DNA of 64,000 nt from an uncultured delta proteobacterium. Its GTDB lineage: Bacteria; Desulfobacterota; WTBG01; CAIYCZ01. The DNA lies in contig CAWDOY010000042.1 in assembly GCA_963803975.1 (NCBI GenBank), positions 1 through 64,000 of the forward strand, in the 5' to 3' direction. How positions within the stretch are numbered: position 1 is the first letter of the stretch; each line of letters opens with the position of its first letter. The translations under genes and the position numbers were made by a program. Positions 1 to 64,000 of the stretch are shown here, in pieces. The notes beneath the pieces were generated by a model, which was not told where the DNA came from, searched no databases, and saw nothing but the letters and a program-made list of their open reading frames with translations.

Positions 1-200
1 CAATTGCACGTTGTATCCATTCATCTTTTATTATAGCGCTTTCTGCCCTCCTGCATGTATATAAAAAATATTGGGTATATTTCATATACTATTTATCGCA
101 TTCACCTTGTATGAATCATGTAACATCAGTATTATGAATAAACCTGTTATATTTTACCGGTTTCTGGAATATTATTTCCTCTCAGTACAGAACATTTCCC

Positions 201-240
201 AAAAATGATAAGGGAGGCCAGAGCCTCCCCTATCAGTTTT
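201..240. terminator. Intrinsic terminator hairpin, probably bidirectional, downstream of the rhodanese gene
   Basis: GATAAGGGAGGC/GCCTCCCCTATC stem with an A5 tract on the left and a T tract on the right. Confidence 0.6.
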
Positions 241-306
241 GTTCCCCTCCTTGCAACATCTCTTCCTTGAATTATCTTCAAGGTTTACAGCCTGTTTTTC
301 AGTCAA

Positions 307-2112
307 TTATCTCGGCTCGCCGGTCTCCCGCGGGTTATCCGGGTTTGTGCTCCACTCATACCAGCCGCCGTCGTAGTTTGCCGCAGGCCAGCCGAGCAGA
401 TAGGCGTAGTAGGTATAGAGCCCGGAACGCCAGCCGGTGCCGCAGTAGAAATACATCTTCTTGTCAGGAGAAAACCCGGCGGCCTCCCAGTTTTTCTTCA
501 CAATGCCCATGCTCTGGACCGTATTAATGTCACTGCCGATGAGTTCGGTCCAGTCGCCGATCCACTGCGCGCAGGGTATTCTCGCCTTTTTCGTCAAAGT
601 AGCCGTAATAGGAGTTTGTGACGCCGGTGAATTCATCCCTCGATGGTCATCGGTTACCGTGAAGTACCGCCGGGATTTCACCATTACAGGCTTTTTTACA
701 TCGTCCATGGTGGCAAGAAGGTCAGGTCTGCCCGCTGATTCTCCAAACGCAACCGGCTCCAGGGTTTTTGCCGTGCCTTCCGTTGCTCCGCCGTATTTAA
801 TCCAGGCGTCATAGCCGCCATTTAAAACACGCACGTCTTTGACTCCGGCAAGCAGCAGTGCCCAGGCGACCCGGCCGCAGCTCATAATGTCATTGCCGTA
901 AACCACCACGGTCTTGTCCGCCGAGATGCCGATTCCGCTCAGGAATTTCTGCAGATCAGGAATGGATTTTACGTTTGCGTCATGGGCGCTGTCATACATG
1001 GGCTCGCGGCTCGGGCCGTTTTCAACATCGTAGGTATCCATGAAGATGGCACCCGGGATATGGCCCATGGTATAGTCAGTGGGATCTGATGTATATTCAG
1101 GTGTCCATGAGGTTTCGACGATGACATAACCGTTGTTCTGATAGGTCGGGGGGTTGTCACCGCTGATGAGGGCATCAACCCAGGCCGGATAGACAAGTGA
1201 CTGGTAGTTTTCCATCTTTCCCATAGGAAGTGCTGCATCCGCGCCCCAGTCGACAATCGAGCCGGCGTAATTTGAGCATCTGCTGTAGCCCATGAGACGA
1301 AGGATGAAATAACCGAACCCGCTGCGGATACCGACCGTGCAGTTTGCGGTCACTTCCTTGTCCGTGGTAATGCCGTTTCCTTCCAGCAGGCTTTTCAGAT
1401 CCTCGTAGCCAAGGACCGTTGAGTCAGGGTTAAAAAAGTTCTCATAGCTGACATTGATTGCGCCCGGTACATGGCCGCCGCGGGACTCGCCATAGAGTGT
1501 CCAGCCGTTGTATTCCTGGAAGGTGCGGGTATCAAGAACGGCAAAATCCGCATTGTTCAGCCGGGAGGCGATATGGTCCTTTGTCGCCAGCCGGTCGCTC
1601 TGCACGCTCGCGGTGAAGGTCGCGCCCTCAAGCTCCATGGCATACATGTCCTCGGTGGGGCGGCCGTCTTCCATCCACTTGTCCCAGCCGCCGCTGAGGA
1701 TATGCACGTCATCGCAGCCCAGGTACTCAAGCATCCAGAATATGCGGCCTGCTGCGCCCCACGAATAGAGCGCGTTATCATAGATGATGATTTTTTTATC
1801 CCGGGATAGTCCTGCAGCGCCAAGCAGTTGCTCAAGCTCGCTCACCGGCTTGAGTTGTATCGGGGTAACCACAAACTCCTGCCAGCGAAGGTTGATGGAG
1901 CCGGGGATCTTTTGTGAAGCATTCCCATATGCACGGGCATCAATGATTACCATGTTTGAGGTCTGCGCGTTTATGAGTTCCTCCAGCTGGTCCCCCGTAA
2001 TAAGCAGGCTGGCATTCGGATAGCTCTTGCTGTCCTGAGTGCAGCCCGCTGCCAGCAGCGTGATCATTGGCACGAGCAGCAGACACCATAATCCATTTCT
2101 TGTTCTCTTCAT
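307..2112 (-). CDS. Four-domain rhodanese/sulfurtransferase lipoprotein (YnjE-like)
   Basis: Lipobox LAAGC; repeated GHIPGA/GHVPGA and LxGGWxxW motifs; active-site loops CTVGIRS and CGTGWRS (YnjE-type); C-terminal YDGGWYEW. A short stretch near 580-650 reads better in another frame (DEFTGVTNSYYGYFDEKG), indicating compensating indels. Confidence 0.88.
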   Translation of the reverse strand: MKRTRNGLWCLLLVPMITLLAAGCTQDSKSYPNASLLITGDQLEELINAQTSNMVIIDARAYGNASQKIPGSINLRWQEFVVTPIQLKPVSELEQLLGAAGLSRDKKIIIYDNALYSWGAAGRIFWMLEYLGCDDVHILSGGWDKWMEDGRPTEDMYAMELEGATFTASVQSDRLATKDHIASRLNNADFAVLDTRTFQEYNGWTLYGESRGGHVPGAINVSYENFFNPDSTVLGYEDLKSLLEGNGITTDKEVTANCTVGIRSGFGYFILRLMGYSRCSNYAGSIVDWGADAALPMGKMENYQSLVYPAWVDALISGDNPPTYQNNGYVIVETSWTPEYTSDPTDYTMGHIPGAIFMDTYDVENGPSREPMYDSAHDANVKSIPDLQKFLSGIGISADKTVVVYGNDIMSCGRVAWALLLAGVKDVRVLNGGYDAWIKYGGATEGTAKTLEPVAFGESAGRPDLLATMDDVKKPVMVKSRRYFTVTDDHRGMNSPASQTPITATLTKKARIPCAQWIGDWTELIGSDINTVQSMGIVKKNWEAAGFSPDKKMYFYCGTGWRSGLYTYYAYLLGWPAANYDGGWYEWSTNPDNPRETGEPR

Positions 2113-2174
2113 ACTTCATTCTCCTTTTTTTGTTACCGCTTTGTTTTAGGTTTACTCTATCTGTAAAAATATTG

Positions 2175-2641
2175 TTACGGAGACAGGGACAGCCGCAGCT
2201 GGGAGGCAAAGACCGGGATACTGCCGGAGTAGGCAACCCCGCAGTAAATCCAGACAAACCCGTACGGCTGGTCGCTGTCGCCGATTTCAACAATCTGGGC
2301 TATCATGCCCTTTGATACGCCAAGCCGGTAGATGGGAATTGTGCCCGCGCTGGAAGATGCGACGCCGGTCATGAATATCAGGTCTCCGGCCTTGTCATCT
2401 TTTTGCAAAGTGATGCCGAGCGTTCCTTTCCCATGACCGCAACAAAAAACTGCGGGCACCCGAGAGGGAAAGGGCGCTGCCTGGCGTATATCAATACTGT
2501 GCGTCATGCCGGGAAGAATGACGCTGACATTAATCAGTCTGTCAGTTGTTTGTGCATGAACTGCCGATGGTGAGAACAGGAAGAACGCGCAAACAATACA
2601 TCCGACAGCATCGTTTTTTTATTATCTTTTAGTATGTTCAT
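2175..2641 (-). CDS. Putative secreted hypothetical protein (frameshift near 2610)
   Basis: ORF 2175-2507 stays open upstream as AVGCIVCAFFLFSPSAVHAQ (signal-peptide-like) and joins MNILKDNKKT across a T7 run. Confidence 0.5.
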
Positions 2642-2678
2642 AAATTTCTTGCTTACAGAGTCGCATATTATATTTATC

Positions 2679-2773
2679 TGGAGGCCGGGTTCGGAGTCGA
2701 ACCGAACAGCACACTTGCTCAGTGCACTCAACGGGTTTGCAGTCCGCGGGGAGCCCGGCTCCCTAAACCGGCC
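2679..2773 (-). tRNA. tRNA-Cys(GCA) with tRNA-Sec-like architecture (selC*-type, 8/4 fold, long variable arm)
   Basis: Minus strand GGCCGGTT-TA-GGGAGC CGG GCTCCC-C-GCGGA CTGCAAA CCCGT-TG-AGTGCACT GAGCA AGTGTGCT-GT-TCGG TTCGACT CCGA-ACCCGGCC-T-CCA: anticodon GCA, U73 discriminator, encoded CCA, 6-bp D stem, 8-bp variable arm. Confidence 0.88.
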
Positions 2774-2876
2774 GCACGGCTTTTTGTGACGCAGGCTATT
2801 ATATTCCCCGCTTCATCGAGTACAGTCAAATTGATAATCCCTATAGTTCAGCAGCCGCGATATAGAAATTACCAAT

Positions 2877-2906
2877 TTGCATCTTTTGCCGGCTCTGTAA
2901 TAGACT
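2877..2906 (+). promoter_or_regulatory. Possible sigma-70 promoter for the rhodanese-YdjY gene
   Basis: TTGCAT-N18-TAGACT upstream of the AGGAGG RBS and the ATG at 2942. Confidence 0.35.
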
Positions 2907-2941
2907 TCAGGTAACAGAAAATCCATCAACAGGAGGTTACC

Positions 2942-4135
2942 ATGCGTTACAGAAACGGAACAGGAACACATGCAAAAGGAATCGGTAGTGTTGTTTTACT
3001 CGTGCTGCTCTCGTGCTCGCTCACTGCCTGCACGCAATCAACGAGCATGCAAACGCTGCAGCAGGCGATCTTGGCCGGAGACACGGCACCTGATAATGAA
3101 GAACGGCTGCTGGTGGTAGACGTACGGGACAGCAGTGATTTTATTGCGGGGCACATACAGGACGCGCTCTCCGTGCCGCTGTCAATGATTGCACAGGGCG
3201 GCCAGCCGCTCTATACCAACGGTTATGATGAGGTAAGCCCCTCGGCTGCTACCGGCATTGCAAGCTCCTGGCTGGCGCACATGCTGATCAACCAGCTGGT
3301 GAATGATTTTTCAAGCACCTATGAGAACTCCCGGATCGTATTTTACGGGGCGGCCGCAGCAGACGGCAGGGAGGCGGCCCGGCTTGCTCAAAGCGTGGGA
3401 TACAAAAATGTTTCATTTCTCGATGGAGATTATTCTTCATGGAACGGAAAATACAGCGACCTCACCAAGCCGTTCTATGACGGTGTGGAGACGGTTGATG
3501 TGTCTGAAGGCTCTTTTATAATGACCGGGTATATCAATAATTCCAATTTTCAGAATGTTTCAACCCGAGGCACCCATCATGGAATCATATACAAACATGG
3601 CGGCCTGCATAATAACGGGCTCCTGCGGGTAAATATGGCTCCTTTTTGCTTTCAGGAGTTATTGACCTATCTTGGTGCAAGCCCGGACGGTAACATGGCA
3701 GATGGTATTAATTTCGGTACTATGGATGACTGGGGGAGCAAATTTCCTAACGGGCAGAAACGTCGATTACAGTGTTAGTTGGGACGGTGCAGATAAATTT
3801 TACGCTTTTCTGAAATCTTTGAAGAAAAGGCATCCGAATATCAGCCCGATCCCGCAGCCTTTAAGCCGGTGGGTATTGAGTCCCGCATTGGCGGCACCAG
3901 GGATTCCAACATGAACTGGAATCCGGGCTGTATTTTCTGCTGGTATGCCTGCGTCTGTCGGTATTACGCAGCAATGCCACGGACCAATGAAGACACCTGG
4001 TTCAGTGACGGCGGAACCTACGACGAAGACATCCGCGGAAACCGAAATTTTTATGCCGGACGCTATTACCCGAAGATGGATATTCTGCCGGGTGAGGGGA
4101 AGCCGATTAAAGTCAAGGTGACTATTTCAAAATAG
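2942..4135 (+). CDS. Lipoprotein: rhodanese domain fused to a YdjY-like Cys-rich domain (frameshifts ~3760-3870)
   Basis: Lipobox LTAC; VVDVRD..F.AGHI.DA and LDGDY rhodanese motifs, no active-site Cys visible; THHGI, LGASPDGNM and WNPGCIFCWYACVC are YdjY-like; pieces 2942-3778, 3672-3914 and 3869-4135 join. Confidence 0.7.
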
Positions 4136-4159
4136 AACCATACAGCACACATAACCGAG

Positions 4160-4204
4160 GGGCAGTTCCGGCAGCAGTGAATGGCGACCGGAACTGCCCT
4201 TTTA
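4160..4204 (+). terminator. Intrinsic terminator
   Basis: GGGCAGTTCCGG/CCGGAACTGCCC 12-bp stem followed by TTTT. Confidence 0.7.
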
Positions 4205-4226
4205 TTTATCCATAAGTATCCTCCGT

Positions 4227-5153
4227 ATGCCTCTCAATAATCATTCCCAGGCCATTGTCCTCCGAAAAACTGGTAAAGATACTTGCCATGGTCAGCCTGG
4301 CAGCCTATGCCGTTCTGGAGTTCTATTTTTTCAAAATAAATTACAATCCGGCCGGCTATATCGGGGCAGGGCTGCTCATCTTCTTCGGCCTGTGGAGGAT
4401 TGACAATGAAAAGGACCCCTACCAGAAAGGCGAGGATTATAATTATCCTCTCAGCTTTCGTGCTGTTCTGGCTGATTATTCCGCTGGCCTTCAAGGTGAA
4501 GGTGCCCATCCTCGGCGGCGAGTGGGGAAGCTTTCCGGCGATACACACCATCGGGTCGCTTGCATTTTTCATCTACATGGGGATAGTGCTGCTGTTCGGG
4601 AAGCGCGTTGACTGCGGCTGGTGCTGCCCGTGCGTCACCGCGCGGGAAACCATCGGCTATCCGTTCCGGGACAAAACGCCAAGAAACGGGCTGTGGTGGA
4701 AGCTCAGGCATTTGAAATGGCTGAGCCTGTCGCTTCTTGTCGTGTATCTTGCCCTCATGATTATTGACGCGGGCACTGCCTACAACCGGGCGGGGAAATT
4801 CTATTATGATTTTATAACCTACGGCTACTACGCAAGCTTTCTCTTCATACCGCTCACCGGCAACCGCAATTTCTGCCGCGTGCTCTGCCCGTTTGCCGCG
4901 CTCTGGGGAGTATTGAGCGTTGCCGGGCTGTACCGGATCAAGGCAAAGAAAGAAGAATGTATTGCCTGCGGGAAATGTGACCTGGTTTGTGATATGGGGA
5001 TACCGGTTGCGCGGCTGGTCAGGGAGAAAGGGTGAGATTCGCACCATAGAGTGCATGGGGTGCGGCAGGTGTGTGACGGTCTGCCCGCAACACGCACTTT
5101 CATTCTATTCTGCAGCGGGATTTTTAAAAAGCCTGTTACCACCGGCTTTCTGA
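4227..5153 (+). CDS. Membrane 4Fe-4S polyferredoxin (NapH/MauN/YccM-like); frameshifted, start uncertain
   Basis: Several TM helices; GKRVDCGWCCP and RNFCRVLCP (CxxxCP) motifs; two CxxCxxCxxxC ferredoxin motifs, the second in ORF 4920-5153. Confidence 0.8.
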
Positions 5154-5178
5154 CAGATACAGTAAAATATAAAATCCA

Positions 5179-5341
5179 TTACCCCCGCTTTTTCTTTGCA
5201 GCCTTCCCTCCAGCTGCCGCCGAATCTGCCTTTTTATGGGCAGACGGTTTTGCTTTGCCGAGGGAAAGACATAACCGCCGCAGCTGCGAGACGCGTTTCA
5301 GCCGTGTGGTAATTCCCTGGGCAGAATAGATCAACGCTCAT
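5179..5341 (-). CDS. Small basic partner protein of the nucleotidyltransferase (one extra base near its start)
   Basis: Reads MSVD/YSAQGITTRLKRVSQLRRLCLSLGKAKP...; start overlaps the end of the upstream NTase gene. Confidence 0.5.
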
Positions 5342-5801
5342 CGGCACTCTCCTTTTTGAGGCGGCTGATGTCCTCAAGGTCTTGACCGCTGCCGCGCAGG
5401 GATTTCAGGGCAATCAGACCATCACGTGACACCACCCGGAGCGTGCCATGTTCCCATTCAACCTCCCGGCGGGACTCCCATGCCGGGAGAATTGCCGGTG
5501 TGACCAGCAGCAAATCGAGCATCAGCATGTCCCCGGATTCAGGATCAAGTTTTGAGATCCGGCGAATTTCAATTCCCTTATCAGCAAATCGCATGGGGAG
5601 CGCTTCTTTTTTATAGCCGAGCTCTCGAGCCAGCTGCATTACAGCCTCAAGAGCTTCAGGCATAATCAACAGATCAATGTCTATAGTTGCGCGGGGAATA
5701 CCATATACCGCCAGTGCTAACCCGCCGCATAAGGCATAGTCAATAGTATGCTCCGCCAGAAGAGTAACTACCTTATTAAATTCATCATATAGATCTAACA
5801 T
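5331..5801 (-). CDS. Nucleotidyltransferase-fold protein (DUF6036/AbiEii-like)
   Basis: YALCGGLALAVYGIPRATIDIDLL (GG..A....R.T.DID) and LIALKSLRGSGQDLEDI motifs. Confidence 0.8.
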   Translation of the reverse strand: MLDLYDEFNKVVTLLAEHTIDYALCGGLALAVYGIPRATIDIDLLIMPEALEAVMQLARELGYKKEALPMRFADKGIEIRRISKLDPESGDMLMLDLLLVTPAILPAWESRREVEWEHGTLRVVSRDGLIALKSLRGSGQDLEDISRLKKESADER

Positions 5802-6083
5802 GTTTGAGCCTGATGGATGGTAGGCGCACAGTAAGTCCGTGCGACTGCAGTGGATAGTTAATTAGATAGTAATAAGGGAATTTTGTCAATAAAACATGAA
5901 ATGAACCGGGGGTTATGAATAATACAAACAGGGGAAGCTTTATTGTGCTGTTAAAGTTTGTCTTGACCATGAGCCCGGTGATGGTGGATACTTATCTATA
6001 TAAACAGGGTGTGGCGGCAATTTTTTACTGCTCTCACCTGCTGTATATGCCCCCCTCATTTATAAATAGAAAAGGAGGCTTAC

Positions 6084-6959
6084 ATGAAAAAAATACTGAT
6101 TGTCATAATCTGTTTTGTATGCCTTTGTGCTTTTTCTCAGGTCTCTTCCGCTGATACGGTGACCAGGACGCTCACCGTATCAAAGGCGGACATGCTCAAT
6201 GCATCTGCATTCTCTCTTTCTTTTAACCTTGGCGGGGCACAGGTGAATTTCACCAGAAGCGACAGCGAAGACATAATTGTTAAAGCAGTGGTCACCTATG
6301 ATGATGCACGACCGGCGCCCGCTCTTACAACATCCGGCTCAGGCGGAACCTTTACCGCGAAATTCACATCGGGCATTGAGAGTGACAACGATCAGGTTCC
6401 GGAAATTGAGAAATGGGCGGTAACCATTGGCAGCTTTGACATTGACACAGATCTGGGAATTAACGGCGGCGGTCTTGCCGGCAGCATGGAGCTTGGCGGG
6501 CTGCCGCTGAGAACATGCAATTTCAACCTGGGCGGGGTCAGCATGGATATAAATTTCAGTACGCCCACCACCCGGCAGGTGGAAAAGCTGAGCATCCAGA
6601 GCGGCGGGATAGCACTCACCATGTCAAATATAGGAAATACCGATTTTGGAGAGTTTCAATTATTGGGCGGCGGGTACATCGGGACGCTTGACTTTCAGGG
6701 AACATTGACCAGCCTGCAGCACAAGGCAACAATCATAGCTGCAGGAAGCACTTTTAAACTATCAGTCCCCCCGGACGCAGGAGAAAAATTCAAAATCATT
6801 TCTGTGGGTGCCCTGGTATCATTACCAGGCAGCGGATGGAATAAGAAAGGCATGTTCTTTGTCAAAGAGTATACTACTGATGATTATGCCTCCCGTAATA
6901 TAAAACTGGATTTTGATCTTCTTGCAGCAGGGGCTCTGGTCAGCATAGCCCGGCAATAA
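6084..6959 (+). CDS. Secreted beta-strand-rich protein (toast-rack/LiaF-like repeats)
   Basis: AGGAGG RBS; signal peptide; repeated (F/I)NLGG/SGG beta units. Confidence 0.55.
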   Translation: MKKILIVIICFVCLCAFSQVSSADTVTRTLTVSKADMLNASAFSLSFNLGGAQVNFTRSDSEDIIVKAVVTYDDARPAPALTTSGSGGTFTAKFTSGIESDNDQVPEIEKWAVTIGSFDIDTDLGINGGGLAGSMELGGLPLRTCNFNLGGVSMDINFSTPTTRQVEKLSIQSGGIALTMSNIGNTDFGEFQLLGGGYIGTLDFQGTLTSLQHKATIIAAGSTFKLSVPPDAGEKFKIISVGALVSLPGSGWNKKGMFFVKEYTTDDYASRNIKLDFDLLAAGALVSIARQ

Positions 6960-7021
6960 CCAACTATCTGGCAGGGGCACAGCTACCGGCATCAGGATTA
7001 AAAGCTTTAATGCTTGCATTC

Positions 7022-7230
7022 ATGACCAAAACGCTCGCCAGCGTCAATGAAGACCTGAAGGCAGGTAAAACAGTCGTTGTGACTGTTGCCGGGCAGAATG
7101 CCGCTCCCCTGCAGCCGGCCTCTGAGGAAAATGCTCCAGACGTGCACGCCGTAACTACTGCCACCTTCGAAAGCGCCATGCACCGCATACCCTTACCCGC
7201 TGCCGGCAAAACCAGAAGAAGGCGGAGTAG
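7022..7230 (+). pseudogene. Degenerate N-terminal remnant resembling the homocysteine-biosynthesis sulfur-incorporation enzyme (DUF39/MA1821-type)
   Basis: KTLASVNEDLKAGKTVVVT ... DVHAVTTATF resembles the family N-terminus KTxxEINEKIxxGxAVVVT ... VDVVTTGTF (recalled); ends at a MITE. Confidence 0.45.
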
Positions 7231-7384
7231 CAGGTTGCCGGGAAAACAGTTCTTCCCAGGCTGGTCAAAAACATCCAGATGCAAGGCGTGCGAAATTCTC
7301 GAGGAATGAGGCGTACTTTTTACCGTACGTCGCAATGACGAAGGATAAGCAGAACGAAGCAGATGGGTGTTTTTCAACGGCCTG
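7231..7384 (+). mobile_element. MITE copy 1 (~152-bp family)
   Basis: Closely similar to 42041-42192 and to the reverse complement of 54184-54335; CAGG...CCTG termini; follows TAG. Confidence 0.85.
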
Positions 7385-7388
7385 CTTT

Positions 7389-7889
7389 TTATTTGAGCGC
7401 CTTCAGTGCTGCCGCGTAATCTGGCTCCTGGCCGATCTCGGGGACCTGTTCGGTATATATCACCTTCCCCTGCCCGTCAATAATCACCACTGCCCGGGCA
7501 AACAGCCCTGCCAGCGGGCCGTCCACAATCCGCACGCCGTAATCTTCACCGAATTTGCGCCGGCGCAGCTCTGATGCCGGGATCACCTGCTCCAGCCCTT
7601 CCGCGCCGCAAAAACGCTTGAGCGCGAACGGCAGGTCAACTGACACACAGAGCACCACCGTGTTTGCGAGCTTGCCGGCTTCGGCATTAAATTTCCGCAC
7701 TGCCGCAGCGCACACGGGCGTGTCAATGCTGGGAAAAATATTCAGCACTATCTTTTTGCCGGCAAAATCCTTAAGCGATACATCCGCGAGATCGGTTCTG
7801 GTCAGAACAAAATCAGGCGCCTGCGAACCGACTGCCGGCAGCATGCCGCAGGTGTGAATGACATTTCCGCGTAGCGTTATCTCAGCCAT
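7389..7889 (-). CDS. tpx: Thiol peroxidase (atypical 2-Cys peroxiredoxin)
   Basis: [29 protein letters not shown] and EPDY motifs. Confidence 0.95.
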
Positions 7890-8004
7890 TTTCTTCTCCT
7901 CCGGTTAATTCATTTTGCAGTTGAGAGCTGTCAGCTGTTCGGCCCAGAGCTCACGGTCGAGGGGCTTCAGCAATATTTTTTATCTCCTCTGTGCTCTGGT
8001 GGTT

Positions 8005-8904
8005 TCATGCATTCTCGCCGTGCTTTGCAAGAAATGATTTAAATTCCTTACAGAGCGGGGACGGGGTCTTTCTCCGGTTAAGGACACTGTAGAAGCTGCG
8101 CCGTATGTCTATGCCTTTGACCGGCACTTCCCTGAGCAGGCCGTATTCTTTCTCCCTGACTATCGCCCGCTCTGAGAGAAACGAGACGCCGATTCCGGCA
8201 AGTATTGCCTGCTTTACTGCCTCGGTGCTCCCCATCTCTGCGATAACCTTGAGACTGCGATAATCAACTTTCCGCGCGGCAAGGGCTTTTTCTATGGCAA
8301 TGCGGGTGCCCGAGCCGTCTTCCCGCTGGATAAGCGGTATATGCAGAAGGTCTGCGGGCAGGATGAATTCTCTGGCCCAGAGCGCGCTTTTCCGCGATGC
8401 TGCGAGCACTATTCTGTCCTCTACCAGCGTTTGATAGGCGAGCTGCTCTGCTTTTATTTTTGCGCCCACAACGCCGATCTCAATCCGGCCCGCCGTGACC
8501 GCATCAACAACCTGCCGGGTATCGCCGATGGTGAGCGTCACGGTTATCTCGGGGAATGCTTCCTTGAAGGCGCCGATCATTGCGGGCAGGATATACTCTC
8601 CCGGAATGGTGCTGGCTCCGACGCGCAGATGGCCGGATTTTTTTCCTGCATAGTGGCTGAGGCTCTGGCACGCCTTCTCCTTGAGACGGAGCATTTCCTG
8701 GGCATACTGGTAGAGCAGCTCACCGGCATGGGTGGGCTGTATCTCCTTTCCCATCCGGTCAAGCAGCTGCAGGTCAAAAAAGTTTTCCAGCGCGCTGACA
8801 TGCTGGCTGACCGTCGGCTGGGTTAAATAAATCGCTTCCGCAGCCTTGGAAAAACTTTTCAGTTCAACTACTTTACAGAAAACCTCAAGCTGTCTTAAAT
8901 CCAC
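8005..8904 (-). CDS. LysR-family regulator (CysL/selenium-metabolism-associated type)
   Basis: HTH SFSKAAEAIYLTQPTVSQHVSALE; GASTIPGEYILP and REDGSGTR motifs. Confidence 0.9.
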   Translation of the reverse strand: MDLRQLEVFCKVVELKSFSKAAEAIYLTQPTVSQHVSALENFFDLQLLDRMGKEIQPTHAGELLYQYAQEMLRLKEKACQSLSHYAGKKSGHLRVGASTIPGEYILPAMIGAFKEAFPEITVTLTIGDTRQVVDAVTAGRIEIGVVGAKIKAEQLAYQTLVEDRIVLAASRKSALWAREFILPADLLHIPLIQREDGSGTRIAIEKALAARKVDYRSLKVIAEMGSTEAVKQAILAGIGVSFLSERAIVREKEYGLLREVPVKGIDIRRSFYSVLNRRKTPSPLCKEFKSFLAKHGENA

Positions 8905-8972
8905 CAGGTCGCCTTTCTGTTGCAGAGTAGTTTAATAAATAACAGAGAAAACAAATGAAAGCAAAATAAAGT

Positions 8973-9848
8973 TTAGGGCCTGTGGGTAGGGGGCGTGACC
9001 AGTTTGCTGATGGCAGCTGGTATCAGGGAAATTATCTCATGTATCTGTGTTGCCGGGCTGAGATGGGCCATCTGGCCGGCAAGCCGGTTGGCGGTACAGG
9101 CAATGCTGCACGCTTCAGGCAGTTGATAGCCATGCTGCACAAGCCCTGCAACCATGCCGGTTATGGTGTCTCCGGTGCCGCCTACTGGCTCAAGCTCTTC
9201 AATCACCGGGCTGCTGATTTCATTAATAATCTTACCCTCAGTACAGATATAATCTCTCCTGCCCTTCACGCACAGATATCTGGCGGCATTACCGCTCGCA
9301 TAAGCACGCTCGATAAGTCCCGCGGGATTATCTTCGAGCCGGGTGAGAAAGCCTCTGGTATAGGCGGGATGCATGGCCTTATCATCGGCAAGAAATGCCA
9401 GCTCTCCCAGGTCCGGCAGGAACAGGTCATAGCAAGAGGCCTGGCCGCTTGCCTTAGCTGCATACATGAACCCCGCATCCGCTATCAGCAGCGGCCGTGA
9501 CGCCATCTTTCTGACCGAGGAGAGCATCTGGTTGTGCAGCGCGATATCGGGAATAATATAGTGCAGGCAAAGAATCGAAGCATCGAGGCGCGGCAGCTCC
9601 CGGATAAGATAGCGATAGACGCTGCGGCTGCCCGTGCGTTTGCCGATATCGCCGCCGATGACGCAGCGCGGCGCCTCATCATTGCAGCAGGCGGCAATTG
9701 CGCAGGCTGCGCCGATCATGGCAGCAGTGCCGCGGTTGATGGGAACGCTGGTTCTGCCAATGAGGAGCTTCCCGTCAGCAAGCACTGCCTCCCCGGTGAT
9801 AAGCTCAAGGTCAGTGCTGGGAATGGTACCGGCAAGCAGCAGGCTCAT
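8973..9848 (-). CDS. YjeF-C/ribokinase-fold protein (sugar-kinase-like) of Se/S-trafficking operons
   Basis: LIADAGFMY, PDLGELAFLAD, VKG..D and GGTGDTITG motifs; overlaps the upstream DUF3343 gene by 4 nt. Confidence 0.75.
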   Translation of the reverse strand: MSLLLAGTIPSTDLELITGEAVLADGKLLIGRTSVPINRGTAAMIGAACAIAACCNDEAPRCVIGGDIGKRTGSRSVYRYLIRELPRLDASILCLHYIIPDIALHNQMLSSVRKMASRPLLIADAGFMYAAKASGQASCYDLFLPDLGELAFLADDKAMHPAYTRGFLTRLEDNPAGLIERAYASGNAARYLCVKGRRDYICTEGKIINEISSPVIEELEPVGGTGDTITGMVAGLVQHGYQLPEACSIACTANRLAGQMAHLSPATQIHEIISLIPAAISKLVTPPTHRP

Positions 9849-10399
9849 GGGACGCCGGATAATTTCCGCGCTTCTTCAAAGGCGATGGCAAGGGTATAGG
9901 CGCAGAGCGTATATCCTGCATCACGAGGGGAAAGCGCTTCAGCAAGGGTTTTACCAATCATTTCAGCGGCAAGATAGGGGACATCAGAGCAGCCGCCGCC
10001 GGAAATATTTACAATCTTCCGGGTGGCTTTTTCAAAAGTGATTTTCATATTTGCTGCCCTGACCATGACATAGTCGCCAAAATCCTTGACATGGCAGATC
10101 TCCGTGGGCCGCAGCAGCTCTTCCACAATATTTATTATATCAAGGGGCTGACAGCTGTTTTGCTCCAGGGTCCGCACAATTCCAATTTGCTCCACCAGGG
10201 GAAATTCCAAAGACAGGTCACAGCCGGTACGGTACTGGGGCGGCGGCGCAACCACCCGGATATAGTCATACCCTGCTTTTTTAAGGAGCCCCTCGGCGCG
10301 AATAACTTCATTGACGCTGCCGTAGATCAAGAGGCCCCGTGCCTCCTCATAGTTCCCGGCAGGCTGCTTTTCCTTCAGACCGAACAATTTCTTCAGCAT
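9845..10399 (-). CDS. DUF3343 (putative Se/S carrier) domain protein with a Cys-containing C-terminal extension
   Basis: Likely start MLKKLFG at 10399; VIRAE.LLK..G...RVVAPP..RTGCDL; ISGGGCSDVPYL and CAY motifs. Confidence 0.75.
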   Translation of the reverse strand: MLKKLFGLKEKQPAGNYEEARGLLIYGSVNEVIRAEGLLKKAGYDYIRVVAPPPQYRTGCDLSLEFPLVEQIGIVRTLEQNSCQPLDIINIVEELLRPTEICHVKDFGDYVMVRAANMKITFEKATRKIVNISGGGCSDVPYLAAEMIGKTLAEALSPRDAGYTLCAYTLAIAFEEARKLSGVP

Positions 10400-10415
10400 G
10401 GACGCGCGCTGCCTC

Positions 10416-10631
10416 CTATGGTCTGGTGAGGGTGAGCAGAAATTCGTTTTCCCGCTCTTCCACGCTGACACCCCAGCCCTGCTGGGCTGCCAGACGGGAG
10501 ATGTTGTCTCGCGCAGCGGCACTGTCGGCAAGCACCTCAATCGTGCCGCTGCCCGCCTCATTCATTTTATTGCGTGCCAGCAATACCGGTTGCGGGCACG
10601 AAAGCCCCCGGGCATCAATACGCTCAGCCAT
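10416..10631 (-). CDS. TusA/SirA-family sulfur carrier
   Basis: 71 aa, IDARGLSCPQP motif. Confidence 0.92.
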   Translation of the reverse strand: MAERIDARGLSCPQPVLLARNKMNEAGSGTIEVLADSAAARDNISRLAAQQGWGVSVEERENEFLLTLTRP

Positions 10632-10722
10632 TGGTTTCTCCTTTTCCTTAAACGCAGAGTACGCAGTGCTCGCAGAGAAGATATTTTATGTTTTAATTTC
10701 CTCAGCGTGCTGCGGTTTAATG

Positions 10723-11376
10723 TCATTTAAACTGCTTGGTGAATTTTGTAATGATATGCACCAAGATGGAGCTTTTCTTTGCAACAAACTGCGCGGTCCT
10801 CAAGGCTGCGAGAAACTCCTGCGGCGTCTCAAACTCATCCATTATCGCGTATGACTTTCCGATCTCCCACGGCTGATGGGCATCGCTTCCCACCACCGGG
10901 ATAACACCGCGTTTTTTACTCTCTTCAACAAACTCCCTATCCGTCTCCTGAAAAACATCCCGCGAATTAAAGACCTCGATCATATCAACATCTGAAATTA
11001 TCTCCTCCAGGGCATCCCGGGTGATGCGCGAGGGGCGGAGGGTGTCAAACGGGTGGGGGATGGAGACAAGGCCGCCCTGCCGCCTGATTTCCTGAATGGT
11101 CTCCTTGACCGGCAGACCGGCCGGGATTTTTTCAGCAAGGAAATAGCCGATGATTTCCCCCTCCCGGGTTTTAATCTCTTCCGCCACGATAACCTTTATC
11201 TGACGGGCCAGGGATTTAAGCTCCAGGGCTCCAGCGATGGTGTTGTGGTCGGTAATGGCAACAGCATTCAGGCCGCGCTTGCGCGCGATCTGCTCAATCT
11301 TCCGCACCGGCAGAAAGGCGCTGCAGGGAGAATAAGCGGTATGCACATGAAGGTCTATTTTTAATCTCATTGACAT
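10723..11376 (-). CDS. PHP-domain metallophosphoesterase
   Basis: DLHVHT, AITDHN, PHPF, EVFNSR and GSDAH motifs. Confidence 0.92.
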   Translation of the reverse strand: MSMRLKIDLHVHTAYSPCSAFLPVRKIEQIARKRGLNAVAITDHNTIAGALELKSLARQIKVIVAEEIKTREGEIIGYFLAEKIPAGLPVKETIQEIRRQGGLVSIPHPFDTLRPSRITRDALEEIISDVDMIEVFNSRDVFQETDREFVEESKKRGVIPVVGSDAHQPWEIGKSYAIMDEFETPQEFLAALRTAQFVAKKSSILVHIITKFTKQFK

Positions 11377-11487
11377 AGGTGTTTTTTTTATCTATACAGT
11401 TTTTTCGAGCGCCTGATAAGCACCGGGGTGCAAGCACGTTATTATTATATAACCGCCAACTTCTCAATAAAAATTTTAAACTGCCTT

Positions 11488-12328
11488 ATGAAACAGGTAA
11501 GCTGCGCGGTAATTACCGACCACGTCAGGAAGATGTGCCTGGAAGCAAATTTTGACTCTGGGTGAAGATGTGCTGCAGGCATTTAATGCCGCAGAGAAGA
11601 ACGAGGAGTCTCCCATCGGCAGGGAGATCATGGGCATGCTTACGGAGAATGCCCGGATTGCAAAGGATGAATCCATCCCCATGTGTCAGGACACCGGGTT
11701 TGCCGTCTTTTTTGTCGAGCTGGGCGATGACGTGCGCGTTATCGACGGCAACCTTGTTGAGGCCATCAATGAAGGCGTGCGCCGGGGCTACCAGGAAGGC
11801 TATCTGCGCAAATCCATCTGCCATCCCTTTACCCGCAAAAATACCGGCGACAATACCCCCGCGGTCGTGCATGTGGAACTGGTGCCCGGAGACAGGCTGA
11901 AAATCATCTTTGCCCCCAAGGGCGGCGGCAGCGAGAACATGAGCCGCGTCACCATGCTCAGGCCTTCTGACGGGAAAAAGGGCATAAAGGATTTTGTGGT
12001 GACCAGGGTAAAGGAATCAGGCGCCAATCCCTGCCCGCCGACAATTGTGGGCGTGGGTATCGGCGGGACGTTTGAAAAGGCGGCTTGGCTCGCAAAAAAG
12101 GCGCTGCTCAGGCCGCTCGGGAGCGCGCATCCTGACCCGGAGCTGGCGGCATTTGAACAGGAGATCTTTGCAGCAATCAATAATCTCGGCATCGGGCCGC
12201 AGGGGTTTGGCGGGAGCACGACATCGCTTGCCGTCCATATCGAGCTGTTTCCGTGTCATATTGCCAGTTTGCCGGTGGCGGTGAACATTAACTGTCATGC
12301 GCATAGGCATAAAGAAGTGATTCTTTAG
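11488..12328 (+). CDS. fumA: Class I fumarate hydratase, alpha subunit (frameshift near 11552)
   Basis: MKQVSCAVITDHVRKMCLEANF joins ORF 11552-12328; PMCQDTG, KGGGSEN, NPCPP and CHAHRH motifs. Confidence 0.92.
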
Positions 12329-12480
12329 AAGGCAACGAGGCAACAGGCAATAGGCACAAAGGAATTGCAGATTGCGGAATGGAAAGTCGTGACTCGTGAC
12401 CAGTGACTCGTGGCTCAAACAACGGGTCACTGGCGACGGGACACGGGTCACGGATTTGCTGACAGCTGAAAGCTTTGCTT
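12329..12480. repeat. Intergenic ~7-bp-period repeat tract
   Basis: GGCAACGAGGCAACAGGCAATAGGCA; GTGACTCGTGACCAGTGACTCGTG; GCTGACAGCTGAAAGCT. Confidence 0.6.
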
Positions 12481-12497
12481 AAAAACACTCAACGAGG

Positions 12498-13064
12498 TTG
12501 CAAAAAACAGTGAGCGAGATCATACTGACGCCTCCGTTAACAGACAGCGACGTGGAAAAGCTGAAAAGCGGGGACCGGGTGCTGGTTACCGGCAACATCT
12601 ACACGGGACGTGATGCAGCTCACAAGCGCCTGGTTGATTTGCTTGATGAAGGCAAAGCACTGCCGTTTGACATCCGCGGGCAGATAATATATTTTGTCGG
12701 GCCGACGCCTGCGCCTCCGGGACGAGCGGTTGGCGCTGCCGGCCCTACCACCAGCTACCGCATGGATGCCTATTCACCGCGCCTCATCGCAGAGGGGCTC
12801 AAGGGCATGATAGGCAAAGGGTCCCGGTCGGCAGAAGTGATTGCAGCGATGAAAAAATATAAGTGCATCTATTTTGCTGCCATTGGCGGAGCCGGCGCTC
12901 TGATCGCACAATGCATTAAAAGTGCGGAAATCGTTGCCTATGAAGACCTGGGGCCGGAGGCGATTCGCCTCATGCGCGTGGAGAAGCTGCCGCTCTTTGT
13001 GGTGAATGATATTTTCGGCAATGACCTGTACCAGGCCGGGCTGAAGCAGTACGCCCGCCTTTGA
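12498..13064 (+). CDS. fumB: Class I fumarate hydratase, beta subunit
   Basis: YTGRDAAHKRL, AGPTTSYRMD, MIGKG and DLGPEAI motifs. Confidence 0.93.
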   Translation: MQKTVSEIILTPPLTDSDVEKLKSGDRVLVTGNIYTGRDAAHKRLVDLLDEGKALPFDIRGQIIYFVGPTPAPPGRAVGAAGPTTSYRMDAYSPRLIAEGLKGMIGKGSRSAEVIAAMKKYKCIYFAAIGGAGALIAQCIKSAEIVAYEDLGPEAIRLMRVEKLPLFVVNDIFGNDLYQAGLKQYARL

Positions 13065-13137
13065 TGACCTGCCTTTTCCTGCGCAAGCACGTATCTAATC
13101 CGATTCTCTCTTTATATAATTGCGCGGTTTTACCTTA

Positions 13138-13166
13138 TTGAAATAAAAACTGCTCTGTGGTAGTAT
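13138..13166 (+). promoter_or_regulatory. Sigma-70 promoter of the sdh cluster
   Basis: TTGAAA-N17-TAGTAT with an extended -10 TG. Confidence 0.55.
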
Positions 13167-13207
13167 CAACCGTTTTTTACCGACGACCATAAACGGAGGA
13201 TATCAGT

Positions 13208-13519
13208 ATGTTTGTCTGGGTATTTCATCGCATCAGCGGCCTGGTCATGATCGCGCTCTTCGGCTACAAGATATACAGCGGGTTTGGCACCGCAGGCGCA
13301 CTGGGTAAAGATGTGATTCCCTACTGGACGAATCTGCACAGCAATCTGGCAGTGGACACGGTCGCGATATTTCTCTTTATCTATCACAGCCTCTACGGGG
13401 TGCGAACCTGCCTGGTTGACCTGGGCTTAAAAAAGCAGGAAAAACCGCTCTTCTGGGGGCTCTCGGCAGCAGGCCTGGCGCTCTATCTGTTTGTCTGTTT
13501 CCAGTGGTTGTTTAAATAA
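13208..13519 (+). CDS. sdhC: Succinate dehydrogenase/fumarate reductase cytochrome b anchor (3 TM)
   Basis: WVFHRISG and YHSLYGVR..LVD motifs; lies directly upstream of sdhA. Confidence 0.8.
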   Translation: MFVWVFHRISGLVMIALFGYKIYSGFGTAGALGKDVIPYWTNLHSNLAVDTVAIFLFIYHSLYGVRTCLVDLGLKKQEKPLFWGLSAAGLALYLFVCFQWLFK

Positions 13520-13526
13520 AAAAATG

Positions 13527-13608
13527 AACCGCAGAGCACACAGAGAACGCAGAGATTTTAGGAGATAGAACAGTTTTTTCTCTGCGCACTCCGCGGCCTC
13601 CGCGGTGA
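13527..13608. repeat. Intergenic imperfect palindrome of 9-bp-period units (related copies ~10652-10718, ~57488-57648, ~7986-8004)
   Basis: CCGCAGAGCACACAGAGAACGCAGAG ... CTCTGCGCACTCCGCGGCCTCCGCGG. Confidence 0.6.
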
Positions 13609-13628
13609 ATAGAAGGTTACCCCAGTCT

Positions 13629-15329
13629 ATGCTTAAACACGATGTGCTGGTTATCGGAGCAGGGCTTGCAGGCCTCAGGGCAGCGGTCGGCACGTCCACC
13701 CGCTACGACACGGCAGTGCTGTCAAAAGTCCACCCGGTCCGCTCCCATTCAATTGCTGCACAGGGCGGCATGAATGCCGCGCTTGCCAACGTCGAAGGCA
13801 GTAAAGACGACACCCCGGAAAAGCACACGTTTGACACGGTGAAGGGCAGCGACTACCTTGCCGACCAGCCCGCGGCGCGGAAGATGTGCGAGCAGGCGCC
13901 GCTTCTGGTCTATGAGCTTGAGCACTGGGGCTGCCCGTGGAGCAGGCTTGACAACGGTAAAATTGCCCAGCGCCCGTTCGGCGGTGCCGGGTACCCGCGC
14001 TGCTGCTATTCTTCCGACCGCACCGGCCACGTCATTCTGCATACCCTGTATGAGCGGGCGGTAGAGCTTGGCGTGAACGTATATGAAGAATGGCTGGCGC
14101 TCTCACTTGCCATTGATAACGGCCGGATTCATGGCGTCATCGCCATGGAGATGGCCACCGGCAGGCTGGAAGTTTTTGCAGCAAAAACCGTGGTTATAGC
14201 GACCGGCGGGTACGGGAGGCTTTTTGCGCGCTCCAGCAACGCCCTCATCAACACCGGCTCAGGCATCGCCCTTGCCTATGAGGCAGGGCTTCCCATTGAA
14301 GACATGGAGTTCGTGCAGTTCCATCCCACCACCCTCTACGGCACCAATATTCTGATGACTGAAGGGGCGCGCGGTGAAGGCGGGTATCTGGTTAATAACC
14401 GGGGCGAGCGGTTTATGGAAAAATATGCCCCGTCGGTCATGGAACTGGCTCCCCGGGATATTGTTTCCCGAAGCATTCAGACCGAGATCAATGAAGGCCG
14501 CGGCTTTAACCATGAGTATGTGCATCTTGACCTCAGGCATCTGGGCGCAAAGAAAATAATTGAGCGGCTGCCGGGCATCAGGGAAATTGCCATTGACTTT
14601 GCCGGCATAGACCCCATTCATGACCCTATTCCCATTCAGCCGGGGCAGCACTATTCCATGGGCGGAATTGCAACCGATGTGACCGGTGCCACAAACGTAA
14701 AAGGCCTTTATTCTGCCGGCGAGTGTGCCTGTGTCTCGGTGCACGGCGCAAACCGTCTCGGCGGGAACTCGTTACTTGATACCACGGTATTCGGCAAACT
14801 GGTGGCCGAGGCGATCCCGCAGTATCTTGACAGCGGCGCCGACGCGCCGGACGCAAAGATCCTTGCGGCAGAGCTGAAAAAACAGCAGGAGCTGATCACG
14901 GGAATTTTTTCCCGCAAACACGGCACGGAAACGGTGGGCACTATTCTGTCTGAAATGAAAGAGACCATGTTCAATCAGTGCGGCATTTTCCGCGAGCGGA
15001 AATTGCTTGAGAAGTGCTACGCTAAAATTAAAGAATTAAAGGAGCGCTATAAAAACGTAGCCATACAGAACAGCTCTTCGCAGCGCTACAACCCGGGACT
15101 GATGAACACGCTGGAGCTCAGGGGCATGCTGGAGCTGGCGGAGATTATTGTCGCCGGCGCCATCCCCCGCGAGGAAAGCCGCGGCTCACATTCCCGCACG
15201 GACTTTCCGGTCCGGGATGACCAGAACTGGCTCAAGCACACCATGGCCGTCAACGCTGCCGATGGTCCGGTGTTCAGCTATACTGATGTGGAGATAACCG
15301 ATTATGAGCCCAAAGAACGGAAATACTGA
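13629..15329 (+). CDS. sdhA: Succinate dehydrogenase/fumarate reductase flavoprotein
   Basis: GAGLAG, RSHSIAAQGG (covalent FAD His), QFHPT, TEGARGEGG, HGANRLGGNSL and ESRGSH motifs. Confidence 0.97.
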   Translation: MLKHDVLVIGAGLAGLRAAVGTSTRYDTAVLSKVHPVRSHSIAAQGGMNAALANVEGSKDDTPEKHTFDTVKGSDYLADQPAARKMCEQAPLLVYELEHWGCPWSRLDNGKIAQRPFGGAGYPRCCYSSDRTGHVILHTLYERAVELGVNVYEEWLALSLAIDNGRIHGVIAMEMATGRLEVFAAKTVVIATGGYGRLFARSSNALINTGSGIALAYEAGLPIEDMEFVQFHPTTLYGTNILMTEGARGEGGYLVNNRGERFMEKYAPSVMELAPRDIVSRSIQTEINEGRGFNHEYVHLDLRHLGAKKIIERLPGIREIAIDFAGIDPIHDPIPIQPGQHYSMGGIATDVTGATNVKGLYSAGECACVSVHGANRLGGNSLLDTTVFGKLVAEAIPQYLDSGADAPDAKILAAELKKQQELITGIFSRKHGTETVGTILSEMKETMFNQCGIFRERKLLEKCYAKIKELKERYKNVAIQNSSSQRYNPGLMNTLELRGMLELAEIIVAGAIPREESRGSHSRTDFPVRDDQNWLKHTMAVNAADGPVFSYTDVEITDYEPKERKY

Positions 15330-16056
15330 TCTTCAGTACATCTTTAAAATATTCCGTTTTGATCCTGACCAGGACCGGGAGCCGCGCTATGACACGTTTC
15401 ACAAGCTGCTCCCCTACGGCACCACGGTTCTTGAGGCTCTGCTGAATATCCAGGAAACAGACGATGACAGCCTGGCGTTTCGCTTTTCCTGCCGCAGCGC
15501 GGTGTGCGGCTCCTGCGGCATGCTGGTGAACGGCACGCCGGTGCTTGCCTGCCGCACCCAGCTGGCAAAGCTCATCGGCAGCCAGGTGCTGGTAGAGCCG
15601 CTGCCGAACATGGAAATCATCAAGGACCTGGTGGTGAACATGTCCCCCTTCTGGGAGTCATACCGCAGGATCGAGCCCTGGCTGCACACCAATGGTGACA
15701 ATCCGCCGAAGGAAGAGCGGCTCCAGTCGCCGGCGCAGGAGAAGAAGCTTGATCCCTATATAAACTGCATCCTGTGCGCCTGCTGCTACGGGGCCTGCCC
15801 GGTGCTCGGGTTTGATGAGGAGTACCTGGGGCCTGCGGCAATCGCCAAGCTGTTCCGCTTTATGGCTGATTCCCGTGACCAGCGGGGCCTGAAATTTCTC
15901 GAGAAGGTTGACCGGCGCACCGGCGTGTGGAACTGCCGCACGATTTTCCGCTGCATTGATGCCTGTCCCAAGGACATCCGGCCGACGGACACCATCCTTG
16001 CGCTCAAGCGCAAGCTGACGCTGTACCGGTTTAAGAAGTTTTTCAGGTTGCTGTAA
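15304..16056 (+). CDS. sdhB: Succinate dehydrogenase/fumarate reductase Fe-S subunit
   Basis: SCRSAVCGSC (2Fe-2S), CILCACCYGACP (4Fe-4S), CRTIFRCIDACP (3Fe-4S). Confidence 0.96.
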   Translation: MSPKNGNTDLQYIFKIFRFDPDQDREPRYDTFHKLLPYGTTVLEALLNIQETDDDSLAFRFSCRSAVCGSCGMLVNGTPVLACRTQLAKLIGSQVLVEPLPNMEIIKDLVVNMSPFWESYRRIEPWLHTNGDNPPKEERLQSPAQEKKLDPYINCILCACCYGACPVLGFDEEYLGPAAIAKLFRFMADSRDQRGLKFLEKVDRRTGVWNCRTIFRCIDACPKDIRPTDTILALKRKLTLYRFKKFFRLL

Positions 16057-16087
16057 AAAGCTGAGCTAGCTGTTTAAAGGGGTTCTG

Positions 16088-16564
16088 ATGAAGCTCAAGG
16101 AATCGCTGCTTTCACGAAGAGATTTTTTTACCGGCTTGATTTACGGAAGCCTGGGCTCAGTGGCTGCCTATCTCGCTTATCCGGTGGTGCGGTTTCTCTA
16201 TTATGAAAAGAAGCTGCCGCTTCCCAAAGCGGTAACCATTACGCTGGCTGACATCGAGAAGCTCTCTCCCAACTCGGCGGTCTATTTCCAGTACGGGTAT
16301 CTGCCGGGCATCCTGGTGCGGACCGAGTCCGGAGACATTAAGGCGTTCAGCGCCAAGTGCACGCACCTTGACTGCAATGTGAACTATAAGCCGGACACTA
16401 AAACCTTTTACTGCGCGTGCCATGACGGTTATTTTGATATAACCGGAAAGAATATCGCCGGCCCTCCGCCCACGCCGCTGGTGGCATTTAATGTCAAGCA
16501 GGAGGCCGATCATATGGTCATTACGTATCCGGAAGAGGGCGGGGAGGAAGCCAAAAAGGCTTGA
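16088..16564 (+). CDS. Rieske 2Fe-2S protein with Tat anchor
   Basis: SRRDFF followed by a TM helix; CTHLDC and CACHDG; GPPP. Confidence 0.93.
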   Translation: MKLKESLLSRRDFFTGLIYGSLGSVAAYLAYPVVRFLYYEKKLPLPKAVTITLADIEKLSPNSAVYFQYGYLPGILVRTESGDIKAFSAKCTHLDCNVNYKPDTKTFYCACHDGYFDITGKNIAGPPPTPLVAFNVKQEADHMVITYPEEGGEEAKKA

Positions 16565-16607
16565 GGATACATTAATCGCAGGGAAATTGGTTGGTTGAAA
16601 TAGCACC

Positions 16608-17696
16608 ATGGAAGAACAAAAGATCCAGGTAAAAAAAGCTCTTGATGAGCGGTTCATGCTGGGGGCGCTCATCGATCTGGCGCGCAAGAAGCTGGTGCCG
16701 GTCCACAAGCACACCATCTGGTACTATATGGGAGCGCTGCTGCTCATATTATTCATGATCCAGATGGTGACCGGCCCGATACTTCTTTTTTACTACAAGC
16801 CGGCAGCTGAAACCGCGTACCAGAGCGTTGCCGAGATCATGGTCAAGGTGCCCTACGGCTGGCTGATCCGCTCGGTGCACCACTGGTCGAGCAACCTGAT
16901 GATTTTAGTCGCCTTTGTCCATTTTTTTTCCACGTTTCTGGTCAAGGCCTACCGCCGGCCGCGCGAATTCACCTGGCTTACCGGCATGGTGATGTTCCTG
17001 CTGGTGCTGTTTCTGGGCTACACCGGCTACACCCTGCCCTTTGATGAGCGCGCCTTCTTTGCCCTGAACGTGGGCACTGACATGCCGGGCGCTATTCCGG
17101 TAGTGGGCCAGTACGTTCTGGAGTTCCTGCGCGGCGGTGCCCAGGTGGGGGCGCATACCCTGAACCGGTTCTTTGCCCTGCACGTGGGCGTGCTGCCGCT
17201 GGCGCTTCTGGCAGTGCTTGCTATTCATATCATACTCGTCCAGATGCACGGGATGAGCGTCCCGGTGTCAATTGAGAAAAAGGCCAGGGAAGAAAAGAAG
17301 AAAATCCCTGCCAAGCCCATGTTTCCCCATTTTGTATGGCATGACGCGGTCAACGGCCTGGTGCTGGTGGGACTTTTGTTTACCCTTGCCATATGCTTGC
17401 CCTCAGAGCTGGGATCGGTCATTGATTACCTGAAGCCGGCGCCGGCGGGCGTGAAGCCGGACTGGTTCTTCCTCTGGGTCTACCAGATACTTAAATGGAT
17501 TCCCACCTATGTGCTGGGCATAGAGGGAGAAGTAGTAGGCATAACCGGGCTGGCGCTGGCGGCAGTGGTTATATTCTGCGCGCCGTTTGTCGACTGGAAA
17601 TCGCAGCGCAATGAACGGAGCCCGCTGTTTACCGCCTTTGCCGTAGTCAGCCTGTTGGTTTTTTTAGTTTGTACCGCGATCGGATTTTTCTTTTAA
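16608..17696 (+). CDS. Cytochrome b of a Rieske/cytochrome b complex (b6-like part fused to subunit IV)
   Basis: GWLIRSVHHW, VH, TLNRFFALH, IH heme ligands; Qo motif PDWF. Confidence 0.93.
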   Translation: MEEQKIQVKKALDERFMLGALIDLARKKLVPVHKHTIWYYMGALLLILFMIQMVTGPILLFYYKPAAETAYQSVAEIMVKVPYGWLIRSVHHWSSNLMILVAFVHFFSTFLVKAYRRPREFTWLTGMVMFLLVLFLGYTGYTLPFDERAFFALNVGTDMPGAIPVVGQYVLEFLRGGAQVGAHTLNRFFALHVGVLPLALLAVLAIHIILVQMHGMSVPVSIEKKAREEKKKIPAKPMFPHFVWHDAVNGLVLVGLLFTLAICLPSELGSVIDYLKPAPAGVKPDWFFLWVYQILKWIPTYVLGIEGEVVGITGLALAAVVIFCAPFVDWKSQRNERSPLFTAFAVVSLLVFLVCTAIGFFF

Positions 17697-17720
17697 CCAG
17701 GTCGTAACAGGAATCTTTCT

Positions 17721-18044
17721 ATGAAACGCATTCTTGCATGCTCGCTTCTGTTTGCCTGCGCGGCAGCAGGTTTCATGAACTTTTTCATGAGCCCCCCGGC
17801 GCATGCCGAAGAAGCTGCCCCGATGAAAACCATACCGGCCACGGAGATAAAGAAAGAAGAAGCCGCCGGCGCCGGAAACATTTCCCCCGAAGAGGTGGAG
17901 AAGGCGCGTGCCATAACCGCGGAGCGGATCTACTGGCTTATCGGTTTATGGCTGCTGATACTGCTTGCCGCGGTTCTCATCCGCTGGCAGCTGCGCCATG
18001 ATGACAAGCTGTATGAAGAGGGCTATTACACCAGGGAGCTTTAG
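17721..18044 (+). CDS. Small exported protein with a C-terminal TM helix; no CxxCH
   Basis: Signal peptide (AHA|EE) and one C-terminal hydrophobic helix; directly follows cytochrome b. Confidence 0.65.
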   Translation: MKRILACSLLFACAAAGFMNFFMSPPAHAEEAAPMKTIPATEIKKEEAAGAGNISPEEVEKARAITAERIYWLIGLWLLILLAAVLIRWQLRHDDKLYEEGYYTREL

Positions 18045-18145
18045 CAGGCTGTCGGAAAAGCACCGGACCCCCTTAACCTCTGAGGCGCACCGTTCCGAAT
18101 GCTGCGTGTTAACGGACCGGAAGATGGGCATTTTGAAACGTCTGG
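18045..18145 (+). mobile_element. Diverged short member of the MITE family
   Basis: TTAG|CAGGCTGTCGGAAAA start, internal TGAGGCGCAC, and end GAAGATGGGCATTTTGAAACGTCTG all resemble the other copies. Confidence 0.5.
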
Positions 18146-18163
18146 AACAACTTAAGGTGAGCT

Positions 18164-19326
18164 ATGAAGATTCATGAGTTTCAGGCAAAGAAGATTTTTT
18201 CTGAATACGGCATTCCCATTCCGCGCGGCGAGGTTGCAAAAACCCCCGAGGAAGCAAAAGCAATAGCAGAGAAGCTGGGCGGCACGGTGGTGGTCAAGGC
18301 CCAGATCCACGCGGGCGGCCGCGGCAAGGGCGGCGGCGTGAAAGTCGTCAGGAATGCGGACGAGGCATACCAGGCGGCCAAAGCCATTATCGGCATGAAC
18401 CTGGTGACCCATCAGACCGGCCCCCAGGGCACAAAAGTGAAGCAGGTGCTGGTTGAAGAAGGGCTGGAAGTGGAAAAAGAGCTCTACATGGGCGTTGTGA
18501 TTGACCGCAGCCAGGCAGTGCCGGTTATTATGGCATCAGAAGCGGGCGGCATGGATATTGAAGAAGTTGCCGCCAGGACGCCGGAGAAAATTCTCAAAGT
18601 CAGCTGTTGACCCGGCCACTGGATTTACTGCCTATCATGCGCGGAAGATTTCTTACGGCCTTAACCTGAATGCCGACCTCGTTAAGAAGGCAGCGCCGTT
18701 TATCTCCAGCCTGTATAAGATTTTCATGGCCAAGGATTGCTCGCTTATCGAGATAAACCCGCTGGTCATCACCAGCGGACGGCAACCTGCTGGCTCTTGA
18801 CGCGAAGATGACGTTTGATGACGACGGCCTCTTCCGCCATCCCGAGCTGAAAGAGCTCTATGATGTGGATGAGCAGGAGCCGCTGGAAGTGGAAGCCGGC
18901 AGGAATAAGCTGAACTATATAAAGCTTGACGGCAATGTGGGCTGCATGGTCAATGGCGCCGGTCTGGCCATGGCAACCATGGACATCATCAAGATAGCGG
19001 GCGGCGCGCCGGCAAATTTTCTTGATGTGGGCGGCGGCGCATCTGCCGAGCAGGTGGAAAATGCCTTGCGCATTCTGCTTTCAGACCCGCATGTGAAAGT
19101 CGTGCTGATAAATATTTTCGGCGGAATTCTGCGCTGCGACCGGGTGGCAACCGGTATTGTCGAGGCGGCAAAGCGCATTGAGATGAAGCTGCCCATGGTG
19201 GTGCGGCTGGAAGGCACTAACGTTGAGGACGGGCGGCGCATCCTCAAGGAATCAGGGCTGAAATTTGACGTGGCGACAACCTTTGAAGATGCGGCACAAA
19301 AGGTTTCACGCCTGGCCAAGGCATAA
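18164..19326 (+). CDS. sucC: Succinyl-CoA synthetase beta subunit (two frameshifts, ~18603 and ~18780)
   Basis: [39 protein letters not shown] and NFLDVGGGA motifs. Confidence 0.95.
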
Positions 19327-19346
19327 GGAGACGGGAGGCAGCAGGT

Positions 19347-20224
19347 ATGAGCATACTGATAGATAAAAATACGCGGGTGGTTTTTCAGGGAATAACCGGC
19401 AGCGAAGGCAGCTTCCATGCCAAACAGTGCATGGAATACGGGACCGCGTGGTGGCCGGCGTGACGCCGGGAAAAGGCGGGCAGAAGTTTGAAGAAACAGT
19501 TCCCATCTTCAACCGGGTGATTGACGCGAAGGAGAAGGAGGGGGCCAATGCCTCCTGCATTTTTGTTCCGCCGGCGTTTGCTGCCGATGCCATCATTGAA
19601 GCGATCGACGCGGGCCTTGACCTGGTGGTCTGCATCACCGAAGGCATTCCGGTGCTGGACATGGTGAAGGTGAAGAAATATCTGGTCGGTAAAAAGACCC
19701 GGCTCATCGGTCCCAACTGCCCGGGGCTTATCTCCCCCGGGAAATGCAAGATCGGCATCATGCCCGGATTTATCCACCGGGAAGGAAGCATCGGCTTGAT
19801 ATCGCGCAGCGGGACCCTTACCTACGAAGTGGTCTGGCAGCTCACCAACCGCGGCATCGGCCAGTCAACCTGCATCGGCATCGGCGGAGACCCGATTGTC
19901 GGCTCAAACTTTATGGATCTTCTGCCCCTGTTCAATGACGATCCGCAGACTGAAGCGGTGGTTATCATCGGCGAGATCGGCGGCACCGCCGAAGAGGAAG
20001 CCGCAGCCTACATCAAGGCCAGTTTCAAGAAGCCGGTGTTCGGCTTTATTGCCGGCCAGACCGCGCCTCCCGGCAGGCGCATGGGCCACGCGGGCGCGAT
20101 TATTTCCGGCGGCAAGGGCACGGCAGCGGAAAAGAACGCAGCATGGAAGGCGGCCGGCATTCACGTGGAAACCAATCCGGCAATGATCGGCGCGATGGTG
20201 GCTTCGGTATTGAAAAAGAAATAA
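19347..20224 (+). CDS. sucD: Succinyl-CoA synthetase alpha subunit (frameshift ~19445)
   Basis: [18 protein letters not shown] joins [23 protein letters not shown] and MGHAGA motifs. Confidence 0.95.
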
Positions 20225-20240
20225 AGAGAGGTAACGGCTT

Positions 20241-20516
20241 TTGCTGTCAAAAAAGACCAAGGTCAAATATACTGAGAAAAAAAAGAAGAGCAAATATCCT
20301 AAAGTCTCTTTCTATATTTTTGACAAGTGGTGCAAGCGCTGCGGCATCTGCGTGGAGCTGTGCACGCACAAGGTATTTATTGCCGATGACGAAGGATACC
20401 CGCGCGCGGTGAAGCCCATCGAGTGCAACCGCTGCGGGTTCTGCGTCAGCCGCTGCCCGGATTTTGCCTTGCGGATAATCGAAGGACGCGGCGAGGAACA
20501 AAATACTAAATCCTAA
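20241..20516 (+). CDS. korD: 2-oxoacid:ferredoxin oxidoreductase delta subunit (2x4Fe-4S)
   Basis: WCKRCGICVELC and CNRCGFCVSRCPDFA. Confidence 0.85.
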   Translation: MLSKKTKVKYTEKKKKSKYPKVSFYIFDKWCKRCGICVELCTHKVFIADDEGYPRAVKPIECNRCGFCVSRCPDFALRIIEGRGEEQNTKS

Positions 20517-20612
20517 ATAAAACTCTAAACAAATCAAAATCTAAATTCTAAATCTTGAGTTCCGTACTCTGAAATTGTTTAGGATTTAGCAGATTAGCTT
20601 CGAGATTTAGAT
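20501..20612. repeat. Heptamer-repeat inverted tract (CTAAAT-like units / TTTAG-like units)
   Basis: AAATACTAAATCCTAAAT...TCTAAATTCTAAATC mirrored by TTTAGGATTTAG...GATTTAG. Confidence 0.55.
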
Positions 20613-20644
20613 ACCGGTTTTCAGGCAAGGATTGACAGGAGCTG

Positions 20645-21778
20645 ATGGAAGCAAAACTGTTAATGGGAAACGAGGCCTGTGCTGAAGGAGCTCTTGCAGC
20701 GGGGGTGCAGTTTTACGGCGGATACCCCATTACTCCTTCAAACGAGATCGGCGAGATTCTGTCGAGCCGGCTCCCGGCAGTCGGCGGCAGGTTCATTCAA
20801 ATGGAGGATGAGATCGGCAGCATGGCCGCGATCATCGGCGCCTCGATCGCCGGTCTCAAGAGCATGACCGCCACCAGCGGCCCCGGCTTTTCTCTGATGC
20901 AGGAGAACCTCGGCTTCGCGGCAATCGCGGAGGTGCCGTGCGTGGTGGTGAATGTGATGCGCGCCGGCCCCAGCACCGGCATGCCCACGCTGCCGGCCCA
21001 GGGTGATGTGATGCAGGCGCGCTGGGGCACGCACGGCGATCACCCGAGCATTGTCCTGTGCCCGTCCTCGGTGCGGGAGGTGTTTGACTTAACGGTCACC
21101 GCGGTCAATTTTTCAGAAAAATACCGGATGCCGGTCATTCTCCTGATGGATGAGGTCATCGGGCATCTGCGGGAAAAGGTCACCCTGCCCCAGCCGGAGA
21201 GCATCCAGGTTGTCGAGCGGCCCCGGCCCGACTGCCCGCCGGAGTGGTATAAGCCGTTTGAGGACAGCAAAACCGGCGTTCCGCCCATGGCGGCCTTCGG
21301 CGACGGCTACCGCTACCACATAACCGGGCTGACCCATGACAGCATGGGCTTTCCCACCACCAAAAAAGATGAGGTGGAAGCGCTCATACAGCGGCTGTTC
21401 AGAAAAATCCGCCAGGGGTTTGAAGAGATTATGCTCTATGAGACGTTTCTCATGGAAGACGCTACCGCCGCAATCGTTGCCTATGGCTGCACCGCGCGCT
21501 CGGCAAAAAGCGCGGTGCTCGCGCTGCGCAAAGAGGGGATGAAGGTGGGGCTGCTGAAGCTCTCTACCCTGTGGCCGTTCCCGCGCGTCGCGGTTGAGTC
21601 TCTGCCGGAACAGGTGCAGGACCTGGTGGTGCCGGAAATGAACATGGGGCAGCTGTACCGCGAAGTGGTGCGGGTCGGTCACGGCAGGTTCAGGGTGAGA
21701 AAAGTGTCCCGCATCGACGGGGAGCTTATAACACCGCAGGAGATAATTTACGGCCTCAAACGGCGGGAGCGGAAATGA
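20645..21778 (+). CDS. korA: 2-oxoglutarate:ferredoxin oxidoreductase alpha subunit
   Basis: GNEACAEGA, YPITP, QMEDE, TSGPGFSLMQE and PEMNMGQ motifs. Confidence 0.93.
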   Translation: MEAKLLMGNEACAEGALAAGVQFYGGYPITPSNEIGEILSSRLPAVGGRFIQMEDEIGSMAAIIGASIAGLKSMTATSGPGFSLMQENLGFAAIAEVPCVVVNVMRAGPSTGMPTLPAQGDVMQARWGTHGDHPSIVLCPSSVREVFDLTVTAVNFSEKYRMPVILLMDEVIGHLREKVTLPQPESIQVVERPRPDCPPEWYKPFEDSKTGVPPMAAFGDGYRYHITGLTHDSMGFPTTKKDEVEALIQRLFRKIRQGFEEIMLYETFLMEDATAAIVAYGCTARSAKSAVLALRKEGMKVGLLKLSTLWPFPRVAVESLPEQVQDLVVPEMNMGQLYREVVRVGHGRFRVRKVSRIDGELITPQEIIYGLKRRERK

Positions 21779-22602
21779 AAACCGAGCAGACAGATGTGTA
21801 TCAGTACCTCAGGCATGAAAAAAAGTTTCCCCTGATCTGGTGTCCGGGATGCGGCAACGGGATCGTCATGGGCTCTATGATCAGGGCTGTTGATGCGCTG
21901 GGTATGGCCAAGGACAAGACCGCCATCGTGTCGGGCATCGGCTGCTCGGGCAGGGTTTCCACCTACATGGATTTCAATACCCTGCACACCACCCACGGCC
22001 GGGCGCTGGCGTTTGCCACGGGGCTGAAGTTTGCGCGTCCCGAGCTTACGGTCATTGTTGCCATGGGCGACGGCGATGCCCTGGCAATCGGCGGCAATCA
22101 TTTTATTCACGCGGCGCGGCGCAATATTGATCTGACCGCCATCATCTTCAATAACAGCACCTACGGCATGACCGGCGGGCAGATTTCTCCGACCACGCCG
22201 CTCGGGAGCATTGCCTCAACCGCGCGCATGGGCAATATTGAGAACCCGTTTGATGTTCCCAAACTTGCCGAAGCTGCAGGTGCGGCTTTTGTCGCCCGCG
22301 GCTCCGCCTACCATGTCGATGAGCTTGATGAGCTGATGGCCCTGGCCATCAGAAAAAAAGGGTTTTCCGTACTTGAGGTAATAACCCCGTGCCCCACTAT
22401 TTATGGCCGCAATAACCGCCTGGGCAGCGTGGTCAACATGCTCAAGCAGCAGCGGGACAGCCTGGTGTCAATGCATGATGTGCAGGGCATGAGCCCGGAA
22501 GAGCTCAAGGGTAAAACAGTGCTCGGGGTGCTGACGGATCTGGATAAGCCCGAGTACTGCGAAGAATATGAAAAGCTTATGGAGCGGGCGCAAAAAGCCT
22601 GA
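21775..22602 (+). CDS. korB: 2-oxoglutarate:ferredoxin oxidoreductase beta subunit
   Basis: WCPGCG, SGIGCS and the TPP motif GDGD...NN..YGMTGGQ. Confidence 0.93.
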   Translation: MKTEQTDVYQYLRHEKKFPLIWCPGCGNGIVMGSMIRAVDALGMAKDKTAIVSGIGCSGRVSTYMDFNTLHTTHGRALAFATGLKFARPELTVIVAMGDGDALAIGGNHFIHAARRNIDLTAIIFNNSTYGMTGGQISPTTPLGSIASTARMGNIENPFDVPKLAEAAGAAFVARGSAYHVDELDELMALAIRKKGFSVLEVITPCPTIYGRNNRLGSVVNMLKQQRDSLVSMHDVQGMSPEELKGKTVLGVLTDLDKPEYCEEYEKLMERAQKA

Positions 22603-22634
22603 GCAGGAAATATTCACCGCAATAGGGATTTCTC

Positions 22635-23216
22635 ATGGCAGAGCAGTATGAAATTCGCCTGGCAGGGCTCGGCGGGCAGGGGCTGATCCTTGCCGGCATC
22701 ATCGTGGCAGAAGCCGCGGGCATTTATGACGGCAAAATTGTTGCCCAGACGCAGGCCTATGGCGCTGCGGCACGGGGCGGCTTCAGCCGCTCTGACGTGG
22801 TCATCAGTGATGAGGAGATAAACTATCCCAAGGCCTCAGAACTTGACCTGCTGCTTGCCATGAGCCAGGATGCCTGCGACGATAATTATCAGTATTTAAA
22901 ACCCGAGGGTATTTTAATTATTGACTCGACCTACGTGTCTCAGAACGCTGACGCGCCGGCGTATGCCATCCCCTTCACGCGGATTGCCCGGGAAAAGTTC
23001 AGCCGGGAGAATGTCGCCAATATTGTCGCGCTCGGGGCCATGTCACAGATTTTCCCCCACATATCAGAGTCTGCCATGGAAAAAGCGGTGCTGCGCAGGG
23101 TGCCCAAGCAGTTTGTAGAGCTGAATAAAAAGGCGTTTCAGGCAGGGGTTGAGGCAGCCCAGGCAGAAATTAAAAAGAGCTCTTCCCGCGGGGAAAAGCG
23201 CTATGATGAAGTATAG
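22635..23216 (+). CDS. korC: 2-oxoglutarate:ferredoxin oxidoreductase gamma subunit
   Basis: GLGGQG, YGAAARGG, NIVALGA and N.KAF..G motifs. Confidence 0.92.
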   Translation: MAEQYEIRLAGLGGQGLILAGIIVAEAAGIYDGKIVAQTQAYGAAARGGFSRSDVVISDEEINYPKASELDLLLAMSQDACDDNYQYLKPEGILIIDSTYVSQNADAPAYAIPFTRIAREKFSRENVANIVALGAMSQIFPHISESAMEKAVLRRVPKQFVELNKKAFQAGVEAAQAEIKKSSSRGEKRYDEV

Positions 23217-23288
23217 CAGACAGCTATCAGCATGTCAGAAAAATAAAATAGAGCTGAAGGCTGAAAGCTGACAGCTTCAGGCCCTTAT

Positions 23289-24194
23289 ATGACCGAACAG
23301 ATCATTCTCCAGACCGAATTTAAGGATTTAAAACTGCTCAACAGGGGCAAGGTGCGGGACCTCTACGACATGGGCGACGCGCTGCTGATGATTGCCACAG
23401 ACCGCATCTCAGCCTTTGATGTAATTCTCCCCAACGGAATTCCGGGCAAGGGAAAGATCCTCACCCAGCTTTCCGCGTTCTGGTTTTCCCAGCTGTCCGG
23501 CATTGTGCCCCATCATCTTATTTCCACCCGCGTTGAGGATTTCCCCGCGGCCTGCCGGCCGTACCGGGATATTCTGTCCGGCCGCAGCATGCTCATCAAA
23601 AAAACAAAGCCGCTCCCTGTAGAGTGTGTGGTGCGCGGCTATCTCTCGGGCTCCGGCTGGAAGGATTACCAGAAGAGCGGCGCGGTCTGCGGCATTCCGC
23701 TGCCCGCGGGCCTGAAGGAATCAGATTCGCTTGGCGAGCCGATCTTCACTCCCTCGACCAAGGCTGAAATAGGCACCCACGATGAAAATATCAATTTTTC
23801 AGCCGCAGAGAAACTGGTGGGCAAAGAGACCGCAGCCAGGCTCAAGCAGCTTACCATTGCCATCTACCAGAAAGCCCGGTCAATAGCAGAGGAAAAGGGA
23901 ATAATAATCGCTGATACCAAGTTTGAATTCGGCATGCTGAATGGCGAGATCATCCTCATCGATGAGGTGCTCACACCCGACTCATCGCGCTTCTGGCCGC
24001 AGGATTCCTATGCGCCGGGAAAAGCGCAGAACAGCTTTGACAAGCAGTTTGTGCGTGACTACCTGCTCAGCCTTACCTGGGACCAGAAACCGCCTGCCCC
24101 CACGCTTCCTGCAGAGATCATTCAAAAAACCAGCCAGCGCTACCAGGAAGCCTTTCGCAGGCTTACCGGGAAAGAATTTTCCACTCACTGCTGA
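23289..24194 (+). CDS. purC: SAICAR synthetase
   Basis: [33 protein letters not shown] and [12 protein letters not shown] motifs. Confidence 0.97.
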
Positions 24195-24350
24195 TACTGA
24201 TCAGAAGGCAGGGATTGTGCCAGCAACGAGGCGGCACATGATTCCCTGACCCTGTCCGGCTATCTGCAGCATTGCTTTCATGATTATACAAAAACCTTGC
24301 GTATAGTATTCGCACTCTTTATCCGGATTTTCCTTCTTTACACCTCATTC

Positions 24351-24532
24351 GGCTTTGCTGTCGGCGGGTAATAATGCTGGTGCGGAAGCTGTTTGGCTGG
24401 TCCATGCTCTATGAAATTGTGCCGGGATTCATCCAAGCACTTGTTGCCATCATTATTGTAAGCCTTTTTGATAATGAGCCCTCAAAGGAAATTCTACAGG
24501 ATTTTAAAAGAAGTCTCACCTGCGAATATTAG
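24351..24532 (+). pseudogene. C-terminal remnant of a Na+/proline symporter (PutP-like)
   Basis: Reads LFGWSMLYEIVPGFIQALVAIIIVSLFDNEPSKEILQDF; LYEIVPGF is characteristic of the PutP C-terminus; no upstream gene body. Confidence 0.6.
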
Positions 24533-24615
24533 ACTTGATTTCTAAACCAGCTTTAGGTTTATATAAATAATTGAAAGAGAAACGCCCCGTGCATTATTGA
24601 TGAAAGGAGAAGACC

Positions 24616-26424
24616 ATGAACCCAAGGCACAGCAAAGCACTATTAAAGGTGTTATGTCTCATCGGAATGATTCTTTTTCTTGCCCGTGATATAGTGCAGG
24701 CTGAAGAGTTGATCATTTTCACCGGCTATTACAACAGGGATAATGCTCCGTATTCAAATCTGTACAGCATGCGTCCCGATGGTTCAGGCAGGACACAGAT
24801 AACAAACTTCTTTCCCTACTCTGCAAGTCAGCCCGCACTTTCACATGATGGGAAGCAGTTAGCGTTTACTTCAAACCTGCTTTCTTTCAAAAGTCTGAAC
24901 TATGAAGATATTTTCAGGCTCGAGCTGCAGGGATCAAAACTCATCAGGGTTACCGGCGCAGAATATAATTCAGAAAAGAAGACCGGTTCTGTTAAAGTTT
25001 CTGTTAAAGATGATATTGGAGATTACAATGATAACCCTTCAAGCCTCATATATTCATTCCAGGGTTGTAAGGATCTGGTTACCTATGATGCCTATACAAA
25101 GGCAGGTGTTTTGCAGGATGTTCCAGCAACCAATGTATGGGTCAAGATCGTAAAAAATAAATGGATTGGCGCATCGGGATTTGTTCAGGTTCCTGCCGGA
25201 GGGGAGGAGACTGCTGTGCTGGGCAACTTAAGCGACGGGAATTTTTTAGCCGGGAAGCCATCATTCTCTCCTGACGGGACAAAAATAACCGGTATATCCG
25301 GGCTTGCGTACTTCGATACCACTGCCTTGAATCCCGATGGGACGGTGAAAGAAGGTAAAAGCCCGTACGGGGGGTTTGATAAGCTCATGGTTGTGGATTT
25401 AAACGGCATTCTGATCGATGATTTCAAAAACGGCAGCGGTGCAGACAATAGCCCGGTATATTCACCTGACGGAACCAGGATTGCCTATTCCCGCGGGGGG
25501 ATCACCCAGGAGTCAGTTGTTGTGGTGCCTGCCAATAATCTCAACGGGTCAGGTGTCGTTGTTGCTGCTAAGGGCAATGATTATTTCAGCTATCCTCCCC
25601 GGAGCTGGGGATACTCATCGCCCGCATGGTCACCGGACGGCAGCACCATAGCGTGCGCCTATACAGAGTATGACAGCTCGTTCAATATGACCAGTAACAT
25701 CGTGCTTGCCAACAGTGACGGCTCCGGCAACATCCGCAAAATAACTTCTGTGCCGCAGAATGCTGCTGCAACCAGTGCTGACTTCAGCCCGGACGGCCAG
25801 TGGATTGTGTACAGCGTGGTGACCTCAAAGAGCACGGTGTTAAATATTAGTGATTTCCTGAGCTATAATATTACCTCTGATATTTATAAAAAGAACCTGT
25901 CAACCGGCGAAGAAGTCCGCCTGACCAATGATGGTTCTTCATCAGAGCCGAGCTGGGGCACTGCAGTGGCACAACCTAAAATACCGACTGGCACGACAAC
26001 CATTCCCGGAGGGGGGACAACAACCATCCCGGGCGGTTCAAAATGCCCGTTTGTTAAGAATATACAGAATGAGGACGAATTGACCGTTCTCAGGAACGTT
26101 CGCTCTGCACTGCAGGAAAAAAATGAGCGGCTGGTTGAGGTGTTTTATGAATACGCGCAGGAAATTACCGGGATTGTTGCAGCAGATATAACGCTGCAGG
26201 CACAGCTGCGCAAACTGGTTACAAAAAATATCTCTATTGTCAGGGCCTTCAGTGACAAGGGAACGGTACGAGTAAAAAGATCATCAGTGCAAGAGGTCAC
26301 TGGATTTTTGCGTGAGATCAAGGCACAGGCTGCACCTGGCCTTGCTGTTGTTCTTGATAACCTGATCAAGGATATTGAACAGGGAGGCTTCTTGAAAGAT
26401 AACGGGGTTTACGTGGAACCATAG
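24616..26424 (+). CDS. Secreted TolB-like (PD40 repeat) beta-propeller with a Thr/Gly linker and a C-terminal helical domain
   Basis: Signal peptide; repeated P.(F/W/Y)SPDG..I; TTTIPGG twice; then CPF...ELTVLRNVR...LVEVFYEYAQEI. Confidence 0.8.
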   Translation: MNPRHSKALLKVLCLIGMILFLARDIVQAEELIIFTGYYNRDNAPYSNLYSMRPDGSGRTQITNFFPYSASQPALSHDGKQLAFTSNLLSFKSLNYEDIFRLELQGSKLIRVTGAEYNSEKKTGSVKVSVKDDIGDYNDNPSSLIYSFQGCKDLVTYDAYTKAGVLQDVPATNVWVKIVKNKWIGASGFVQVPAGGEETAVLGNLSDGNFLAGKPSFSPDGTKITGISGLAYFDTTALNPDGTVKEGKSPYGGFDKLMVVDLNGILIDDFKNGSGADNSPVYSPDGTRIAYSRGGITQESVVVVPANNLNGSGVVVAAKGNDYFSYPPRSWGYSSPAWSPDGSTIACAYTEYDSSFNMTSNIVLANSDGSGNIRKITSVPQNAAATSADFSPDGQWIVYSVVTSKSTVLNISDFLSYNITSDIYKKNLSTGEEVRLTNDGSSSEPSWGTAVAQPKIPTGTTTIPGGGTTTIPGGSKCPFVKNIQNEDELTVLRNVRSALQEKNERLVEVFYEYAQEITGIVAADITLQAQLRKLVTKNISIVRAFSDKGTVRVKRSSVQEVTGFLREIKAQAAPGLAVVLDNLIKDIEQGGFLKDNGVYVEP

Positions 26425-26444
26425 AAATTGGAAAGGGAGAGACA

Positions 26445-28414
26445 ATGCAAATAAAAGTTACCGACAAATCTAAAACAAATGCTGGCTGGAGCGGCAAAAT
26501 TCTTCAGGTGGATCTCACCAATGGCACAATCCGGGAAGAGGAGATCTCCGAAGAGCTTAAAAGTGGATACACCGGCGGGGCAGGCATTAATGCCCGATTG
26601 CTGTATGATGCTTTGCGCAAAAATCCAGAGATAGATCCGCTGTCACCGGAGAACCCGCTCATATTCGGCTTCGGCATACTGGTCGGCACCTCGTTTCCCT
26701 GCTCTTCACGCATGACCATAACCGCTAAAAGCCCGCTCACCAGAATCTTCGGCGACTCAAACGGCGGCGGCACCTTTCCGGCGCGGGTGAAACAGGCAGG
26801 CTATGACCATCTTGTCTTCAGGGGAAAGGCAAAAAAACCGGTGGCGCTTCTCATCGAGAAAGGAAAGACTACCGGAGCTGGTTGATGCAACTGATCTGTG
26901 GGGACTTGACACCTATGCGACTGATGAGAAGATACATGAAAAATACGGCGAGTGCGAAACAGCCCGCATCGGGCCGGCAGGAGAGAATCTGGTCAGGTAT
27001 GCCAACATCTGCAACAGCACCAAACGCGTCGGCTTCAATGGCAGGGCCGGCATGGGCTGCGTCATGGGCTCCAAGAACCTGAAGGCGATAATCGTGAAAG
27101 CTGACGGCACGGTGCCGGTCGCGGATGAAAAAAAGTTTGACGAGCTGGTGAAGCGCTACCGGGACATCTGGGGCAAGGGCCCTGCTTTGTTTGCCCACAA
27201 GGAATACGGCTCGCTGATGCTCATCGCCCAGAACAGCGACCAGACCCGCATCAAAAACCAGCAGGTGCGCATCACCCCCGAGCAGCTTGAGTCATACGAT
27301 ATTGTCAACCTGGTGGAGAACTACAAGGCGGGCCAGATCGCATGCTACCGCTGCCCGGTGGCATGCACCCAGAAGTGGGAAGTGAAGGAAGGCCCGTTCA
27401 AGGGAGAGAAGACTGATAAGCTTGAGTTCGGCCACTATACCAACATGGGCCCCCTGCTTGGCCTCTTTGATTTTCCGGCACTAATGCATATTTCAGATCT
27501 GGTCAACCGCATGGGAATGGACTGCGTCCAGTTCGGCTGGAACCTTGCCATGGCCATGGAATGCTATCAGCGGGGCATTATCGGGACCGAGGATACCGGC
27601 GGCATCCACTTAGAGTGGGGGGATGAGCGGGTGATTTCTGACATGATTATGAAAATTACCCGGCGCGAAGGATTCGGTAATATCCTTGCCGAGAGCATGC
27701 CGGATGCAGTTGCGCGCATTGGCGGCAATGCCCAGGAATACGGCTTTCACACCAAGGGCCAGTCTTTCACCTACAACTGCACCCAGGCCATTGCCATGAG
27801 CCTTGCCTCATCTGTCGCCACCCGCGGCGCAGACCATTTGAAAGGCCACCCGTTCCCTGCCATGATCGGCCTGCAGGACATGATGGAAAGAATCTTCGGC
27901 AAAGACCTTCCCGAGGGAATCCTCGAGCACGCCAACCCCGCGGCAAAGGGCCGGGTGGTGTGGTGGAGCGAGAACTACAAGATGCTCATGGACTGCTCTC
28001 GGCATCTGCTTTGTGCCCATGGTAGGCTGCGATGTGTTTGCCGACCCGCTCATTCTTGTTGAGGAAATGGGGGAAATCTACCAGGCGGCAACGGGCCGGG
28101 ATCCGGATAAACTCTATGAAGCAGCCGAGCGGGCATACCAGGTTGAGAAAAGCTTTAACGCGCTGCTGGGCATCACGCGCAAGGATGACCTGCGGCAGGG
28201 CACCCGGCGCGGGGAGAATGATCCGATCCACCATCCGGGCATGCTGGAGGAATACTATCATTATCGCGGCTGCTCAACTGACGGCCTGCCCACCAGAAAG
28301 AGACTTGCGGAGATCGGGCTCTCTGATGTGGCGGAAGATCTTGCTAAGAAGGGAAAACTTGGCGAGCGCGAGTGCCCGGCAATTACAGAGCTGCTGGGGA
28401 AACCGGCAGCGTAA
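26445..28414 (+). CDS. Tungsten aldehyde:ferredoxin oxidoreductase family protein AOR-1 (frameshifts ~26870 and ~28000)
   Basis: GKILQVDLT, KSPLT..FGDSNGGG, IGPAGENLV, GRAGMG.VMGSKNLKAI, CYRCPVAC, RGADH and YY.YRG....GLPT motifs. Confidence 0.92.
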
Positions 28415-28485
28415 GGGTCGCCGACATAAGATGTGTAAGTCGCCAGCATTATTGCAGAGTATCAAAACAAGGGAACGATTGAATC

Positions 28486-28726
28486 TGCCATCAGTCAGGC
28501 GCTGGGCACCACGGGCAAAGCCATCGTTTTTATCGCCACGACCCTGATGTGCGGCATTGTGTTCTGGTTTATGTCCAAGATGATATTCCAGACACTGATG
28601 GGACTGCTGCTGGCAATCATCCTGCGGTTTAACATGCCCCGGGCACTGCTGATCATCGCCAGTTTCATAGAGGTGTTTAAACCCCAATTTGTTGTCAGAA
28701 AAGGCTTGGCCGGTATAACGGTGTAA
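28486..28726 (+). pseudogene. C-terminal remnant of an MMPL/RND transporter, paralogous to 35524-37899
   Basis: AISQALGTTGKAIVFIATTL...FQTLMGLLLAIIL.FNM...FKPQF aligns with AIYKALTTNGKSIIQIATTI...FQAEMGILLAILLFLNM...LKPKF. Confidence 0.75.
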
Positions 28727-28853
28727 ATCACTCAAGGGGAATCCGGGAACAGCCATAATCGTTTTTATTCTTTGGTCTTTCACCTTTTTGAGGTGTCACT
28801 GGTTTACCAACATCTCTTCCAGTCGCGACATAAACTTAATCCGGGATAAAAGC

Positions 28854-31800
28854 ATGAATGAGTTCAATGTGGTTAAAGAAACATTTGACATAATTTACGG
28901 CTCGTTGCCAATGCCCATCTTTCTGTTTGACGAAAAAGCCAGGCTGATAAAGGCAAACCAGGCATTCCTTGATCTCTCCAAGGCAAACGCAGCTGACCTT
29001 CAGAGCTTTTTCGTAGCTTCTTTTTTTAAGGTGCTCAAAACATACCGGTTCCCTGTCCCAGACCGTTATGTCACCGAGCTTACCAGTTTAAGCGGCGAGG
29101 TTATTCCAGTAGAACTTAATTATACCAAATTTTCCGGGGCTGACGATTATGCCAAGGGCTGCATTGTTTTTTTAACTGATTTGCGGGAAACACATAAACT
29201 AAAGGAGCATATAAATCAATTAGCTATTGAAAAGGATGTCCTTAAAATTCAACTGGAGGGGGAAGATCCGGATCAGGCCTTACTGGAGAGGAAAAAACTG
29301 GAGCAGCAGCTAAAAGATGAAAAAGCATTTCTTGAAAACATCCTGGAATCCTGTGGCGATGGAATAATTATTTTTGATGGAAAGGGAACAATAACTCGCG
29401 TAAACGAGGCATTTACCCGGATTGTAGGAAAAGATAAAAAGAAAATAACAGGAATTTTTTCTTCCCTGGGTCCTGCCGAAGGAACATTTAAATCAACCAC
29501 CGGTGAGATGATTACGCTGGACCAGTCTTACCGTGAGTATACCTACCGCCAGGTGGAAAAATTTGTTAAGCTCAAAGATGGTGAAAAAATTGAGAACTGG
29601 GAGCTCTATGCTTTTAACAAGAATGGCGAAGTTGTTCCTTTGGATGCAACAGCAACGGTGCAACGAAATGCCTCAGGGCTTATGACGGGCTCGGTTTGTG
29701 TCCTGCGGGACATCACTGAAAGAAAAAAGGCGGAGTCAGCAATTCGCGAGGCATATCAATTTCGCAGCCAATTTTTCACTAATATCACCCATGAATTTCG
29801 AACGCCGCTCACCCTGGTTATCGGTCCCGCAGAGGAAATTCTGCGGGGTACGTTCGGGAAAATCAATAAATCTATTTCAGGTCAGCTCACCGTTGCCCTG
29901 ATGAATGCCAGACGGCTGTTAAAATTGATCAATCAGCTGCTTGATTTCAGCATGCTGGAGTCGGGAGCCAAGAATATAATGTTTGAAAAAAAGGATCTGA
30001 AAAAATTTACTGCGGCGATACTTGACTCTTTTGCCCTTATTGCAAAAAAGAAGCATATTAAACTCACTTTTAATGCTGAGCGTGATCTTCCTGATGTTCC
30101 TATCGACCCGGGCAAAATGGAAAAAATCCTTTTTAATCTCATTGGAAATGCTTTCAAATTTACGCCTGAAAAGGGCTCCATCACCGTTACCATTACGAAG
30201 CAGGTTGGATTCAGGGCTGGGACAGACTGGAATGAAAAAGTTGCGAATGACTCCTGCATAAAAACTGCAGTTCCGGAGGGCAATTGTGCAAAGATATCAA
30301 TTCATGATACCGGCATCGGCATTAAAGAAGAAGATCTGCCAAAGATATTTGATCGCTTCAATCAGGGCAGTATCTCTTACAATAATAAACAGGGGGGAGC
30401 GGGTATAGGGCTTGCCTATGCCAAGGAGCTGGCTGAATTTATGGGAGGGCACATCACCGTTAGCAGTCAGTATGGCAAGGGGTCTGCTTTTTCAATATAT
30501 CTGCCCGTGGATGGCCCTCAGGTTAATAAAAAAGCTGATGCCGGGACATCTGACGAGGAATTGTCATTGCAGGCCGCGGTAGAGCTTTCAGATGTTTATC
30601 AGGAAGAAGATATCATCCCGGAGAGTATCAGCGGTACCAAGCCTCTTATTCTTATCGTTGATGATAATCCTGATATTCGCCAGTATGTTTCAGGGATTAT
30701 AACAAGGGATTATGATTTCATACCAGCACGCAACGGCAACGAAGCTTTGCAGAGACTGGAGACACATGTACCGGATGTAATCCTGTGCGATGTGTTGATG
30801 CCTGAGATGGATGGACATGAGTTATTGAAGCGCGTTAAAGCAAAGCCCGGCCTGCAGGAAATACCCTTTATATTTTTGACTGCCCGGGCAGACACTGAAA
30901 TGAAGATCGAGGGTCTGGAAAAAGGTGCTGATGATTACATTGTGAAACCCTTTAACTCTCTTGAGCTCCTTGCAAGGATCAAGTCGCTTTTAAGAATCAG
31001 GGATCTGCTGCGTACAGCCAAGGCACAGGAGAAACGAATAGATACCCTCACCCAGAAACTCCAGGGGAAATATCACTATGGCAGTATCATGGGCAACAGC
31101 CCATCCATGCGAAAAATTTATCAGCTTATCGAGGCAATAAAAGACAGTGATTCAAATGTGCTCATTAGTGGGGAGACCGGCACTGGCAAGGAACTGGTTG
31201 CCAATGCTATCCATTATAACAGCCCGCGGAAAAATGGTCCCATGGTATCTGTCAACTGCGGGGCAATTCCCAAAGAATTGATGGAACGCGAATTTTTCGG
31301 TCATGTAAAAGGAGCCTATACCGGTGCTGTTGATTCACGTAAAGGATATTTTGCTGAGGCTGATAAGGGAACTCTGTTGCTCGATGAGATTGGAGAAATG
31401 GACAAAGACATGCAGGTAAAGCTGCTGCGGGTGCTGGAACGAGGAGAAATGATGCAGGTAGGTGCTGCCGTGCCGACCAGGGTTGATGTCCGTCTTGTCG
31501 CAGCCACAAACAAGAATTTACTTGCCGAAGTGCAAAAGGGAAATTTCAGAGAAGACCTGTATTACCGGATTCATGTAATACCCATTCATCTTCCTCCGCT
31601 CAGGCACCGCACAGAAGATATACCGCTGCTGATAGACCTGTTTCTGAAAAATTTCCAGAAAAAATTTAAAAAAGCCTTTCCCTCCTTTACAGAAAAAGAA
31701 ATAAGCCTGTTTATGGACTATTCCTATCCTGGCAATGTGCGTGAACTGGAAAACATTGTGGAACGATTTTGTCTGCTGGGAGATGATGTTGCCAATCTGT

Positions 31801-32042
31801 TTAATGAGAAGCCAGCTAATGCAGATTTGCTTCCCGCAGAGGTTACCTGTGACGAACAGCTTTCAAGTTCAAACCCCTTAAAAAAAGCTGCTCAAAGTGC
31901 AAAAGAGCATGCTGAAAAAAATATTATTTTGTATGCATTAAAAATTTGTCGCAATAATTATCCGCAAACAGCACAGAAGCTAAAGATCAGCCGTGCCTAT
32001 CTTTATGAGAAAGTAAAAAAGTATGGAATAACAAAACCATAA
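28854..32042 (+). CDS. Hybrid PAS-PAS-histidine kinase-receiver-sigma-54 AAA+ activator-HTH
   Basis: ITHEFRTPL (H box), NLIGNAFKFT, DTGIGI, GAGIGL; receiver LIVDDN/DVLMPEMDG/KPF; GETGTGKE, GAYTGA, LLDEIGEM, FREDLYYR; Fis-type HTH. Confidence 0.93.
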   Translation: MNEFNVVKETFDIIYGSLPMPIFLFDEKARLIKANQAFLDLSKANAADLQSFFVASFFKVLKTYRFPVPDRYVTELTSLSGEVIPVELNYTKFSGADDYAKGCIVFLTDLRETHKLKEHINQLAIEKDVLKIQLEGEDPDQALLERKKLEQQLKDEKAFLENILESCGDGIIIFDGKGTITRVNEAFTRIVGKDKKKITGIFSSLGPAEGTFKSTTGEMITLDQSYREYTYRQVEKFVKLKDGEKIENWELYAFNKNGEVVPLDATATVQRNASGLMTGSVCVLRDITERKKAESAIREAYQFRSQFFTNITHEFRTPLTLVIGPAEEILRGTFGKINKSISGQLTVALMNARRLLKLINQLLDFSMLESGAKNIMFEKKDLKKFTAAILDSFALIAKKKHIKLTFNAERDLPDVPIDPGKMEKILFNLIGNAFKFTPEKGSITVTITKQVGFRAGTDWNEKVANDSCIKTAVPEGNCAKISIHDTGIGIKEEDLPKIFDRFNQGSISYNNKQGGAGIGLAYAKELAEFMGGHITVSSQYGKGSAFSIYLPVDGPQVNKKADAGTSDEELSLQAAVELSDVYQEEDIIPESISGTKPLILIVDDNPDIRQYVSGIITRDYDFIPARNGNEALQRLETHVPDVILCDVLMPEMDGHELLKRVKAKPGLQEIPFIFLTARADTEMKIEGLEKGADDYIVKPFNSLELLARIKSLLRIRDLLRTAKAQEKRIDTLTQKLQGKYHYGSIMGNSPSMRKIYQLIEAIKDSDSNVLISGETGTGKELVANAIHYNSPRKNGPMVSVNCGAIPKELMEREFFGHVKGAYTGAVDSRKGYFAEADKGTLLLDEIGEMDKDMQVKLLRVLERGEMMQVGAAVPTRVDVRLVAATNKNLLAEVQKGNFREDLYYRIHVIPIHLPPLRHRTEDIPLLIDLFLKNFQKKFKKAFPSFTEKEISLFMDYSYPGNVRELENIVERFCLLGDDVANLFNEKPANADLLPAEVTCDEQLSSSNPLKKAAQSAKEHAEKNIILYALKICRNNYPQTAQKLKISRAYLYEKVKKYGITKP

Positions 32043-32240
32043 TCTCAATGTAAACAATTTATGGACAATGTCAATTTTTTCACGAAACTTAGAAACAACT
32101 GTTAAGTCAAGTGGTTGTAAACATCTGCAGCTTTTTCTGTCCTCAATATATGGAATTTTTTTGAACTGCCCCATTGATAAGAACCTCGCCATTAAATCTA
32201 ACCTGCTGTAATCCAATCCCATTTTAAATAAATAGGCTTT

Positions 32241-32256
32241 TGGCATATTTTTTGGT
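32241..32256 (+). promoter_or_regulatory. Candidate sigma-54 (-24/-12) promoter
   Basis: TGGCATATTTTTTGGT against consensus TGGCACGNNNNTTGCW (the -12 C is G here); lies between the activator gene and the 32330 start, in an AT-rich region. Confidence 0.45.
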
Positions 32257-32329
32257 TAATACGACCGCATAACTTTATATCATAATTTGGGAACTTTATA
32301 TAATATACAGAAGGGAGCAATCAAAAAGC

Positions 32330-34283
32330 ATGAAACTGTTGGACACTGGTTTTATTGGTAACATTGAGATTAAAAATCGTATCGTTATGGCGGCCATGGG
32401 CGGCCATGGGATGCATGAGCCTGACGGAGACTGGGGTGAACGCTATCTGGCTTATTTTGAGGCCAGAGCCCGCGGCGGTGTTGGCCTTATTACGACCGAG
32501 GCGACCTTCGTTTCCCAGGCATTGGAGCCTTTTGCAAAAAGTTTGTTTAACGTGGCCTCTGACAAACATCTGGCTTCGATGCGCCGCCTTGCAGATATAC
32601 TTCATTCCTATAATTGCAGGCTGAGCATTCAGCTGACTGCCGGGTTCGGCCGCGTTGTCCCGTTCCCCACAGTACCCGAAGGCGTTAAGCCGGTTTCGGC
32701 ATCAGAAAACAGTTATTTTTATTTTCCTGACGACCCTGCATGGACAACCAGGGAGATAACGACTGAAGAAGCAGAGGCTCTTGCCCGGGCTTTCGGCTAC
32801 GCTGCGATGCGCTGCCGCGAGGCAGGAGCGGACTGTGTTGAGCTGCACGGCCACGAGGGCTATCTTCTGGATCAGTTCATGACCGGCCTCTGGAACAGCC
32901 GCAATGACCGCTACGGCGGTTCCCGGGAGAAGCGGCTCACCTTTGCCCGTGAATCAATCGAGGCAATCCAGCGCGAAGCCGGCACTGATTTCCCGATTAT
33001 CTACCGCTATGGCATTACCCACTATCTTGAGGGCGGACGGGAAGAAGAGGAAGGGCTGTGGATAGCCGGAGAGCTTGAGAAAATGGGAGTCAGCGCACTG
33101 CACGTTGACGCCGGCTGCTACGAGACGCACTGGTGGCCCCATCCGCCCCAGTATGCACCGCCGGGCTGCCTGGTGGATCTGGCAGGGAAAGTCAAAAAGG
33201 TCAGCAGCCTGCCGGTTATTACCGTAGGTCGTCTGCACTACCCTGATGTGGCTGAAAAAGCACTGGCCGAGGGCAAGGCCGACTTTGTCGCCATCGGCAG
33301 GGGCCTGCTCTCTGAGCCGGAATGGGTGAACAAGGTTCAGAGCAACAGGATCGCTGAGATCATTCCCTGCTTAGGCTGTCATGAAGGCTGCAAGTGGCAG
33401 ATGATAGTCGGGGAACCGACCAGCTGCTCGCTGAACCCCACCACCGGGCATGAAACCGATCGGCAACTTATTCCGCTGAAGCAGAAACGCACTCTCCTGG
33501 TGGTCGGCGGCGGACCGGGTGGCATTGAAGCAGCCCGGGTTGGAGCAGAGCGCGGTTTTGACGTTACCCTGTGGGAGGCCTCTGACCGGCTGGGTGGAAA
33601 TCTCTGGCCCGCTGCAAAGCCTGATTTCAAGCATGACCTTGCAGACTACATAAAATATCTCAATGGACTTGTACGGCGCTTGCCCGTCAATGTTGTGCTT
33701 AATAAAAAGGCCACAGCCGGGGATATCCAAAACTTTGGCGCAGACTATGTTATCCTTGCTACCGGAGCAAACATGGAGCCGCCCCCTTTTAACAGCTGGA
33801 CAACAGATAGATTGCTGACAGTGATCCAGGTGCTGAGCGGCATGGAGCCGCAAGGAGAAAGAATACTGGTCATGGGCGGCGGTATTCTCGGATGTGAAAC
33901 CGCGGTTTATCTGGCGCGCCGGGGCAAGCTGGTTACCATCAGTACCAGGGGGGATGCCGACGCACTGGCTGCAGACCACTTTGACCACAATAACCGTGAA
34001 ATGCTTCTGCTGATGATACAGGCTGCCACTATCAATGTGCTGCCAGGCACGGTGCCGGTAAGGCTTGAAAAAGACGGTGTTGTGGCCAGGCAACAAGGTG
34101 TAGAGACGAAGATTGCAGCTGACAGTCTTGTTTTTGCAGGTCGATTCATGCCGGAAAACAGTCTTAGCAAGGCCTTTGGCGACTAGAGGGAATATTTTCA
34201 GCATTGGTGACTGTGTGGAACCCGGCCGGATTATGGATGCTGTGTGGGGGGCTTTTAAGGTCGTACGAGCAATTGAACAATAG
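32330..34283 (+). CDS. Old-yellow-enzyme family NADH:flavin oxidoreductase with 4Fe-4S and FAD domain (2-enoate reductase/BaiCD-like); frameshift near 34180
   Basis: IKNRIVMAAM, ARARGGVGLI, LHGHEGYLLDQF, N.RNDRYGGS, CLGCHEGC..CSLNP, VVGGGPGG; tail IFSIGDCVEPGRIMDAVW in the next frame. Confidence 0.9.
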
Positions 34284-34570
34284 CTCATATCTTTGTCTTT
34301 TTCTTAACTGCAGATAAACACGGTTGAAAAAAAGATGCAGGATACTATGGACAGATATACACGGGACGAATGCTAACCCTGTTTTTATCAAGCTGAGTAT
34401 CAGACACGAAAGGGAATTCGCACTACCGAATGAATTTACGGAAGTGCGTATCTCAGACAACAATTGAAGCGTTATGTAAAACTGCTTGCGGGTTATGCAG
34501 TTTTCACAAACCTATTACCTCAGGATAATGAGAGCCTTCAATCGACCCATATGAACGACGAGAGAACATA

Positions 34571-35275
34571 ATGAATAATAATCCCCCGAACAACAGCAAA
34601 AAAACAGTAGTTGTCGCAGGCGCGACAGGAAGGGCCGGCAGATGTATTATAAAAGAATTGTTGCGCAGCGGTTATCGCGTACGGGCACTGCTGGTACCTC
34701 CCTTTGATTCGCCCGATCCGTCAGGGCTCATCCAGCCAGAGATAGAGCTGGTACAAGGAGACCTTGGCTCAGCAGCATCTCTTGAACTGATTATGGAGGG
34801 TGCTGACTATGTGATAAGTGCCATCGGATCAAAAAAACCGTTTAGCAAAAAGGAAAACAACCGGATCGACAACCTGGGCAATCAGAACCTTGCAAGAGCT
34901 GCACAGTCAAAGGGATTGCAGCACCTGGTGGTTATCTCTTCGACGGGCGTTGGTGATAGCAGGGAGGCTGTTCCATGGCTGTACCGCATAGCAATGGGAC
35001 CGGTACTGAAGATGAAGGAAAAATCCGAGAATTTCATCAGGTCCTGCGGCATTGCCTATACGATTATCCGACCCGGGGGATATACGGAAAAAGCATTACC
35101 GGATGATATTGTTTTCGGGGAAGGCGGTAAAATTTCCGGTCTGGTAAAAAGAGAGCAAATTGCCCGCGTATGTGTCGCTGCGTTAAGCAACCCGGCAATG
35201 AGAAACAGGACCTTTGAAGTTGTCAATGCCGCAACCTTGAAAGAAGAGCGACGTAAATTTGTCATAACAGTTTGA
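34571..35275 (+). CDS. Atypical SDR / NAD(P)H-binding protein (NAD_binding_10, BLVRB/NmrA-like)
   Basis: VVAGATGRAG, VQGDL, VISAIGS and YTIIRPGG motifs. Confidence 0.85.
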   Translation: MNNNPPNNSKKTVVVAGATGRAGRCIIKELLRSGYRVRALLVPPFDSPDPSGLIQPEIELVQGDLGSAASLELIMEGADYVISAIGSKKPFSKKENNRIDNLGNQNLARAAQSKGLQHLVVISSTGVGDSREAVPWLYRIAMGPVLKMKEKSENFIRSCGIAYTIIRPGGYTEKALPDDIVFGEGGKISGLVKREQIARVCVAALSNPAMRNRTFEVVNAATLKEERRKFVITV

Positions 35276-35523
35276 CCGGTGCTTTTTCATTACTGTCTGC
35301 TTCAGGCTGTCAACCGGAAGCAGCAGGGAACTCATAAGGAAACGGTTGCTGCGCAGGGTATAAGCCCCTGCGGGATTTTCGGTTCGTCATTGATACATGC
35401 AGCAGCACCTATCGTGTGCTGCTGGTCAGCATTGATTAAAATGCGCTGCTGCTACAAGGAAGGGTCCGGGCATGCATGCTTTTCTCTCTATGTCCGGATA
35501 CCTGATTTTTACAAAAAGGATCT

Positions 35524-37899
35524 GTGACGGTGAAAAAGTTTGCTGAATTCATTATTCGTAGGCGCATCCTGATTTTAGTCATCATCAGTATTGTCACCGG
35601 TTTTTTCATGTATGAGCTTACCAGTCTCTCGGTAAAGACAAAAATTGCTGACCTGCTGCCACAGAAACACCCCTACATAAAAGTCCATAATAAAATCAGG
35701 CATATTTTTGGCGGGTCCAATCAGGTACTCATTATGGTCCAGGTCCGCACGGGTGATATTTTCAATCAAAAGACCCTCACCAAGATCCAATGGATTACCC
35801 GCGAGCTTGAAAATATACCCGGAGTTGATCCATACAAAATCAGGTCCATTGCCGTATCAAAGATGAAGACCTTTAAATACACCTCGGGAACCATGCAGAT
35901 TGATCCGCTCATGTATCCCGACATTCCGCGCAATGAACAAGAGATGAATACGCTCCGCGATAATATATACAGCAATCCGCAGTATTACGGGCAAAACGTA
36001 TCCTATGACAGTAAAAAGAGCCTTATCACGGTAGATTTTCTGGAAGAGGACATCGACTACCGTACGGTGTTCAATGAACTCAGCCGTATCAGGCAGCATA
36101 CCGAGGATGAAAACCATATCGTCAGCATTGCCGGCGAGCCAATGCATCTGGGCTATATTGACCAGCTCACGGGCCAGGTTCTGATAGTGCTCGGCGGAAC
36201 GGTTTTCAGCATGATCATAATGCTCTTTATATACTACAAAAGTATTCGGGCAGTGGTTATCCCGGTATTGTCTGCTGCAATAAGCGCTGTCTGGGGGTTG
36301 GGCTTTATGGCCCTTGCCGGGTTTAACCTCGATCCGCTTATACTGGTTTTGCCATTTCTCATTGCCCTTATGACCGCGCGCCATTCCATGCAGTGCTTAA
36401 GCCGTTATCTGGAAGAGTATGCGACCGCTAAAAATATCCAAACAGCAGCAGTAGCGACGATTGAAAGCATGTTCCTTCCCGGCGTTACCAGCATTATTAC
36501 CGATGCGCTGGGCATTGCCCTGGTTGCTATTGCGGTAATACCGGTACTGACAAACATTGCCGTTGCATGCAGTTTCTGGTGCATCGCAACAGTTTTTCTC
36601 TCTGTGATTTTTACCCCTCTTTTACTTTCATTCATTCCAGAGACAAAACGAATGAGAAAGTATATGCAGCGGTCACTGGATCAGGAAAGGCAGGATTATC
36701 GCGACAGATTTCTCAGCATGGTCGGACGCTGGATACCCCGGCGGGGGAAATGGTATGTTACTGCAGTTACTCTTGTTATGGTTATCGTGGGACTTAATTA
36801 TGCCCAGCAGATAAACGTTGGAGATTTTATGCCCGGCTCTTCAATCTTATGGCCCTTTCATAGATACAACAAGGATGCATTCAGGATTACTTTCAGCATG
36901 CCGTTGCTCAATCCGCTTTACATTATTCTTGAGGGCGAGGGGGGAAAATTTGATGACGAAAAAGGAGGCGGCTTTGTTACCCAGGCTGCAACGCTCAGAG
37001 AGATGAACAGGTTTACCCGGTATATGATGCAGCATGAACGGGTGATGTTTGCCATGTCAATTGTTAGTACTGTACCCAGATTTTTAATGTCAACCTATGA
37101 GGATGATCCCCAGTGCTTTCACCTGCCCCGGGAAGACGAAGCCCTGCATTTCATTACCCGCCGACTTCTCCACTCAGGTGAACCCGGCACCTGGGATAAG
37201 TATGTGGACACGGAAGAAACCTATGCAAATATAGTAATTTACTGCCGCGATAAAATGCCCAAAACCATTGAAGGCGTATTTCAGCACATACAGGCGTATT
37301 TAGCCAAAAATCCCGGCCCGCCGGGGGGGAAGTATCGGTTAGCAGGTGGCGCTGTCGGGGTTCAGGCAGCAGTTCGCGAGGTCATCGCAGATGCTCAGAT
37401 ATGGAATCTCATCCTTGCGCTGGGAGGGGTGTGGCTGTTCTGTGCGCTTGAGTTCAAGTCAATCACTGCCGGGCTTATACTTACCATACCGCTTGCCATT
37501 TCCAATGTCCTAACGTTTGCCCTCATGGGTGCCTACCAGATCGGGCTCACGGTTAATACCTTTCCGGTGGCTTCCGTGGGCATCGGGCTGGGGGTGGATT
37601 ACGGCATCTATTTTGTCGGCCGGCTGGTGGAAGAGAAAGAGAAAGGAGTAACGCTTACCGCAGCAATATACAAAGCACTCACCACCAACGGCAAATCTAT
37701 TATTCAGATAGCAACAACTATTACGCTCGGGCTTGTTTTGTGGGCATTTTCACCCCTGAAATTCCAGGCTGAGATGGGCATCCTGCTGGCTATTCTCTTG
37801 TTTTTGAATATGCTTGGTGCTCTTTTTCTTGTGCCGGCGTTGATCTGCATCCTTAAGCCAAAATTTATAACTAATGTTCATCCAGCCACGCAAGAATAG
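35524..37899 (+). CDS. MMPL/RND-family transporter
   Basis: Two halves, each 1 TM + periplasmic loop + 5 TM; GIGLGVDYGIY motif. Confidence 0.9.
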   Translation: MTVKKFAEFIIRRRILILVIISIVTGFFMYELTSLSVKTKIADLLPQKHPYIKVHNKIRHIFGGSNQVLIMVQVRTGDIFNQKTLTKIQWITRELENIPGVDPYKIRSIAVSKMKTFKYTSGTMQIDPLMYPDIPRNEQEMNTLRDNIYSNPQYYGQNVSYDSKKSLITVDFLEEDIDYRTVFNELSRIRQHTEDENHIVSIAGEPMHLGYIDQLTGQVLIVLGGTVFSMIIMLFIYYKSIRAVVIPVLSAAISAVWGLGFMALAGFNLDPLILVLPFLIALMTARHSMQCLSRYLEEYATAKNIQTAAVATIESMFLPGVTSIITDALGIALVAIAVIPVLTNIAVACSFWCIATVFLSVIFTPLLLSFIPETKRMRKYMQRSLDQERQDYRDRFLSMVGRWIPRRGKWYVTAVTLVMVIVGLNYAQQINVGDFMPGSSILWPFHRYNKDAFRITFSMPLLNPLYIILEGEGGKFDDEKGGGFVTQAATLREMNRFTRYMMQHERVMFAMSIVSTVPRFLMSTYEDDPQCFHLPREDEALHFITRRLLHSGEPGTWDKYVDTEETYANIVIYCRDKMPKTIEGVFQHIQAYLAKNPGPPGGKYRLAGGAVGVQAAVREVIADAQIWNLILALGGVWLFCALEFKSITAGLILTIPLAISNVLTFALMGAYQIGLTVNTFPVASVGIGLGVDYGIYFVGRLVEEKEKGVTLTAAIYKALTTNGKSIIQIATTITLGLVLWAFSPLKFQAEMGILLAILLFLNMLGALFLVPALICILKPKFITNVHPATQE

Positions 37900-37991
37900 G
37901 AAAAGCAAAGCAGCATGAATAATAGATATCGCTGAACATTAGGAGATTTATTGGAATGTGCAGCAAACACAAAACGAAAGGAGGGGTTCCC

Positions 37992-39605
37992 ATGAAAGAC
38001 AAATTTTTTATCCCCGGCGTCATCGCAGGGGTACTGTTATTCTTTTCCGTGCTTCCCCGGCACTGTTCAGCTTCGCTGGATTTTTTCGATGGAAGACTCA
38101 GGGTAAAGGGGAGTTTGTATGAATTCATGATTTACCGTACGCAAGTAACCGACGAAGAGCGGCAGTACCGGGACACCGAATGGGGGCTTATGCGCACCAA
38201 AGGTACCCTTGAGCTGCTGTACAAAGCGGTTGAGAATGACAAGCTTCTCGTAAATCTATTCGGGTTTTTCAAGTACTGGCATGAATCAGTACCGGACTTT
38301 GATAACAAGTACCGGCGCAGTATTGCACCGCAGGACAGAAAAAAATATCAAGGGCCTTTATTTGACCAGGATGACTGGATCAATGAGGCCTATGCAGATA
38401 TTTACTATGGGCCCTGGAACATCCGGCTGGGTAAACAGATCGTGTTCTGGAGCGAGGTAGAGATGGTGCGCACCATTGACCGGATCAATACCCTTGATTT
38501 GCGCTATACCACCCCCGGAATTGACCCGTGGGACGAAATAAAGCTGGGACTGTGGATGATGCGCGGGTTCTACAACTCTACCCTGCCGGGGCAGCTTGTT
38601 TTTGAATGGATCTGGATTCCGGGAGATTTTGAGCAGGTCAGGACCCCAACCGACGGGACCAGCATGGCCGGCGGCGTTGTTAGACCGGAGGGTCCGGAGG
38701 GTCGCAGGCCGCGGCCATTTGGGCAGAAAGCATTGGCCGACCTTTTGTTTCAGCGGGCACGGCCGGCTGTTACTCTGCGCAATTCATCCTGGGCCTTAAG
38801 AATCCGGGGCAATTCAGGGGTTAATCTTTTCAAAGAGGATTATCTGCTTGACTGGACCGTAAGCTGGTTTCACGGCATGGAGACAAGTCCTGTTGCCCGC
38901 ACAAAAACCCTTGGGAAACCCAGCGCAACCAATTTAAACCCCAACACCCTGAATGGACTTATGGGGAGGAATGCGGTGAGCCGTGTCTTCGGTCTGCCAC
39001 TCCCGCAGGTGCCCTATTACAGTCTTTTCGAGTATAAATTTTTTGATGCAATCGGGGCAAGTTGTCAAACCCTCGTACCGGCAATAGAGTCGGTTGTGCG
39101 CGGTGAACTGTCTTATGAAATTGGCGTGCCCATCAACACAACCTTTCCCAAGAACATTGAGCCATCGGGCGACTTCATAACCGGCAACTCAGAACGTGAC
39201 CAGGTGAATGTTGGTCTTACTGTTGATCGACCGGTCCTCATCCCCTGGCTCCAGGAACGCGGGTGGGCCGCATTTGATTGTTCTTTAGGCTGGAGTGCGC
39301 AGTGGCGGCTTGGCAATGTCAGCCGCAGGTGGTCATCGTTTGGCTGGGGGGATAAGTCCCAGAGCAATTTGTCGGCATTGGTTAAAGGCAAGTTTTATCA
39401 TGAAGAGTTCCGGCCGGTAATTCGCTTTTTGTACAATACCCGCAACTGGGGCTACGGCGTCATAGCCTGTCAGTATGCGCCTGGAGAGCATATGCGCTAT
39501 GAAGCAGGATACCTGGGATTTTTTGCCAAAGATACGACCGACTCAAGTGAAGCCTCAATGGCACGCGGGGATTGCCTCTATTTTCGTATCGGGTATGAGT
39601 TTTAA
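37992..39605 (+). CDS. DUF1302-like outer-membrane beta-barrel
   Basis: Signal peptide; EAYAD, IRLGKQIVFWSE, DRIN.LD; C-terminal YFRIGYEF beta-signal. Confidence 0.8.
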   Translation: MKDKFFIPGVIAGVLLFFSVLPRHCSASLDFFDGRLRVKGSLYEFMIYRTQVTDEERQYRDTEWGLMRTKGTLELLYKAVENDKLLVNLFGFFKYWHESVPDFDNKYRRSIAPQDRKKYQGPLFDQDDWINEAYADIYYGPWNIRLGKQIVFWSEVEMVRTIDRINTLDLRYTTPGIDPWDEIKLGLWMMRGFYNSTLPGQLVFEWIWIPGDFEQVRTPTDGTSMAGGVVRPEGPEGRRPRPFGQKALADLLFQRARPAVTLRNSSWALRIRGNSGVNLFKEDYLLDWTVSWFHGMETSPVARTKTLGKPSATNLNPNTLNGLMGRNAVSRVFGLPLPQVPYYSLFEYKFFDAIGASCQTLVPAIESVVRGELSYEIGVPINTTFPKNIEPSGDFITGNSERDQVNVGLTVDRPVLIPWLQERGWAAFDCSLGWSAQWRLGNVSRRWSSFGWGDKSQSNLSALVKGKFYHEEFRPVIRFLYNTRNWGYGVIACQYAPGEHMRYEAGYLGFFAKDTTDSSEASMARGDCLYFRIGYEF

Positions 39606-39675
39606 CCTGCACGGGTGCGTGCCCGTTCAGTGGTTGTTTGGGCAGGACGCTGTATTCAAAACACAGGAGGAGATT

Positions 39676-40941
39676 ATGAAAAAAGTGTTGATGAGCATGA
39701 TTGTTCTACTGTCATCGTGGTGTGTCAGCCTTGCACCAGGTGTTGCCGGCGAGATAACATTTCCGACCCGCAGCTATGAAGGTGAAGAGCTGGCAAAGGT
39801 GCGCGAGTGGGAAAAGACTTGGGCGGGCAAGAAAGTAGCAACTGAAAATGCTGATCAGGTCAAAGACTTTCTGCATGAGGCTGTATATAACACACTAAAA
39901 AATCCCAAGGGTTTCGGTGCAGAGTCGCTGTGGTTCAGTGTAGTGCCGTATCGGCCTTATACAATATCGTCGGGCATGATTGCCGCCACTAAAAAAAATG
40001 CGCCTCAAAGCAAGCTCGATAATGACGGCATGCTGGCGGGGTATGGCGATGTTGCCGGGATCCCCTTTCCACAGCCCAAAACAGGTCTTGAGATGGCCTG
40101 GAATTTTGACGGCAACTCCCATGGAGACAGTCACCAAGAGGAGAACATTGGTGATGTTGTTAATTGCCAGCAAAAAACCGAGCGTAGTGCAGGAATGCTT
40201 CGCTGGGAATTGTACTGGATCGGACGAGTAGATTCTGAGCCGCTTCCCCGCATTCCCGAAAAAGAAAATCAGCGGGGCATAGCACGTTCATGGTTTCAGC
40301 GTCACACGGCCCCGGTTGATTTTGCTGATAGCACAATGCTAGAGCTCAAATATCTGGACCATACAAAACAGGAAGATCTATGGGTTTACACAGTGATGTT
40401 CAGAAGGATCAGGCGTTATACAGCAAGCCAGCGGACCGACTCAATTGACGGGACCGACATGGTCTTTGACGATCAGGACGGATGGTACACGCATGTTACC
40501 CGTAACACCTACGACAGTAAAGGCAGGGCTGATCTTCTGGTTGCACGACATCAGGATGCCAAGCAGCTCCAGAGGGTCAAAGGCCAGGCATTCTGGAACG
40601 GTGTGCAGCGCGAACGGGTTAATCACTGGGTCGTTGAGGTAAAAAACAAGGAGAAGGGATATCTGTACATTAAGCAGATATGGTACCTGGACCCTGAGAC
40701 CTGGCAGATGAACTTCAAGGTAATGTACAATCGCAAGGGTGAGCTCTGGAAAATGTATGAACTGTTTTATGATGAGTATCCGACAGCCTGTGGTGAAAAA
40801 ACGTCATTGTTCAGCGCTGAGCATTCGGTCGATCTGATCCGCCATCACGGTAGCCCAAATATCCGTGAAGTGAAGAATGTGGGAGCATCTATACGCCCTG
40901 ATTATTTTCAGACTAAGAGCCTGAAGGACAAAAGTTATTAA
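39676..40941 (+). CDS. DUF1329-family periplasmic protein (LolA-like)
   Basis: GIPFPQPKTGLEMAWN, LWVY...RRIRR, RTD..DGTD and YNRKGELWK motifs. Confidence 0.85.
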   Translation: MKKVLMSMIVLLSSWCVSLAPGVAGEITFPTRSYEGEELAKVREWEKTWAGKKVATENADQVKDFLHEAVYNTLKNPKGFGAESLWFSVVPYRPYTISSGMIAATKKNAPQSKLDNDGMLAGYGDVAGIPFPQPKTGLEMAWNFDGNSHGDSHQEENIGDVVNCQQKTERSAGMLRWELYWIGRVDSEPLPRIPEKENQRGIARSWFQRHTAPVDFADSTMLELKYLDHTKQEDLWVYTVMFRRIRRYTASQRTDSIDGTDMVFDDQDGWYTHVTRNTYDSKGRADLLVARHQDAKQLQRVKGQAFWNGVQRERVNHWVVEVKNKEKGYLYIKQIWYLDPETWQMNFKVMYNRKGELWKMYELFYDEYPTACGEKTSLFSAEHSVDLIRHHGSPNIREVKNVGASIRPDYFQTKSLKDKSY

Positions 40942-40981
40942 GCAAGAAATGGGCAGCCATAGCTATTGTTGAGGGTTATAA

Positions 40982-42040
40982 ATGATGACAAGGATACAAA
41001 TAAAATTGGTTCTTATACCGGCTGTGCTGGTCATGGTTTTCGGTTGTGACAGGTTTGACCGTTCCAGGATACAGATGCCGGCTTTCAACTTTGTCACGAG
41101 AGAAAATCTGCATAGCATTGCCCGGGTTGATGCGCAGCATATCTGGGTGAGCGGTAATTACGGGACTATCCTGTGCAGTGCCGATGGCGGGAAGACATGG
41201 GAAAAGCAAAACAGCGGCATCGCTGAGGAACTGCTGGGCTGTATATCGTTTGTTAACCCTCAAGAGGGCTGGGCTGCCGGCGTCAGGGGAACAATTGTTC
41301 ATACAGCTGACGGAGGAAAAACCTGGGGGGTGCAGCCAAGCGGTATAGAGCAGGATATCCATGATCTTTTTTTCCTGGACGCTCACTATGGCTGGGCGGT
41401 CGGCGAGAGCGGGACGGTTTTGCATACAGATGACGGCGGCAAACACTGGAAGCGGCAACGAGAGCCGGAGGATAGATACTTTAATGATGTTTTTTTTGTT
41501 GATCGCAAAACCGGGTGGATCGTTGGTGAATTCGGGACCATCTTACATAGTGCTGATGGGGGTGCAACCTGGCAGCCACAAGAGTGTCCAGAGCTTGCTG
41601 CTCTTGTAAAAAATGCTGAATGGGACCGGCCGCTGCCCGCGTTGTACGGGACGTATTTTCCTGATAAGGACCGGGGCTGGATCGTCGGGATGGATGGTGT
41701 CATCATCAGGACGGAAAATGGGGGAAAGACCTGGGCCATGGTAAAGCCGGTTTCCGAAAAACCCCTGTACTCTATTGTAATGCACGGCGCAAAAGGATGG
41801 GCGGTGGGCAATGAGGGCGTTTATGTAATGACTGAGAATGGCGGGGACACCTGGTCAGTAAAAAATCAGGCGCTGAAAACCAAATTCTGGCTGCGCGCGG
41901 TGTCCTTTGGGGATGATAAGCGCGGGCTTATTGTTGGCGCCCAGGGCACCATTGCGCTAACTGATGACGGGGGCTTTTCCTGGAAGCTGATATCAGGCTA
42001 CAGCTACGATATGAAAGAATTCGGGCTGGCTGATTTCTAA
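40982..42040 (+). CDS. YCF48-like/BNR-repeat beta-propeller lipoprotein
   Basis: Lipobox VFGC; about 7 repeats of GW.VG..GTI.(H/R)T.DGG.TW. Confidence 0.9.
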   Translation: MMTRIQIKLVLIPAVLVMVFGCDRFDRSRIQMPAFNFVTRENLHSIARVDAQHIWVSGNYGTILCSADGGKTWEKQNSGIAEELLGCISFVNPQEGWAAGVRGTIVHTADGGKTWGVQPSGIEQDIHDLFFLDAHYGWAVGESGTVLHTDDGGKHWKRQREPEDRYFNDVFFVDRKTGWIVGEFGTILHSADGGATWQPQECPELAALVKNAEWDRPLPALYGTYFPDKDRGWIVGMDGVIIRTENGGKTWAMVKPVSEKPLYSIVMHGAKGWAVGNEGVYVMTENGGDTWSVKNQALKTKFWLRAVSFGDDKRGLIVGAQGTIALTDDGGFSWKLISGYSYDMKEFGLADF

Positions 42041-42192
42041 CAGGTTGTTGAAAAAGCAGTTTTCTCCCAGGCTGGTCAAAAACATCCGGATGCAAGGCGC
42101 GCGAAATCGTGAGGAATGAGGCGTACTTTATGGTACGTCGCAATGACGAGGGATGAGCGCAACGCAGCAGATGGGTGTTTTTCAACACCCTG
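42041..42192 (+). mobile_element. MITE copy with CTAA target-site duplication
   Basis: CTAA|CAGGTTGTTGAAAAA...TTTTTCAACACCCTG|CTAA; the left TAA is the stop codon of the YCF48 gene. Confidence 0.88.
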
Positions 42193-42229
42193 CTAAGGTT
42201 TATGTCCGTTATGTGGAAAGGAGCACATT

Positions 42230-44021
42230 ATGAACAGACGCACAGTCAATAACCTTCTCTGTATTATTCCCCTGGCTGCTGGTCTTCTGCTGGGTTCATT
42301 GTCTTGCAGGCCCGCCGGGAAAAAAATCGGCGTGCTGTATGTACTCCACGGAGGTATGAAGACCAATGGGCCCCAGTACCTGTGGGATGCCGTGGTGCAG
42401 CAGTTTTCTTATGAACACAACCATTCTATTTATAATTATGTTATCTGGGATCCTTCCCAGTGGCCAAATGTTTTGGATCGGAACACAACCGATTTTGCAA
42501 GGCGGTTTCTGATGATGTATGACTTTGGATATGAGCGCATGGGGGGCATCGATCCTTATCCGGACATCAGTGATAAGCAGCTGGCGCACTTGAAGACTGA
42601 ACTGGAAAACAACACGCGCGGCTTGAAATTTGAAGTGGACTGGGTTGGTTATTTAAGCGCAGACGATGTGGAGCATTACCCGTATCCCCGTTTTATTTAT
42701 AATATTCCCGATGAACAATACCGGGTATCCGCCCGCCAGCGGAGTGTCAAAATGTACCTACTGCGGGGAAGGAGAGCCGGACGGCCCCTGGGAGACTTGT
42801 GATCCTGAGCGCTACAACGCAGATGGACCTGTCGAGCGGCTGCTTAAAAAGGGGGTCACGAGTATCATTATGGTTGATATGACTACCAGCGGGGTTCGCT
42901 TTTCCAAAACTTTTGATGTGATCCAGATGACCAAGCTGGCTCTCAATAAATGGAACAATGAACACGGAACCTCTATCCCCCTGGTGTGGGTCAATGACCC
43001 CAATAATGTAATGGAGCGATCATATCCAACAAAACCCGAAGGATGGACACGCATCAAAAAAGCTCCTGAGGTAGACCCGCAGGTTCCCCTGGAAGGAAAT
43101 CCCAATCCAATTGCGGAAGATCCAATGCTCGCTCAATTGCACGCAGAAGGTATAGAAAAGGGCTTTTCCGATTCGGTTCCAGATAATGCTACCGGTGTCA
43201 TTCTGTTTAACCATGCTCTGCACGACTATAATGAGTATTTTGACCCTAAAATCGATGACACTCTTATCTTAAATAAAAATATTAAGGCCTTGCTTATTGA
43301 GCGGCACCCTGACATTGATCCCGACCGTATCATAGGAGCCTTTGGAGGGATCATGGAAGTAAATCCGGTACATGGCCGTGAGGAACGGACGCGGGAAATG
43401 CGCGGAGAAACCTATGGCTATGCATGGCTTTACGAGAGCGACAAGCAAATGCCTGGTGGAGAATGGGGCTACCGATACTGGGATGCTTTAGAATATTTAA
43501 AGAACTGTGGTGTTAAGCACATTGTTATTGGATTCCCGCAGATGATTACTGACAATAACTTAAACCTTATTGAAGTACCGCAGCAGATTGGCAAGGAGAT
43601 CGGTATCAAGACCTGGGCAAAATATGACCAGGGTGATTTTACTTTGTACCCGGAAGTCGGCCACCCCTTTGCAGATTACTGGGGAGTCTGGGTTGATACT
43701 GATTGCGGTGAAGCGGCGTGCTGCTTTGAAATGGGGGGATGCGCTGATGGCCGGCCATATCCGCCGCCACGGCAGACCCCGATTGATGCGCCGCGTGGGG
43801 ATTTGGACCCCTCCCTTGCCTTTGACCTGAGCGCCTACGGGCATCTGGGGTTTGATGAAACCGGGACCAGCGGACCTCCTGATCCTGAAAAACCAGTACA
43901 GGATCAGTACACCGGCACCTGGGATTTGTATAGACCGGCAAATGACGACCCCCGGCTGGGAGAGCTGCTGGCACGTCATGTATTAGATGCTGCTCTTAAA
44001 ACACTGCAACCGGAGAAGTAG
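42230..44021 (+). CDS. Lipoprotein with a class II chelatase (ferrochelatase/HemH-like) fold; frameshift ~42715
   Basis: Lipobox SLSC; KIGVLYVLHGG, LLKKGVTSIIMVD, GVILFNHAL and GVKHIVIGFPQMITDN..LIEV occur in the order of HemH GVLL.NLG / G....V.LP / LLFSAHG / G.K.V.V.P..F.SDHLETL.EI. Confidence 0.55.
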
Positions 44022-44054
44022 AAGAATACTATATAGAAAACCAAGGAGAGTCAT

Positions 44055-44762
44055 ATGAAAGCAATCCCCTATTATGAACGTATGCAGGAACATCTGGCAC
44101 CTTTTAATCTGTCCCCAATGAAAGAATATAACGGAGATGATATCACACAATTTGAAAACATTAAGACGGACATGATGACACAGCTTCTGCGGGCATATAA
44201 AGCTGACAAGTTAGACAAAATTGTCACGCTTACCACTGATATCATGGAAGGAAAAATTTTCGTTTATGGCACCACGATTGTTCCAACGGATGAATACCCA
44301 CTCCCCATCTTTACCTCTGAAATAGTTCAAGCGGTAAACCATCTCAGTTTACGGGTGGATTTTATCCCCCTGGCAGATTGTGCCCGTGACCTTGATTATA
44401 TGGAAAAATACATGATGCCCATGGAAGACCTGTGGAAACAACATAGAGATATTGAGGGATCCGGGATTGAGCGCTATACCTGGCAGCGGGTTATGCTTTC
44501 ACCTTTTTACACATATGGAAAATATAAATATACCATTGAAAATATTGAGGAAACGGCATTGCAAATTACTATTGACTATCTGAAGCTCTATATAAAACTC
44601 TGGTCCGAGGTTCAAAAGGCAGATCCCGGCTATATGAAGTTGCTTAATGAAAGAAAGAGCGTAATGCTGAATACCATGCTGGAGAATGACCCGGGTGAAG
44701 GGCCTCTAAAACAAGCCTTTGGCAAAGAGGCAGCCCACAAAATTCTGTCACTTCTTTTTTAA
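44055..44762 (+). CDS. Ferredoxin-dependent bilin reductase / red chlorophyll catabolite reductase (RCCR)-like protein
   Basis: P..EYPLPIFTSEIVQ...VDFIPLAD...DYMEKY, R.MLSP, YLKLY..LW and ENDPG...LKQAFGKE.A..I...LF match the recalled FDBR/RCCR pattern. Confidence 0.8.
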   Translation: MKAIPYYERMQEHLAPFNLSPMKEYNGDDITQFENIKTDMMTQLLRAYKADKLDKIVTLTTDIMEGKIFVYGTTIVPTDEYPLPIFTSEIVQAVNHLSLRVDFIPLADCARDLDYMEKYMMPMEDLWKQHRDIEGSGIERYTWQRVMLSPFYTYGKYKYTIENIEETALQITIDYLKLYIKLWSEVQKADPGYMKLLNERKSVMLNTMLENDPGEGPLKQAFGKEAAHKILSLLF

Positions 44763-44825
44763 ACAACCCAGACCGTGAAGACTATGCCCGGAGGTATATA
44801 GGGCAAGGCCTGAAAGGGACGTCAA

Positions 44826-45281
44826 ATGAAAAATTATTTTTTATTACTGTCTGTGGCACTTTTTCTTTATGCCGGCGCCGGCTTTGCTGGCGAACAACCC
44901 CCGGTACGCGGGGTAGTTGAAAAAACAGGTGTTGACCTCAAACAGCAGGTTGTAAGGATACGCGGATACGAAGGTGTTTCTCCCCTGAACCTTTTCATAG
45001 AGCCGGGTACGGTGGTTATTTGGCTCAACCAGTATCAGGGAAAGATAAAAATAACCTTCCCTTCAAAAAGGGTGACGCTGGCATGTAAGAGCCCGGTTAA
45101 TTTTTCGCTCAATAACCAGGGGTTCTTTGAATCAAACGCTGTCGAGTTTGGTGCGGTTGCCAGCCTTTGTTTTATTGAATGTGGATCATTTGACTATATT
45201 ATAGAGCGAGCGCCTGTTTCGTCCACGGCAAAATATGAAGGCTTCAGATTTGAAGGAAAGATTATTGTTAAGAAAAAATAG
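44826..45281 (+). CDS. Secreted cupredoxin-like protein (copper ligands not evident)
   Basis: Signal peptide; P.NL.IEPGTVVIWLN, CF..CGSFDY and C-terminal G.IIV pattern. Confidence 0.55.
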   Translation: MKNYFLLLSVALFLYAGAGFAGEQPPVRGVVEKTGVDLKQQVVRIRGYEGVSPLNLFIEPGTVVIWLNQYQGKIKITFPSKRVTLACKSPVNFSLNNQGFFESNAVEFGAVASLCFIECGSFDYIIERAPVSSTAKYEGFRFEGKIIVKKK

Positions 45282-45296
45282 CAGAAAGGGTTCTAT

Positions 45297-45836
45297 ATGG
45301 TAGTACATGAACTAACACCGGAAGAAAGAAATCAGATGGTGGAGAAGGCGCTGATAAGAATGAAAATCAAGAGACAACATCTCTCCCGCGAAGAGCTGGA
45401 GAGGGCAATCATTGACTATCTCAGCAAAAAACAGCCTTGCAGTTTGGCAACCTGCGATAGGGACTGCACCCCCCGCATATCGGTAGTAGACTATGTCAAT
45501 GATGGTCTTACTATCTATATTCTCAGCGAAGGCGGGGATAAATTTAAAAACCTTAAAGAGAACAACAGGGTTGCCATTGGAATCGGTACCGGCTCGAAGG
45601 CTTTAAAAACAAGAGGTGTTAATATCTGGGGTATTGCCGAGGTTATTAGTGATGATATGCCCGAGTTTGCCCATGGTATAAAAATCTTACAACCTATACT
45701 GGATGACATGGCAGAGGTCTTGGGTTCACCTATTCAGATACCCAAGGGAATTCTCAGGCTGATCAAGGTTACGCCAACTAAAATAGTTTACCATCATACC
45801 ATGAAGGGGATTAAACATGCTGTTTGGGAAGCATAA
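45297..45836 (+). CDS. Pyridoxamine-5'-phosphate-oxidase-like split-barrel protein
   Basis: CSLATC...PRIS.V.Y, KFKNLKENNRVAI, GV.IWG.AE and LIKVTP motifs. Confidence 0.85.
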   Translation: MVVHELTPEERNQMVEKALIRMKIKRQHLSREELERAIIDYLSKKQPCSLATCDRDCTPRISVVDYVNDGLTIYILSEGGDKFKNLKENNRVAIGIGTGSKALKTRGVNIWGIAEVISDDMPEFAHGIKILQPILDDMAEVLGSPIQIPKGILRLIKVTPTKIVYHHTMKGIKHAVWEA

Positions 45837-45878
45837 TAGTAATAAGGTTTAGTTAGGCAGTGCCGAAAGACTGTCGCT

Positions 45879-45956
45879 GGTATTGCTGAAATTTCCCGGG
45901 AGGAACAGCAGGCACAGATTATTCAGGCGACCCTTGACTTGCTTGAGAAGCTTTAG
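45879..45956 (+). pseudogene. Short C-terminal remnant resembling an alpha/beta hydrolase
   Basis: GIAEISREEQQAQIIQATLDLLEKL*; ISREEQQ resembles the Abhydrolase_5-type C-terminus (recalled). Confidence 0.35.
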
Positions 45957-46057
45957 GTCAAAGCCGGCTTACAGCAAAACAAGGGAGATAGGTTTGACCT
46001 CGCGCAGCTCCACAGCTAAACGGTAACGTTTAAAATTATTTCAATGAAGGATCAGTC

Positions 46058-46918
46058 ATGGCAGATAAGTTCACTGAAGTGCGTATGGTCGATAACTTTT
46101 ACCAGACCTCCAGTTTTTTTCCTATGCCGGTTGTTCTTGTGAGCACCCTGGCAGAGTCAGGGCAAACCAATCTGGGGCCCTACTCACTCTGTTTTCCTCA
46201 CAATATCACCGGAGGAAAAGATCATGCCATGATGCTTATTGCCCGCGGCACAAGCAATACGGCCACGAATATAATCCGGACCAGGGTGTGTGCCCTTAAC
46301 TTTATCCCGCATAAAAAGAAATACATGAAAAACTGCGTCATGCTGGGGTATCCGGGCGAGACCACTGAGGAAAAGATGAAAAACAGTATTTTTACCCTGA
46401 TACCATCTACCCGGCATGAAACACAAAAATCCGCGCCCTATCCTGACATTGTAGAAGAAGCTGTTCAAGTTTTTGAATGTACCTGGGATGACAGCTATCC
46501 TTTAAAGCCGCGCGAGGATCTAGTAGAATCCCACTTTCTGCTGCGTATTGATAAGCTTGTCATGAAGGAGAAATGGAGAGATTGCCTGCTTAAGGGTAAA
46601 GGGTTTCCCAGTTTGCCGATTGATTATGGATACCGGGATAATGTGCGCTTCTGGTTTTCACGGCAATGGCGGCCCTATGCGGTCAACATCCCCAAAGAAA
46701 AAGGCAACAAAATTGAAACGGTAAGGTATGCCTGTGACCGATTTGACCCGGCTATCACCTGGGAAGATGCAGCCTGCGCAAAAATAGTGAAAGTGCCAAA
46801 CATATTTTTAAATAAAGTTATCAGTGGCGTGGTGAAAACAGCAAAAGAGCAGGGGATTACGGTGATTACCCCTGAGTTTATGGACAAAATCCGGGATAAG
46901 CGCTCAACTGAGAAATAG
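46058..46918 (+). CDS. Flavin-reductase-like (DIM6/NTAB) split barrel fused to a C-terminal PCP_red (BchB C-terminal-like) domain
   Basis: PMPVVLVST....TNLGPYS, SNTA.NI, P..VEEA...FEC; tail ITWEDAACAKIVKVPNIFLNKVISGVVKTAKEQGITVITPEFMDKIR. Confidence 0.75.
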   Translation: MADKFTEVRMVDNFYQTSSFFPMPVVLVSTLAESGQTNLGPYSLCFPHNITGGKDHAMMLIARGTSNTATNIIRTRVCALNFIPHKKKYMKNCVMLGYPGETTEEKMKNSIFTLIPSTRHETQKSAPYPDIVEEAVQVFECTWDDSYPLKPREDLVESHFLLRIDKLVMKEKWRDCLLKGKGFPSLPIDYGYRDNVRFWFSRQWRPYAVNIPKEKGNKIETVRYACDRFDPAITWEDAACAKIVKVPNIFLNKVISGVVKTAKEQGITVITPEFMDKIRDKRSTEK

Positions 46919-46925
46919 TGCAGCT

Positions 46926-47048
46926 GGCCGACTAGAAAGAAACTTCTAGAGATCGGGCTGTCTAATGTGGCAGAAGACCTCGCAAAAAAAGGAAAGCTTG
47001 GCAGCCGACTGCCCGGCAATTACAGAGCTGCTGGGGAAAAAGAGCTGA
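46926..47048 (+). pseudogene. Orphan second copy of the AOR-1 3' end
   Basis: WPTRKKLLEIGLSNVAEDLAKKGKLG..CPAITELLGKKS* versus LPTRKRLAEIGLSDVAEDLAKKGKLGERECPAITELLGKPAA*; 47010-47039 is identical to 28373-28402. Confidence 0.88.
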
Positions 47049-47081
47049 GCAGTTCATTGAGGTTATGGTGAATAGATGATC

Positions 47082-47121
47082 GGCAGCCCTGTCATGAATG
47101 GCGGGGCTGCCGGTTTTGTTT
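47082..47121 (+). terminator. Intrinsic terminator
   Basis: CGGCAGCCCTG/CGGGGCTGCCG stem followed by TTTTGTTT. Confidence 0.65.
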
Positions 47122-47338
47122 AGATATAAGAGGATGCAGGGGATATTTCATCCCCTTTTTTAGCAAGGGAATCTTTGAAACCATTGACCATAACAAAACC
47201 TTAAACTACATCGATTCGGCATAACCAATTTAATAAAATCATATTGTGGAATTACGGACAATTTTACAGGAAAATATTCATATAAAAACCTTGACGGGCA
47301 ACATGTTTGCTTATATTAGGTTGACAATAGTAGAATAA

Positions 47339-47359
47339 GCATAAAAGACAGTGTTGGGT
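47339..47359 (+). other. attI-like recombination point at the head of the cassette array
   Basis: GCATAAA-N7-GTTGGGT; GTTGGGTGGC is the exact reverse complement of GCCACCCAAC (48403-48412) at the end of cassette 1, and no attC hairpin precedes it. Confidence 0.55.
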
Positions 47360-47393
47360 GGCTGGTGCAGGCACACCATCGGAGGTAGATACG

Positions 47394-48398
47394 ATGGCGA
47401 TTTTCTTGAAAGCGAAAAACCACGACAAGCGAAGTTTAAGGGCAAGTCTCCGTACTTCTCCTTTGCGGCTCGTGCTGACGGAATTTATAAAAGCAAGCCT
47501 CGCCCATTCTGCCTGCCGCTTGACCATGCAGAAGAAAATCTGTTTCCTGAAATTCGCCAAACCGCCATAGCCCACTTTGCTGCACACAGCATCAAATGGC
47601 ATGATGGGCAAAACGGGAAGCCAAGTAATCACCTTTGCGACTCCCAAGTCTGCTGCGTCAATTTCCTTTTTCCATTTACTAATCTGCCTCACGCGTTGGC
47701 AGAAGTGTTGCGCCACCTTTCCCACCATTCGAGAAATGCTCCCAATAGAAAGCGGGCAATACGTCACCTTCGAGTGGATTGGCCAAGAAAATTACTTGGG
47801 CGAGAAAATCTCCCGCAATGGCAAACGCACACGCGGCGCGAATTTCACAGCGCGGATGCGGCGGTTATGTTTGAGCGAACAGACGGAAAGCGACAGATTG
47901 TTTTGATTGAGTGGAAGTATACCGAGTCATATGGCGGCACATCGCTGAAAATTGCTAAAAGCGGCACAGACCGCACGACCATTTATAAGGCACTCTTCAA
48001 ACGCGATGATTGTCCTATCAATAAAGAACTGTTACCCGACTTCGACTCGCTTTTCTATGAGCCGTTTTATCAGTTTGTGCGGCAACAGTTGTTTAGCCAA
48101 TGAAATGGAACGAGCGCAGGAATTGGGCGCAAATACGGTAAGCGTGCTTCATATCGCCCCTGCTCATAACACTGATTTTCGCAAAGTGACCTCACCCAAA
48201 TTAGCAAAACTTGGCGAGACAGCCACAGAAGTTTGGAAAAAACTGGTGCTGACTCGCGGTAGGTTTATTAGTGTAAATACCGAGCAACTATTCGGTAGCC
48301 TATCCGCCGAGCAATTTCCCGAACTGCATGTGTGGCTAGAATATATCGGCATGAGATATGCCTGGGTTCGAGAAGGCACGGCAACACTTCCAAAATAA
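47394..48398 (+). CDS. Cassette 1: PD-(D/E)xK putative restriction endonuclease (PGN_0703-like); several frameshifts
   Basis: NHLCDSQVCCVNFLFP; SADAA...LIEWKYTE; FYQFVRQQ.LA. Confidence 0.7.
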
Positions 48399-48405
48399 AG
48401 GCGCC

Positions 48406-48467
48406 ACCCAACACGGGGTTGCAGGCGACGGGGAAAACCGCCCCGCGCCTGAACCCGACCGTAAGCT
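48406..48467 (+). repeat. attC site 1
   Basis: ACCCAAC...CGGGGTTGCAGGCGACGGGG/CCCCGCGCCTGAACCCG...GTAAGCT imperfect palindrome with extrahelical bases. Confidence 0.85.
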
Positions 48468-48483
48468 CACTTTGGAGGCATCG

Positions 48484-49922
48484 TTGAGTCCGCGAGTGTT
48501 CATCTCCTACAGCTGGTCATCACCGGGGCACCAAGCTCGTATCCGCCAGTGGGCTGAGCAGATGGTGAGCGACGGCGTTGACGTCGTTCTCGATGTCTGG
48601 GACCTAAAGGAAGGAGATGACAAGTATGCGTTCATGGAGAAGATGGTCACGGATGAGTCTGTCACCCACGTGCTTGTCTTCTCCGATTCGGAATATGCCG
48701 CCAAAGCCGACGCCCGCAAGGCAGGTGTCGGTACCGAATCACAGATCATCTCGCGTGAGGTGTACTCGAAAGTTAAACAATCCAAGTTTATCCCGGTTGT
48801 CTGCGAATTCGACGACTCAGGCGAACCATTCCTGCCCACCTTCCTTAAGTCCCGTATCTGGATCGACTTCTCCAGCCCCGAGGCTAGCGAACGAGAACTG
48901 GGAGCAACTGATCCGGCTCCTCTATGGCAAGCCGGCTCACGAGAAGCCGACTCTGGGAAAGGCGCCCACCTACGTCACAACGGATGTCACTGTTCCCGCC
49001 AGCCCAGCGGTTGCGAAGTTCGCGGCACTTAAGCAGGCCATCATTCAGGAAAAGCGGGGACTGAAGCTTTATCGGCAGGACTTTCTCGACGCGTGTTACG
49101 TTTACTGCGGATGCTCTGCGCATCAGAGAGCGGCCTGACGTCACGAACATGGGCGAGCGGGTTTTGGAGGACTGCGGAAAACTCAAACTCGTGCGCGACC
49201 ATATCGTGGATTGGGTCTTGCTCGAATCCGAGGTCAATCCCTCAGAAGAGTTCGGCGAGGCGCTAATTGCCATGCTTGAGCGGTTGCTTGAACTCAAGTC
49301 CAGGCCGCCAGAAGTCAATTCTTGGAGCGACGTGTGGTTCGAGGCGCATCGTGTGTTCGTCTACGAGACCTTCCTCTACATCGTATCGCTGCTCTGATCA
49401 AGACCGGCTCGTTCGGTATTCTTCACCTTATTCTCACTAGCCACTATCTCTTGCCGGAGACAGAGGCGCATGGACCCGAACCGATTCGTCACGTTCGACG
49501 CATTCTACGGCTACTCCGAGACGCTACAGGTGCTCGCGCCCGAAGGACAGAAGCTCTACGCACCTGCGGCAGAGCTTATCAAGCGACAGGCGGATCGCAC
49601 GGACTTGCCTTTCGCAGAGGTTATGCAGGCAGAGTTGCTCGTCCTGATGATGGCTTTCATCACCGATGGCGCTCGGTGGTATCCACAGACACTTCACTAT
49701 TCATCGCGTGCAGGCGCATTCCCGTTCTTCGTGAGGGCTGCACAGCACCGCAACTTCCAGAAGCTCGCAAAGATCACAGGAATTGAGAGCGCAGACAAAC
49801 TTCGTGAAGCCGTGAAAGCAGGGCATCAGCGGTTGGATGTGAACCAGTGGCACAACTTCTGGATGAACGATCGATCGTTCTGGGACAGCATGAACATGGA
49901 TGCACTGGATACGCTTAAGTGA
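48484..49922 (+). CDS. Cassette 2: SEFIR/TIR-domain protein (several frameshifts)
   Basis: PRVFISYSW...DGVDVVLDVWDLKEGDD...FME...YAAKAD.RKAGVGTE..KFIPVV; helical C-terminus spread over ORFs 48617, 49149, 49322 and 49470. Confidence 0.85.
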
Positions 49923-49975
49923 GCTAACAACAGCATGCAGCGGACGGCGCCGCGCGCCGCCGCTGAGCGTTATGC
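49922..49975 (+). repeat. attC site 2
   Basis: AGCTAAC AACAGCATGCAGCGGACGGCG...CGCCGCCGCTGAGC GTTATGC; the right arm looks about 6 nt short. Confidence 0.85.
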
Positions 49976-50015
49976 AGGATATAAAACTGAAATAAAAAAA
50001 TATTGAGAATAAATT

Positions 50016-51226
50016 ATGACTAAATTAACAATTCGAGAAATAATAAAGGAAGTACCTGATATCCAGACTGTGATTTTGCCAACCCATTGGTTTGATGATC
50101 TAAGTGATAGCCAATCAGTTTTTGCTTCTTTATATTATTGGATGCTGAAAAATAGCCAAGTGCCTTCAGATAACAAAGATTCCTTGCACAATAGAACTTA
50201 CGTTGGCGAAAAATTATTTAATAAATTTATTGCTGCAGAAAAAAAACGCCTTAGCAAAACGCTCAAGATTAAAGGAAACGAGTTGGAACATGCGGTTTCT
50301 TGGTCAGATATCAATTCAGGACCAAAAACAGAGATCGGTGGCTGCAGCATTAACGGGGATGTGATTCTTGTAATACCTGAGTCGAGCAGACAAGCGCTTG
50401 GGGAATTTTCTTTAAAGATTTACAAAAGAGAACGGGATACAGCAATTAAAAAAATCAAAGCTAGTGCTGCTGGCGCTACATTTTATCAATGGTTGCTTCC
50501 TCAAATTGAACGACCTGATCCAGTTGGAGATATTGCAAGAGATGCAGTCGGTGACGAACATTTTCCTCGCGAAAGCAACCATTACGAGGAAATAAGATCG
50601 TATTTAGACTCTTAAGGTAGAAATTCTGCAGCAATTGAAAGCTTGAAAGAAGGCTGGCTAGAATATATTCAAAAATATCCAGAACGAGTACAACCATATG
50701 CATGGTGCAGTGCCTGTGGTGCGAAGATAAATGTTGAAAATGCTTTACTCGCATTAAACTTGGATACGCAAGAACTACTAATTTATGATGAGAAATGCCT
50801 CAATGATTTCAAGCAATATGATGATTTCTTATCGCGTCCCTTATTGGGAATAACCCATGACGAACTCAAAAGATTAGCTGTAAAGTACGAGGTGAGCGAA
50901 TATCAAGCTGCGGTATTACTTGAGTGCTTTAATTTGTGGGGCATTATGCCTGCCAATCATTGAATATTGTTTTGCAAGACCACTCAATGTTGTAAATAGC
51001 TGGTCGTTCGATCTCCAATTCGAAGAGGTATGACGTTATGAGACGGGGCAATTTTCAATGTGTACTATGTGGTGCAGGCGGCAATGAAGCTAAGCTCGAA
51101 ATTGATCACATAATCCCAGTCTCGCGAGGTGGTACGGATACCATAAGCAATCTTCAGTGCTTATGCTTTAAATGCAATCGCGGGAAACACGCAAAAACAG
51201 AACCGATAAACAATATGTTAGAATGA
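50016..51226 (+). CDS. Cassette 3: YozE/SAM-like domain + CxxC + C-terminal HNH endonuclease (probably one frameshifted gene)
   Basis: TFYQWLL...DPVGDIARD...D..FP (YozE-like); CSACG; CVLCG....LEIDHIIPVSRGGTDTISNLQCLCFKCNRGK. Confidence 0.75.
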
Positions 51227-51244
51227 AGATAAATTAGATAGAAG

Positions 51245-51302
51245 ACATAACAAAATCACTTCAGCCGACCGCATCCGCTGCGGCTGACTTTTAGCGTTAG
51301 CT
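51245..51302 (+). repeat. attC site 3
   Basis: ACATAAC AAAATCACTTCAGCCGACCGCATCCGCTGCGGCTGACTTTTAGC GTTAGCT. Confidence 0.88.
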
Positions 51303-51325
51303 CTCTAAAATCAAAGTATTAACCA

Positions 51326-51844
51326 ATGGAAACAACGAGAAAAAAAGCTTTGGAAATCATGCAAAAGGGGCTGGTTTCCTACAAACTCCTGAGTGAAGGC
51401 TGGTATGTTAGCGATCATTTCGGCGATGGTTGTGACCTAATTGCAGAAAAAGCTGGTAGATTCGTAAAAATTGAACTCAAAGCCATTGATCTTAACAGCA
51501 TAAAAAAAGGCGATAATGCAACACAACACCTGTCAGCAAATGAAATAGTTACCGCCACACATCTTATTATAACTGTATTTAAAGGCATTGAAATGAAAGA
51601 TAACTACATAATGAACATTCGCCAGTTTGTGGAAAACTCAGGCGTAAAGAAATATAACAACTATAGTAGCTTTGGAGAATTTATTGAGAAATACAAGAAA
51701 TTGGCTGCGGCAAAGTCCCAACAGGTGAAAAACTTTAGAGTGAAAAAAAACGATTGGATTTTGATTTTAATTTTAATCCCCGCAATACTGAAAAATGGAA
51801 ACTATCCAAGATTTAAAAACCACTGGGGAAACATAGAATTGTAA
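51326..51844 (+). CDS. Cassette 4: PD-(D/E)xK nuclease-fold protein
   Basis: V.YKL...GW.V.....GCDLIAEK.GRFVKIELKA; AT-rich. Confidence 0.7.
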   Translation: METTRKKALEIMQKGLVSYKLLSEGWYVSDHFGDGCDLIAEKAGRFVKIELKAIDLNSIKKGDNATQHLSANEIVTATHLIITVFKGIEMKDNYIMNIRQFVENSGVKKYNNYSSFGEFIEKYKKLAAAKSQQVKNFRVKKNDWILILILIPAILKNGNYPRFKNHWGNIEL

Positions 51845-51846
51845 AG

Positions 51847-51905
51847 AGCTAACAAAGCCGTCGACCGGACGCCGGGGAAAGCGCGGCGGGGCCTCGCGGT
51901 AGGAG
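51847..51905 (+). repeat. Truncated attC site 4 (left half only)
   Basis: AGAGCTAAC (complement of GTTAGCTCT at 51296) followed by AAAGCCGTCGACCGGACG; no matching right arm. Confidence 0.65.
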
Positions 51906-52179
51906 GGGAAGAATGGGTCACCCATTAAAGGTTCCTTGTCAAGAGAATAGAGTTCTCCTGTGACAAAAAGCTATGCTGTTTTGCCTTGGAGGGGAAGAAT
52001 GGGGTCAAATCTTTATCTTGACACCATGACGGCCCCTAAGATTAATAAGGCGTTCCTTGGAAAATGAACCCAATTTGCTATTCAGTTTTATTACATGGAT
52101 TTCAGCAGTTATTCAAAGATTTACGATTATGACAATATCCTTATTCACTATCTCATGAAAGGACAAATGAGCTAGAGTA

Positions 52180-52241
52180 GCATATCAACGGCATTAAGGG
52201 CGACGGCAAAAAGCTGCCGCGCCTTATGCCAGGCGTATCTC
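52180..52241 (+). repeat. Degenerate attC site 5
   Basis: GCATATC AACGGCATTAAGGGCGACGGC AAAAAGCT GCCGCGCCTTATGCC AGGC GTATCTC. Confidence 0.65.
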
Positions 52242-52261
52242 ACTAAGGCGTGAGGTTTTTT

Positions 52262-52610
52262 ATGGAACTAGTTTATATCTCTAAACGATCTTTTAAGAAT
52301 ACATGGCAGGAATATCGCGTGTACCCCAATCGGCTGGAACTCCAGTTTTGGCTCGGTTTGACAGACTATCGTGATCCCGTTCGAGAACATTGATGCAATT
52401 GAAATTCGTCCACCTTTTTCTGCTTGGGACCTTTTCAGGGGCAAGGGTTTCATTTTTTCATTCCCTTTGAAAATTGATGCGGCGGATATTTTTCGGCATC
52501 TCGCAATCAAACGCAAGAAGGGAGTTTTCAAACACATTAGGTTTACACCTGATGACCCGGAGAATTTTTTATCTGTTGTCAAATCTCATGCCGGTAATAT
52601 TGATAAATGA
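52262..52610 (+). CDS. Small PH-domain-like hypothetical protein (frameshift ~52360); probable last cassette
   Basis: MELVYISKRSFKNTWQEYRVYPNRLEL joins IPFENIDAIEIR...RFTPDDPENF. Confidence 0.55.
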
Positions 52611-52642
52611 TAAACAAGACCTGCAGAAGGAGGAGAATAATC

Positions 52643-53316
52643 ATGGCACGCTTGACCGAGGACTTTCTTTCCCACTTTTATTACGGGCTGAGAGAAGATT
52701 ATGTGGAACGGGTGCAGGGAGCAAAGAAACCGCTCTCAGAGGTATTCCTGGGATTGACCAGAAACAATCCGGTGCTGGTTACCTGCGATAAAAATTGTAT
52801 CCCCAACGGCGCGGTCAAAAGTGTCGGCTACAATCTCAAGGAGAAACTACCTGCAGGAGGCAATTGAAGCCTATGACAGCTTCCTTGCCCGAAGGTGGCA
52901 GAAGATACGGGAGCTGATGGGCGTCGGGTATGAGGGCGAGGGCTGGGTCTATTCACCGAATCCGGAGTTTATTGTGGACGGCCTTAAACATTCTCTCAAA
53001 TATCTCTATTTTCCCAAAGAAGAGGCTGAGCAGCGAATAGACTTTGAACAGCTTGGCACCCTGGAAGGCTTTGGCAGGAAAACCTGGGAGAATATTCAGC
53101 AGAATAAAAAAGTTGCCATTGTCGTACTATTATCCGCCCGGAATTCATTTCCAGGTAAACTGCACGGTAGAGGTGCAGAAGTCAGGGCTTATCCGGGATT
53201 TTATCAACCGGGCAGCCTGCGCTGCCCATGGCGAGAACCCGGCAAAATGGCCCTGGCGCACAGCCTACATCTTTCACGTGGAGGACGTGATAGACAAGAG
53301 CGTGTATCCGAAATGA
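52643..53316 (+). CDS. FMN-binding split-barrel-like hypothetical protein (two frameshifts)
   Basis: AGGAGGAG RBS; P.LVT....PNGAVK, KTWENIQQNKKV, FQVNCTVE and AYIFHVEDVID. Confidence 0.6.
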
Positions 53317-53418
53317 TTGTAAAGCTATAAGCTCTCAGCTGACAGCTATCAGCCGCAATGTTAGATAAAAAATACCGCGGTCAATTTTAAAAACACTTTT
53401 TCTGAATGAGGAACTTAT

Positions 53419-54183
53419 ATGAATACTATTAAAATCATGCCCTGCCTGGATATGAAAGACGGCCGGGTGGTCAAGGGTATCCATTTTGTAGACATCAAGG
53501 ATGCCGGAGACCCGGCGGCACATGCTGAATTTTACCAAAAAGAAGGCGCTGATGAGCTTGCGATGCTCGATATTGCCGCGACCCTTGAGAACCGCAAAAC
53601 CCGGCTGGAGTGGGTTAAGAATGTCTCGTCGGTTATTGATATACCGCTCACCGTCGGCGGCGGTATCGGCAGCATTGATGATATTGAACAGGTGCTTGCG
53701 GCAGGAGCTGACAAGGTCTCCATGAACAGCGCAGCGGTGAAATCACCGCAGCTGGTACGGGAGGCGGCAGGAAAGTTCGGTTCAGAAAAAATCGTCGTTG
53801 CCATTGACGGCCGCCGCAACAAAGATATGCCGTCCGGGTTTGAAGTGGTGGTATCGGGCGGCACCAAACCTGCCGGCAGAGATGCTGTTGTCTGGGCACG
53901 AGAGTGCCAGAAGCTGGGAGCGGGGGTGATTCTGCCCACCAGCATGGATGGTGATGGAACCCGTGCAGGGTATGATCTTGCTTTCACACGGGCAATTGCC
54001 GATGCGGTTGACCTACCGGTTATTGCGTCAGGCGGGGCAGGGACGCTTGAACATTTTTATGAGGGCGTGGTGAAGGGCGGCGCTGATATCCTGCTGGCAG
54101 CCTCGGTGTTTCATTTCCGCATTTTCAGCATTAAAGAAGTTAAAGAGTACCTGAAGAGTAAGGGGCTGCAGGTTAATCTCTAA
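53419..54183 (+). CDS. hisF: Imidazole glycerol phosphate synthase cyclase subunit
   Basis: PCLD..DGRVVKG, GADEL..LDI.A, PLTVGGGI, TSMD.DGT..GYD, PVIASGGAG and LAASVFH motifs. Confidence 0.97.
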   Translation: MNTIKIMPCLDMKDGRVVKGIHFVDIKDAGDPAAHAEFYQKEGADELAMLDIAATLENRKTRLEWVKNVSSVIDIPLTVGGGIGSIDDIEQVLAAGADKVSMNSAAVKSPQLVREAAGKFGSEKIVVAIDGRRNKDMPSGFEVVVSGGTKPAGRDAVVWARECQKLGAGVILPTSMDGDGTRAGYDLAFTRAIADAVDLPVIASGGAGTLEHFYEGVVKGGADILLAASVFHFRIFSIKEVKEYLKSKGLQVNL

Positions 54184-54335
54184 CAGGCTGTTGAAAAACA
54201 CCCATCTGCTTTGTTGCGCTCATCCTTCGTCATTGCGACGTACTGTAATGTACGCCTCATTCCTCAGGATTTCGCGCGCCTTGCATCCGGATGTTTTTGA
54301 CCAGCCTGGGAGAAAACTACTTTTTCAACAACCGG
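54184..54335 (-). mobile_element. MITE copy (inverted) with CTAA target-site duplication
   Basis: CTAA|CAGGCTGTTGAAAAACACCCATCTGC...TTTTTCAACAACCGG|CTAA; starts right after the hisF stop. Confidence 0.88.
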
Positions 54336-54350
54336 CTAAAATAAAAGCAT

Positions 54351-54396
54351 AAAAAAACAGGGGGCGGCAGTTATTTATAGCTCTGCCGCTCCCTGC
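54351..54396 (-). terminator. Intrinsic terminator for the AOR-2 operon
   Basis: A7 followed by the CAGGGGGCGGCAG/CTGCCGCTCCCTG stem. Confidence 0.6.
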
Positions 54397-54432
54397 TCCA
54401 TGTTTTAACTGGATTAGAGCGCTTCTCCGGCG

Positions 54433-56515
54433 CTATCCCTGCCCCAGGCGGTTATTTTTTTCGAGTTCATCCGCAACATAACCTAATGCGAGTGATTCCA
54501 GTGTCGCTCTGGAAGGATAACCGGTAGCCGTGTCCCACCCCTGCATTTTATAAAATAAGGTTTTGAACTCTTCAAACTTTTGTCTGTCTACGATCCTGGG
54601 TTCAATGCCACTGGCATTCCACGAACCTTCTTTTCTAACGAAAAAAGTTTTATCCGTTCTGCCGGCGGGGATGTCGTAGATATAGTCGGCATACTGCACC
54701 ATATCCCGGTGCCGGCCCTGCAACGTCCAGATGGCATGATCAAGGTTCCATATTTTTCTGCCAAGCTCTATGCCGTCAAGGAACGTAAAATTTTTACCGG
54801 TCACGATATTAAAGAACAAGGGTTCTGCTTCGCCGGTGGACCCTATCATATCAGGGGCATAGGAATTGATAAAGTCCGGCCAGCGATTGTCGCACAACAG
54901 CATCGACTGTTTCCAGAACCGGGTGTAGTAGCGGTGCCAGGACACCAGCTTTGCCATATGTTCCGAATACATGTTATCGGTACTGAAATCGAGCATGAGC
55001 CGGTCGTCCTGAAAGGGGACCATTTTATCGGTAACGATGTTGATGACTTCTTCGGGAGACAGCTGTTTTGCGCCGTTATAAAATATTTCCTTAAGAAAAA
55101 CATACAGCCGCATAATGTCATGCTCATTAATATCCCGGTCGCCTAAAATGGTGCCATACCCCCATTCGACCTGAATCCTCGGGTCAAAGTGAAAGGGGAA
55201 TCCCCAGTATGGATACTCAAGCTTGCCGGTCTTCAGGTCCTCTTCCAGCCTGCCCCATTTTTCTGCTGCCCTGACAGCTCCTTCGGCGATAATGTTGCCG
55301 CACTCGTGCTCGTTGCCGAGCCCGTCATTCCGGTAGGCTACCATCTTCAAAAACTGATCTATAAATTCAAGGCTCCCGATGTCAGCAAAATTGAGCGGGC
55401 AGTCAATCTCTTTCCCGGGGCCCAGAATTCCCTCTTTGTTGAGCTGCCGCATATAGGTATAGCACCCGTATGCTTCAAGACAGTTGATGCCGTATTTATT
55501 TAAAAGATCTACGGCCTGGTGGAGAATCTCGGCAGATTTTGCTGACAGATAAAATGTTGTTTCAGAACATGTTGCTTCGTTGCCAAGACCGCTTTCATAC
55601 CTCCTGCGGCAGCCTGAATGGCAGCCAATACATGCCTGAGGCCTCTGCCCGCTGCTATGCTTAAAGTTGGGAAAGCTTTCCCAGGTTGTTCCCTGACCGG
55701 GAGGGCTCTGAAACAAATTCGGGGTTCCGGCATCTTTGGGGTTATCAAAGTCATAAGCATACTGCGCTACCTGTTCAAGCCGTGCCTTAAACAATGCCTT
55801 GGGGTCAGAAATTGTGATACTGCCGGTTCCCATCACGCTGATGGCCTTCAGCTTTTTGGAACCCCACACTGCGCCGAATCCTCCCTGGCCGGAGGTATTG
55901 GATGCGCCATGCTGAAGTACTGCCATCCTGCTCAGATTTTCCCCGGCCGGGCCGATGGTCAGCACAGCAGGCCGCTGCGTGCTTCGTGCATCGCTCGCAC
56001 TGTCAGGGCTCACCCAGGTATGCATAGCTGCCGCTTCCTGCAATATAATCGCAGATAATCTCCTGGCTTTCCCAGGCATCCTTGCCCCATAGCGATAAAT
56101 CACTGCAGTCCCTGATCGTTACCTCTCCGTCTCTGATGTCAATCCAGGCCGGGGTGTCTGCCGCACCTTCAATGGCGATCCCGTCCCATCCGGCAAACTT
56201 GAGCATCGTGGAAAACCGCCCGCCGAAACCGCTTCTGGTGAACCACTCCACCGGGTACGGCTGCGCCCCGATGCCCTGAACTTCAGTTCTTGACGAGCAG
56301 CCCGGTGCCATGGTTCCTGACAGCGGAGAAGTCATGATGGTCACCACGTTGGCGGGGTCAAACGCGCTGATTGTTTTGTCCTTCACCAGATCAAAGAAAA
56401 TCGCCGAGCCAATGCCGTGCCCGCCGCCCCACTGCTCATAATCGCTGGTAGGTATGGAAGAGATGCTTTTTGTGGTTAAATTTACCCGCAATATTTTTCC
56501 TGCATATCCGTACAT
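54433..56515 (-). CDS. Aldehyde:ferredoxin oxidoreductase family protein AOR-2 (YdhV-like); frameshift ~56020
   Basis: MYGYAGKILRVNLT, GGRF..MLKFAGWDGI.IEG, IGPAGENL, G.GAVWGSKKLKAI, CIGCHSGC and FYKMQGWD..TGYP motifs. Confidence 0.9.
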
Positions 56516-56566
56516 TGTTTATCCTCCGCTCTGCTTATTAGTGCATTGCCGTCGCGATTGTTTGCC

Positions 56567-57244
56567 TCAAGACCTGGGGAATCCCAGCTTTTCCCATTGC
56601 TCGTCCCTCAGGTTTACGTTGTAGCCCTCGTCTCCCTGCTGGTCAGGTATCACTTTGGTGAAAATAATGGCGTTTACAGGGCATATCTCAAGGCAGGCTT
56701 TTTTGCCGTTGGGGCCGCCTTTTTCGCCCAGGTACGGCGAGTTGGCGCAGAGGTCGCATTTCTGGGAATGTTTTTCCTCGGCATTCCAGATGGCCCTGCT
56801 GGGCGGATAGGGGCAGGCATTGACGCATTGCTTGCAGCCGATACATTTTTTTATAGCAACTGTCGCTACATTGCCGGCAAACAGATCCCGGTGCAGGGCT
56901 CCGGTTGGACAAACTTTGAGGCAGGCAGCATCCACGCATTGCCGGCACTGGGATATAGTCAGGTCATCAGGCCATTTTTCAAAAGAGTTTTGCAGTACCT
57001 GGATTCGTGAGCGAGACATGCTGATAACACCTTCGTGAACCAGCGAGCAGGCCAGCATACATGATGCGCATCCCTGACACTTTTTCATGTCAACGAGCAG
57101 AAACCCCCAGGTCGCCTTGTTGTCGCCCGGGCCAATGCACCCTAACATGCCGGCCCCAATAATAGCCATGCCGGAGAATTTAATAAAATCTCTGCGTGAG
57201 ACAGTGATAATGTTTTTCTCTGTTTTTTTGACTATACTGCTCAT
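56567..57244 (-). CDS. Tat-exported 4Fe-4S (DmsB/NrfC-like) ferredoxin subunit
   Basis: SRRDFIK + h-region + MLGC; CQGCASCMLAC, CRQC....C..VCP, CIGCKQCVNACP and KCDLC...C...CP. Confidence 0.9.
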   Translation of the reverse strand: MSSIVKKTEKNIITVSRRDFIKFSGMAIIGAGMLGCIGPGDNKATWGFLLVDMKKCQGCASCMLACSLVHEGVISMSRSRIQVLQNSFEKWPDDLTISQCRQCVDAACLKVCPTGALHRDLFAGNVATVAIKKCIGCKQCVNACPYPPSRAIWNAEEKHSQKCDLCANSPYLGEKGGPNGKKACLEICPVNAIIFTKVIPDQQGDEGYNVNLRDEQWEKLGFPRS

Positions 57245-57702
57245 GGGCCCTCCTTATGCAGTACCAAGAGATGGGAAGTAAAGAGATGATTGTGTGATGG
57301 TCGGTTATACGCAACTGAGCTATTATATAACAGGTAATAACCGGTTTTAAAAGGTTAAAATTTATTGTGCCCGCAGATTGACACCCCATCTGCTTTTGAT
57401 ATTCGTTGTAACTTTACCCTCTTTGTGATTTAATTTCTTTCGCTGCAAGCGCTTCGGTAATGTTACTGGTTTTATGAAAAACATTGAACCACCAGGACAC
57501 GGAGACGCGCAAAAAGCGCAGAGTGTTGAGTCAAAGGCGGGAAAGGACGGGGGAATCGTGGCACGCTTGCGGTGAGGGTGCCGAACAGTGGCTTGTGACA
57601 ATTAAAGAAACCAGTTATCTCTGCGAACCCCGCGGACTCTGCGGTGAATGGAATTAATATTTTCGCTGTGTTCCCGCGCGATAGCTGCCGTAAAATAAGC
57701 TC

Positions 57703-57731
57703 TTGACAGAAAATTGCAGTTTCAATAAAAT
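57703..57731 (+). promoter_or_regulatory. Sigma-70 promoter of the ABC operon
   Basis: TTGACA-N17-TAAAAT. Confidence 0.7.
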
Positions 57732-57827
57732 CTGCTTTCTGAAACAAATCCACCCTCAGCAGTTCACTACCATTTCTTATTCATTAGAGGTTAATCTTTT
57801 ATTCCCGGGTGCAGGGAAAGGGTCACC

Positions 57828-58760
57828 ATGATTGAAGTTAACAATATAAGTAAAAGTTTTGGCCCGACACAGGCAGTAAAAAACGTCTCCTTTAATGTCA
57901 ACAAGGGTGAGGTGGTGGGGTTCCTGGGCCCTAACGGGGCCGGCAAATCAACCACCATGCGCATCCTTACCTGTTATCTGCCGGCTGATGCGGGCACGGC
58001 AAAAATTGCCGGCTTTGATGTTGCCACCCAGTCGTTAGAGGTGCGCAGGCGCATCGGCTATCTGCCGGAGAACAACCCGCTCTACATGGAAATGGGCGTG
58101 CTTGAATCGCTCTATTATATCGCCGCGCTGCGCGACATTCCGAAGGCCGCGCGGAAAGAAAAAATCAGGAAGGCATTAGACCTGTGCGGCCTCGAGCCGA
58201 TTTTGAGCAAGGACATCGGCGAGCTCTCCAAAGGATTCCGGCAGCGGCTGGGACTGGCCCAGGCCCTCATCCACGACCCGGATATCATGATTCTTGATGA
58301 GCCGACCATCGGCCTTGACCCCAACCAGATCATAGAGATCAGAAACCTGATCAAGTCAATCGGCAGGGAAAAGACCGTCATCCTGAGCTCCCACATCCTG
58401 CCTGAAGTTTCAGCCACCTGCGACCGGGTGCTCATCATAAACCGCGGCGAGATTGTCGGCAGCGGCACGCCCGGGGAGCTTGCTGCAATGGCAAAGGGCG
58501 GGCAGGCCGTTCACGCCAGCATTCGCGGCCCGCTTACTGACGTCACCGCGAAGCTTCAGTCTCTGGCCGGGGTGCGGGAGGTTTCTGTCACGGGGGAAGA
58601 CAATGGCATAACCCGCCTCACCATCAAGACCGATCCCGGCACTGATCTGTGTGAAGAAATATTTTCCCTGGTTTCCCGGAACAGCTGGAGCTTAAGCGAG
58701 CTGTACCGTGAAACAATAACCCTTGAAGACGTGTTCCGCGAGCTCACACGGGAGGGATAG
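57828..58760 (+). CDS. ABC transporter ATP-binding protein (GldA-like)
   Basis: GPNGAGKST, LSKGFRQR, ILDEPT.GLDP and SSHIL motifs. Confidence 0.93.
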   Translation: MIEVNNISKSFGPTQAVKNVSFNVNKGEVVGFLGPNGAGKSTTMRILTCYLPADAGTAKIAGFDVATQSLEVRRRIGYLPENNPLYMEMGVLESLYYIAALRDIPKAARKEKIRKALDLCGLEPILSKDIGELSKGFRQRLGLAQALIHDPDIMILDEPTIGLDPNQIIEIRNLIKSIGREKTVILSSHILPEVSATCDRVLIINRGEIVGSGTPGELAAMAKGGQAVHASIRGPLTDVTAKLQSLAGVREVSVTGEDNGITRLTIKTDPGTDLCEEIFSLVSRNSWSLSELYRETITLEDVFRELTREG

Positions 58761-58769
58761 GTACGCCGC

Positions 58770-59486
58770 ATGAAAACCATACTGACCATATTCTGGAAAG
58801 AGTTCAGGGGCTATTTCAACTCCCCCATTGCCTATATCTTTATCATCTCTTTTCTGGTGTTCACCAGCTGGCTTTTTTTCAAGGGGTTCTTCCTCATGAA
58901 CCAGTCCAGCCTGCGCTCGTTCTTTTCCATTCTGCCGTGGGTGTTTCTGTTCCTGGCGCCGGCGGTTACCATGCGCTCCTGGGCTGAGGAGAAAAAGCTC
59001 GGCACCATTGAGCTTTTGATGACGCTCCCGGTTAAGGACTACGAGGTGGTGCTGGGAAAGTTTCTGGCGAGCTTTATCTTTCTCATCGTCACGCTTCTGT
59101 GCTCTATTCCCCTGCCGCTGACGGTAATGCTGGTCGGGAACCCTGACATAGGGCCCATCTGGGGCGGCTATTTGGGAGCATTTCTGATGGGCGGGGCCTA
59201 TCTTGCCATCGGCTGCTTTGCCTCAAGCCTCACCGAGAACCAGATTGTGGCCTTTATCATAGCTATTTTTCTCTCCTTCGCCCTGCTCATTATCGGCGAG
59301 AACCTGGTGATCATGAACCTGCCCGCCGCGCTGGTGCCGGTGTTTACCTTCCTTGGCCTGGGCGCGCATTTTGAGAGTATCGGCAGAGGCGTGATCGATT
59401 CGCGGGATATCATTTATTATATTTCAATTATTGGATTTTTCCTGTTTCTCAACGGGCTGTCAGTTGAAAGCCGCAAATGGAAGTGA
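58770..59486 (+). CDS. ABC-2 permease (GldF-like)
   Basis: YFNSPIAY, PAVTMRSWAEEKK.GT.ELL.T.P, VLGKFLA and HF....RGVID.RD..YY motifs. Confidence 0.92.
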   Translation: MKTILTIFWKEFRGYFNSPIAYIFIISFLVFTSWLFFKGFFLMNQSSLRSFFSILPWVFLFLAPAVTMRSWAEEKKLGTIELLMTLPVKDYEVVLGKFLASFIFLIVTLLCSIPLPLTVMLVGNPDIGPIWGGYLGAFLMGGAYLAIGCFASSLTENQIVAFIIAIFLSFALLIIGENLVIMNLPAALVPVFTFLGLGAHFESIGRGVIDSRDIIYYISIIGFFLFLNGLSVESRKWK

Positions 59487-59492
59487 TGAGAC

Positions 59493-61100
59493 ATGAAGCT
59501 TAAAAAAGTGAGATACGGTACAAACTATATACTGATGATACTGCTGCTCGCGGCAATCCTTGCGGTCATTAACATCCTGTCCTATCGCCACTTCCTGCGG
59601 GCCGACCTTACCGATAACCGGCAGTATACCATCACCGAGTCAACCAAGAAGGTGCTCGCGGGCCTTGATGATGTGGTCAACATAAAAGTATATTTCTCCC
59701 GCAAGCTGCCTCCCTATCTCACCACCCTCACCGACCAGATAAAGGACCTGCTCGACGAGTACCGCACCTATGCCAGGGGCAAGCTCGCTATTGAATTTAT
59801 CGATCCTGCCAATGATCCGGCCATGGAGCAGCGGCTGCGCTTTCTCGGCATTCCCCAGGTGCGGCTCAATGTCATTGAGCGGGACCAGGCGCAGTTCACC
59901 AACGTGTATCTGGGCATGGCGGTGCTGTACGGGGATAACAAGGAAGTAATCCCTGCCATCACCGATACCAACAACTTTGAATATGACCTCACGAGCAGGA
60001 TTCTGCAGGCAATAAGTACCGAGGTCAAAACCATCGGGTTCTTAAGCGGCCACGGCGAGCCGGATATAAACAAGGAGCTGAAAAGCATTCAGGGCCTCCT
60101 GCAGGACCATTACTCCTGCCGCAGCATAGACACGAAGAAGGATAAAAACATCCCTGCTACCATTGCCGCCCTGGTGGTGGCAAGCCCGAAGGAACTGTCC
60201 GAGCGGGAGAAATTTCTCATAGACCAGTACCTCATGTCCGGGGGCAGGGTGCTGTTTTTCATTGACTCTGTTGCCATGGATGAGCGCCGGCTTGCAGCAA
60301 CCCCGCTTGCCTCGCCGCTTCTTGAGTTGCTGGCGCACTACGGCGTCAAGCTGAACAATGAGCTGGTCCTTGACCGGTCCAATGCCACTGCCTCGTTTCA
60401 GAGCGGCTATTACACCATCTCGGTGCCCTACCCCTTCTGGGTAAAAATCATCAGGGACAATTTTGCTCAAGATAATCCCGCGGTAAACCAGCTTGAGAGC
60501 ATGGTGCTTCCCTGGGCAAGCCCCCTTGAAATAGTAAAGGATAAAACAGCCGGGCTCCGGGTGACCGAGCTTTTCAAAAGCTCGAAAGATTCCTGGGCCC
60601 AGAAAGAGGTCTTTGACCTGAGCCCCAAGGAAGAGTATTCCCCGGCACCCGGTGAGATGAAAGAACGGATTATGGGAGTGGCGCTGAGCGGAAAGTTCAA
60701 GAGCTTCTATGCCGGGAAAAAAGTGCCGGCAGCGGACGAGGAGAAAAAGACCCCGGCACTGCCGCAGCAGAAAGAACCATTGTTTAAACCGGAGAGCACA
60801 GAAACAAAGCTCATCGTGGTCGGCAACTCACGGTTTATAACAGAGAATTTTCCGGCTGAGTTTGACGGCAACCGCATCTTTTTCCAGAACGTAATTGACT
60901 GGGTCACGGTTGGTGACGCGCTCATCGGTATCCGCTCCCGCGAGTCAACAGACCGGCCGCTCATGGTCGTTTCCGAACGGGCAAAGGCTGCCATCCGCTT
61001 CATCAATATCCTGGGCGTCTCGATTCTGGCAGGGCTGTTTGGCCTGGGCCGCTTTTATCTGCGGCGCAGAAGGAAAAAAAACGGGATACAAGAAATTTAA
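59493..61100 (+). CDS. GldG-like ABC auxiliary component
   Basis: DLT....YT....TK..L..L, IDP, EYDLT, GFLSGHGE, DQYLMSGG and N..FF.N.IDW......LI.IRSR motifs. Confidence 0.9.
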   Translation: MKLKKVRYGTNYILMILLLAAILAVINILSYRHFLRADLTDNRQYTITESTKKVLAGLDDVVNIKVYFSRKLPPYLTTLTDQIKDLLDEYRTYARGKLAIEFIDPANDPAMEQRLRFLGIPQVRLNVIERDQAQFTNVYLGMAVLYGDNKEVIPAITDTNNFEYDLTSRILQAISTEVKTIGFLSGHGEPDINKELKSIQGLLQDHYSCRSIDTKKDKNIPATIAALVVASPKELSEREKFLIDQYLMSGGRVLFFIDSVAMDERRLAATPLASPLLELLAHYGVKLNNELVLDRSNATASFQSGYYTISVPYPFWVKIIRDNFAQDNPAVNQLESMVLPWASPLEIVKDKTAGLRVTELFKSSKDSWAQKEVFDLSPKEEYSPAPGEMKERIMGVALSGKFKSFYAGKKVPAADEEKKTPALPQQKEPLFKPESTETKLIVVGNSRFITENFPAEFDGNRIFFQNVIDWVTVGDALIGIRSRESTDRPLMVVSERAKAAIRFINILGVSILAGLFGLGRFYLRRRRKKNGIQEI

Positions 61101-61153
61101 ATGCAGAAGGTTATTACGAGAATGATATTTTTTGTGAGAGAACGGAATCAGCC

Positions 61154-62225
61154 ATGAGCTTTAAGAAGACCATACTACTTGCAGCAGTGCTGTGCTTTCT
61201 ACTCCTGGTGTTTTATATCATCGAGAGCCCGAAAAAAGATGCTAAAAAAACCGAGCACCCGCTGTTTATACCCGGGTTTGACAAGGCACAGGCAGCAGCT
61301 GTTTTTCTGACAAGCAAAACCCGGGGGGAAATTTCTCTGCAGAAGAAGGGAGACGGCTGGGCGGTAGCGGTGAATAAAAAAACCTATGCCGCAGACACGG
61401 CATCAGTTGATAACCTGCTCAACACCACGGCAAAAATACGGGTTGAGTCCATTGTCTCCCGGAACGAGGGTAAATATAAGGCCTTTGAAGTAGACGCAGA
61501 GAACGGGGTTGACGTGCGGATTGATGACGCCGCACAGAAAAGCCTGGCGCGCTTTGTGGTGGGGAAAAGCGGCCCTGACCTGTTCAGCACCTATCTGCGG
61601 CTGGCAGATGCACCGCAGGTGGTGCTCGCCAGCGGCATGCTGAAAATGGCCTTTGACCGGGAGCTCAAGGAATGGCGCGATAAAACAATTTTCAGCCTGA
61701 ACCAGCAGGAGATAACCGGGTACCAGGTGCAGGGGGACCTGCACTATCAGATGCAGAAAGCGGCAAGCGGCGCCTGGGAGATGATTGCCCCGGAAAAGTT
61801 CGAGCCGAAAAAGGAAATAGTTGAAGACTGCCTGAAAAACGTCTGCAGCGCTTAAGGCCGCGGATTTTGCCGAAGGCAGGCTGCAGGATTTCCAGCTGGA
61901 TAAGCCGATGCGGGAGATTATCATAACCATGAAAGGCGGCGGGTCCTCGAAGGCGCTTCTCATCGGCAAGGAGAAAAACGCTTTTCAGCGCTTCGTAAAG
62001 ACAGCGGATGCAGACACCGTCTATGTGCTGGAGAGCTATAACCTGGAAAAGCTGAGTCCGGCGCTTGCCGTGCTCAAGCTGGGCGAAGCTGCAAAAGCCG
62101 CAGCACAGGCCCCGGCCCCTGACAAAAAACAGGAGCCGGAGGTTAAAAAAGAAGCAGCACCGCAAAAAAAGGCGGCAAAGCCGGCCGGGACTTCATCCGG
62201 CAAAAAGAAAAAAAAGAAAAGGTAG
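61154..62225 (+). CDS. DUF4340-domain membrane-anchored protein (frameshift ~61845)
   Basis: N-terminal TM; L.K....W, AD...V..LL, VGK......Y.R and WRDK motifs, repeated in ORF 61908-62225; usual position after GldG. Confidence 0.8.
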
Positions 62226-62260
62226 CGGCATCCCGCACCGTATCCTTTCACTGCGACCTG

Positions 62261-62966
62261 ATGATTGAGACCTTTGTACTGCGTGTTGATAATAAATCCA
62301 TCTGCGGGGTCCTGCACCTTCCTCTCCTTGAAAAGCCCCCCTGTGTCATAACCTGCCATGGCCTGTTCAGCTCCAAAGACAGTGATAAATTTCTCTCCAT
62401 AGCGAGGGTTTTTACTGACCGGGGCATAGCGGTTATCCGCTTTGATTTCAGCGGCTGCGGGGAAAGCACCGGGTCAATTGCAGACACCACGGTAACAGGG
62501 AGGCTTGCGGAGCTGACGGCAGTGGTACAGTTTGCCAGACAGCATCAGCTGCCTGGCCCGCGTCTCGGGCTCCTGGGAAGTTCCCTGGGCGGCTATCTAT
62601 CACTGCTGTATGCAGCACAGGATACCGTCAATCAGAGCACTATCCGTCTGGGCCACGCCGTTCAGCCTGCCCGGGTTGCGGGAGAGCATCCCGCCGGAAG
62701 AGCTGTCAATGCTGAAGGAGGATTTTTTCATTGATGCACGGCGCTTTGACCTTTCGACCCTGTTGCCCGCGCTGCACTCCCTCTTAATACTGCACGGCAC
62801 CCAGGATGAGATCGTGCCGTACGCGCATGCAGAAAAAATTTTTCAGCTGGCAGGAAGCCCCAAAGAACTCAAGCGTATCGCTGGTGGAGATCATTCATTG
62901 ACTGTCCCGAAAGGCCGGGAGCAGGCAATTCAGAAAAGCGCTCTCTGGTTTCAACGGTATCTGTAA
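62261..62966 (+). CDS. Alpha/beta hydrolase (frameshift ~62625)
   Basis: CHG, RFDFSGCGES.G, GSSLGG nucleophile elbow, HGTQDE.VP and GGDH. Confidence 0.9.
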
Positions 62967-63061
62967 AAACACCCGGCGCCGACATTCATTATTTTCCCTG
63001 CTTTACTATTTCCCAAATAAAGTTTATATATTTACAAATATATGTTATATTTTTCATGCTT

Positions 63062-64000
63062 ATGAAAAAAGACGCAAACCTCTACGACATAAAATCAGCC
63101 CGGGAAGACCTGCCCCTTTCCCGGTCCGAGCTTGAGCACCGGCATCGCATGGTGGCGGAAAGCCCGAGCCTGAAACAGGTGATAAGCGAAGCGGTCAGGG
63201 CAGCGCGCTCCGGGAGCACCATCCTTATTACCGGTGAAAGCGGTACCGGCAAGGAGCTTATCGCACGGCTGGTTCATAATGTCAGCCCGCGCAGCGAGCA
63301 GCCCTTTGTTGTGGTAAACTGCGGTGCGCTGCCGGAGACGCTTCTTGAGACCGAACTGTTCGGCCACGAAAAGGGCTCTTTCACCGGAGCCCTGTATCGC
63401 AAAATCGGCCTGTTTGAAACAGCCAGCAGCGGCACCATCTTCCTTGATGAAATCGGCGAGATGAGCCCTGCCATGCAGGTCAAACTTCTGCGGGTGCTGC
63501 AGGAAGGCACCTTTAATAGAATCGGCAATTCTGCAACCATCAGCGTGGATGTGCGGGTCATCTCTGCAACCAACAAGGACCTGCGCGAGGAATTGAAAAA
63601 GAGAAAATTCCGTGAAGACCTGTTTTACCGTCTCAATGTGATTCATCTCGCACTGCCGCCGCTTCGCCAGAGAAAAGAGGATATAGCGCACCTGGCCGGT
63701 TTTTTCGTCAAGCGGCTGAAGGAATCATTCGACCTGAAAGAGCTGAATATCTCGGAAGAGGCGATGAAACTCATCGCCGGCTACAGCTGGCCGGGGAATG
63801 TGCGCGAGCTGGAAAATGCCATCGAGCGGGCAGCGGTGATGGGCGACGGGCGCGAGATACTTCCGCAGGATCTGATACTGCACAGGAACGAGCCTGCTGC
63901 AGAAGATCATATCGAGGTAGGCATGACGCTCCAGCAGGCGCTGGATGGCTTTAAAAGGGATTTTATTAAAAAGACCCTGCAGCTCACCAAAGGTAACCGC
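63062..64000 (+). CDS. Sigma-54-dependent activator without an N-terminal sensor domain (PspF-like); runs off the window end
   Basis: Not in the ORF track because there is no stop in the window. Reads MKKDANLY..., ITGESGTGKE, NCGALPE.LLETELFGHEKGSFTGA, FLDEIGEM, FREDLFYRL and WPGNVRELEN. Confidence 0.92.
   Translation, partial: MKKDANLYDIKSAREDLPLSRSELEHRHRMVAESPSLKQVISEAVRAARSGSTILITGESGTGKELIARLVHNVSPRSEQPFVVVNCGALPETLLETELFGHEKGSFTGALYRKIGLFETASSGTIFLDEIGEMSPAMQVKLLRVLQEGTFNRIGNSATISVDVRVISATNKDLREELKKRKFREDLFYRLNVIHLALPPLRQRKEDIAHLAGFFVKRLKESFDLKELNISEEAMKLIAGYSWPGNVRELENAIERAAVMGDGREILPQDLILHRNEPAAEDHIEVGMTLQQALDGFKRDFIKKTLQLTKGNR

Follow-up and report, generated by a model that had tools for sequence, protein, structure and literature searches.

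The conserved gene cluster at positions 32330 to 46918 of the window (the whole 64,000-nucleotide stretch of DNA analysed here) brings together a protein related to the bilin reductases of plants, an exported protein shaped like a ferrochelatase, and several flavin reductases. Judged from the sequence, it most likely assists in taking up and chemically reducing pigments of the chlorophyll or haem type, along a route not previously described. We consider it on balance probable that a lineage-wide kit, of which this cluster is one module, lets an uncultured non-phototroph collect tetrapyrroles, probably chlorophyll derivatives, from its environment and reduce them. The support for this reading comes from protein folds and gene company.

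Organization of the gene run

The co-oriented run described in the initial annotation is real: every listed gene lies on the + strand, in the order given there. Because the same order is intact in one related genome (G013) and largely kept in two others (G012 and G005), the arrangement is not due to chance. The run opens with an OYE/enoate-reductase-type FMN, Fe-S, FAD flavoenzyme (32330..34283; Pfam Oxidored_FMN and Pyr_redox_2, active-site motif HGHEGY), followed by a variable companion, a NAD_binding_10 reductase of the BVR-B/ChuY-type fold family (34571..35275; Pfam E 7.5e-36). The envelope genes encode an MMPL/HAE3 RND transporter (35524..37899; Pfam MMPL and an NCBIfam-type profile), a DUF1302 outer-membrane protein (37956..39605; Pfam E 7e-9), a DUF1329/LolA-like periplasmic protein (39676..40941; Pfam E 7e-39, start set from ortholog length) and a YCF48/BNR propeller, predicted to be a lipoprotein (40982..42040; Pfam PSII_BNR/YCF48). 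An exported ferrochelatase-fold protein of about 598 aa (42230..44021; assigned from the fold of an intact ortholog and a family alignment) precedes a cytoplasmic FDBR-fold reductase (44055..44762; Fe_bilin_red PF05996, 60.6 bits, cut-off 31), a small exported companion of DUF1302 envelope modules, perhaps of cupredoxin-like fold (44826..45281), a PNPOx-type split-barrel protein (45297..45836; Pfam PNPOx_N) and a flavin-reductase-like protein with a PCP_red-like C-terminal tail (46058..46918). On the same strand, a terminator-like hairpin (47078..47115; a 17-pair stem and then a T run, by consensus match only) closes the run. Upstream, also on the + strand, lies a PAS histidine kinase-receiver-sigma54 activator hybrid (28788..32042; Pfam domains), a possible regulator of the cluster, which has an 83% identical counterpart at the same position upstream of the G013 cluster.

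Two genes appear interrupted. One extra base at about 42714, an assembly indel absent from the contigs of three of four runs compared, splits the chelatase-like gene into two ORFs (42230-42802 and 42666-44021). The apparent stop in the OYE gene at 34186 has a similar cause, another single extra base in the assembly at about 34181-34183 that the contigs of all four runs compared lack. Both frameshifts being single bases missing in other runs' contigs, true pseudogenes were ruled out. A sigma54-like TGGCA..TTGG word is found at 32241, upstream of the OYE gene; the same pattern finds nothing in L032, a locus with an intact chelatase-like ortholog. A promoter scan was not above shuffled sequences (25 versus 20.6 ± 4.4), and an Rfam search over 26-56 kb of the window returned none. 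Metagenome runs from sediment and freshwater contain close relatives of the window DNA. Contigs of two RNA-library runs cover 28 and 29 of 30 bins, although contigs cannot show transcription.

Folds of the encoded proteins

The protein at 44055..44762 had been called an FDBR/RCCR homolog, and a structure search of its model (pLDDT 94.5) bore out the fold. The model matched PebB at Z 26.1, HY2 at 25.6, PcyA at 25.4 and RCCR at 23.5 (VIA). Its best ten structural matches ranged from Z 12.4 to 26.1, with the next row at 5.5, and their titles name bilin reductases, RCCR or coproporphyrinogen oxidase, except for 8xks_P, which another search named PcyA. Residues E89, D102 and D212 are invariant, E89 and D212 occurring in 48 of 48 aligned sequences. 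RCCR carries a Glu154/Asp291 pair. In the alignment, E89 corresponds to PcyA Asp105/HY2 Asn133 and D212 to HY2 Asp256 (sites from Table 2 of PMC13446030), and the two fill the acidic proton-donor positions of the FDBR superfamily (PcyA D105, HY2 D256). As an ortholog of PebA, PebB, HY2 or PcyA the protein scored far below every NCBIfam cut-off (best 35.9 bits versus 327). In a quick, midpoint-rooted tree that included no PcyA or RCCR, with input biased toward sequences found with its own clade, it fell outside the PebA/PebB/HY2 clade (support 97) and grouped with a Ca. Schekmanbacteria protein, RMF97992.1 (57%; support 100). It is placed in an uncharacterised FDBR-fold clade that also has Ca. 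Schekmanbacteria members. A phage search with an FDBR paralog as query gave no match.

The two window pieces of the chelatase-like gene yielded no ferrochelatase Pfam match and nothing in a PDB sequence search. The fold was determined on an intact ortholog (L032:12819-14612) rather than on the split window ORFs, and there the chelatase-fold call proved right. The AF2 model (pLDDT 92.8; Foldseek E 3e-8) has the ferrochelatase fold (VIA Z 24.4, rmsd 2.9 over 301), its best seven matches are class II tetrapyrrole chelatases, and FetB matches at Z 15.4. In a family alignment of 77 sequences, aligned by hhalign to an E. coli HemH alignment, the catalytic His (human H263, E. coli H194) is kept in all 77 as H330, whereas the position of the pi-helix Glu (human E343, E. 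coli E275) is Leu, L446, in 74 by profile alignment. A later acid, E450, is kept in 75 and a hydrophobic N-terminus is present in 64. With Leu in place of the catalytic Glu that ferrochelatases need, binding is likelier than classical chelation, the lipoprotein is probably a binding or trapping protein, and the periplasmic demetallation proposed earlier becomes doubtful. In human ferrochelatase, the E343K variant has no activity and retains protoporphyrin through purification (PMC9133952).

The OYE protein scored 357-398 bits against BilR models with a cut-off of 750 (NF045599), and BaiCD scored about the same. The suggested analogy with BilR therefore fails on motif and score: HGHEGY, found in 22 of 25 OYE ortholog loci, stands in place of HGDR, and 398 bits is about half the cut-off. 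Identity as BilV was ruled out by the lack of an AHAH motif. The best PDB match was NCR (6qkg), which we take to be naphthoyl-CoA reductase, and the best structures were NCR and 2,4-dienoyl-CoA reductase. Upstream of an OYE paralog (74%) are nitrogenase-like genes in the order L-L-N-B, the B subunit scoring best against BchB/BchZ models, and two alpha/beta hydrolases. Neither the NAD_binding_10 call nor the PNPOx call specifically supports a tetrapyrrole role. For the former, ChuY/ShuY rank fifth to sixth of six PDB matches, and its gene adjoins the chelatase-like gene in one of 79 metagenome loci. For the split barrel, HutZ/HugZ models match weakly and the best PDB match is Rv2991 (E 0.0014); assignment as HugZ/HutZ or F420-reductase was not supported, all matches (E 1e-4 to 1e-7) being below cut-off. 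Both domains of the flavin reductase with its PCP_red tail were found, but each below cut-off (E about 5e-4); a paralog at C3:160001-160874 sits between DPOR-like N/B pairs. The small exported protein (151 aa) has 12 tblastn matches in the genome, several adjoining MMPL/DUF1302 genes. Atlas feature leads below 0.9 point to cupredoxins, as the initial annotation had it, but there is no Pfam match and no His, which makes the type 1 His-Cys-His ligand set impossible and rules out a copper-protein role.

The envelope genes present the AmeABCD-type design (HAE3 RND, DUF1302, DUF1329 and BNR/YCF48) in one run. AmeABCD of Castellaniella defragrans, the one tested transporter of this four-part design, was described as an exporter (PMC6394551), and at six of the 13 DUF1302 sites of the genome no gene from the tetrapyrrole-type list is found within 15 kb, so the import first proposed is not supported.

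Genome context and linkage

The genome that holds the window (98% complete, 4.25 Mb, 50% GC) lends much further support to a tetrapyrrole substrate, although several of the specific steps proposed went unsupported. It has 22 FDBR matches, about 14 of the paralogs being deeply diverged; in the relatives' survey, positive genomes have 3-15. DPOR/COR-like genes, including three DPOR-like B genes, a BchF match (E 6e-45) and FrhB/BciB-family, CPOX-like, GGR-family and comA genes are present, as are the cell's own hemA, hemL, hemB and hemC. MarR regulators adjoin the DPOR-like clusters and TetR-like ORFs, labelled by eye, adjoin related clusters, neighbours that suit inducible catabolism.

HemE, BchH and BchG gave no match in this genome with the queries used; BchH/CobN-type chelatase matches, BchH and CobN counted together, occur in 15 of 20 relatives. 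Haem oxygenase, already noted as absent from the window, was found in none of 42 genomes with a working control. Type I reaction centres were likewise found in none of the 42, and type II gave no match in the window's genome. No ring-opening enzyme turned up in the searches run, and dsrA had no match over cut-off. Stay-green Mg-dechelatase and, in the genome, RCCR-family PF06405 gave no match in searches whose controls were equally silent and which therefore carry no weight. HutW was not found over cut-off in the genome (212 versus 400 bits), which, together with the lack of haem oxygenase, leaves the origin of linear tetrapyrroles without a candidate and counts against our reading.

Co-occurrence in other genomes, put forward as a check with the initial annotation, was borne out, since the chelatase-like, FDBR-like and OYE genes remain linked, in reshuffled order, in several families of one class. 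Of 79 chelatase-like metagenome loci, 21 have an FDBR-like gene, as do 13 of the 36 loci of at least 8 kb, compared with 3.7% and 6.6% for random stretches of the FDBR-rich genome that holds the window. At 20 of 38 places, spread over 15 of 26 genomes, an OYE ortholog has a listed FDBR-like gene no more than 15 kb away; these counts, like all those across genomes, follow kinship and are not independent. The chelatase-like gene is missing from five of 32 FDBR-positive genomes, and only three of 30 DPOR-B places are near a listed FDBR gene.

Possible roles and comparison with known systems

Large amounts of chlorophyll and haem reach anoxic sediments. In a largely anaerobic sediment host, the substrates would most likely be chlorophyll breakdown products (pheophorbide-type chlorins), possibly haem or bilins. 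The exported ferrochelatase-fold lipoprotein, going by its observed fold and residues, would capture the macrocycle and pass it on, and the DUF1302-DUF1329-YCF48-MMPL module may carry the hydrophobic pigment or a product over the envelope, whether inward or outward. The cytoplasmic FDBR-fold enzyme, whose reaction we infer from its family while its fold and acids are observed, would then use ferredoxin electrons with E89 and D212 to reduce a double bond in a pyrrole ring or at a methine bridge. Further C=C or vinyl bonds may fall to the OYE, split-barrel and flavin reductase proteins, or these may provide reduced flavin. Elsewhere in the genome, the DPOR/COR-like, BchF, FrhB/BciB-family, GGR-like and alpha/beta hydrolase genes and the other FDBR paralogs would handle other pigments or steps. 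The net effect would be an O2-independent reductive loss of macrocycle conjugation, serving as electron sink, catabolic entry or detoxification.

The known roles of DPOR, BchF, BciB, GGR, CPOX and chelatases are in biosynthesis, which counts against a breakdown reading, as do the exporter AmeABCD, NCR as the best solved relative of the OYE, the cell's own hemA, hemL, hemB and hemC and the BchH/CobN-type matches in 15 of 20 relatives. The hem genes, AmeABCD, the BchH/CobN-type matches and the reading of bch-like genes as synthesis genes in 10.1101/2021.03.22.436540 favour biosynthesis and export of the cell's own modified tetrapyrrole, a reduced chlorin, bilin-like pigment or cofactor of a new kind, in which the hem trunk would feed DPOR-, BchF- and FDBR-like enzymes, HAE3 would export the product and the chelatase-fold lipoprotein would hold it outside. 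We regard this as unlikely: the queries used for BchH, BchG and HemE found no match in the 98%-complete genome, and a range of substrates, more than a single fixed product, would fit the patchy presence, the reshuffled gene order and the roughly 14 deeply diverged FDBR paralogs.

The export precedent of AmeABCD also fits detoxification or iron/metal salvage only, in which macrocycles would be bound outside, stripped or reduced to leuco forms and expelled without nutritional use. A putative reverse ferrochelatase, the chelatase-fold lipoprotein IhtB/FetB (PMC12094164), which our model matches at Z 15.4, and the lack of a ring-opening enzyme point the same way, but 22 FDBR matches and three DPOR-like B genes in 4.25 Mb would be a large outlay, and we hold this explanation to be quite unlikely. 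Least of all do we expect that the folds were repurposed for non-tetrapyrrole hydrophobics such as aromatic or N-heterocyclic CoA esters, steroids or terpenes. The OYE does have NCR and 2,4-dienoyl-CoA reductase as its best structures and BaiCD scores level with BilR, DUF1302/DUF1329 genes show fitness effects on fatty esters, the genome is rich in DUF1302 modules, six of 13 of whose sites have no listed tetrapyrrole-type neighbours, and in aldehyde oxidoreductases (26 AFOR tblastn segments). However, a single lineage retains several independent folds associated with tetrapyrroles (FDBR/CPOX, ferrochelatase, BchF and DPOR-B, the last with PCP_red), their catalytic positions conserved and their genes physically linked.

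If the genes serve to scavenge and reduce environmental tetrapyrroles, an entire class of sediment bacteria of Desulfobacterota type, probably Ca. Anaeropigmentia, might live partly on buried chlorophyll and other tetrapyrroles, a suggestion we offer tentatively. Conjugation would then be dismantled without O2 by at least 12 FDBR-fold enzymes, DPOR/COR-like reductases, BchF and exported pseudo-ferrochelatases; the "orphan bacteriochlorophyll genes" would be degradative and the class a biological agent of pigment diagenesis. Anaerobes would hold the deepest FDBR-fold diversity, PebA/PebB/HY2 being one of its branches, and this would challenge the proposal of PMC10151467 that FDBRs arose only after oxygenic photosynthesis. 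A large uncharacterised bilin-reductase branch in organisms without a haem oxygenase match bears on the origin of the family and could yield new pigment chemistry, and the cluster supplies small, soluble, well-folding assay candidates.

The window's genome appears to fit Ca. Anaeropigmentia, a class assignment drawn from trait comparison with 10.1101/2021.03.22.436540: both have comA, bchF, FrhB/BciB-family, chlLNB/bchXYZ-like and GGR-family genes and no chlG or reaction-centre matches, and the genome's 4.25 Mb and 50% GC are also in keeping. In that text the orphan bacteriochlorophyll genes are read as synthesis remnants explained by loss of photosynthesis, and the words "bilin" and "tetrapyrrole" occur 0 times; the FDBR expansion and exported chelatase-like family seen in the lineage here are not reported there. 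Our reading offers an alternative answer to the puzzle of bacteriochlorophyll-type genes without a reaction centre. The same text reports cbb3 and bd oxidases in the class, so strict anaerobiosis is not assured.

The FDBR-fold protein resembles PebB (6qwq), HY2 (6kme), PcyA, PebA and RCCR (2zxk) in fold (Z 23.5-26.1, rmsd about 2-2.5 Å) but shares only 13-20% identity with characterised FDBRs and RCCR. The pre-PcyA clusters and Schekmanbacteria outgroup of PMC10151467 also place FDBR-like genes in non-phototrophs; in its accessible part, the Schekmanbacteria sequences sit in an RCCR-side outgroup with no function given, and the pre-PcyA clusters carry BBAG globins, V4R and Fe-S proteins, with a haem oxygenase in the pre-3 cluster, whereas Pfam finds no haem oxygenase, BBAG globin, V4R or Fe-S gene of that type within this cluster. 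Like ferrochelatase CpfC/PpfC, P. gingivalis IhtB/FetB and Desulfovibrio periplasmic CbiK, the chelatase-like protein combines the class II chelatase fold with an invariant His at the catalytic position, and like IhtB and CbiK it is exported. Unlike them, it is about 598 aa long, has large Cys-bearing insertions and has Leu at Glu343/E275, and its gene is linked to reductases rather than to TonB-type iron uptake genes. O2-independent tetrapyrrole reduction by OYE or NAD(P)H reductases, as proposed here, would recall gut bilirubin reduction by BilR and BilV (PMC10769871, PMC13252198) and anaerobic haem breakdown by ChuW/ChuY. The four-part envelope design is that of AmeABCD and of P. putida PP_0765/0766/2018/2019, but those modules act on monoterpenes or fatty esters, whereas the neighbours here are tetrapyrrole-fold genes.

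Gene content and predicted folds of the 32330-46918 run

The run at 32330-46918 lies on the + strand. It opens with genes for an OYE flavoenzyme and a NAD_binding_10 reductase, continues with those for MMPL, DUF1302, DUF1329 and YCF48 proteins and one without a Pfam match, and then encodes a Fe_bilin_red protein, a small exported product, a PNPOx barrel and, last, a protein resembling flavin reductases whose tail weakly matches PCP_red. Two genes contain an extra single base in this assembly that is absent from orthologs: the OYE gene (at about 34181) and the 42230 gene (at about 42714). Contigs of other sequencing runs omit these bases (4/4 for the OYE gene, 3/4 for 42230) and both genes were therefore taken as intact. 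Runs containing the window DNA were labeled sediment, freshwater or plain metagenome.

The initial annotation read this run as a candidate tetrapyrrole uptake-and-catabolism cluster in a non-phototroph and assigned the 44055 protein to the FDBR (ferredoxin-dependent bilin reductase)/RCCR families, a call that was borne out as a predicted fold. The protein scored 60.6 bits against Fe_bilin_red (cut-off 31) and approached no NCBIfam cut-off. Its AlphaFold2 model (pLDDT 94.5) matched PebB with Z 26.1 (rmsd 1.9 over 220), HY2 with 25.6, PcyA with 25.4, PebA with 24.2 and RCCR with 23.5; coproporphyrinogen oxidases scored 17.3 and 12.4, and unrelated rows started at 5.5. E89 aligned with HY2 Asn133, the PcyA Asp105 site in Table 2 of PMC13446030, and D212 with HY2 Asp256. 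E89, D102 and D212 were invariant in 48/48 aligned homologs, selected from 108 matches.

A quick maximum-likelihood tree (103 rows, unrooted, without PcyA and RCCR, its input drawn from a search with the window protein's own clade) united 21 PebA-, PebB- or HY2-like sequences and one unlabeled row in one clade with support 97, the labels being assigned from NCBIfam scores that exceed the cut-off in 4 of the 21. The 44055 protein fell outside this clade and, at a support of 100, grouped with a protein from Ca. Schekmanbacteria. Schekmanbacteria sequences were placed in an RCCR-side outgroup in a study that proposes an origin of FDBRs later than oxygenic photosynthesis (PMC10151467). The FDBR-like relatives P0247, P0242, P0272 and P0288 are named from Dehalococcoidia and Ca. 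Schekmanbacteria, thus the family reaches beyond this class.

The chelatase fold claimed for 42230 also stood when modeled on the intact ortholog from genome G013 (598 aa, about 77-84% identity; pLDDT 92.8). Foldseek matched this model to ferrochelatases (best E 2.9e-8), and VIA-align gave Z 24.4 against B. subtilis CpfC (rmsd 2.9 over 301), 21.6 against yeast ferrochelatase, 16.8 against SirB, 15.6 against periplasmic CbiK and 15.4 against FetB. Of the 77 family members, 47 gave a PF00762 match with an E-value no higher than 1, the lowest being 3e-5. In a profile alignment to E. coli HemH and nine ferrochelatases of the phylum, H330 fell on HemH H194 (His in 77/77 members), L446 fell on HemH E275 (Leu in 74/77) and E450 was retained. 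H263 variants of ferrochelatase are reported to have no activity, and the E343K variant is inactive and co-purifies with protoporphyrin (PMC9133952). A hydrophobic N-terminus was found in 64/77 chelatase-like members versus 0/48 FDBR-like proteins. We infer that the chelatase-like protein is an exported tetrapyrrole-binding protein; it might also carry out demetallation, as proposed for IhtB/FetB (PMC12094164).

The other calls were less well supported. The likeness of the OYE to BilR failed on the active-site motif, which is HGHEGY in 22/25 ortholog loci (no motif was read in the other three) and not the HGDR of BilR (PMC10769871), and on the score, 398 bits against the BilR cut-off of 750 and on par with BaiCD; the best structure match was NCR. 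BilV, with the motif AHAH (PMC13252198), was likewise ruled out. Tetrapyrrole-type activity had also been suggested for the NAD_binding_10 protein, for which ChuY/ShuY ranked lowest of six PDB matches, and for the PNPOx split barrel, for which a PDB search found no specific relative. The small exported protein called cupredoxin-like contains no His.

Several features adjoin these genes. An intergenic repeat of roughly 160 bp (42036-42200) gave 102 blastn matches across the genome; its contig depth in other runs is very high, and it is missing at this site in G013. Positions 34322-34563 have no counterpart in G013, which has a 130-aa regulator-like ORF there (PadR-like by eye). An AFOR-family aldehyde oxidoreductase (26445-28414) is split over three frames, its family amounting to 26 tblastn segments in the genome. 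A 115-bp piece at 46927-47039, directly preceding the terminator-like hairpin, has 84% identity to the 3' terminus of this AFOR gene (28288-28402) and is a remnant of local rearrangement. Past the cluster, a defense-type island (47351-50963) encodes a REase-ARP nuclease, a TIR/SEFIR protein and a YozE-SAM protein, with several genes apparently frameshifted.

Linkage in other genomes and metagenomes

The genes were also expected to occur together elsewhere, and linkage was found in genomes for chelatase-like, FDBR and OYE genes and in metagenome loci for chelatase-like and FDBR genes. G013 preserves the entire cluster order along with the kinase upstream of it. Among the matches listed, G012 and G005 retain the MMPL-to-FDBR-to-PNPOx order, G008 and G023 show further shuffles, and in G030 and G036, from another family, the chelatase-like, FDBR and OYE genes form a group that lacks the envelope module. 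FDBR-like matches were present in 32/61 genomes (3-15 per positive genome). All 27 genomes with the chelatase-like family fell within these 32, as did the at least 26 with an OYE ortholog (up to 20 candidates scored per genome) and 21 of the 22 with a DPOR-B-like gene. None of the four was found in one family of the class (0/8) or in 19 genomes of other classes.

Because kin are not independent, physical linkage carries more weight than co-occurrence. Taking the best 80 of 202 metagenome matches, an FDBR-like gene was present in 21/79 chelatase-like loci and in 13/36 long ones, compared to 3.7% and 6.6%, respectively, of random windows of G000, the window's own genome. A listed FDBR gene lay no more than 15 kb from at least 20/38 OYE places, at least 21/78 chelatase-like places and few DPOR-B places (at least 3/30); these are lower bounds from 150 of 289 FDBR rows, with place lists collapsed by hand. 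Two families without a Pfam match recur beside chelatase-like or OYE genes, one at L038:5580-6731 and L152:10845-11909 and the other at L076:11718-12413; the latter was seen in 13/79 chelatase-like loci (best 80 of 202 matches).

Related genes across the genome and the proposed function

In G000 (98% complete), PF05996 matched 22 times, and 17 of these matches exceed the cut-off. Some of the 22 are near-duplicate contig copies or fragments; 14 distinct FDBR paralogs were retained, on about 12 tree branches. One, on a long branch (C24:10654-11451 and C36:33351-34148), has an N-terminal membrane anchor and possibly faces the periplasm. There are also five PF00762 matches, two CPOX-like genes, seven FrhB/BciB-family matches and three nitrogenase-like B genes whose best models are BchB/BchZ, far under cut-off. 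The two CPOX-like genes (L155:8752-9534 and L156:7349-8176) are divergent HemF/CPOX-like genes in a presumed anaerobe, far under the NCBIfam cut-off, and the profile match of the one on contig C46 continues beyond a stop. A BchF match (E 6e-45; 11/41 genomes positive, search control silent) corresponds to a stand-alone gene at C12:63862-64329; in G010, the BchF-family gene adjoins an ORF resembling the FrhB/BciB-family protein of G000. At C50:21405-37527, one run encodes MarR, two NifH/BchL-like proteins, an N-like protein and a B-like protein with two PCP_red repeats, then two alpha/beta hydrolases, a paralog of the window OYE (74%) and, downstream of it, DUF1302/DUF1329; SDR and PNPOx genes belong to the same run. 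On contig C3, two N/B pairs flank a paralog of the window flavin-reductase gene, which adjoins three chelatase-like genes and one GGR-family gene.

Folds, catalytic positions and gene linkage are directly supported, and export of the chelatase-like protein is likely. No matches were found for O2-dependent ring opening or photosynthesis: heme oxygenase and PsaA/B each matched in 0/42 genomes, and Photo_RC, BchG and BchH had no match in G000. HutW and dsrA gave nothing over cut-off in G000. Chlorophyll is altered by microbes in anoxic sediments. On balance we favor a system in which environmental chlorins or other tetrapyrroles would be captured, would cross via the envelope module and would be reduced stepwise, driven by ferredoxin and flavin. 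G000 has hemA, hemL, hemB and hemC (hemD, hemE and hemH were not found with E. coli queries), and these genes, together with BchH/CobN-type matches in 15/20 relatives, count against a purely scavenging reading. Synthesis and export of the organism's own pigment seems unlikely.

A role only in detoxification or metal salvage is slightly less likely still. Substrates other than tetrapyrroles we consider improbable. The envelope module (MMPL, DUF1302, DUF1329, YCF48) shares its design with AmeABCD, for which export of monoterpenes is described (PMC6394551), and with P. putida genes required on fatty esters (10.1101/2020.07.04.188060). Since capture and reduction, pigment export, and detoxification or salvage all involve tetrapyrroles, a tetrapyrrole substrate of some kind is very probable.

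Relation to Ca. Anaeropigmentia

Searches of open-access literature found no description of such a cluster, and the system would be new in kind, if confirmed. The class Ca. Anaeropigmentia, from lakes and wetlands, is described as having CoM genes, bchE, bciB, chlLNB, bchXYZ, bchF, bchC and chlP without chlG or a reaction center, and photosynthesis loss is suggested as the explanation of these genes (10.1101/2021.03.22.436540); the words 'bilin' and 'tetrapyrrole' do not occur in that source. Its comA is also present in G000 (28/41 genomes), as are the other traits tested, and from these common traits we infer that G000 is probably a member of Ca. Anaeropigmentia.

Follow-up and report, generated by a model that had tools for sequence, protein, structure and literature searches.

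The window, by which we mean the whole 64-kb stretch of DNA analysed here, carries on its + strand a cluster of genes around a protein of the FDBR/RCCR fold, P0001. The recurrence of each neighbour is given over 14 ortholog loci, namely the window and 13 others, four of which lie on contigs shorter than 7 kb.

32330..34186, + strand: OYE-family Fe-S flavoenzyme with the motif HGHEGY (profile search, motif)
34571..35275, + strand: NAD(P)-binding extended-SDR-like protein, 2/14 loci (profile search)
35524..42040, + strand: MMPL/RND, DUF1302, DUF1329 and YCF48-like genes, a putative uptake/transport set, 4/14 loci (profile search)
42230..44021, + strand: exported lipoprotein-like protein with a predicted class II chelatase (ferrochelatase) fold, 8/14 loci (models, neighbourhood)
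44043..44048, + strand: AAGGAG, Shine-Dalgarno-like, 6 nt 5' of the P0001 ATG (sequence)
44055..44762, + strand: P0001, FDBR/RCCR-fold protein, 235 aa (ORF call)
44826..45281, + strand: protein of 151 aa with a signal-peptide-like N-terminus and no Pfam or NCBIfam match, 3/14 loci (sequence, profile search)
45297..45836, + strand: PNPOx-type split-barrel flavoprotein, PF01243 at E=1.3e-11, 9/14 loci (profile search)
46058..46918, + strand: flavin-reductase-like domain followed by a PCP_red-like domain, both weak and below cut-off, 6/14 loci (profile search)
47078..47125, + strand: terminator-like site with a 17-bp stem, 3' of the cluster, a consensus match only (terminator scan)

P0001 is a real gene with a bilin-reductase/RCCR fold. 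Its match to PF05996 (Fe_bilin_red; E=2.2e-16, 60.6 bits against a gathering cut-off of 31), its 108 homologs at 51-96% identity and a predicted model of pLDDT 96 with structural Z scores of up to 27 place it far beyond chance. The motifs from which an earlier, sequence-only reading had argued for an RCCR-branch enzyme are all present in the open reading frame (LPIFTSEIVQ at residues 83-92, DFIPLAD at 102-108, DYMEKY at 114-119, ENDPG at 210-214 and FGKE at 222-225), and no signal peptide is visible in the sequence. That reading had pointed to two family profiles; the first, PF05996, matches, and the second, PF06405 (RCC_reductase), gave no match to P0001 at E<=0.1, although it scores 58 bits with P0192 and 39 bits with P0144. 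The GC content of the gene is 41%, against 51% for the 64-kb window.

The predicted model is an alpha/beta/alpha sandwich with a central antiparallel sheet and a helical lid, as expected of the FDBR/RCCR/CPO fold. Z scores run from 27.1 to 12.4 for 43 entries of this fold, and the next, unrelated entry reaches 4.8. GtPEBB is the best structural match (Z 27.1, 1.9 A, 225 residues aligned), with HY2 at 26.1, PcyA at 25.8, PebA at 24.7, RCCR at 23.6 (2.5 A, 229 aligned) and HemF at 18.8; Foldseek E-values with the same model do not separate the FDBR and RCCR families, and rank RCCR fourth. A sequence search of the PDB with P0001 returned tomato HY2 and GtPEBB as its only matches, and a profile built from 67 chosen relatives (66/67 match PF05996 and 10/67 match PF06405, at E<=0.01) scored 110 bits with GtPEBB, 100 with HY2, 70 with PcyA, 65 with PebA, 52 with RCCR and 25 with PebS. 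Comparison with the RCCR structure upheld the shared fold while ranking RCCR below PebB and HY2. As P0001 lacks a PF06405 match, and profile and model both score it closer to PebB/HY2, its assignment to the RCCR family has to be given up.

No named subfamily accommodates P0001, and all NCBIfam FDBR equivalogs are far under cut-off. RCCR membership was rejected on the missing PF06405 match, Z scores lower than those of PebB, HY2 and PcyA, and an AU test of the corresponding tree (p=0.002). As a PcyA, P0001 would need the Glu76/His88/Asp105 triad, which here reads Leu59/Gly72/Glu89, and it has no match to PRK02816 at E<=0.001. For PebB/HY2, the Arg215 column holds Met208, PRK13250 gives 35.9 bits against a cut-off of 327, and the AU test rejects a clade with the canonical FDBRs; for PebA/PebS, PRK13247 gives 34 bits against 263, and P0001 is placed outside that clade. 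P0001 is likely FDBR-like in its mode of action, yet belongs to no named FDBR/RCCR subfamily. Plants and cyanobacteria use enzymes of this kind for the reduction of bile pigments and of products of chlorophyll breakdown. According to the available parts of PMC10151467 and PMC13193486, every enzyme known with this fold has a tetrapyrrole as its substrate.

Residue conservation was assessed over 94 full-length orthologs, comprising P0001 and 93 of P0002-P0097 (three short rows were dropped and P0098-P0109 were not used). The principal positions are these.

44319..44321, + strand: Glu89, in the column of PcyA Asp105, GtPEBB Asp99 and RCCR Glu154, on strand 85-92, 94/94 orthologs (alignment, model)
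44352..44360, + strand: Arg100 (93/94, lineage-specific among the rows compared) and Asp102 (94/94, the family-wide Asp of a D-x-x-P motif) (alignment)
44688..44690, + strand: Asp212, in the column of GtPEBB Asp219, HY2 Asp256 and approximately RCCR Asp290/291, between helices 191-211 and 215-222, 94/94 orthologs (alignment, model)

The Arabidopsis RCCR chain (numbered as chain index +43, an offset fixed by the title of the F218V entry) reads PNFVVELIQ and DLPHRKD...DYLKEYY, in line with the ACD2 motifs given in the sequence-only reading, and its Glu154 lines up gap-free with Glu89 in a motif match made by eye rather than by residue-level superposition. As had been proposed, P0001 retains in Glu89 and Asp212 the two acidic positions, Glu154 and Asp291, which we take to be catalytic in RCCR; both are invariant in all 94 orthologs. 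The absence of a PcyA-type His was also correctly noted, the His88 column (HY2 Asp116) being Gly72 here and Gly or Ala in 93/94 orthologs. The PcyA Asp105 column is Glu89, the Glu76 column is Leu59, and the PebB/HY2 Arg215 column is Met208, with Met in 76/94 and Arg absent among the four commonest states. Four basic residues, K52, K156, R200 and K201, are invariant, and Gln92 is kept in just 61/94. The loop after Asp102 is three residues longer, the same as in RCCR and HY2, and its likeness to HY2 is at least as great as that to RCCR. Asp102 itself was ruled out as the counterpart of Arabidopsis HY2 Asp116, which Table 2 of PMC13446030, among the parts of that paper available, sets in the His88 column. 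In GtPEBB, Asp99 and Asp219 are essential, and lie on the central strand and on the loop between the lid helices (available part of PMC6755814); Glu89 and Asp212 are predicted to occupy the same structural elements in the P0001 model.

Glu89 cannot serve as a marker of RCCR, because pre-1 enzymes carry Glu at the Asp105 column (available part of PMC13446030), two host paralogs on the FDBR side of the tree (C24b and C40) have Glu at the Glu89 column, and the three bacterial PF06405 proteins examined have Ala at the Glu154 column. In those three rows the bacterial PF06405 family (Microbulbifer and relatives; P0192, P0231-P0260) has His at the His88 column and no acid at the Glu154 column. Among the paralogs of the host genome the catalytic columns vary widely.

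Two trees were built. The full tree of 102 rows contained P0001, 7 orthologs, 13 host paralog types, 16 PebA, PebB, PebS and PcyA references taken from annotated plasmids, phages and algae, 13 bacterial PF06405 proteins (the seed of this set has RCCR as its best PDB match) and 52 distant matches, and the subset tree retained 58 rows after 44 long or redundant branches had been removed. Both are quick, unrooted searches that omit plant RCCR, HY2, PcyX and pre-PcyA, and their supports are SH-aLRT only. One strong split is found in both (98% with 102 rows, 99% with 58), separating the canonical FDBRs and five host paralog types (four in the subset) from the RCCR-likes, the P0001 orthogroup (100% support) and eight host paralog types. 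P0001 lies on the RCCR side of this deepest split of the family, in agreement with the tree of PMC10151467, the available part of which puts Ca. Schekmanbacteria sequences in an uncharacterised, RCCR-containing outgroup. Schekmanbacteria protein P0093, 57% identical to P0001, falls inside its orthogroup (100% support), and two more Schekmanbacteria proteins group with the P0001 relatives P0111 and P0151. Two further uncharacterised clades, with hosts unnamed, appear in the part of PMC13193486 available, and its supplement may contain sequences of the P0001 lineage.

The P0001 orthogroup is most closely related to other paralogs, among them two ferredoxin fusions of the same 98% clade (P0127 and P0131), and P0001 is far from PcyA in both trees, among whose rows there is no pre-PcyA sequence. 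An AU test rejected a single clade of the P0001 orthogroup and the RCCR-likes (p=0.0019; the RCCR-likes were represented by 8 bacterial PF06405 proteins and no plant RCCR), and likewise one with the canonical FDBRs (p=4e-5, HY2 being absent from the tree). The suggested RCCR branch therefore stands as a side of the 98-99% split, but falls as a sister relation to the RCCR-likes.

The host genome (98.1% complete, 2.1% contamination) contains 22 loci of the FDBR/RCCR fold, P0001 being one, a setting that the sequence-only reading missed. Five are split by frameshifts, and together they represent about 14-15 types at ~20-40% identity. Near-identical paralog loci on host contigs C4/C31, C24/C36 and C39/C40 (82-100% identity, often frameshifted) may reflect recent duplication or strain mixing in the assembly. 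PF05996 matches number 6-22 per genome in 32/42 genomes of the class, and the orthogroup of P0001 itself is found in 12/42. In a phylum sample of 161 genomes, five match at E<=1e-12, all of the host's order, and none of the 156 others does. Near-identical DNA occurs in freshwater and sediment metagenomes.

Three other protein families follow this distribution. Chelatase-like proteins are present in 27/32 FDBR-positive genomes of the class, the OYE ortholog in 25/32 and HemF-like proteins in 28/32, against 0/10 FDBR-negative genomes for each, although this amounts to a few independent events and not 42, because the genomes are kin. Genome G013 (95% complete, from a family otherwise 16/17 positive) lacks these three families as well as the FDBR-likes, and offers a natural comparison for finding the remaining parts of the pathway.

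Divergent HemF-like proteins, which have the same fold as the FDBRs, number 1-5 per genome in 28/42 genomes and are confined to those bearing FDBR-likes (for example L061:6216-7001, C46:13889-14584 and C29:7415-8086); one lies two genes away from a P0001 ortholog. The host genome has two HemF-like and five ferrochelatase-family matches. Nitrogenase-like pairs occur at host C3:156900-171400, beside ferrochelatase-family genes, and at C50:23800-32300, ~4 kb from where the OYE ortholog occurs a second time. One host paralog pair has a BchE-like radical SAM gene next to it, and geranylgeranyl-reductase-family genes also lie beside paralogs other than P0001; these labels, like those of the nitrogenase-like, HemF-like and ferrochelatase-family proteins, are all below equivalog cut-offs. 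Other host paralogs neighbour thiolase, SDR, sulfatase, AOR and TetR genes.

The P0001 cluster itself contains no ferredoxin gene. Elsewhere, a ferredoxin domain is fused N-terminally to the FDBR-like domain in P0127, P0131 and P0173, and small two-motif ferredoxin ORFs adjoin paralogs on host contigs C4, C31, C8 and C25; from these fusions and neighbours we infer that P0001 would depend on ferredoxin. On C25 (L028:7663-14663) a paralog pair precedes a ferredoxin and a set of corrinoid methyltransferase genes (B12 protein, URO-D family, MtrH, RACo). The paralog at L033:7658-8449 (C24, with an identical copy on C36) has an N-terminal hydrophobic anchor and no Asp in its D-P motif, and is possibly exported or non-catalytic.

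The neighbours of P0001 recur in shuffled order across the 14 loci. The chelatase-like protein is broken into two ORFs in the window by one extra base near 42714-42719 and is intact in orthologs (~600 aa); since contigs of three runs lack the extra base, the break probably reflects either a misassembly or a change in the strain. It has no Pfam match and no PDB match by single-sequence or profile search. Its model is poor (pLDDT 40.7), and with this caveat class II chelatases take the first five places among its structural matches (Z 9.1-10.6), the top Foldseek matches are ferrochelatases (E ~1e-4) and the Atlas lead stands at 0.84.

The OYE accompanies P0001 orthologs in 6/14 loci within the stretches fetched and lies on the same contig within ~13 kb in 9/14. 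Its best models, BilR-long and BaiCD, score about equally and far below cut-off (BilR 357 bits against 750), and it is ~30 aa shorter than its orthologs. HGHEGY is found in six of the seven orthologs examined, the seventh not matching the search pattern. Assignment to BilR or BilV was rejected, since the motif is neither HGDR (BilR) nor AHAH (BilV). The split-barrel protein was likewise rejected as HutZ/HugZ or an F420 biliverdin reductase, the PPOX/F420 and HutZ/HugZ models all being sub-threshold, and in the PDB it has four weak matches, to uncharacterised split barrels. AOR (aldehyde:ferredoxin oxidoreductase) genes surround the ortholog in 4/14 loci, and no globin-labelled gene was found among the neighbours scanned. 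A promoter scan did no better than chance, with 10 found against 8.8 expected, and an Atlas search gave a recognition of 1664, under the trust level. Parts of the cluster are overlapped by the RNA-library contigs X18 and X19, which would at most hint at its transcription. Just 3' of the terminator, positions 47351-49922 hold a REase-ARP restriction-type nuclease and an apparently frameshifted TIR/SEFIR gene, a probable defence island.

No classical oxygenase partner was found, as had been claimed: haem oxygenase (PF01126) is absent from 42/42 class genomes, and the host genome (98% complete, control positive) has no PaO (PF08417). The host genome also lacks HemS matches, its HutW-type matches are all below cut-off, and it has neither a type I nor a type II reaction centre. 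A PF06405 search of the host genome gave 0 matches but is uninformative alone, because the control also matched nowhere. The label of sulfate reducer was rejected, as there is no dsrA match in the host genome (where no control genome passed the cut-off). Host C14:214000-223881 (L079) carries an alternative-complex-III-like cluster followed by cbb3-like ccoN (frameshifted) and ccoO, and COX1-family matches occur in 3/42 class genomes. The description of the host as an anaerobe needs qualifying: with a cbb3-like oxidase and no dsrA match it is at most a putative strict anaerobe, and some oxygen chemistry in the host is conceivable.

Our preferred reading, to which we assign a rough probability of 0.48, is that P0001 is a ferredoxin-fed reductase of an unstudied lineage which, as part of a predicted uptake-and-reduce module, reduces a single double bond in a tetrapyrrole imported by the host and derived from haem or chlorophyll. 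In broader terms, the substrate is likely a haem- or chlorophyll-type pigment scavenged by the host, which P0001 would reduce along a so far undescribed route. The DUF1302/DUF1329/YCF48/MMPL set would carry the pigment across the envelope, and its binding or demetallation would fall to the exported chelatase-fold lipoprotein. Once the pigment is bound in the cytoplasm, Glu89 would supply it with a proton and Asp212 would hold a catalytic water in place, as do Asp99 and Asp219 of PebB, with a 2[4Fe-4S] ferredoxin as the presumed donor of two single-electron transfers to the pigment via a radical. Reduction of other bonds would be left to the OYE, split-barrel and flavin-reductase neighbours, and the ~14 paralog types, with their differing pocket residues, would serve different bonds or pigments. 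Since the Arg of PebB/HY2 (Met208 here) and the His88/Asp116 donor (Gly72) are both missing, the regiochemistry would differ from the A-ring reactions of PebB/HY2 and from those of PcyA.

Several features suggest that a pigment made by other organisms is imported and reduced step by step: three tetrapyrrole-type folds are kept or lost as one, the gene cluster is of an uptake type, more than one reductase is present and the acid pair is intact. The reading is weakened by the lack of any macrocycle-opening route found, an OYE motif unlike that of BilR or BilV, the poor chelatase model and the AOR context of 4/14 loci. Moreover, DUF1302/DUF1329/MMPL sets are also present in steroid and aromatic degraders, which counts against pigment uptake.

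Among the alternatives, it is unlikely, though it deserves serious attention, that P0001 is biosynthetic and reduces an intermediate of an endogenous, undescribed tetrapyrrole made with the HemF-like, chelatase-like, nitrogenase-like and B12-radical-SAM proteins. The folds of the co-distributed proteins are biosynthetic ones, the host genome has yielded no ring-opening enzyme, and a cyclic substrate is feasible because pre-3 variants can bind porphyrins (available part of PMC13446030). However, the P0001 orthogroup is patchy (12/42) and copy numbers vary from 6 to 22, which fits a range of substrates better than a single pathway, and P0001 sits beside an uptake-type cluster and the gene of an exported lipoprotein.

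Slightly more improbable again is a re-use of the fold for a planar, hydrophobic non-tetrapyrrole of steroid, aromatic or flavonoid type, or a P0001 that binds or carries its ligand without turnover. Such a role would accommodate the wide paralog differences at catalytic columns, the absence from P0001 of PcyA His88/Glu76 and PebB Arg215, the near-equal standing of BaiCD and BilR as models of the OYE, and the thiolase, SDR, sulfatase, AOR and TetR genes beside other paralogs; it sits poorly with an acid pair invariant across the orthogroup, with ferredoxin fusions in a sister lineage, and with the joint presence or absence of three independent tetrapyrrole-type folds (FDBR, chelatase and HemF). 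A functional RCCR, reducing red chlorophyll catabolite from algae or other microbes, is very improbable: Glu89 in its ExxQ motif at the Glu154 column, the longer loop after Asp102 (shared with HY2), the side of the split and the excretion of RCC by some algae (available part of PMC9306834) are outweighed by the missing PF06405 match in P0001 (0 also in the host genome, where the control matched nowhere), AU p=0.002, Z below PebB, HY2 and PcyA, Gln92 in just 61/94 orthologs and no PaO in the host genome.

The P0001 lineage was previously known as a tree outgroup and was not characterised, as far as the available literature goes, and in the open literature, which leaves aside subscription papers, we found no account of the FDBR-fold expansion or its gene module. 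In the available part of PMC10151467, the known enzymes of the fold are all described as ultimately oxygen-dependent, and FDBRs are proposed to postdate oxygenic photosynthesis. Directly relevant to this proposal is a class in which matching genomes carry 6-22 copies each, haem oxygenase is absent and paralogs fall to either side of the split. A 2026 preprint, in the part available, calls the prokaryotic role in chlorophyll degradation still unknown and covers PAO-linked types, and its main text does not contain 'anaerob', 'Desulfo' or 'sediment'. It is doubtful, but worth stating, that the class represents the microbial sink so far missing for chlorophyll- and haem-type pigments of anoxic sediments, working through an oxygenase-free, ferredoxin-fed battery of FDBR-fold enzymes, with photosynthetic bilin reductases and RCCR as recruited offshoots of an older, oxygen-independent radiation. 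If true, this would contradict the published proposal that enzymes of the fold all depend on oxygen. P0001 is small and soluble with a defined acid pair, making the question testable by the standard anaerobic FDBR assay, and new regiochemistries would help in making bilin chromophores.

Finally, P0001 may be set beside the systems it most resembles. PebB and HY2 (GtPEBB, 6QX6/6QWQ; tomato HY2, 6KMD/6KME) are its best matches (profile 110/100 bits, Z 27.1/26.1, rmsd 1.9-2.0 A) and share with it an acid at the Asp99 column, an Asp at the Asp219/Asp256 column and a D-P-G motif. Unlike them, P0001 has Glu rather than Asp or Asn at the central column, Met208 (76/94) for Arg215 and Gly72 for HY2 Asp116, lies on the other side of the deepest split with a canonical-FDBR clade rejected (in a tree from which HY2 is absent), and has no haem oxygenase or PebA partner. 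With RCCR (Arabidopsis ACD2; 2ZXK/3AGA; PF06405) it shares the fold (Z 23.6, rmsd 2.5 A), a Glu at the Glu154 column in P-x-F-x-x-E-x-x-Q, a D-x5-D loop, a C-terminal Asp and the same side of the split; it differs in lacking a PF06405 match and a PaO, and in a structural identity of 13-14%. Nor is its orthogroup sister to bacterial RCCR relatives such as that of Microbulbifer (AU p=0.002).

The Ca. Schekmanbacteria outgroup sequences of Rockwell et al. 2023 (PMC10151467) may include P0093, the Schekmanbacteria protein that shares the P0001 orthogroup; the available part of that paper uses these sequences as an outgroup only, without function, context or copy number. The pre-1 pre-PcyA enzymes (PMC10151467, PMC13446030, as available) resemble P0001 in a non-photosynthetic host, Glu at the Asp105 column and no His88 or Glu76. 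Their clusters carry haem oxygenase and BBAG globins, whereas haem oxygenase is missing from 42/42 class genomes and the neighbours scanned include no globin-labelled gene, and they usually have Ser at the Asp256 column, where P0001 has Asp212. In the gut reduction of bilirubin by BilR and BilV (available parts of PMC10769871, PMC13252198 and 10.64898/2026.06.10.731317), for which an FDBR-fold protein is not described there and from which the neighbouring OYE departs in its HGHEGY motif and score (357 bits against 750), anaerobes likewise reduce a scavenged tetrapyrrole stepwise, using OYE Fe-S flavoenzymes of the same architecture as the OYE beside P0001.
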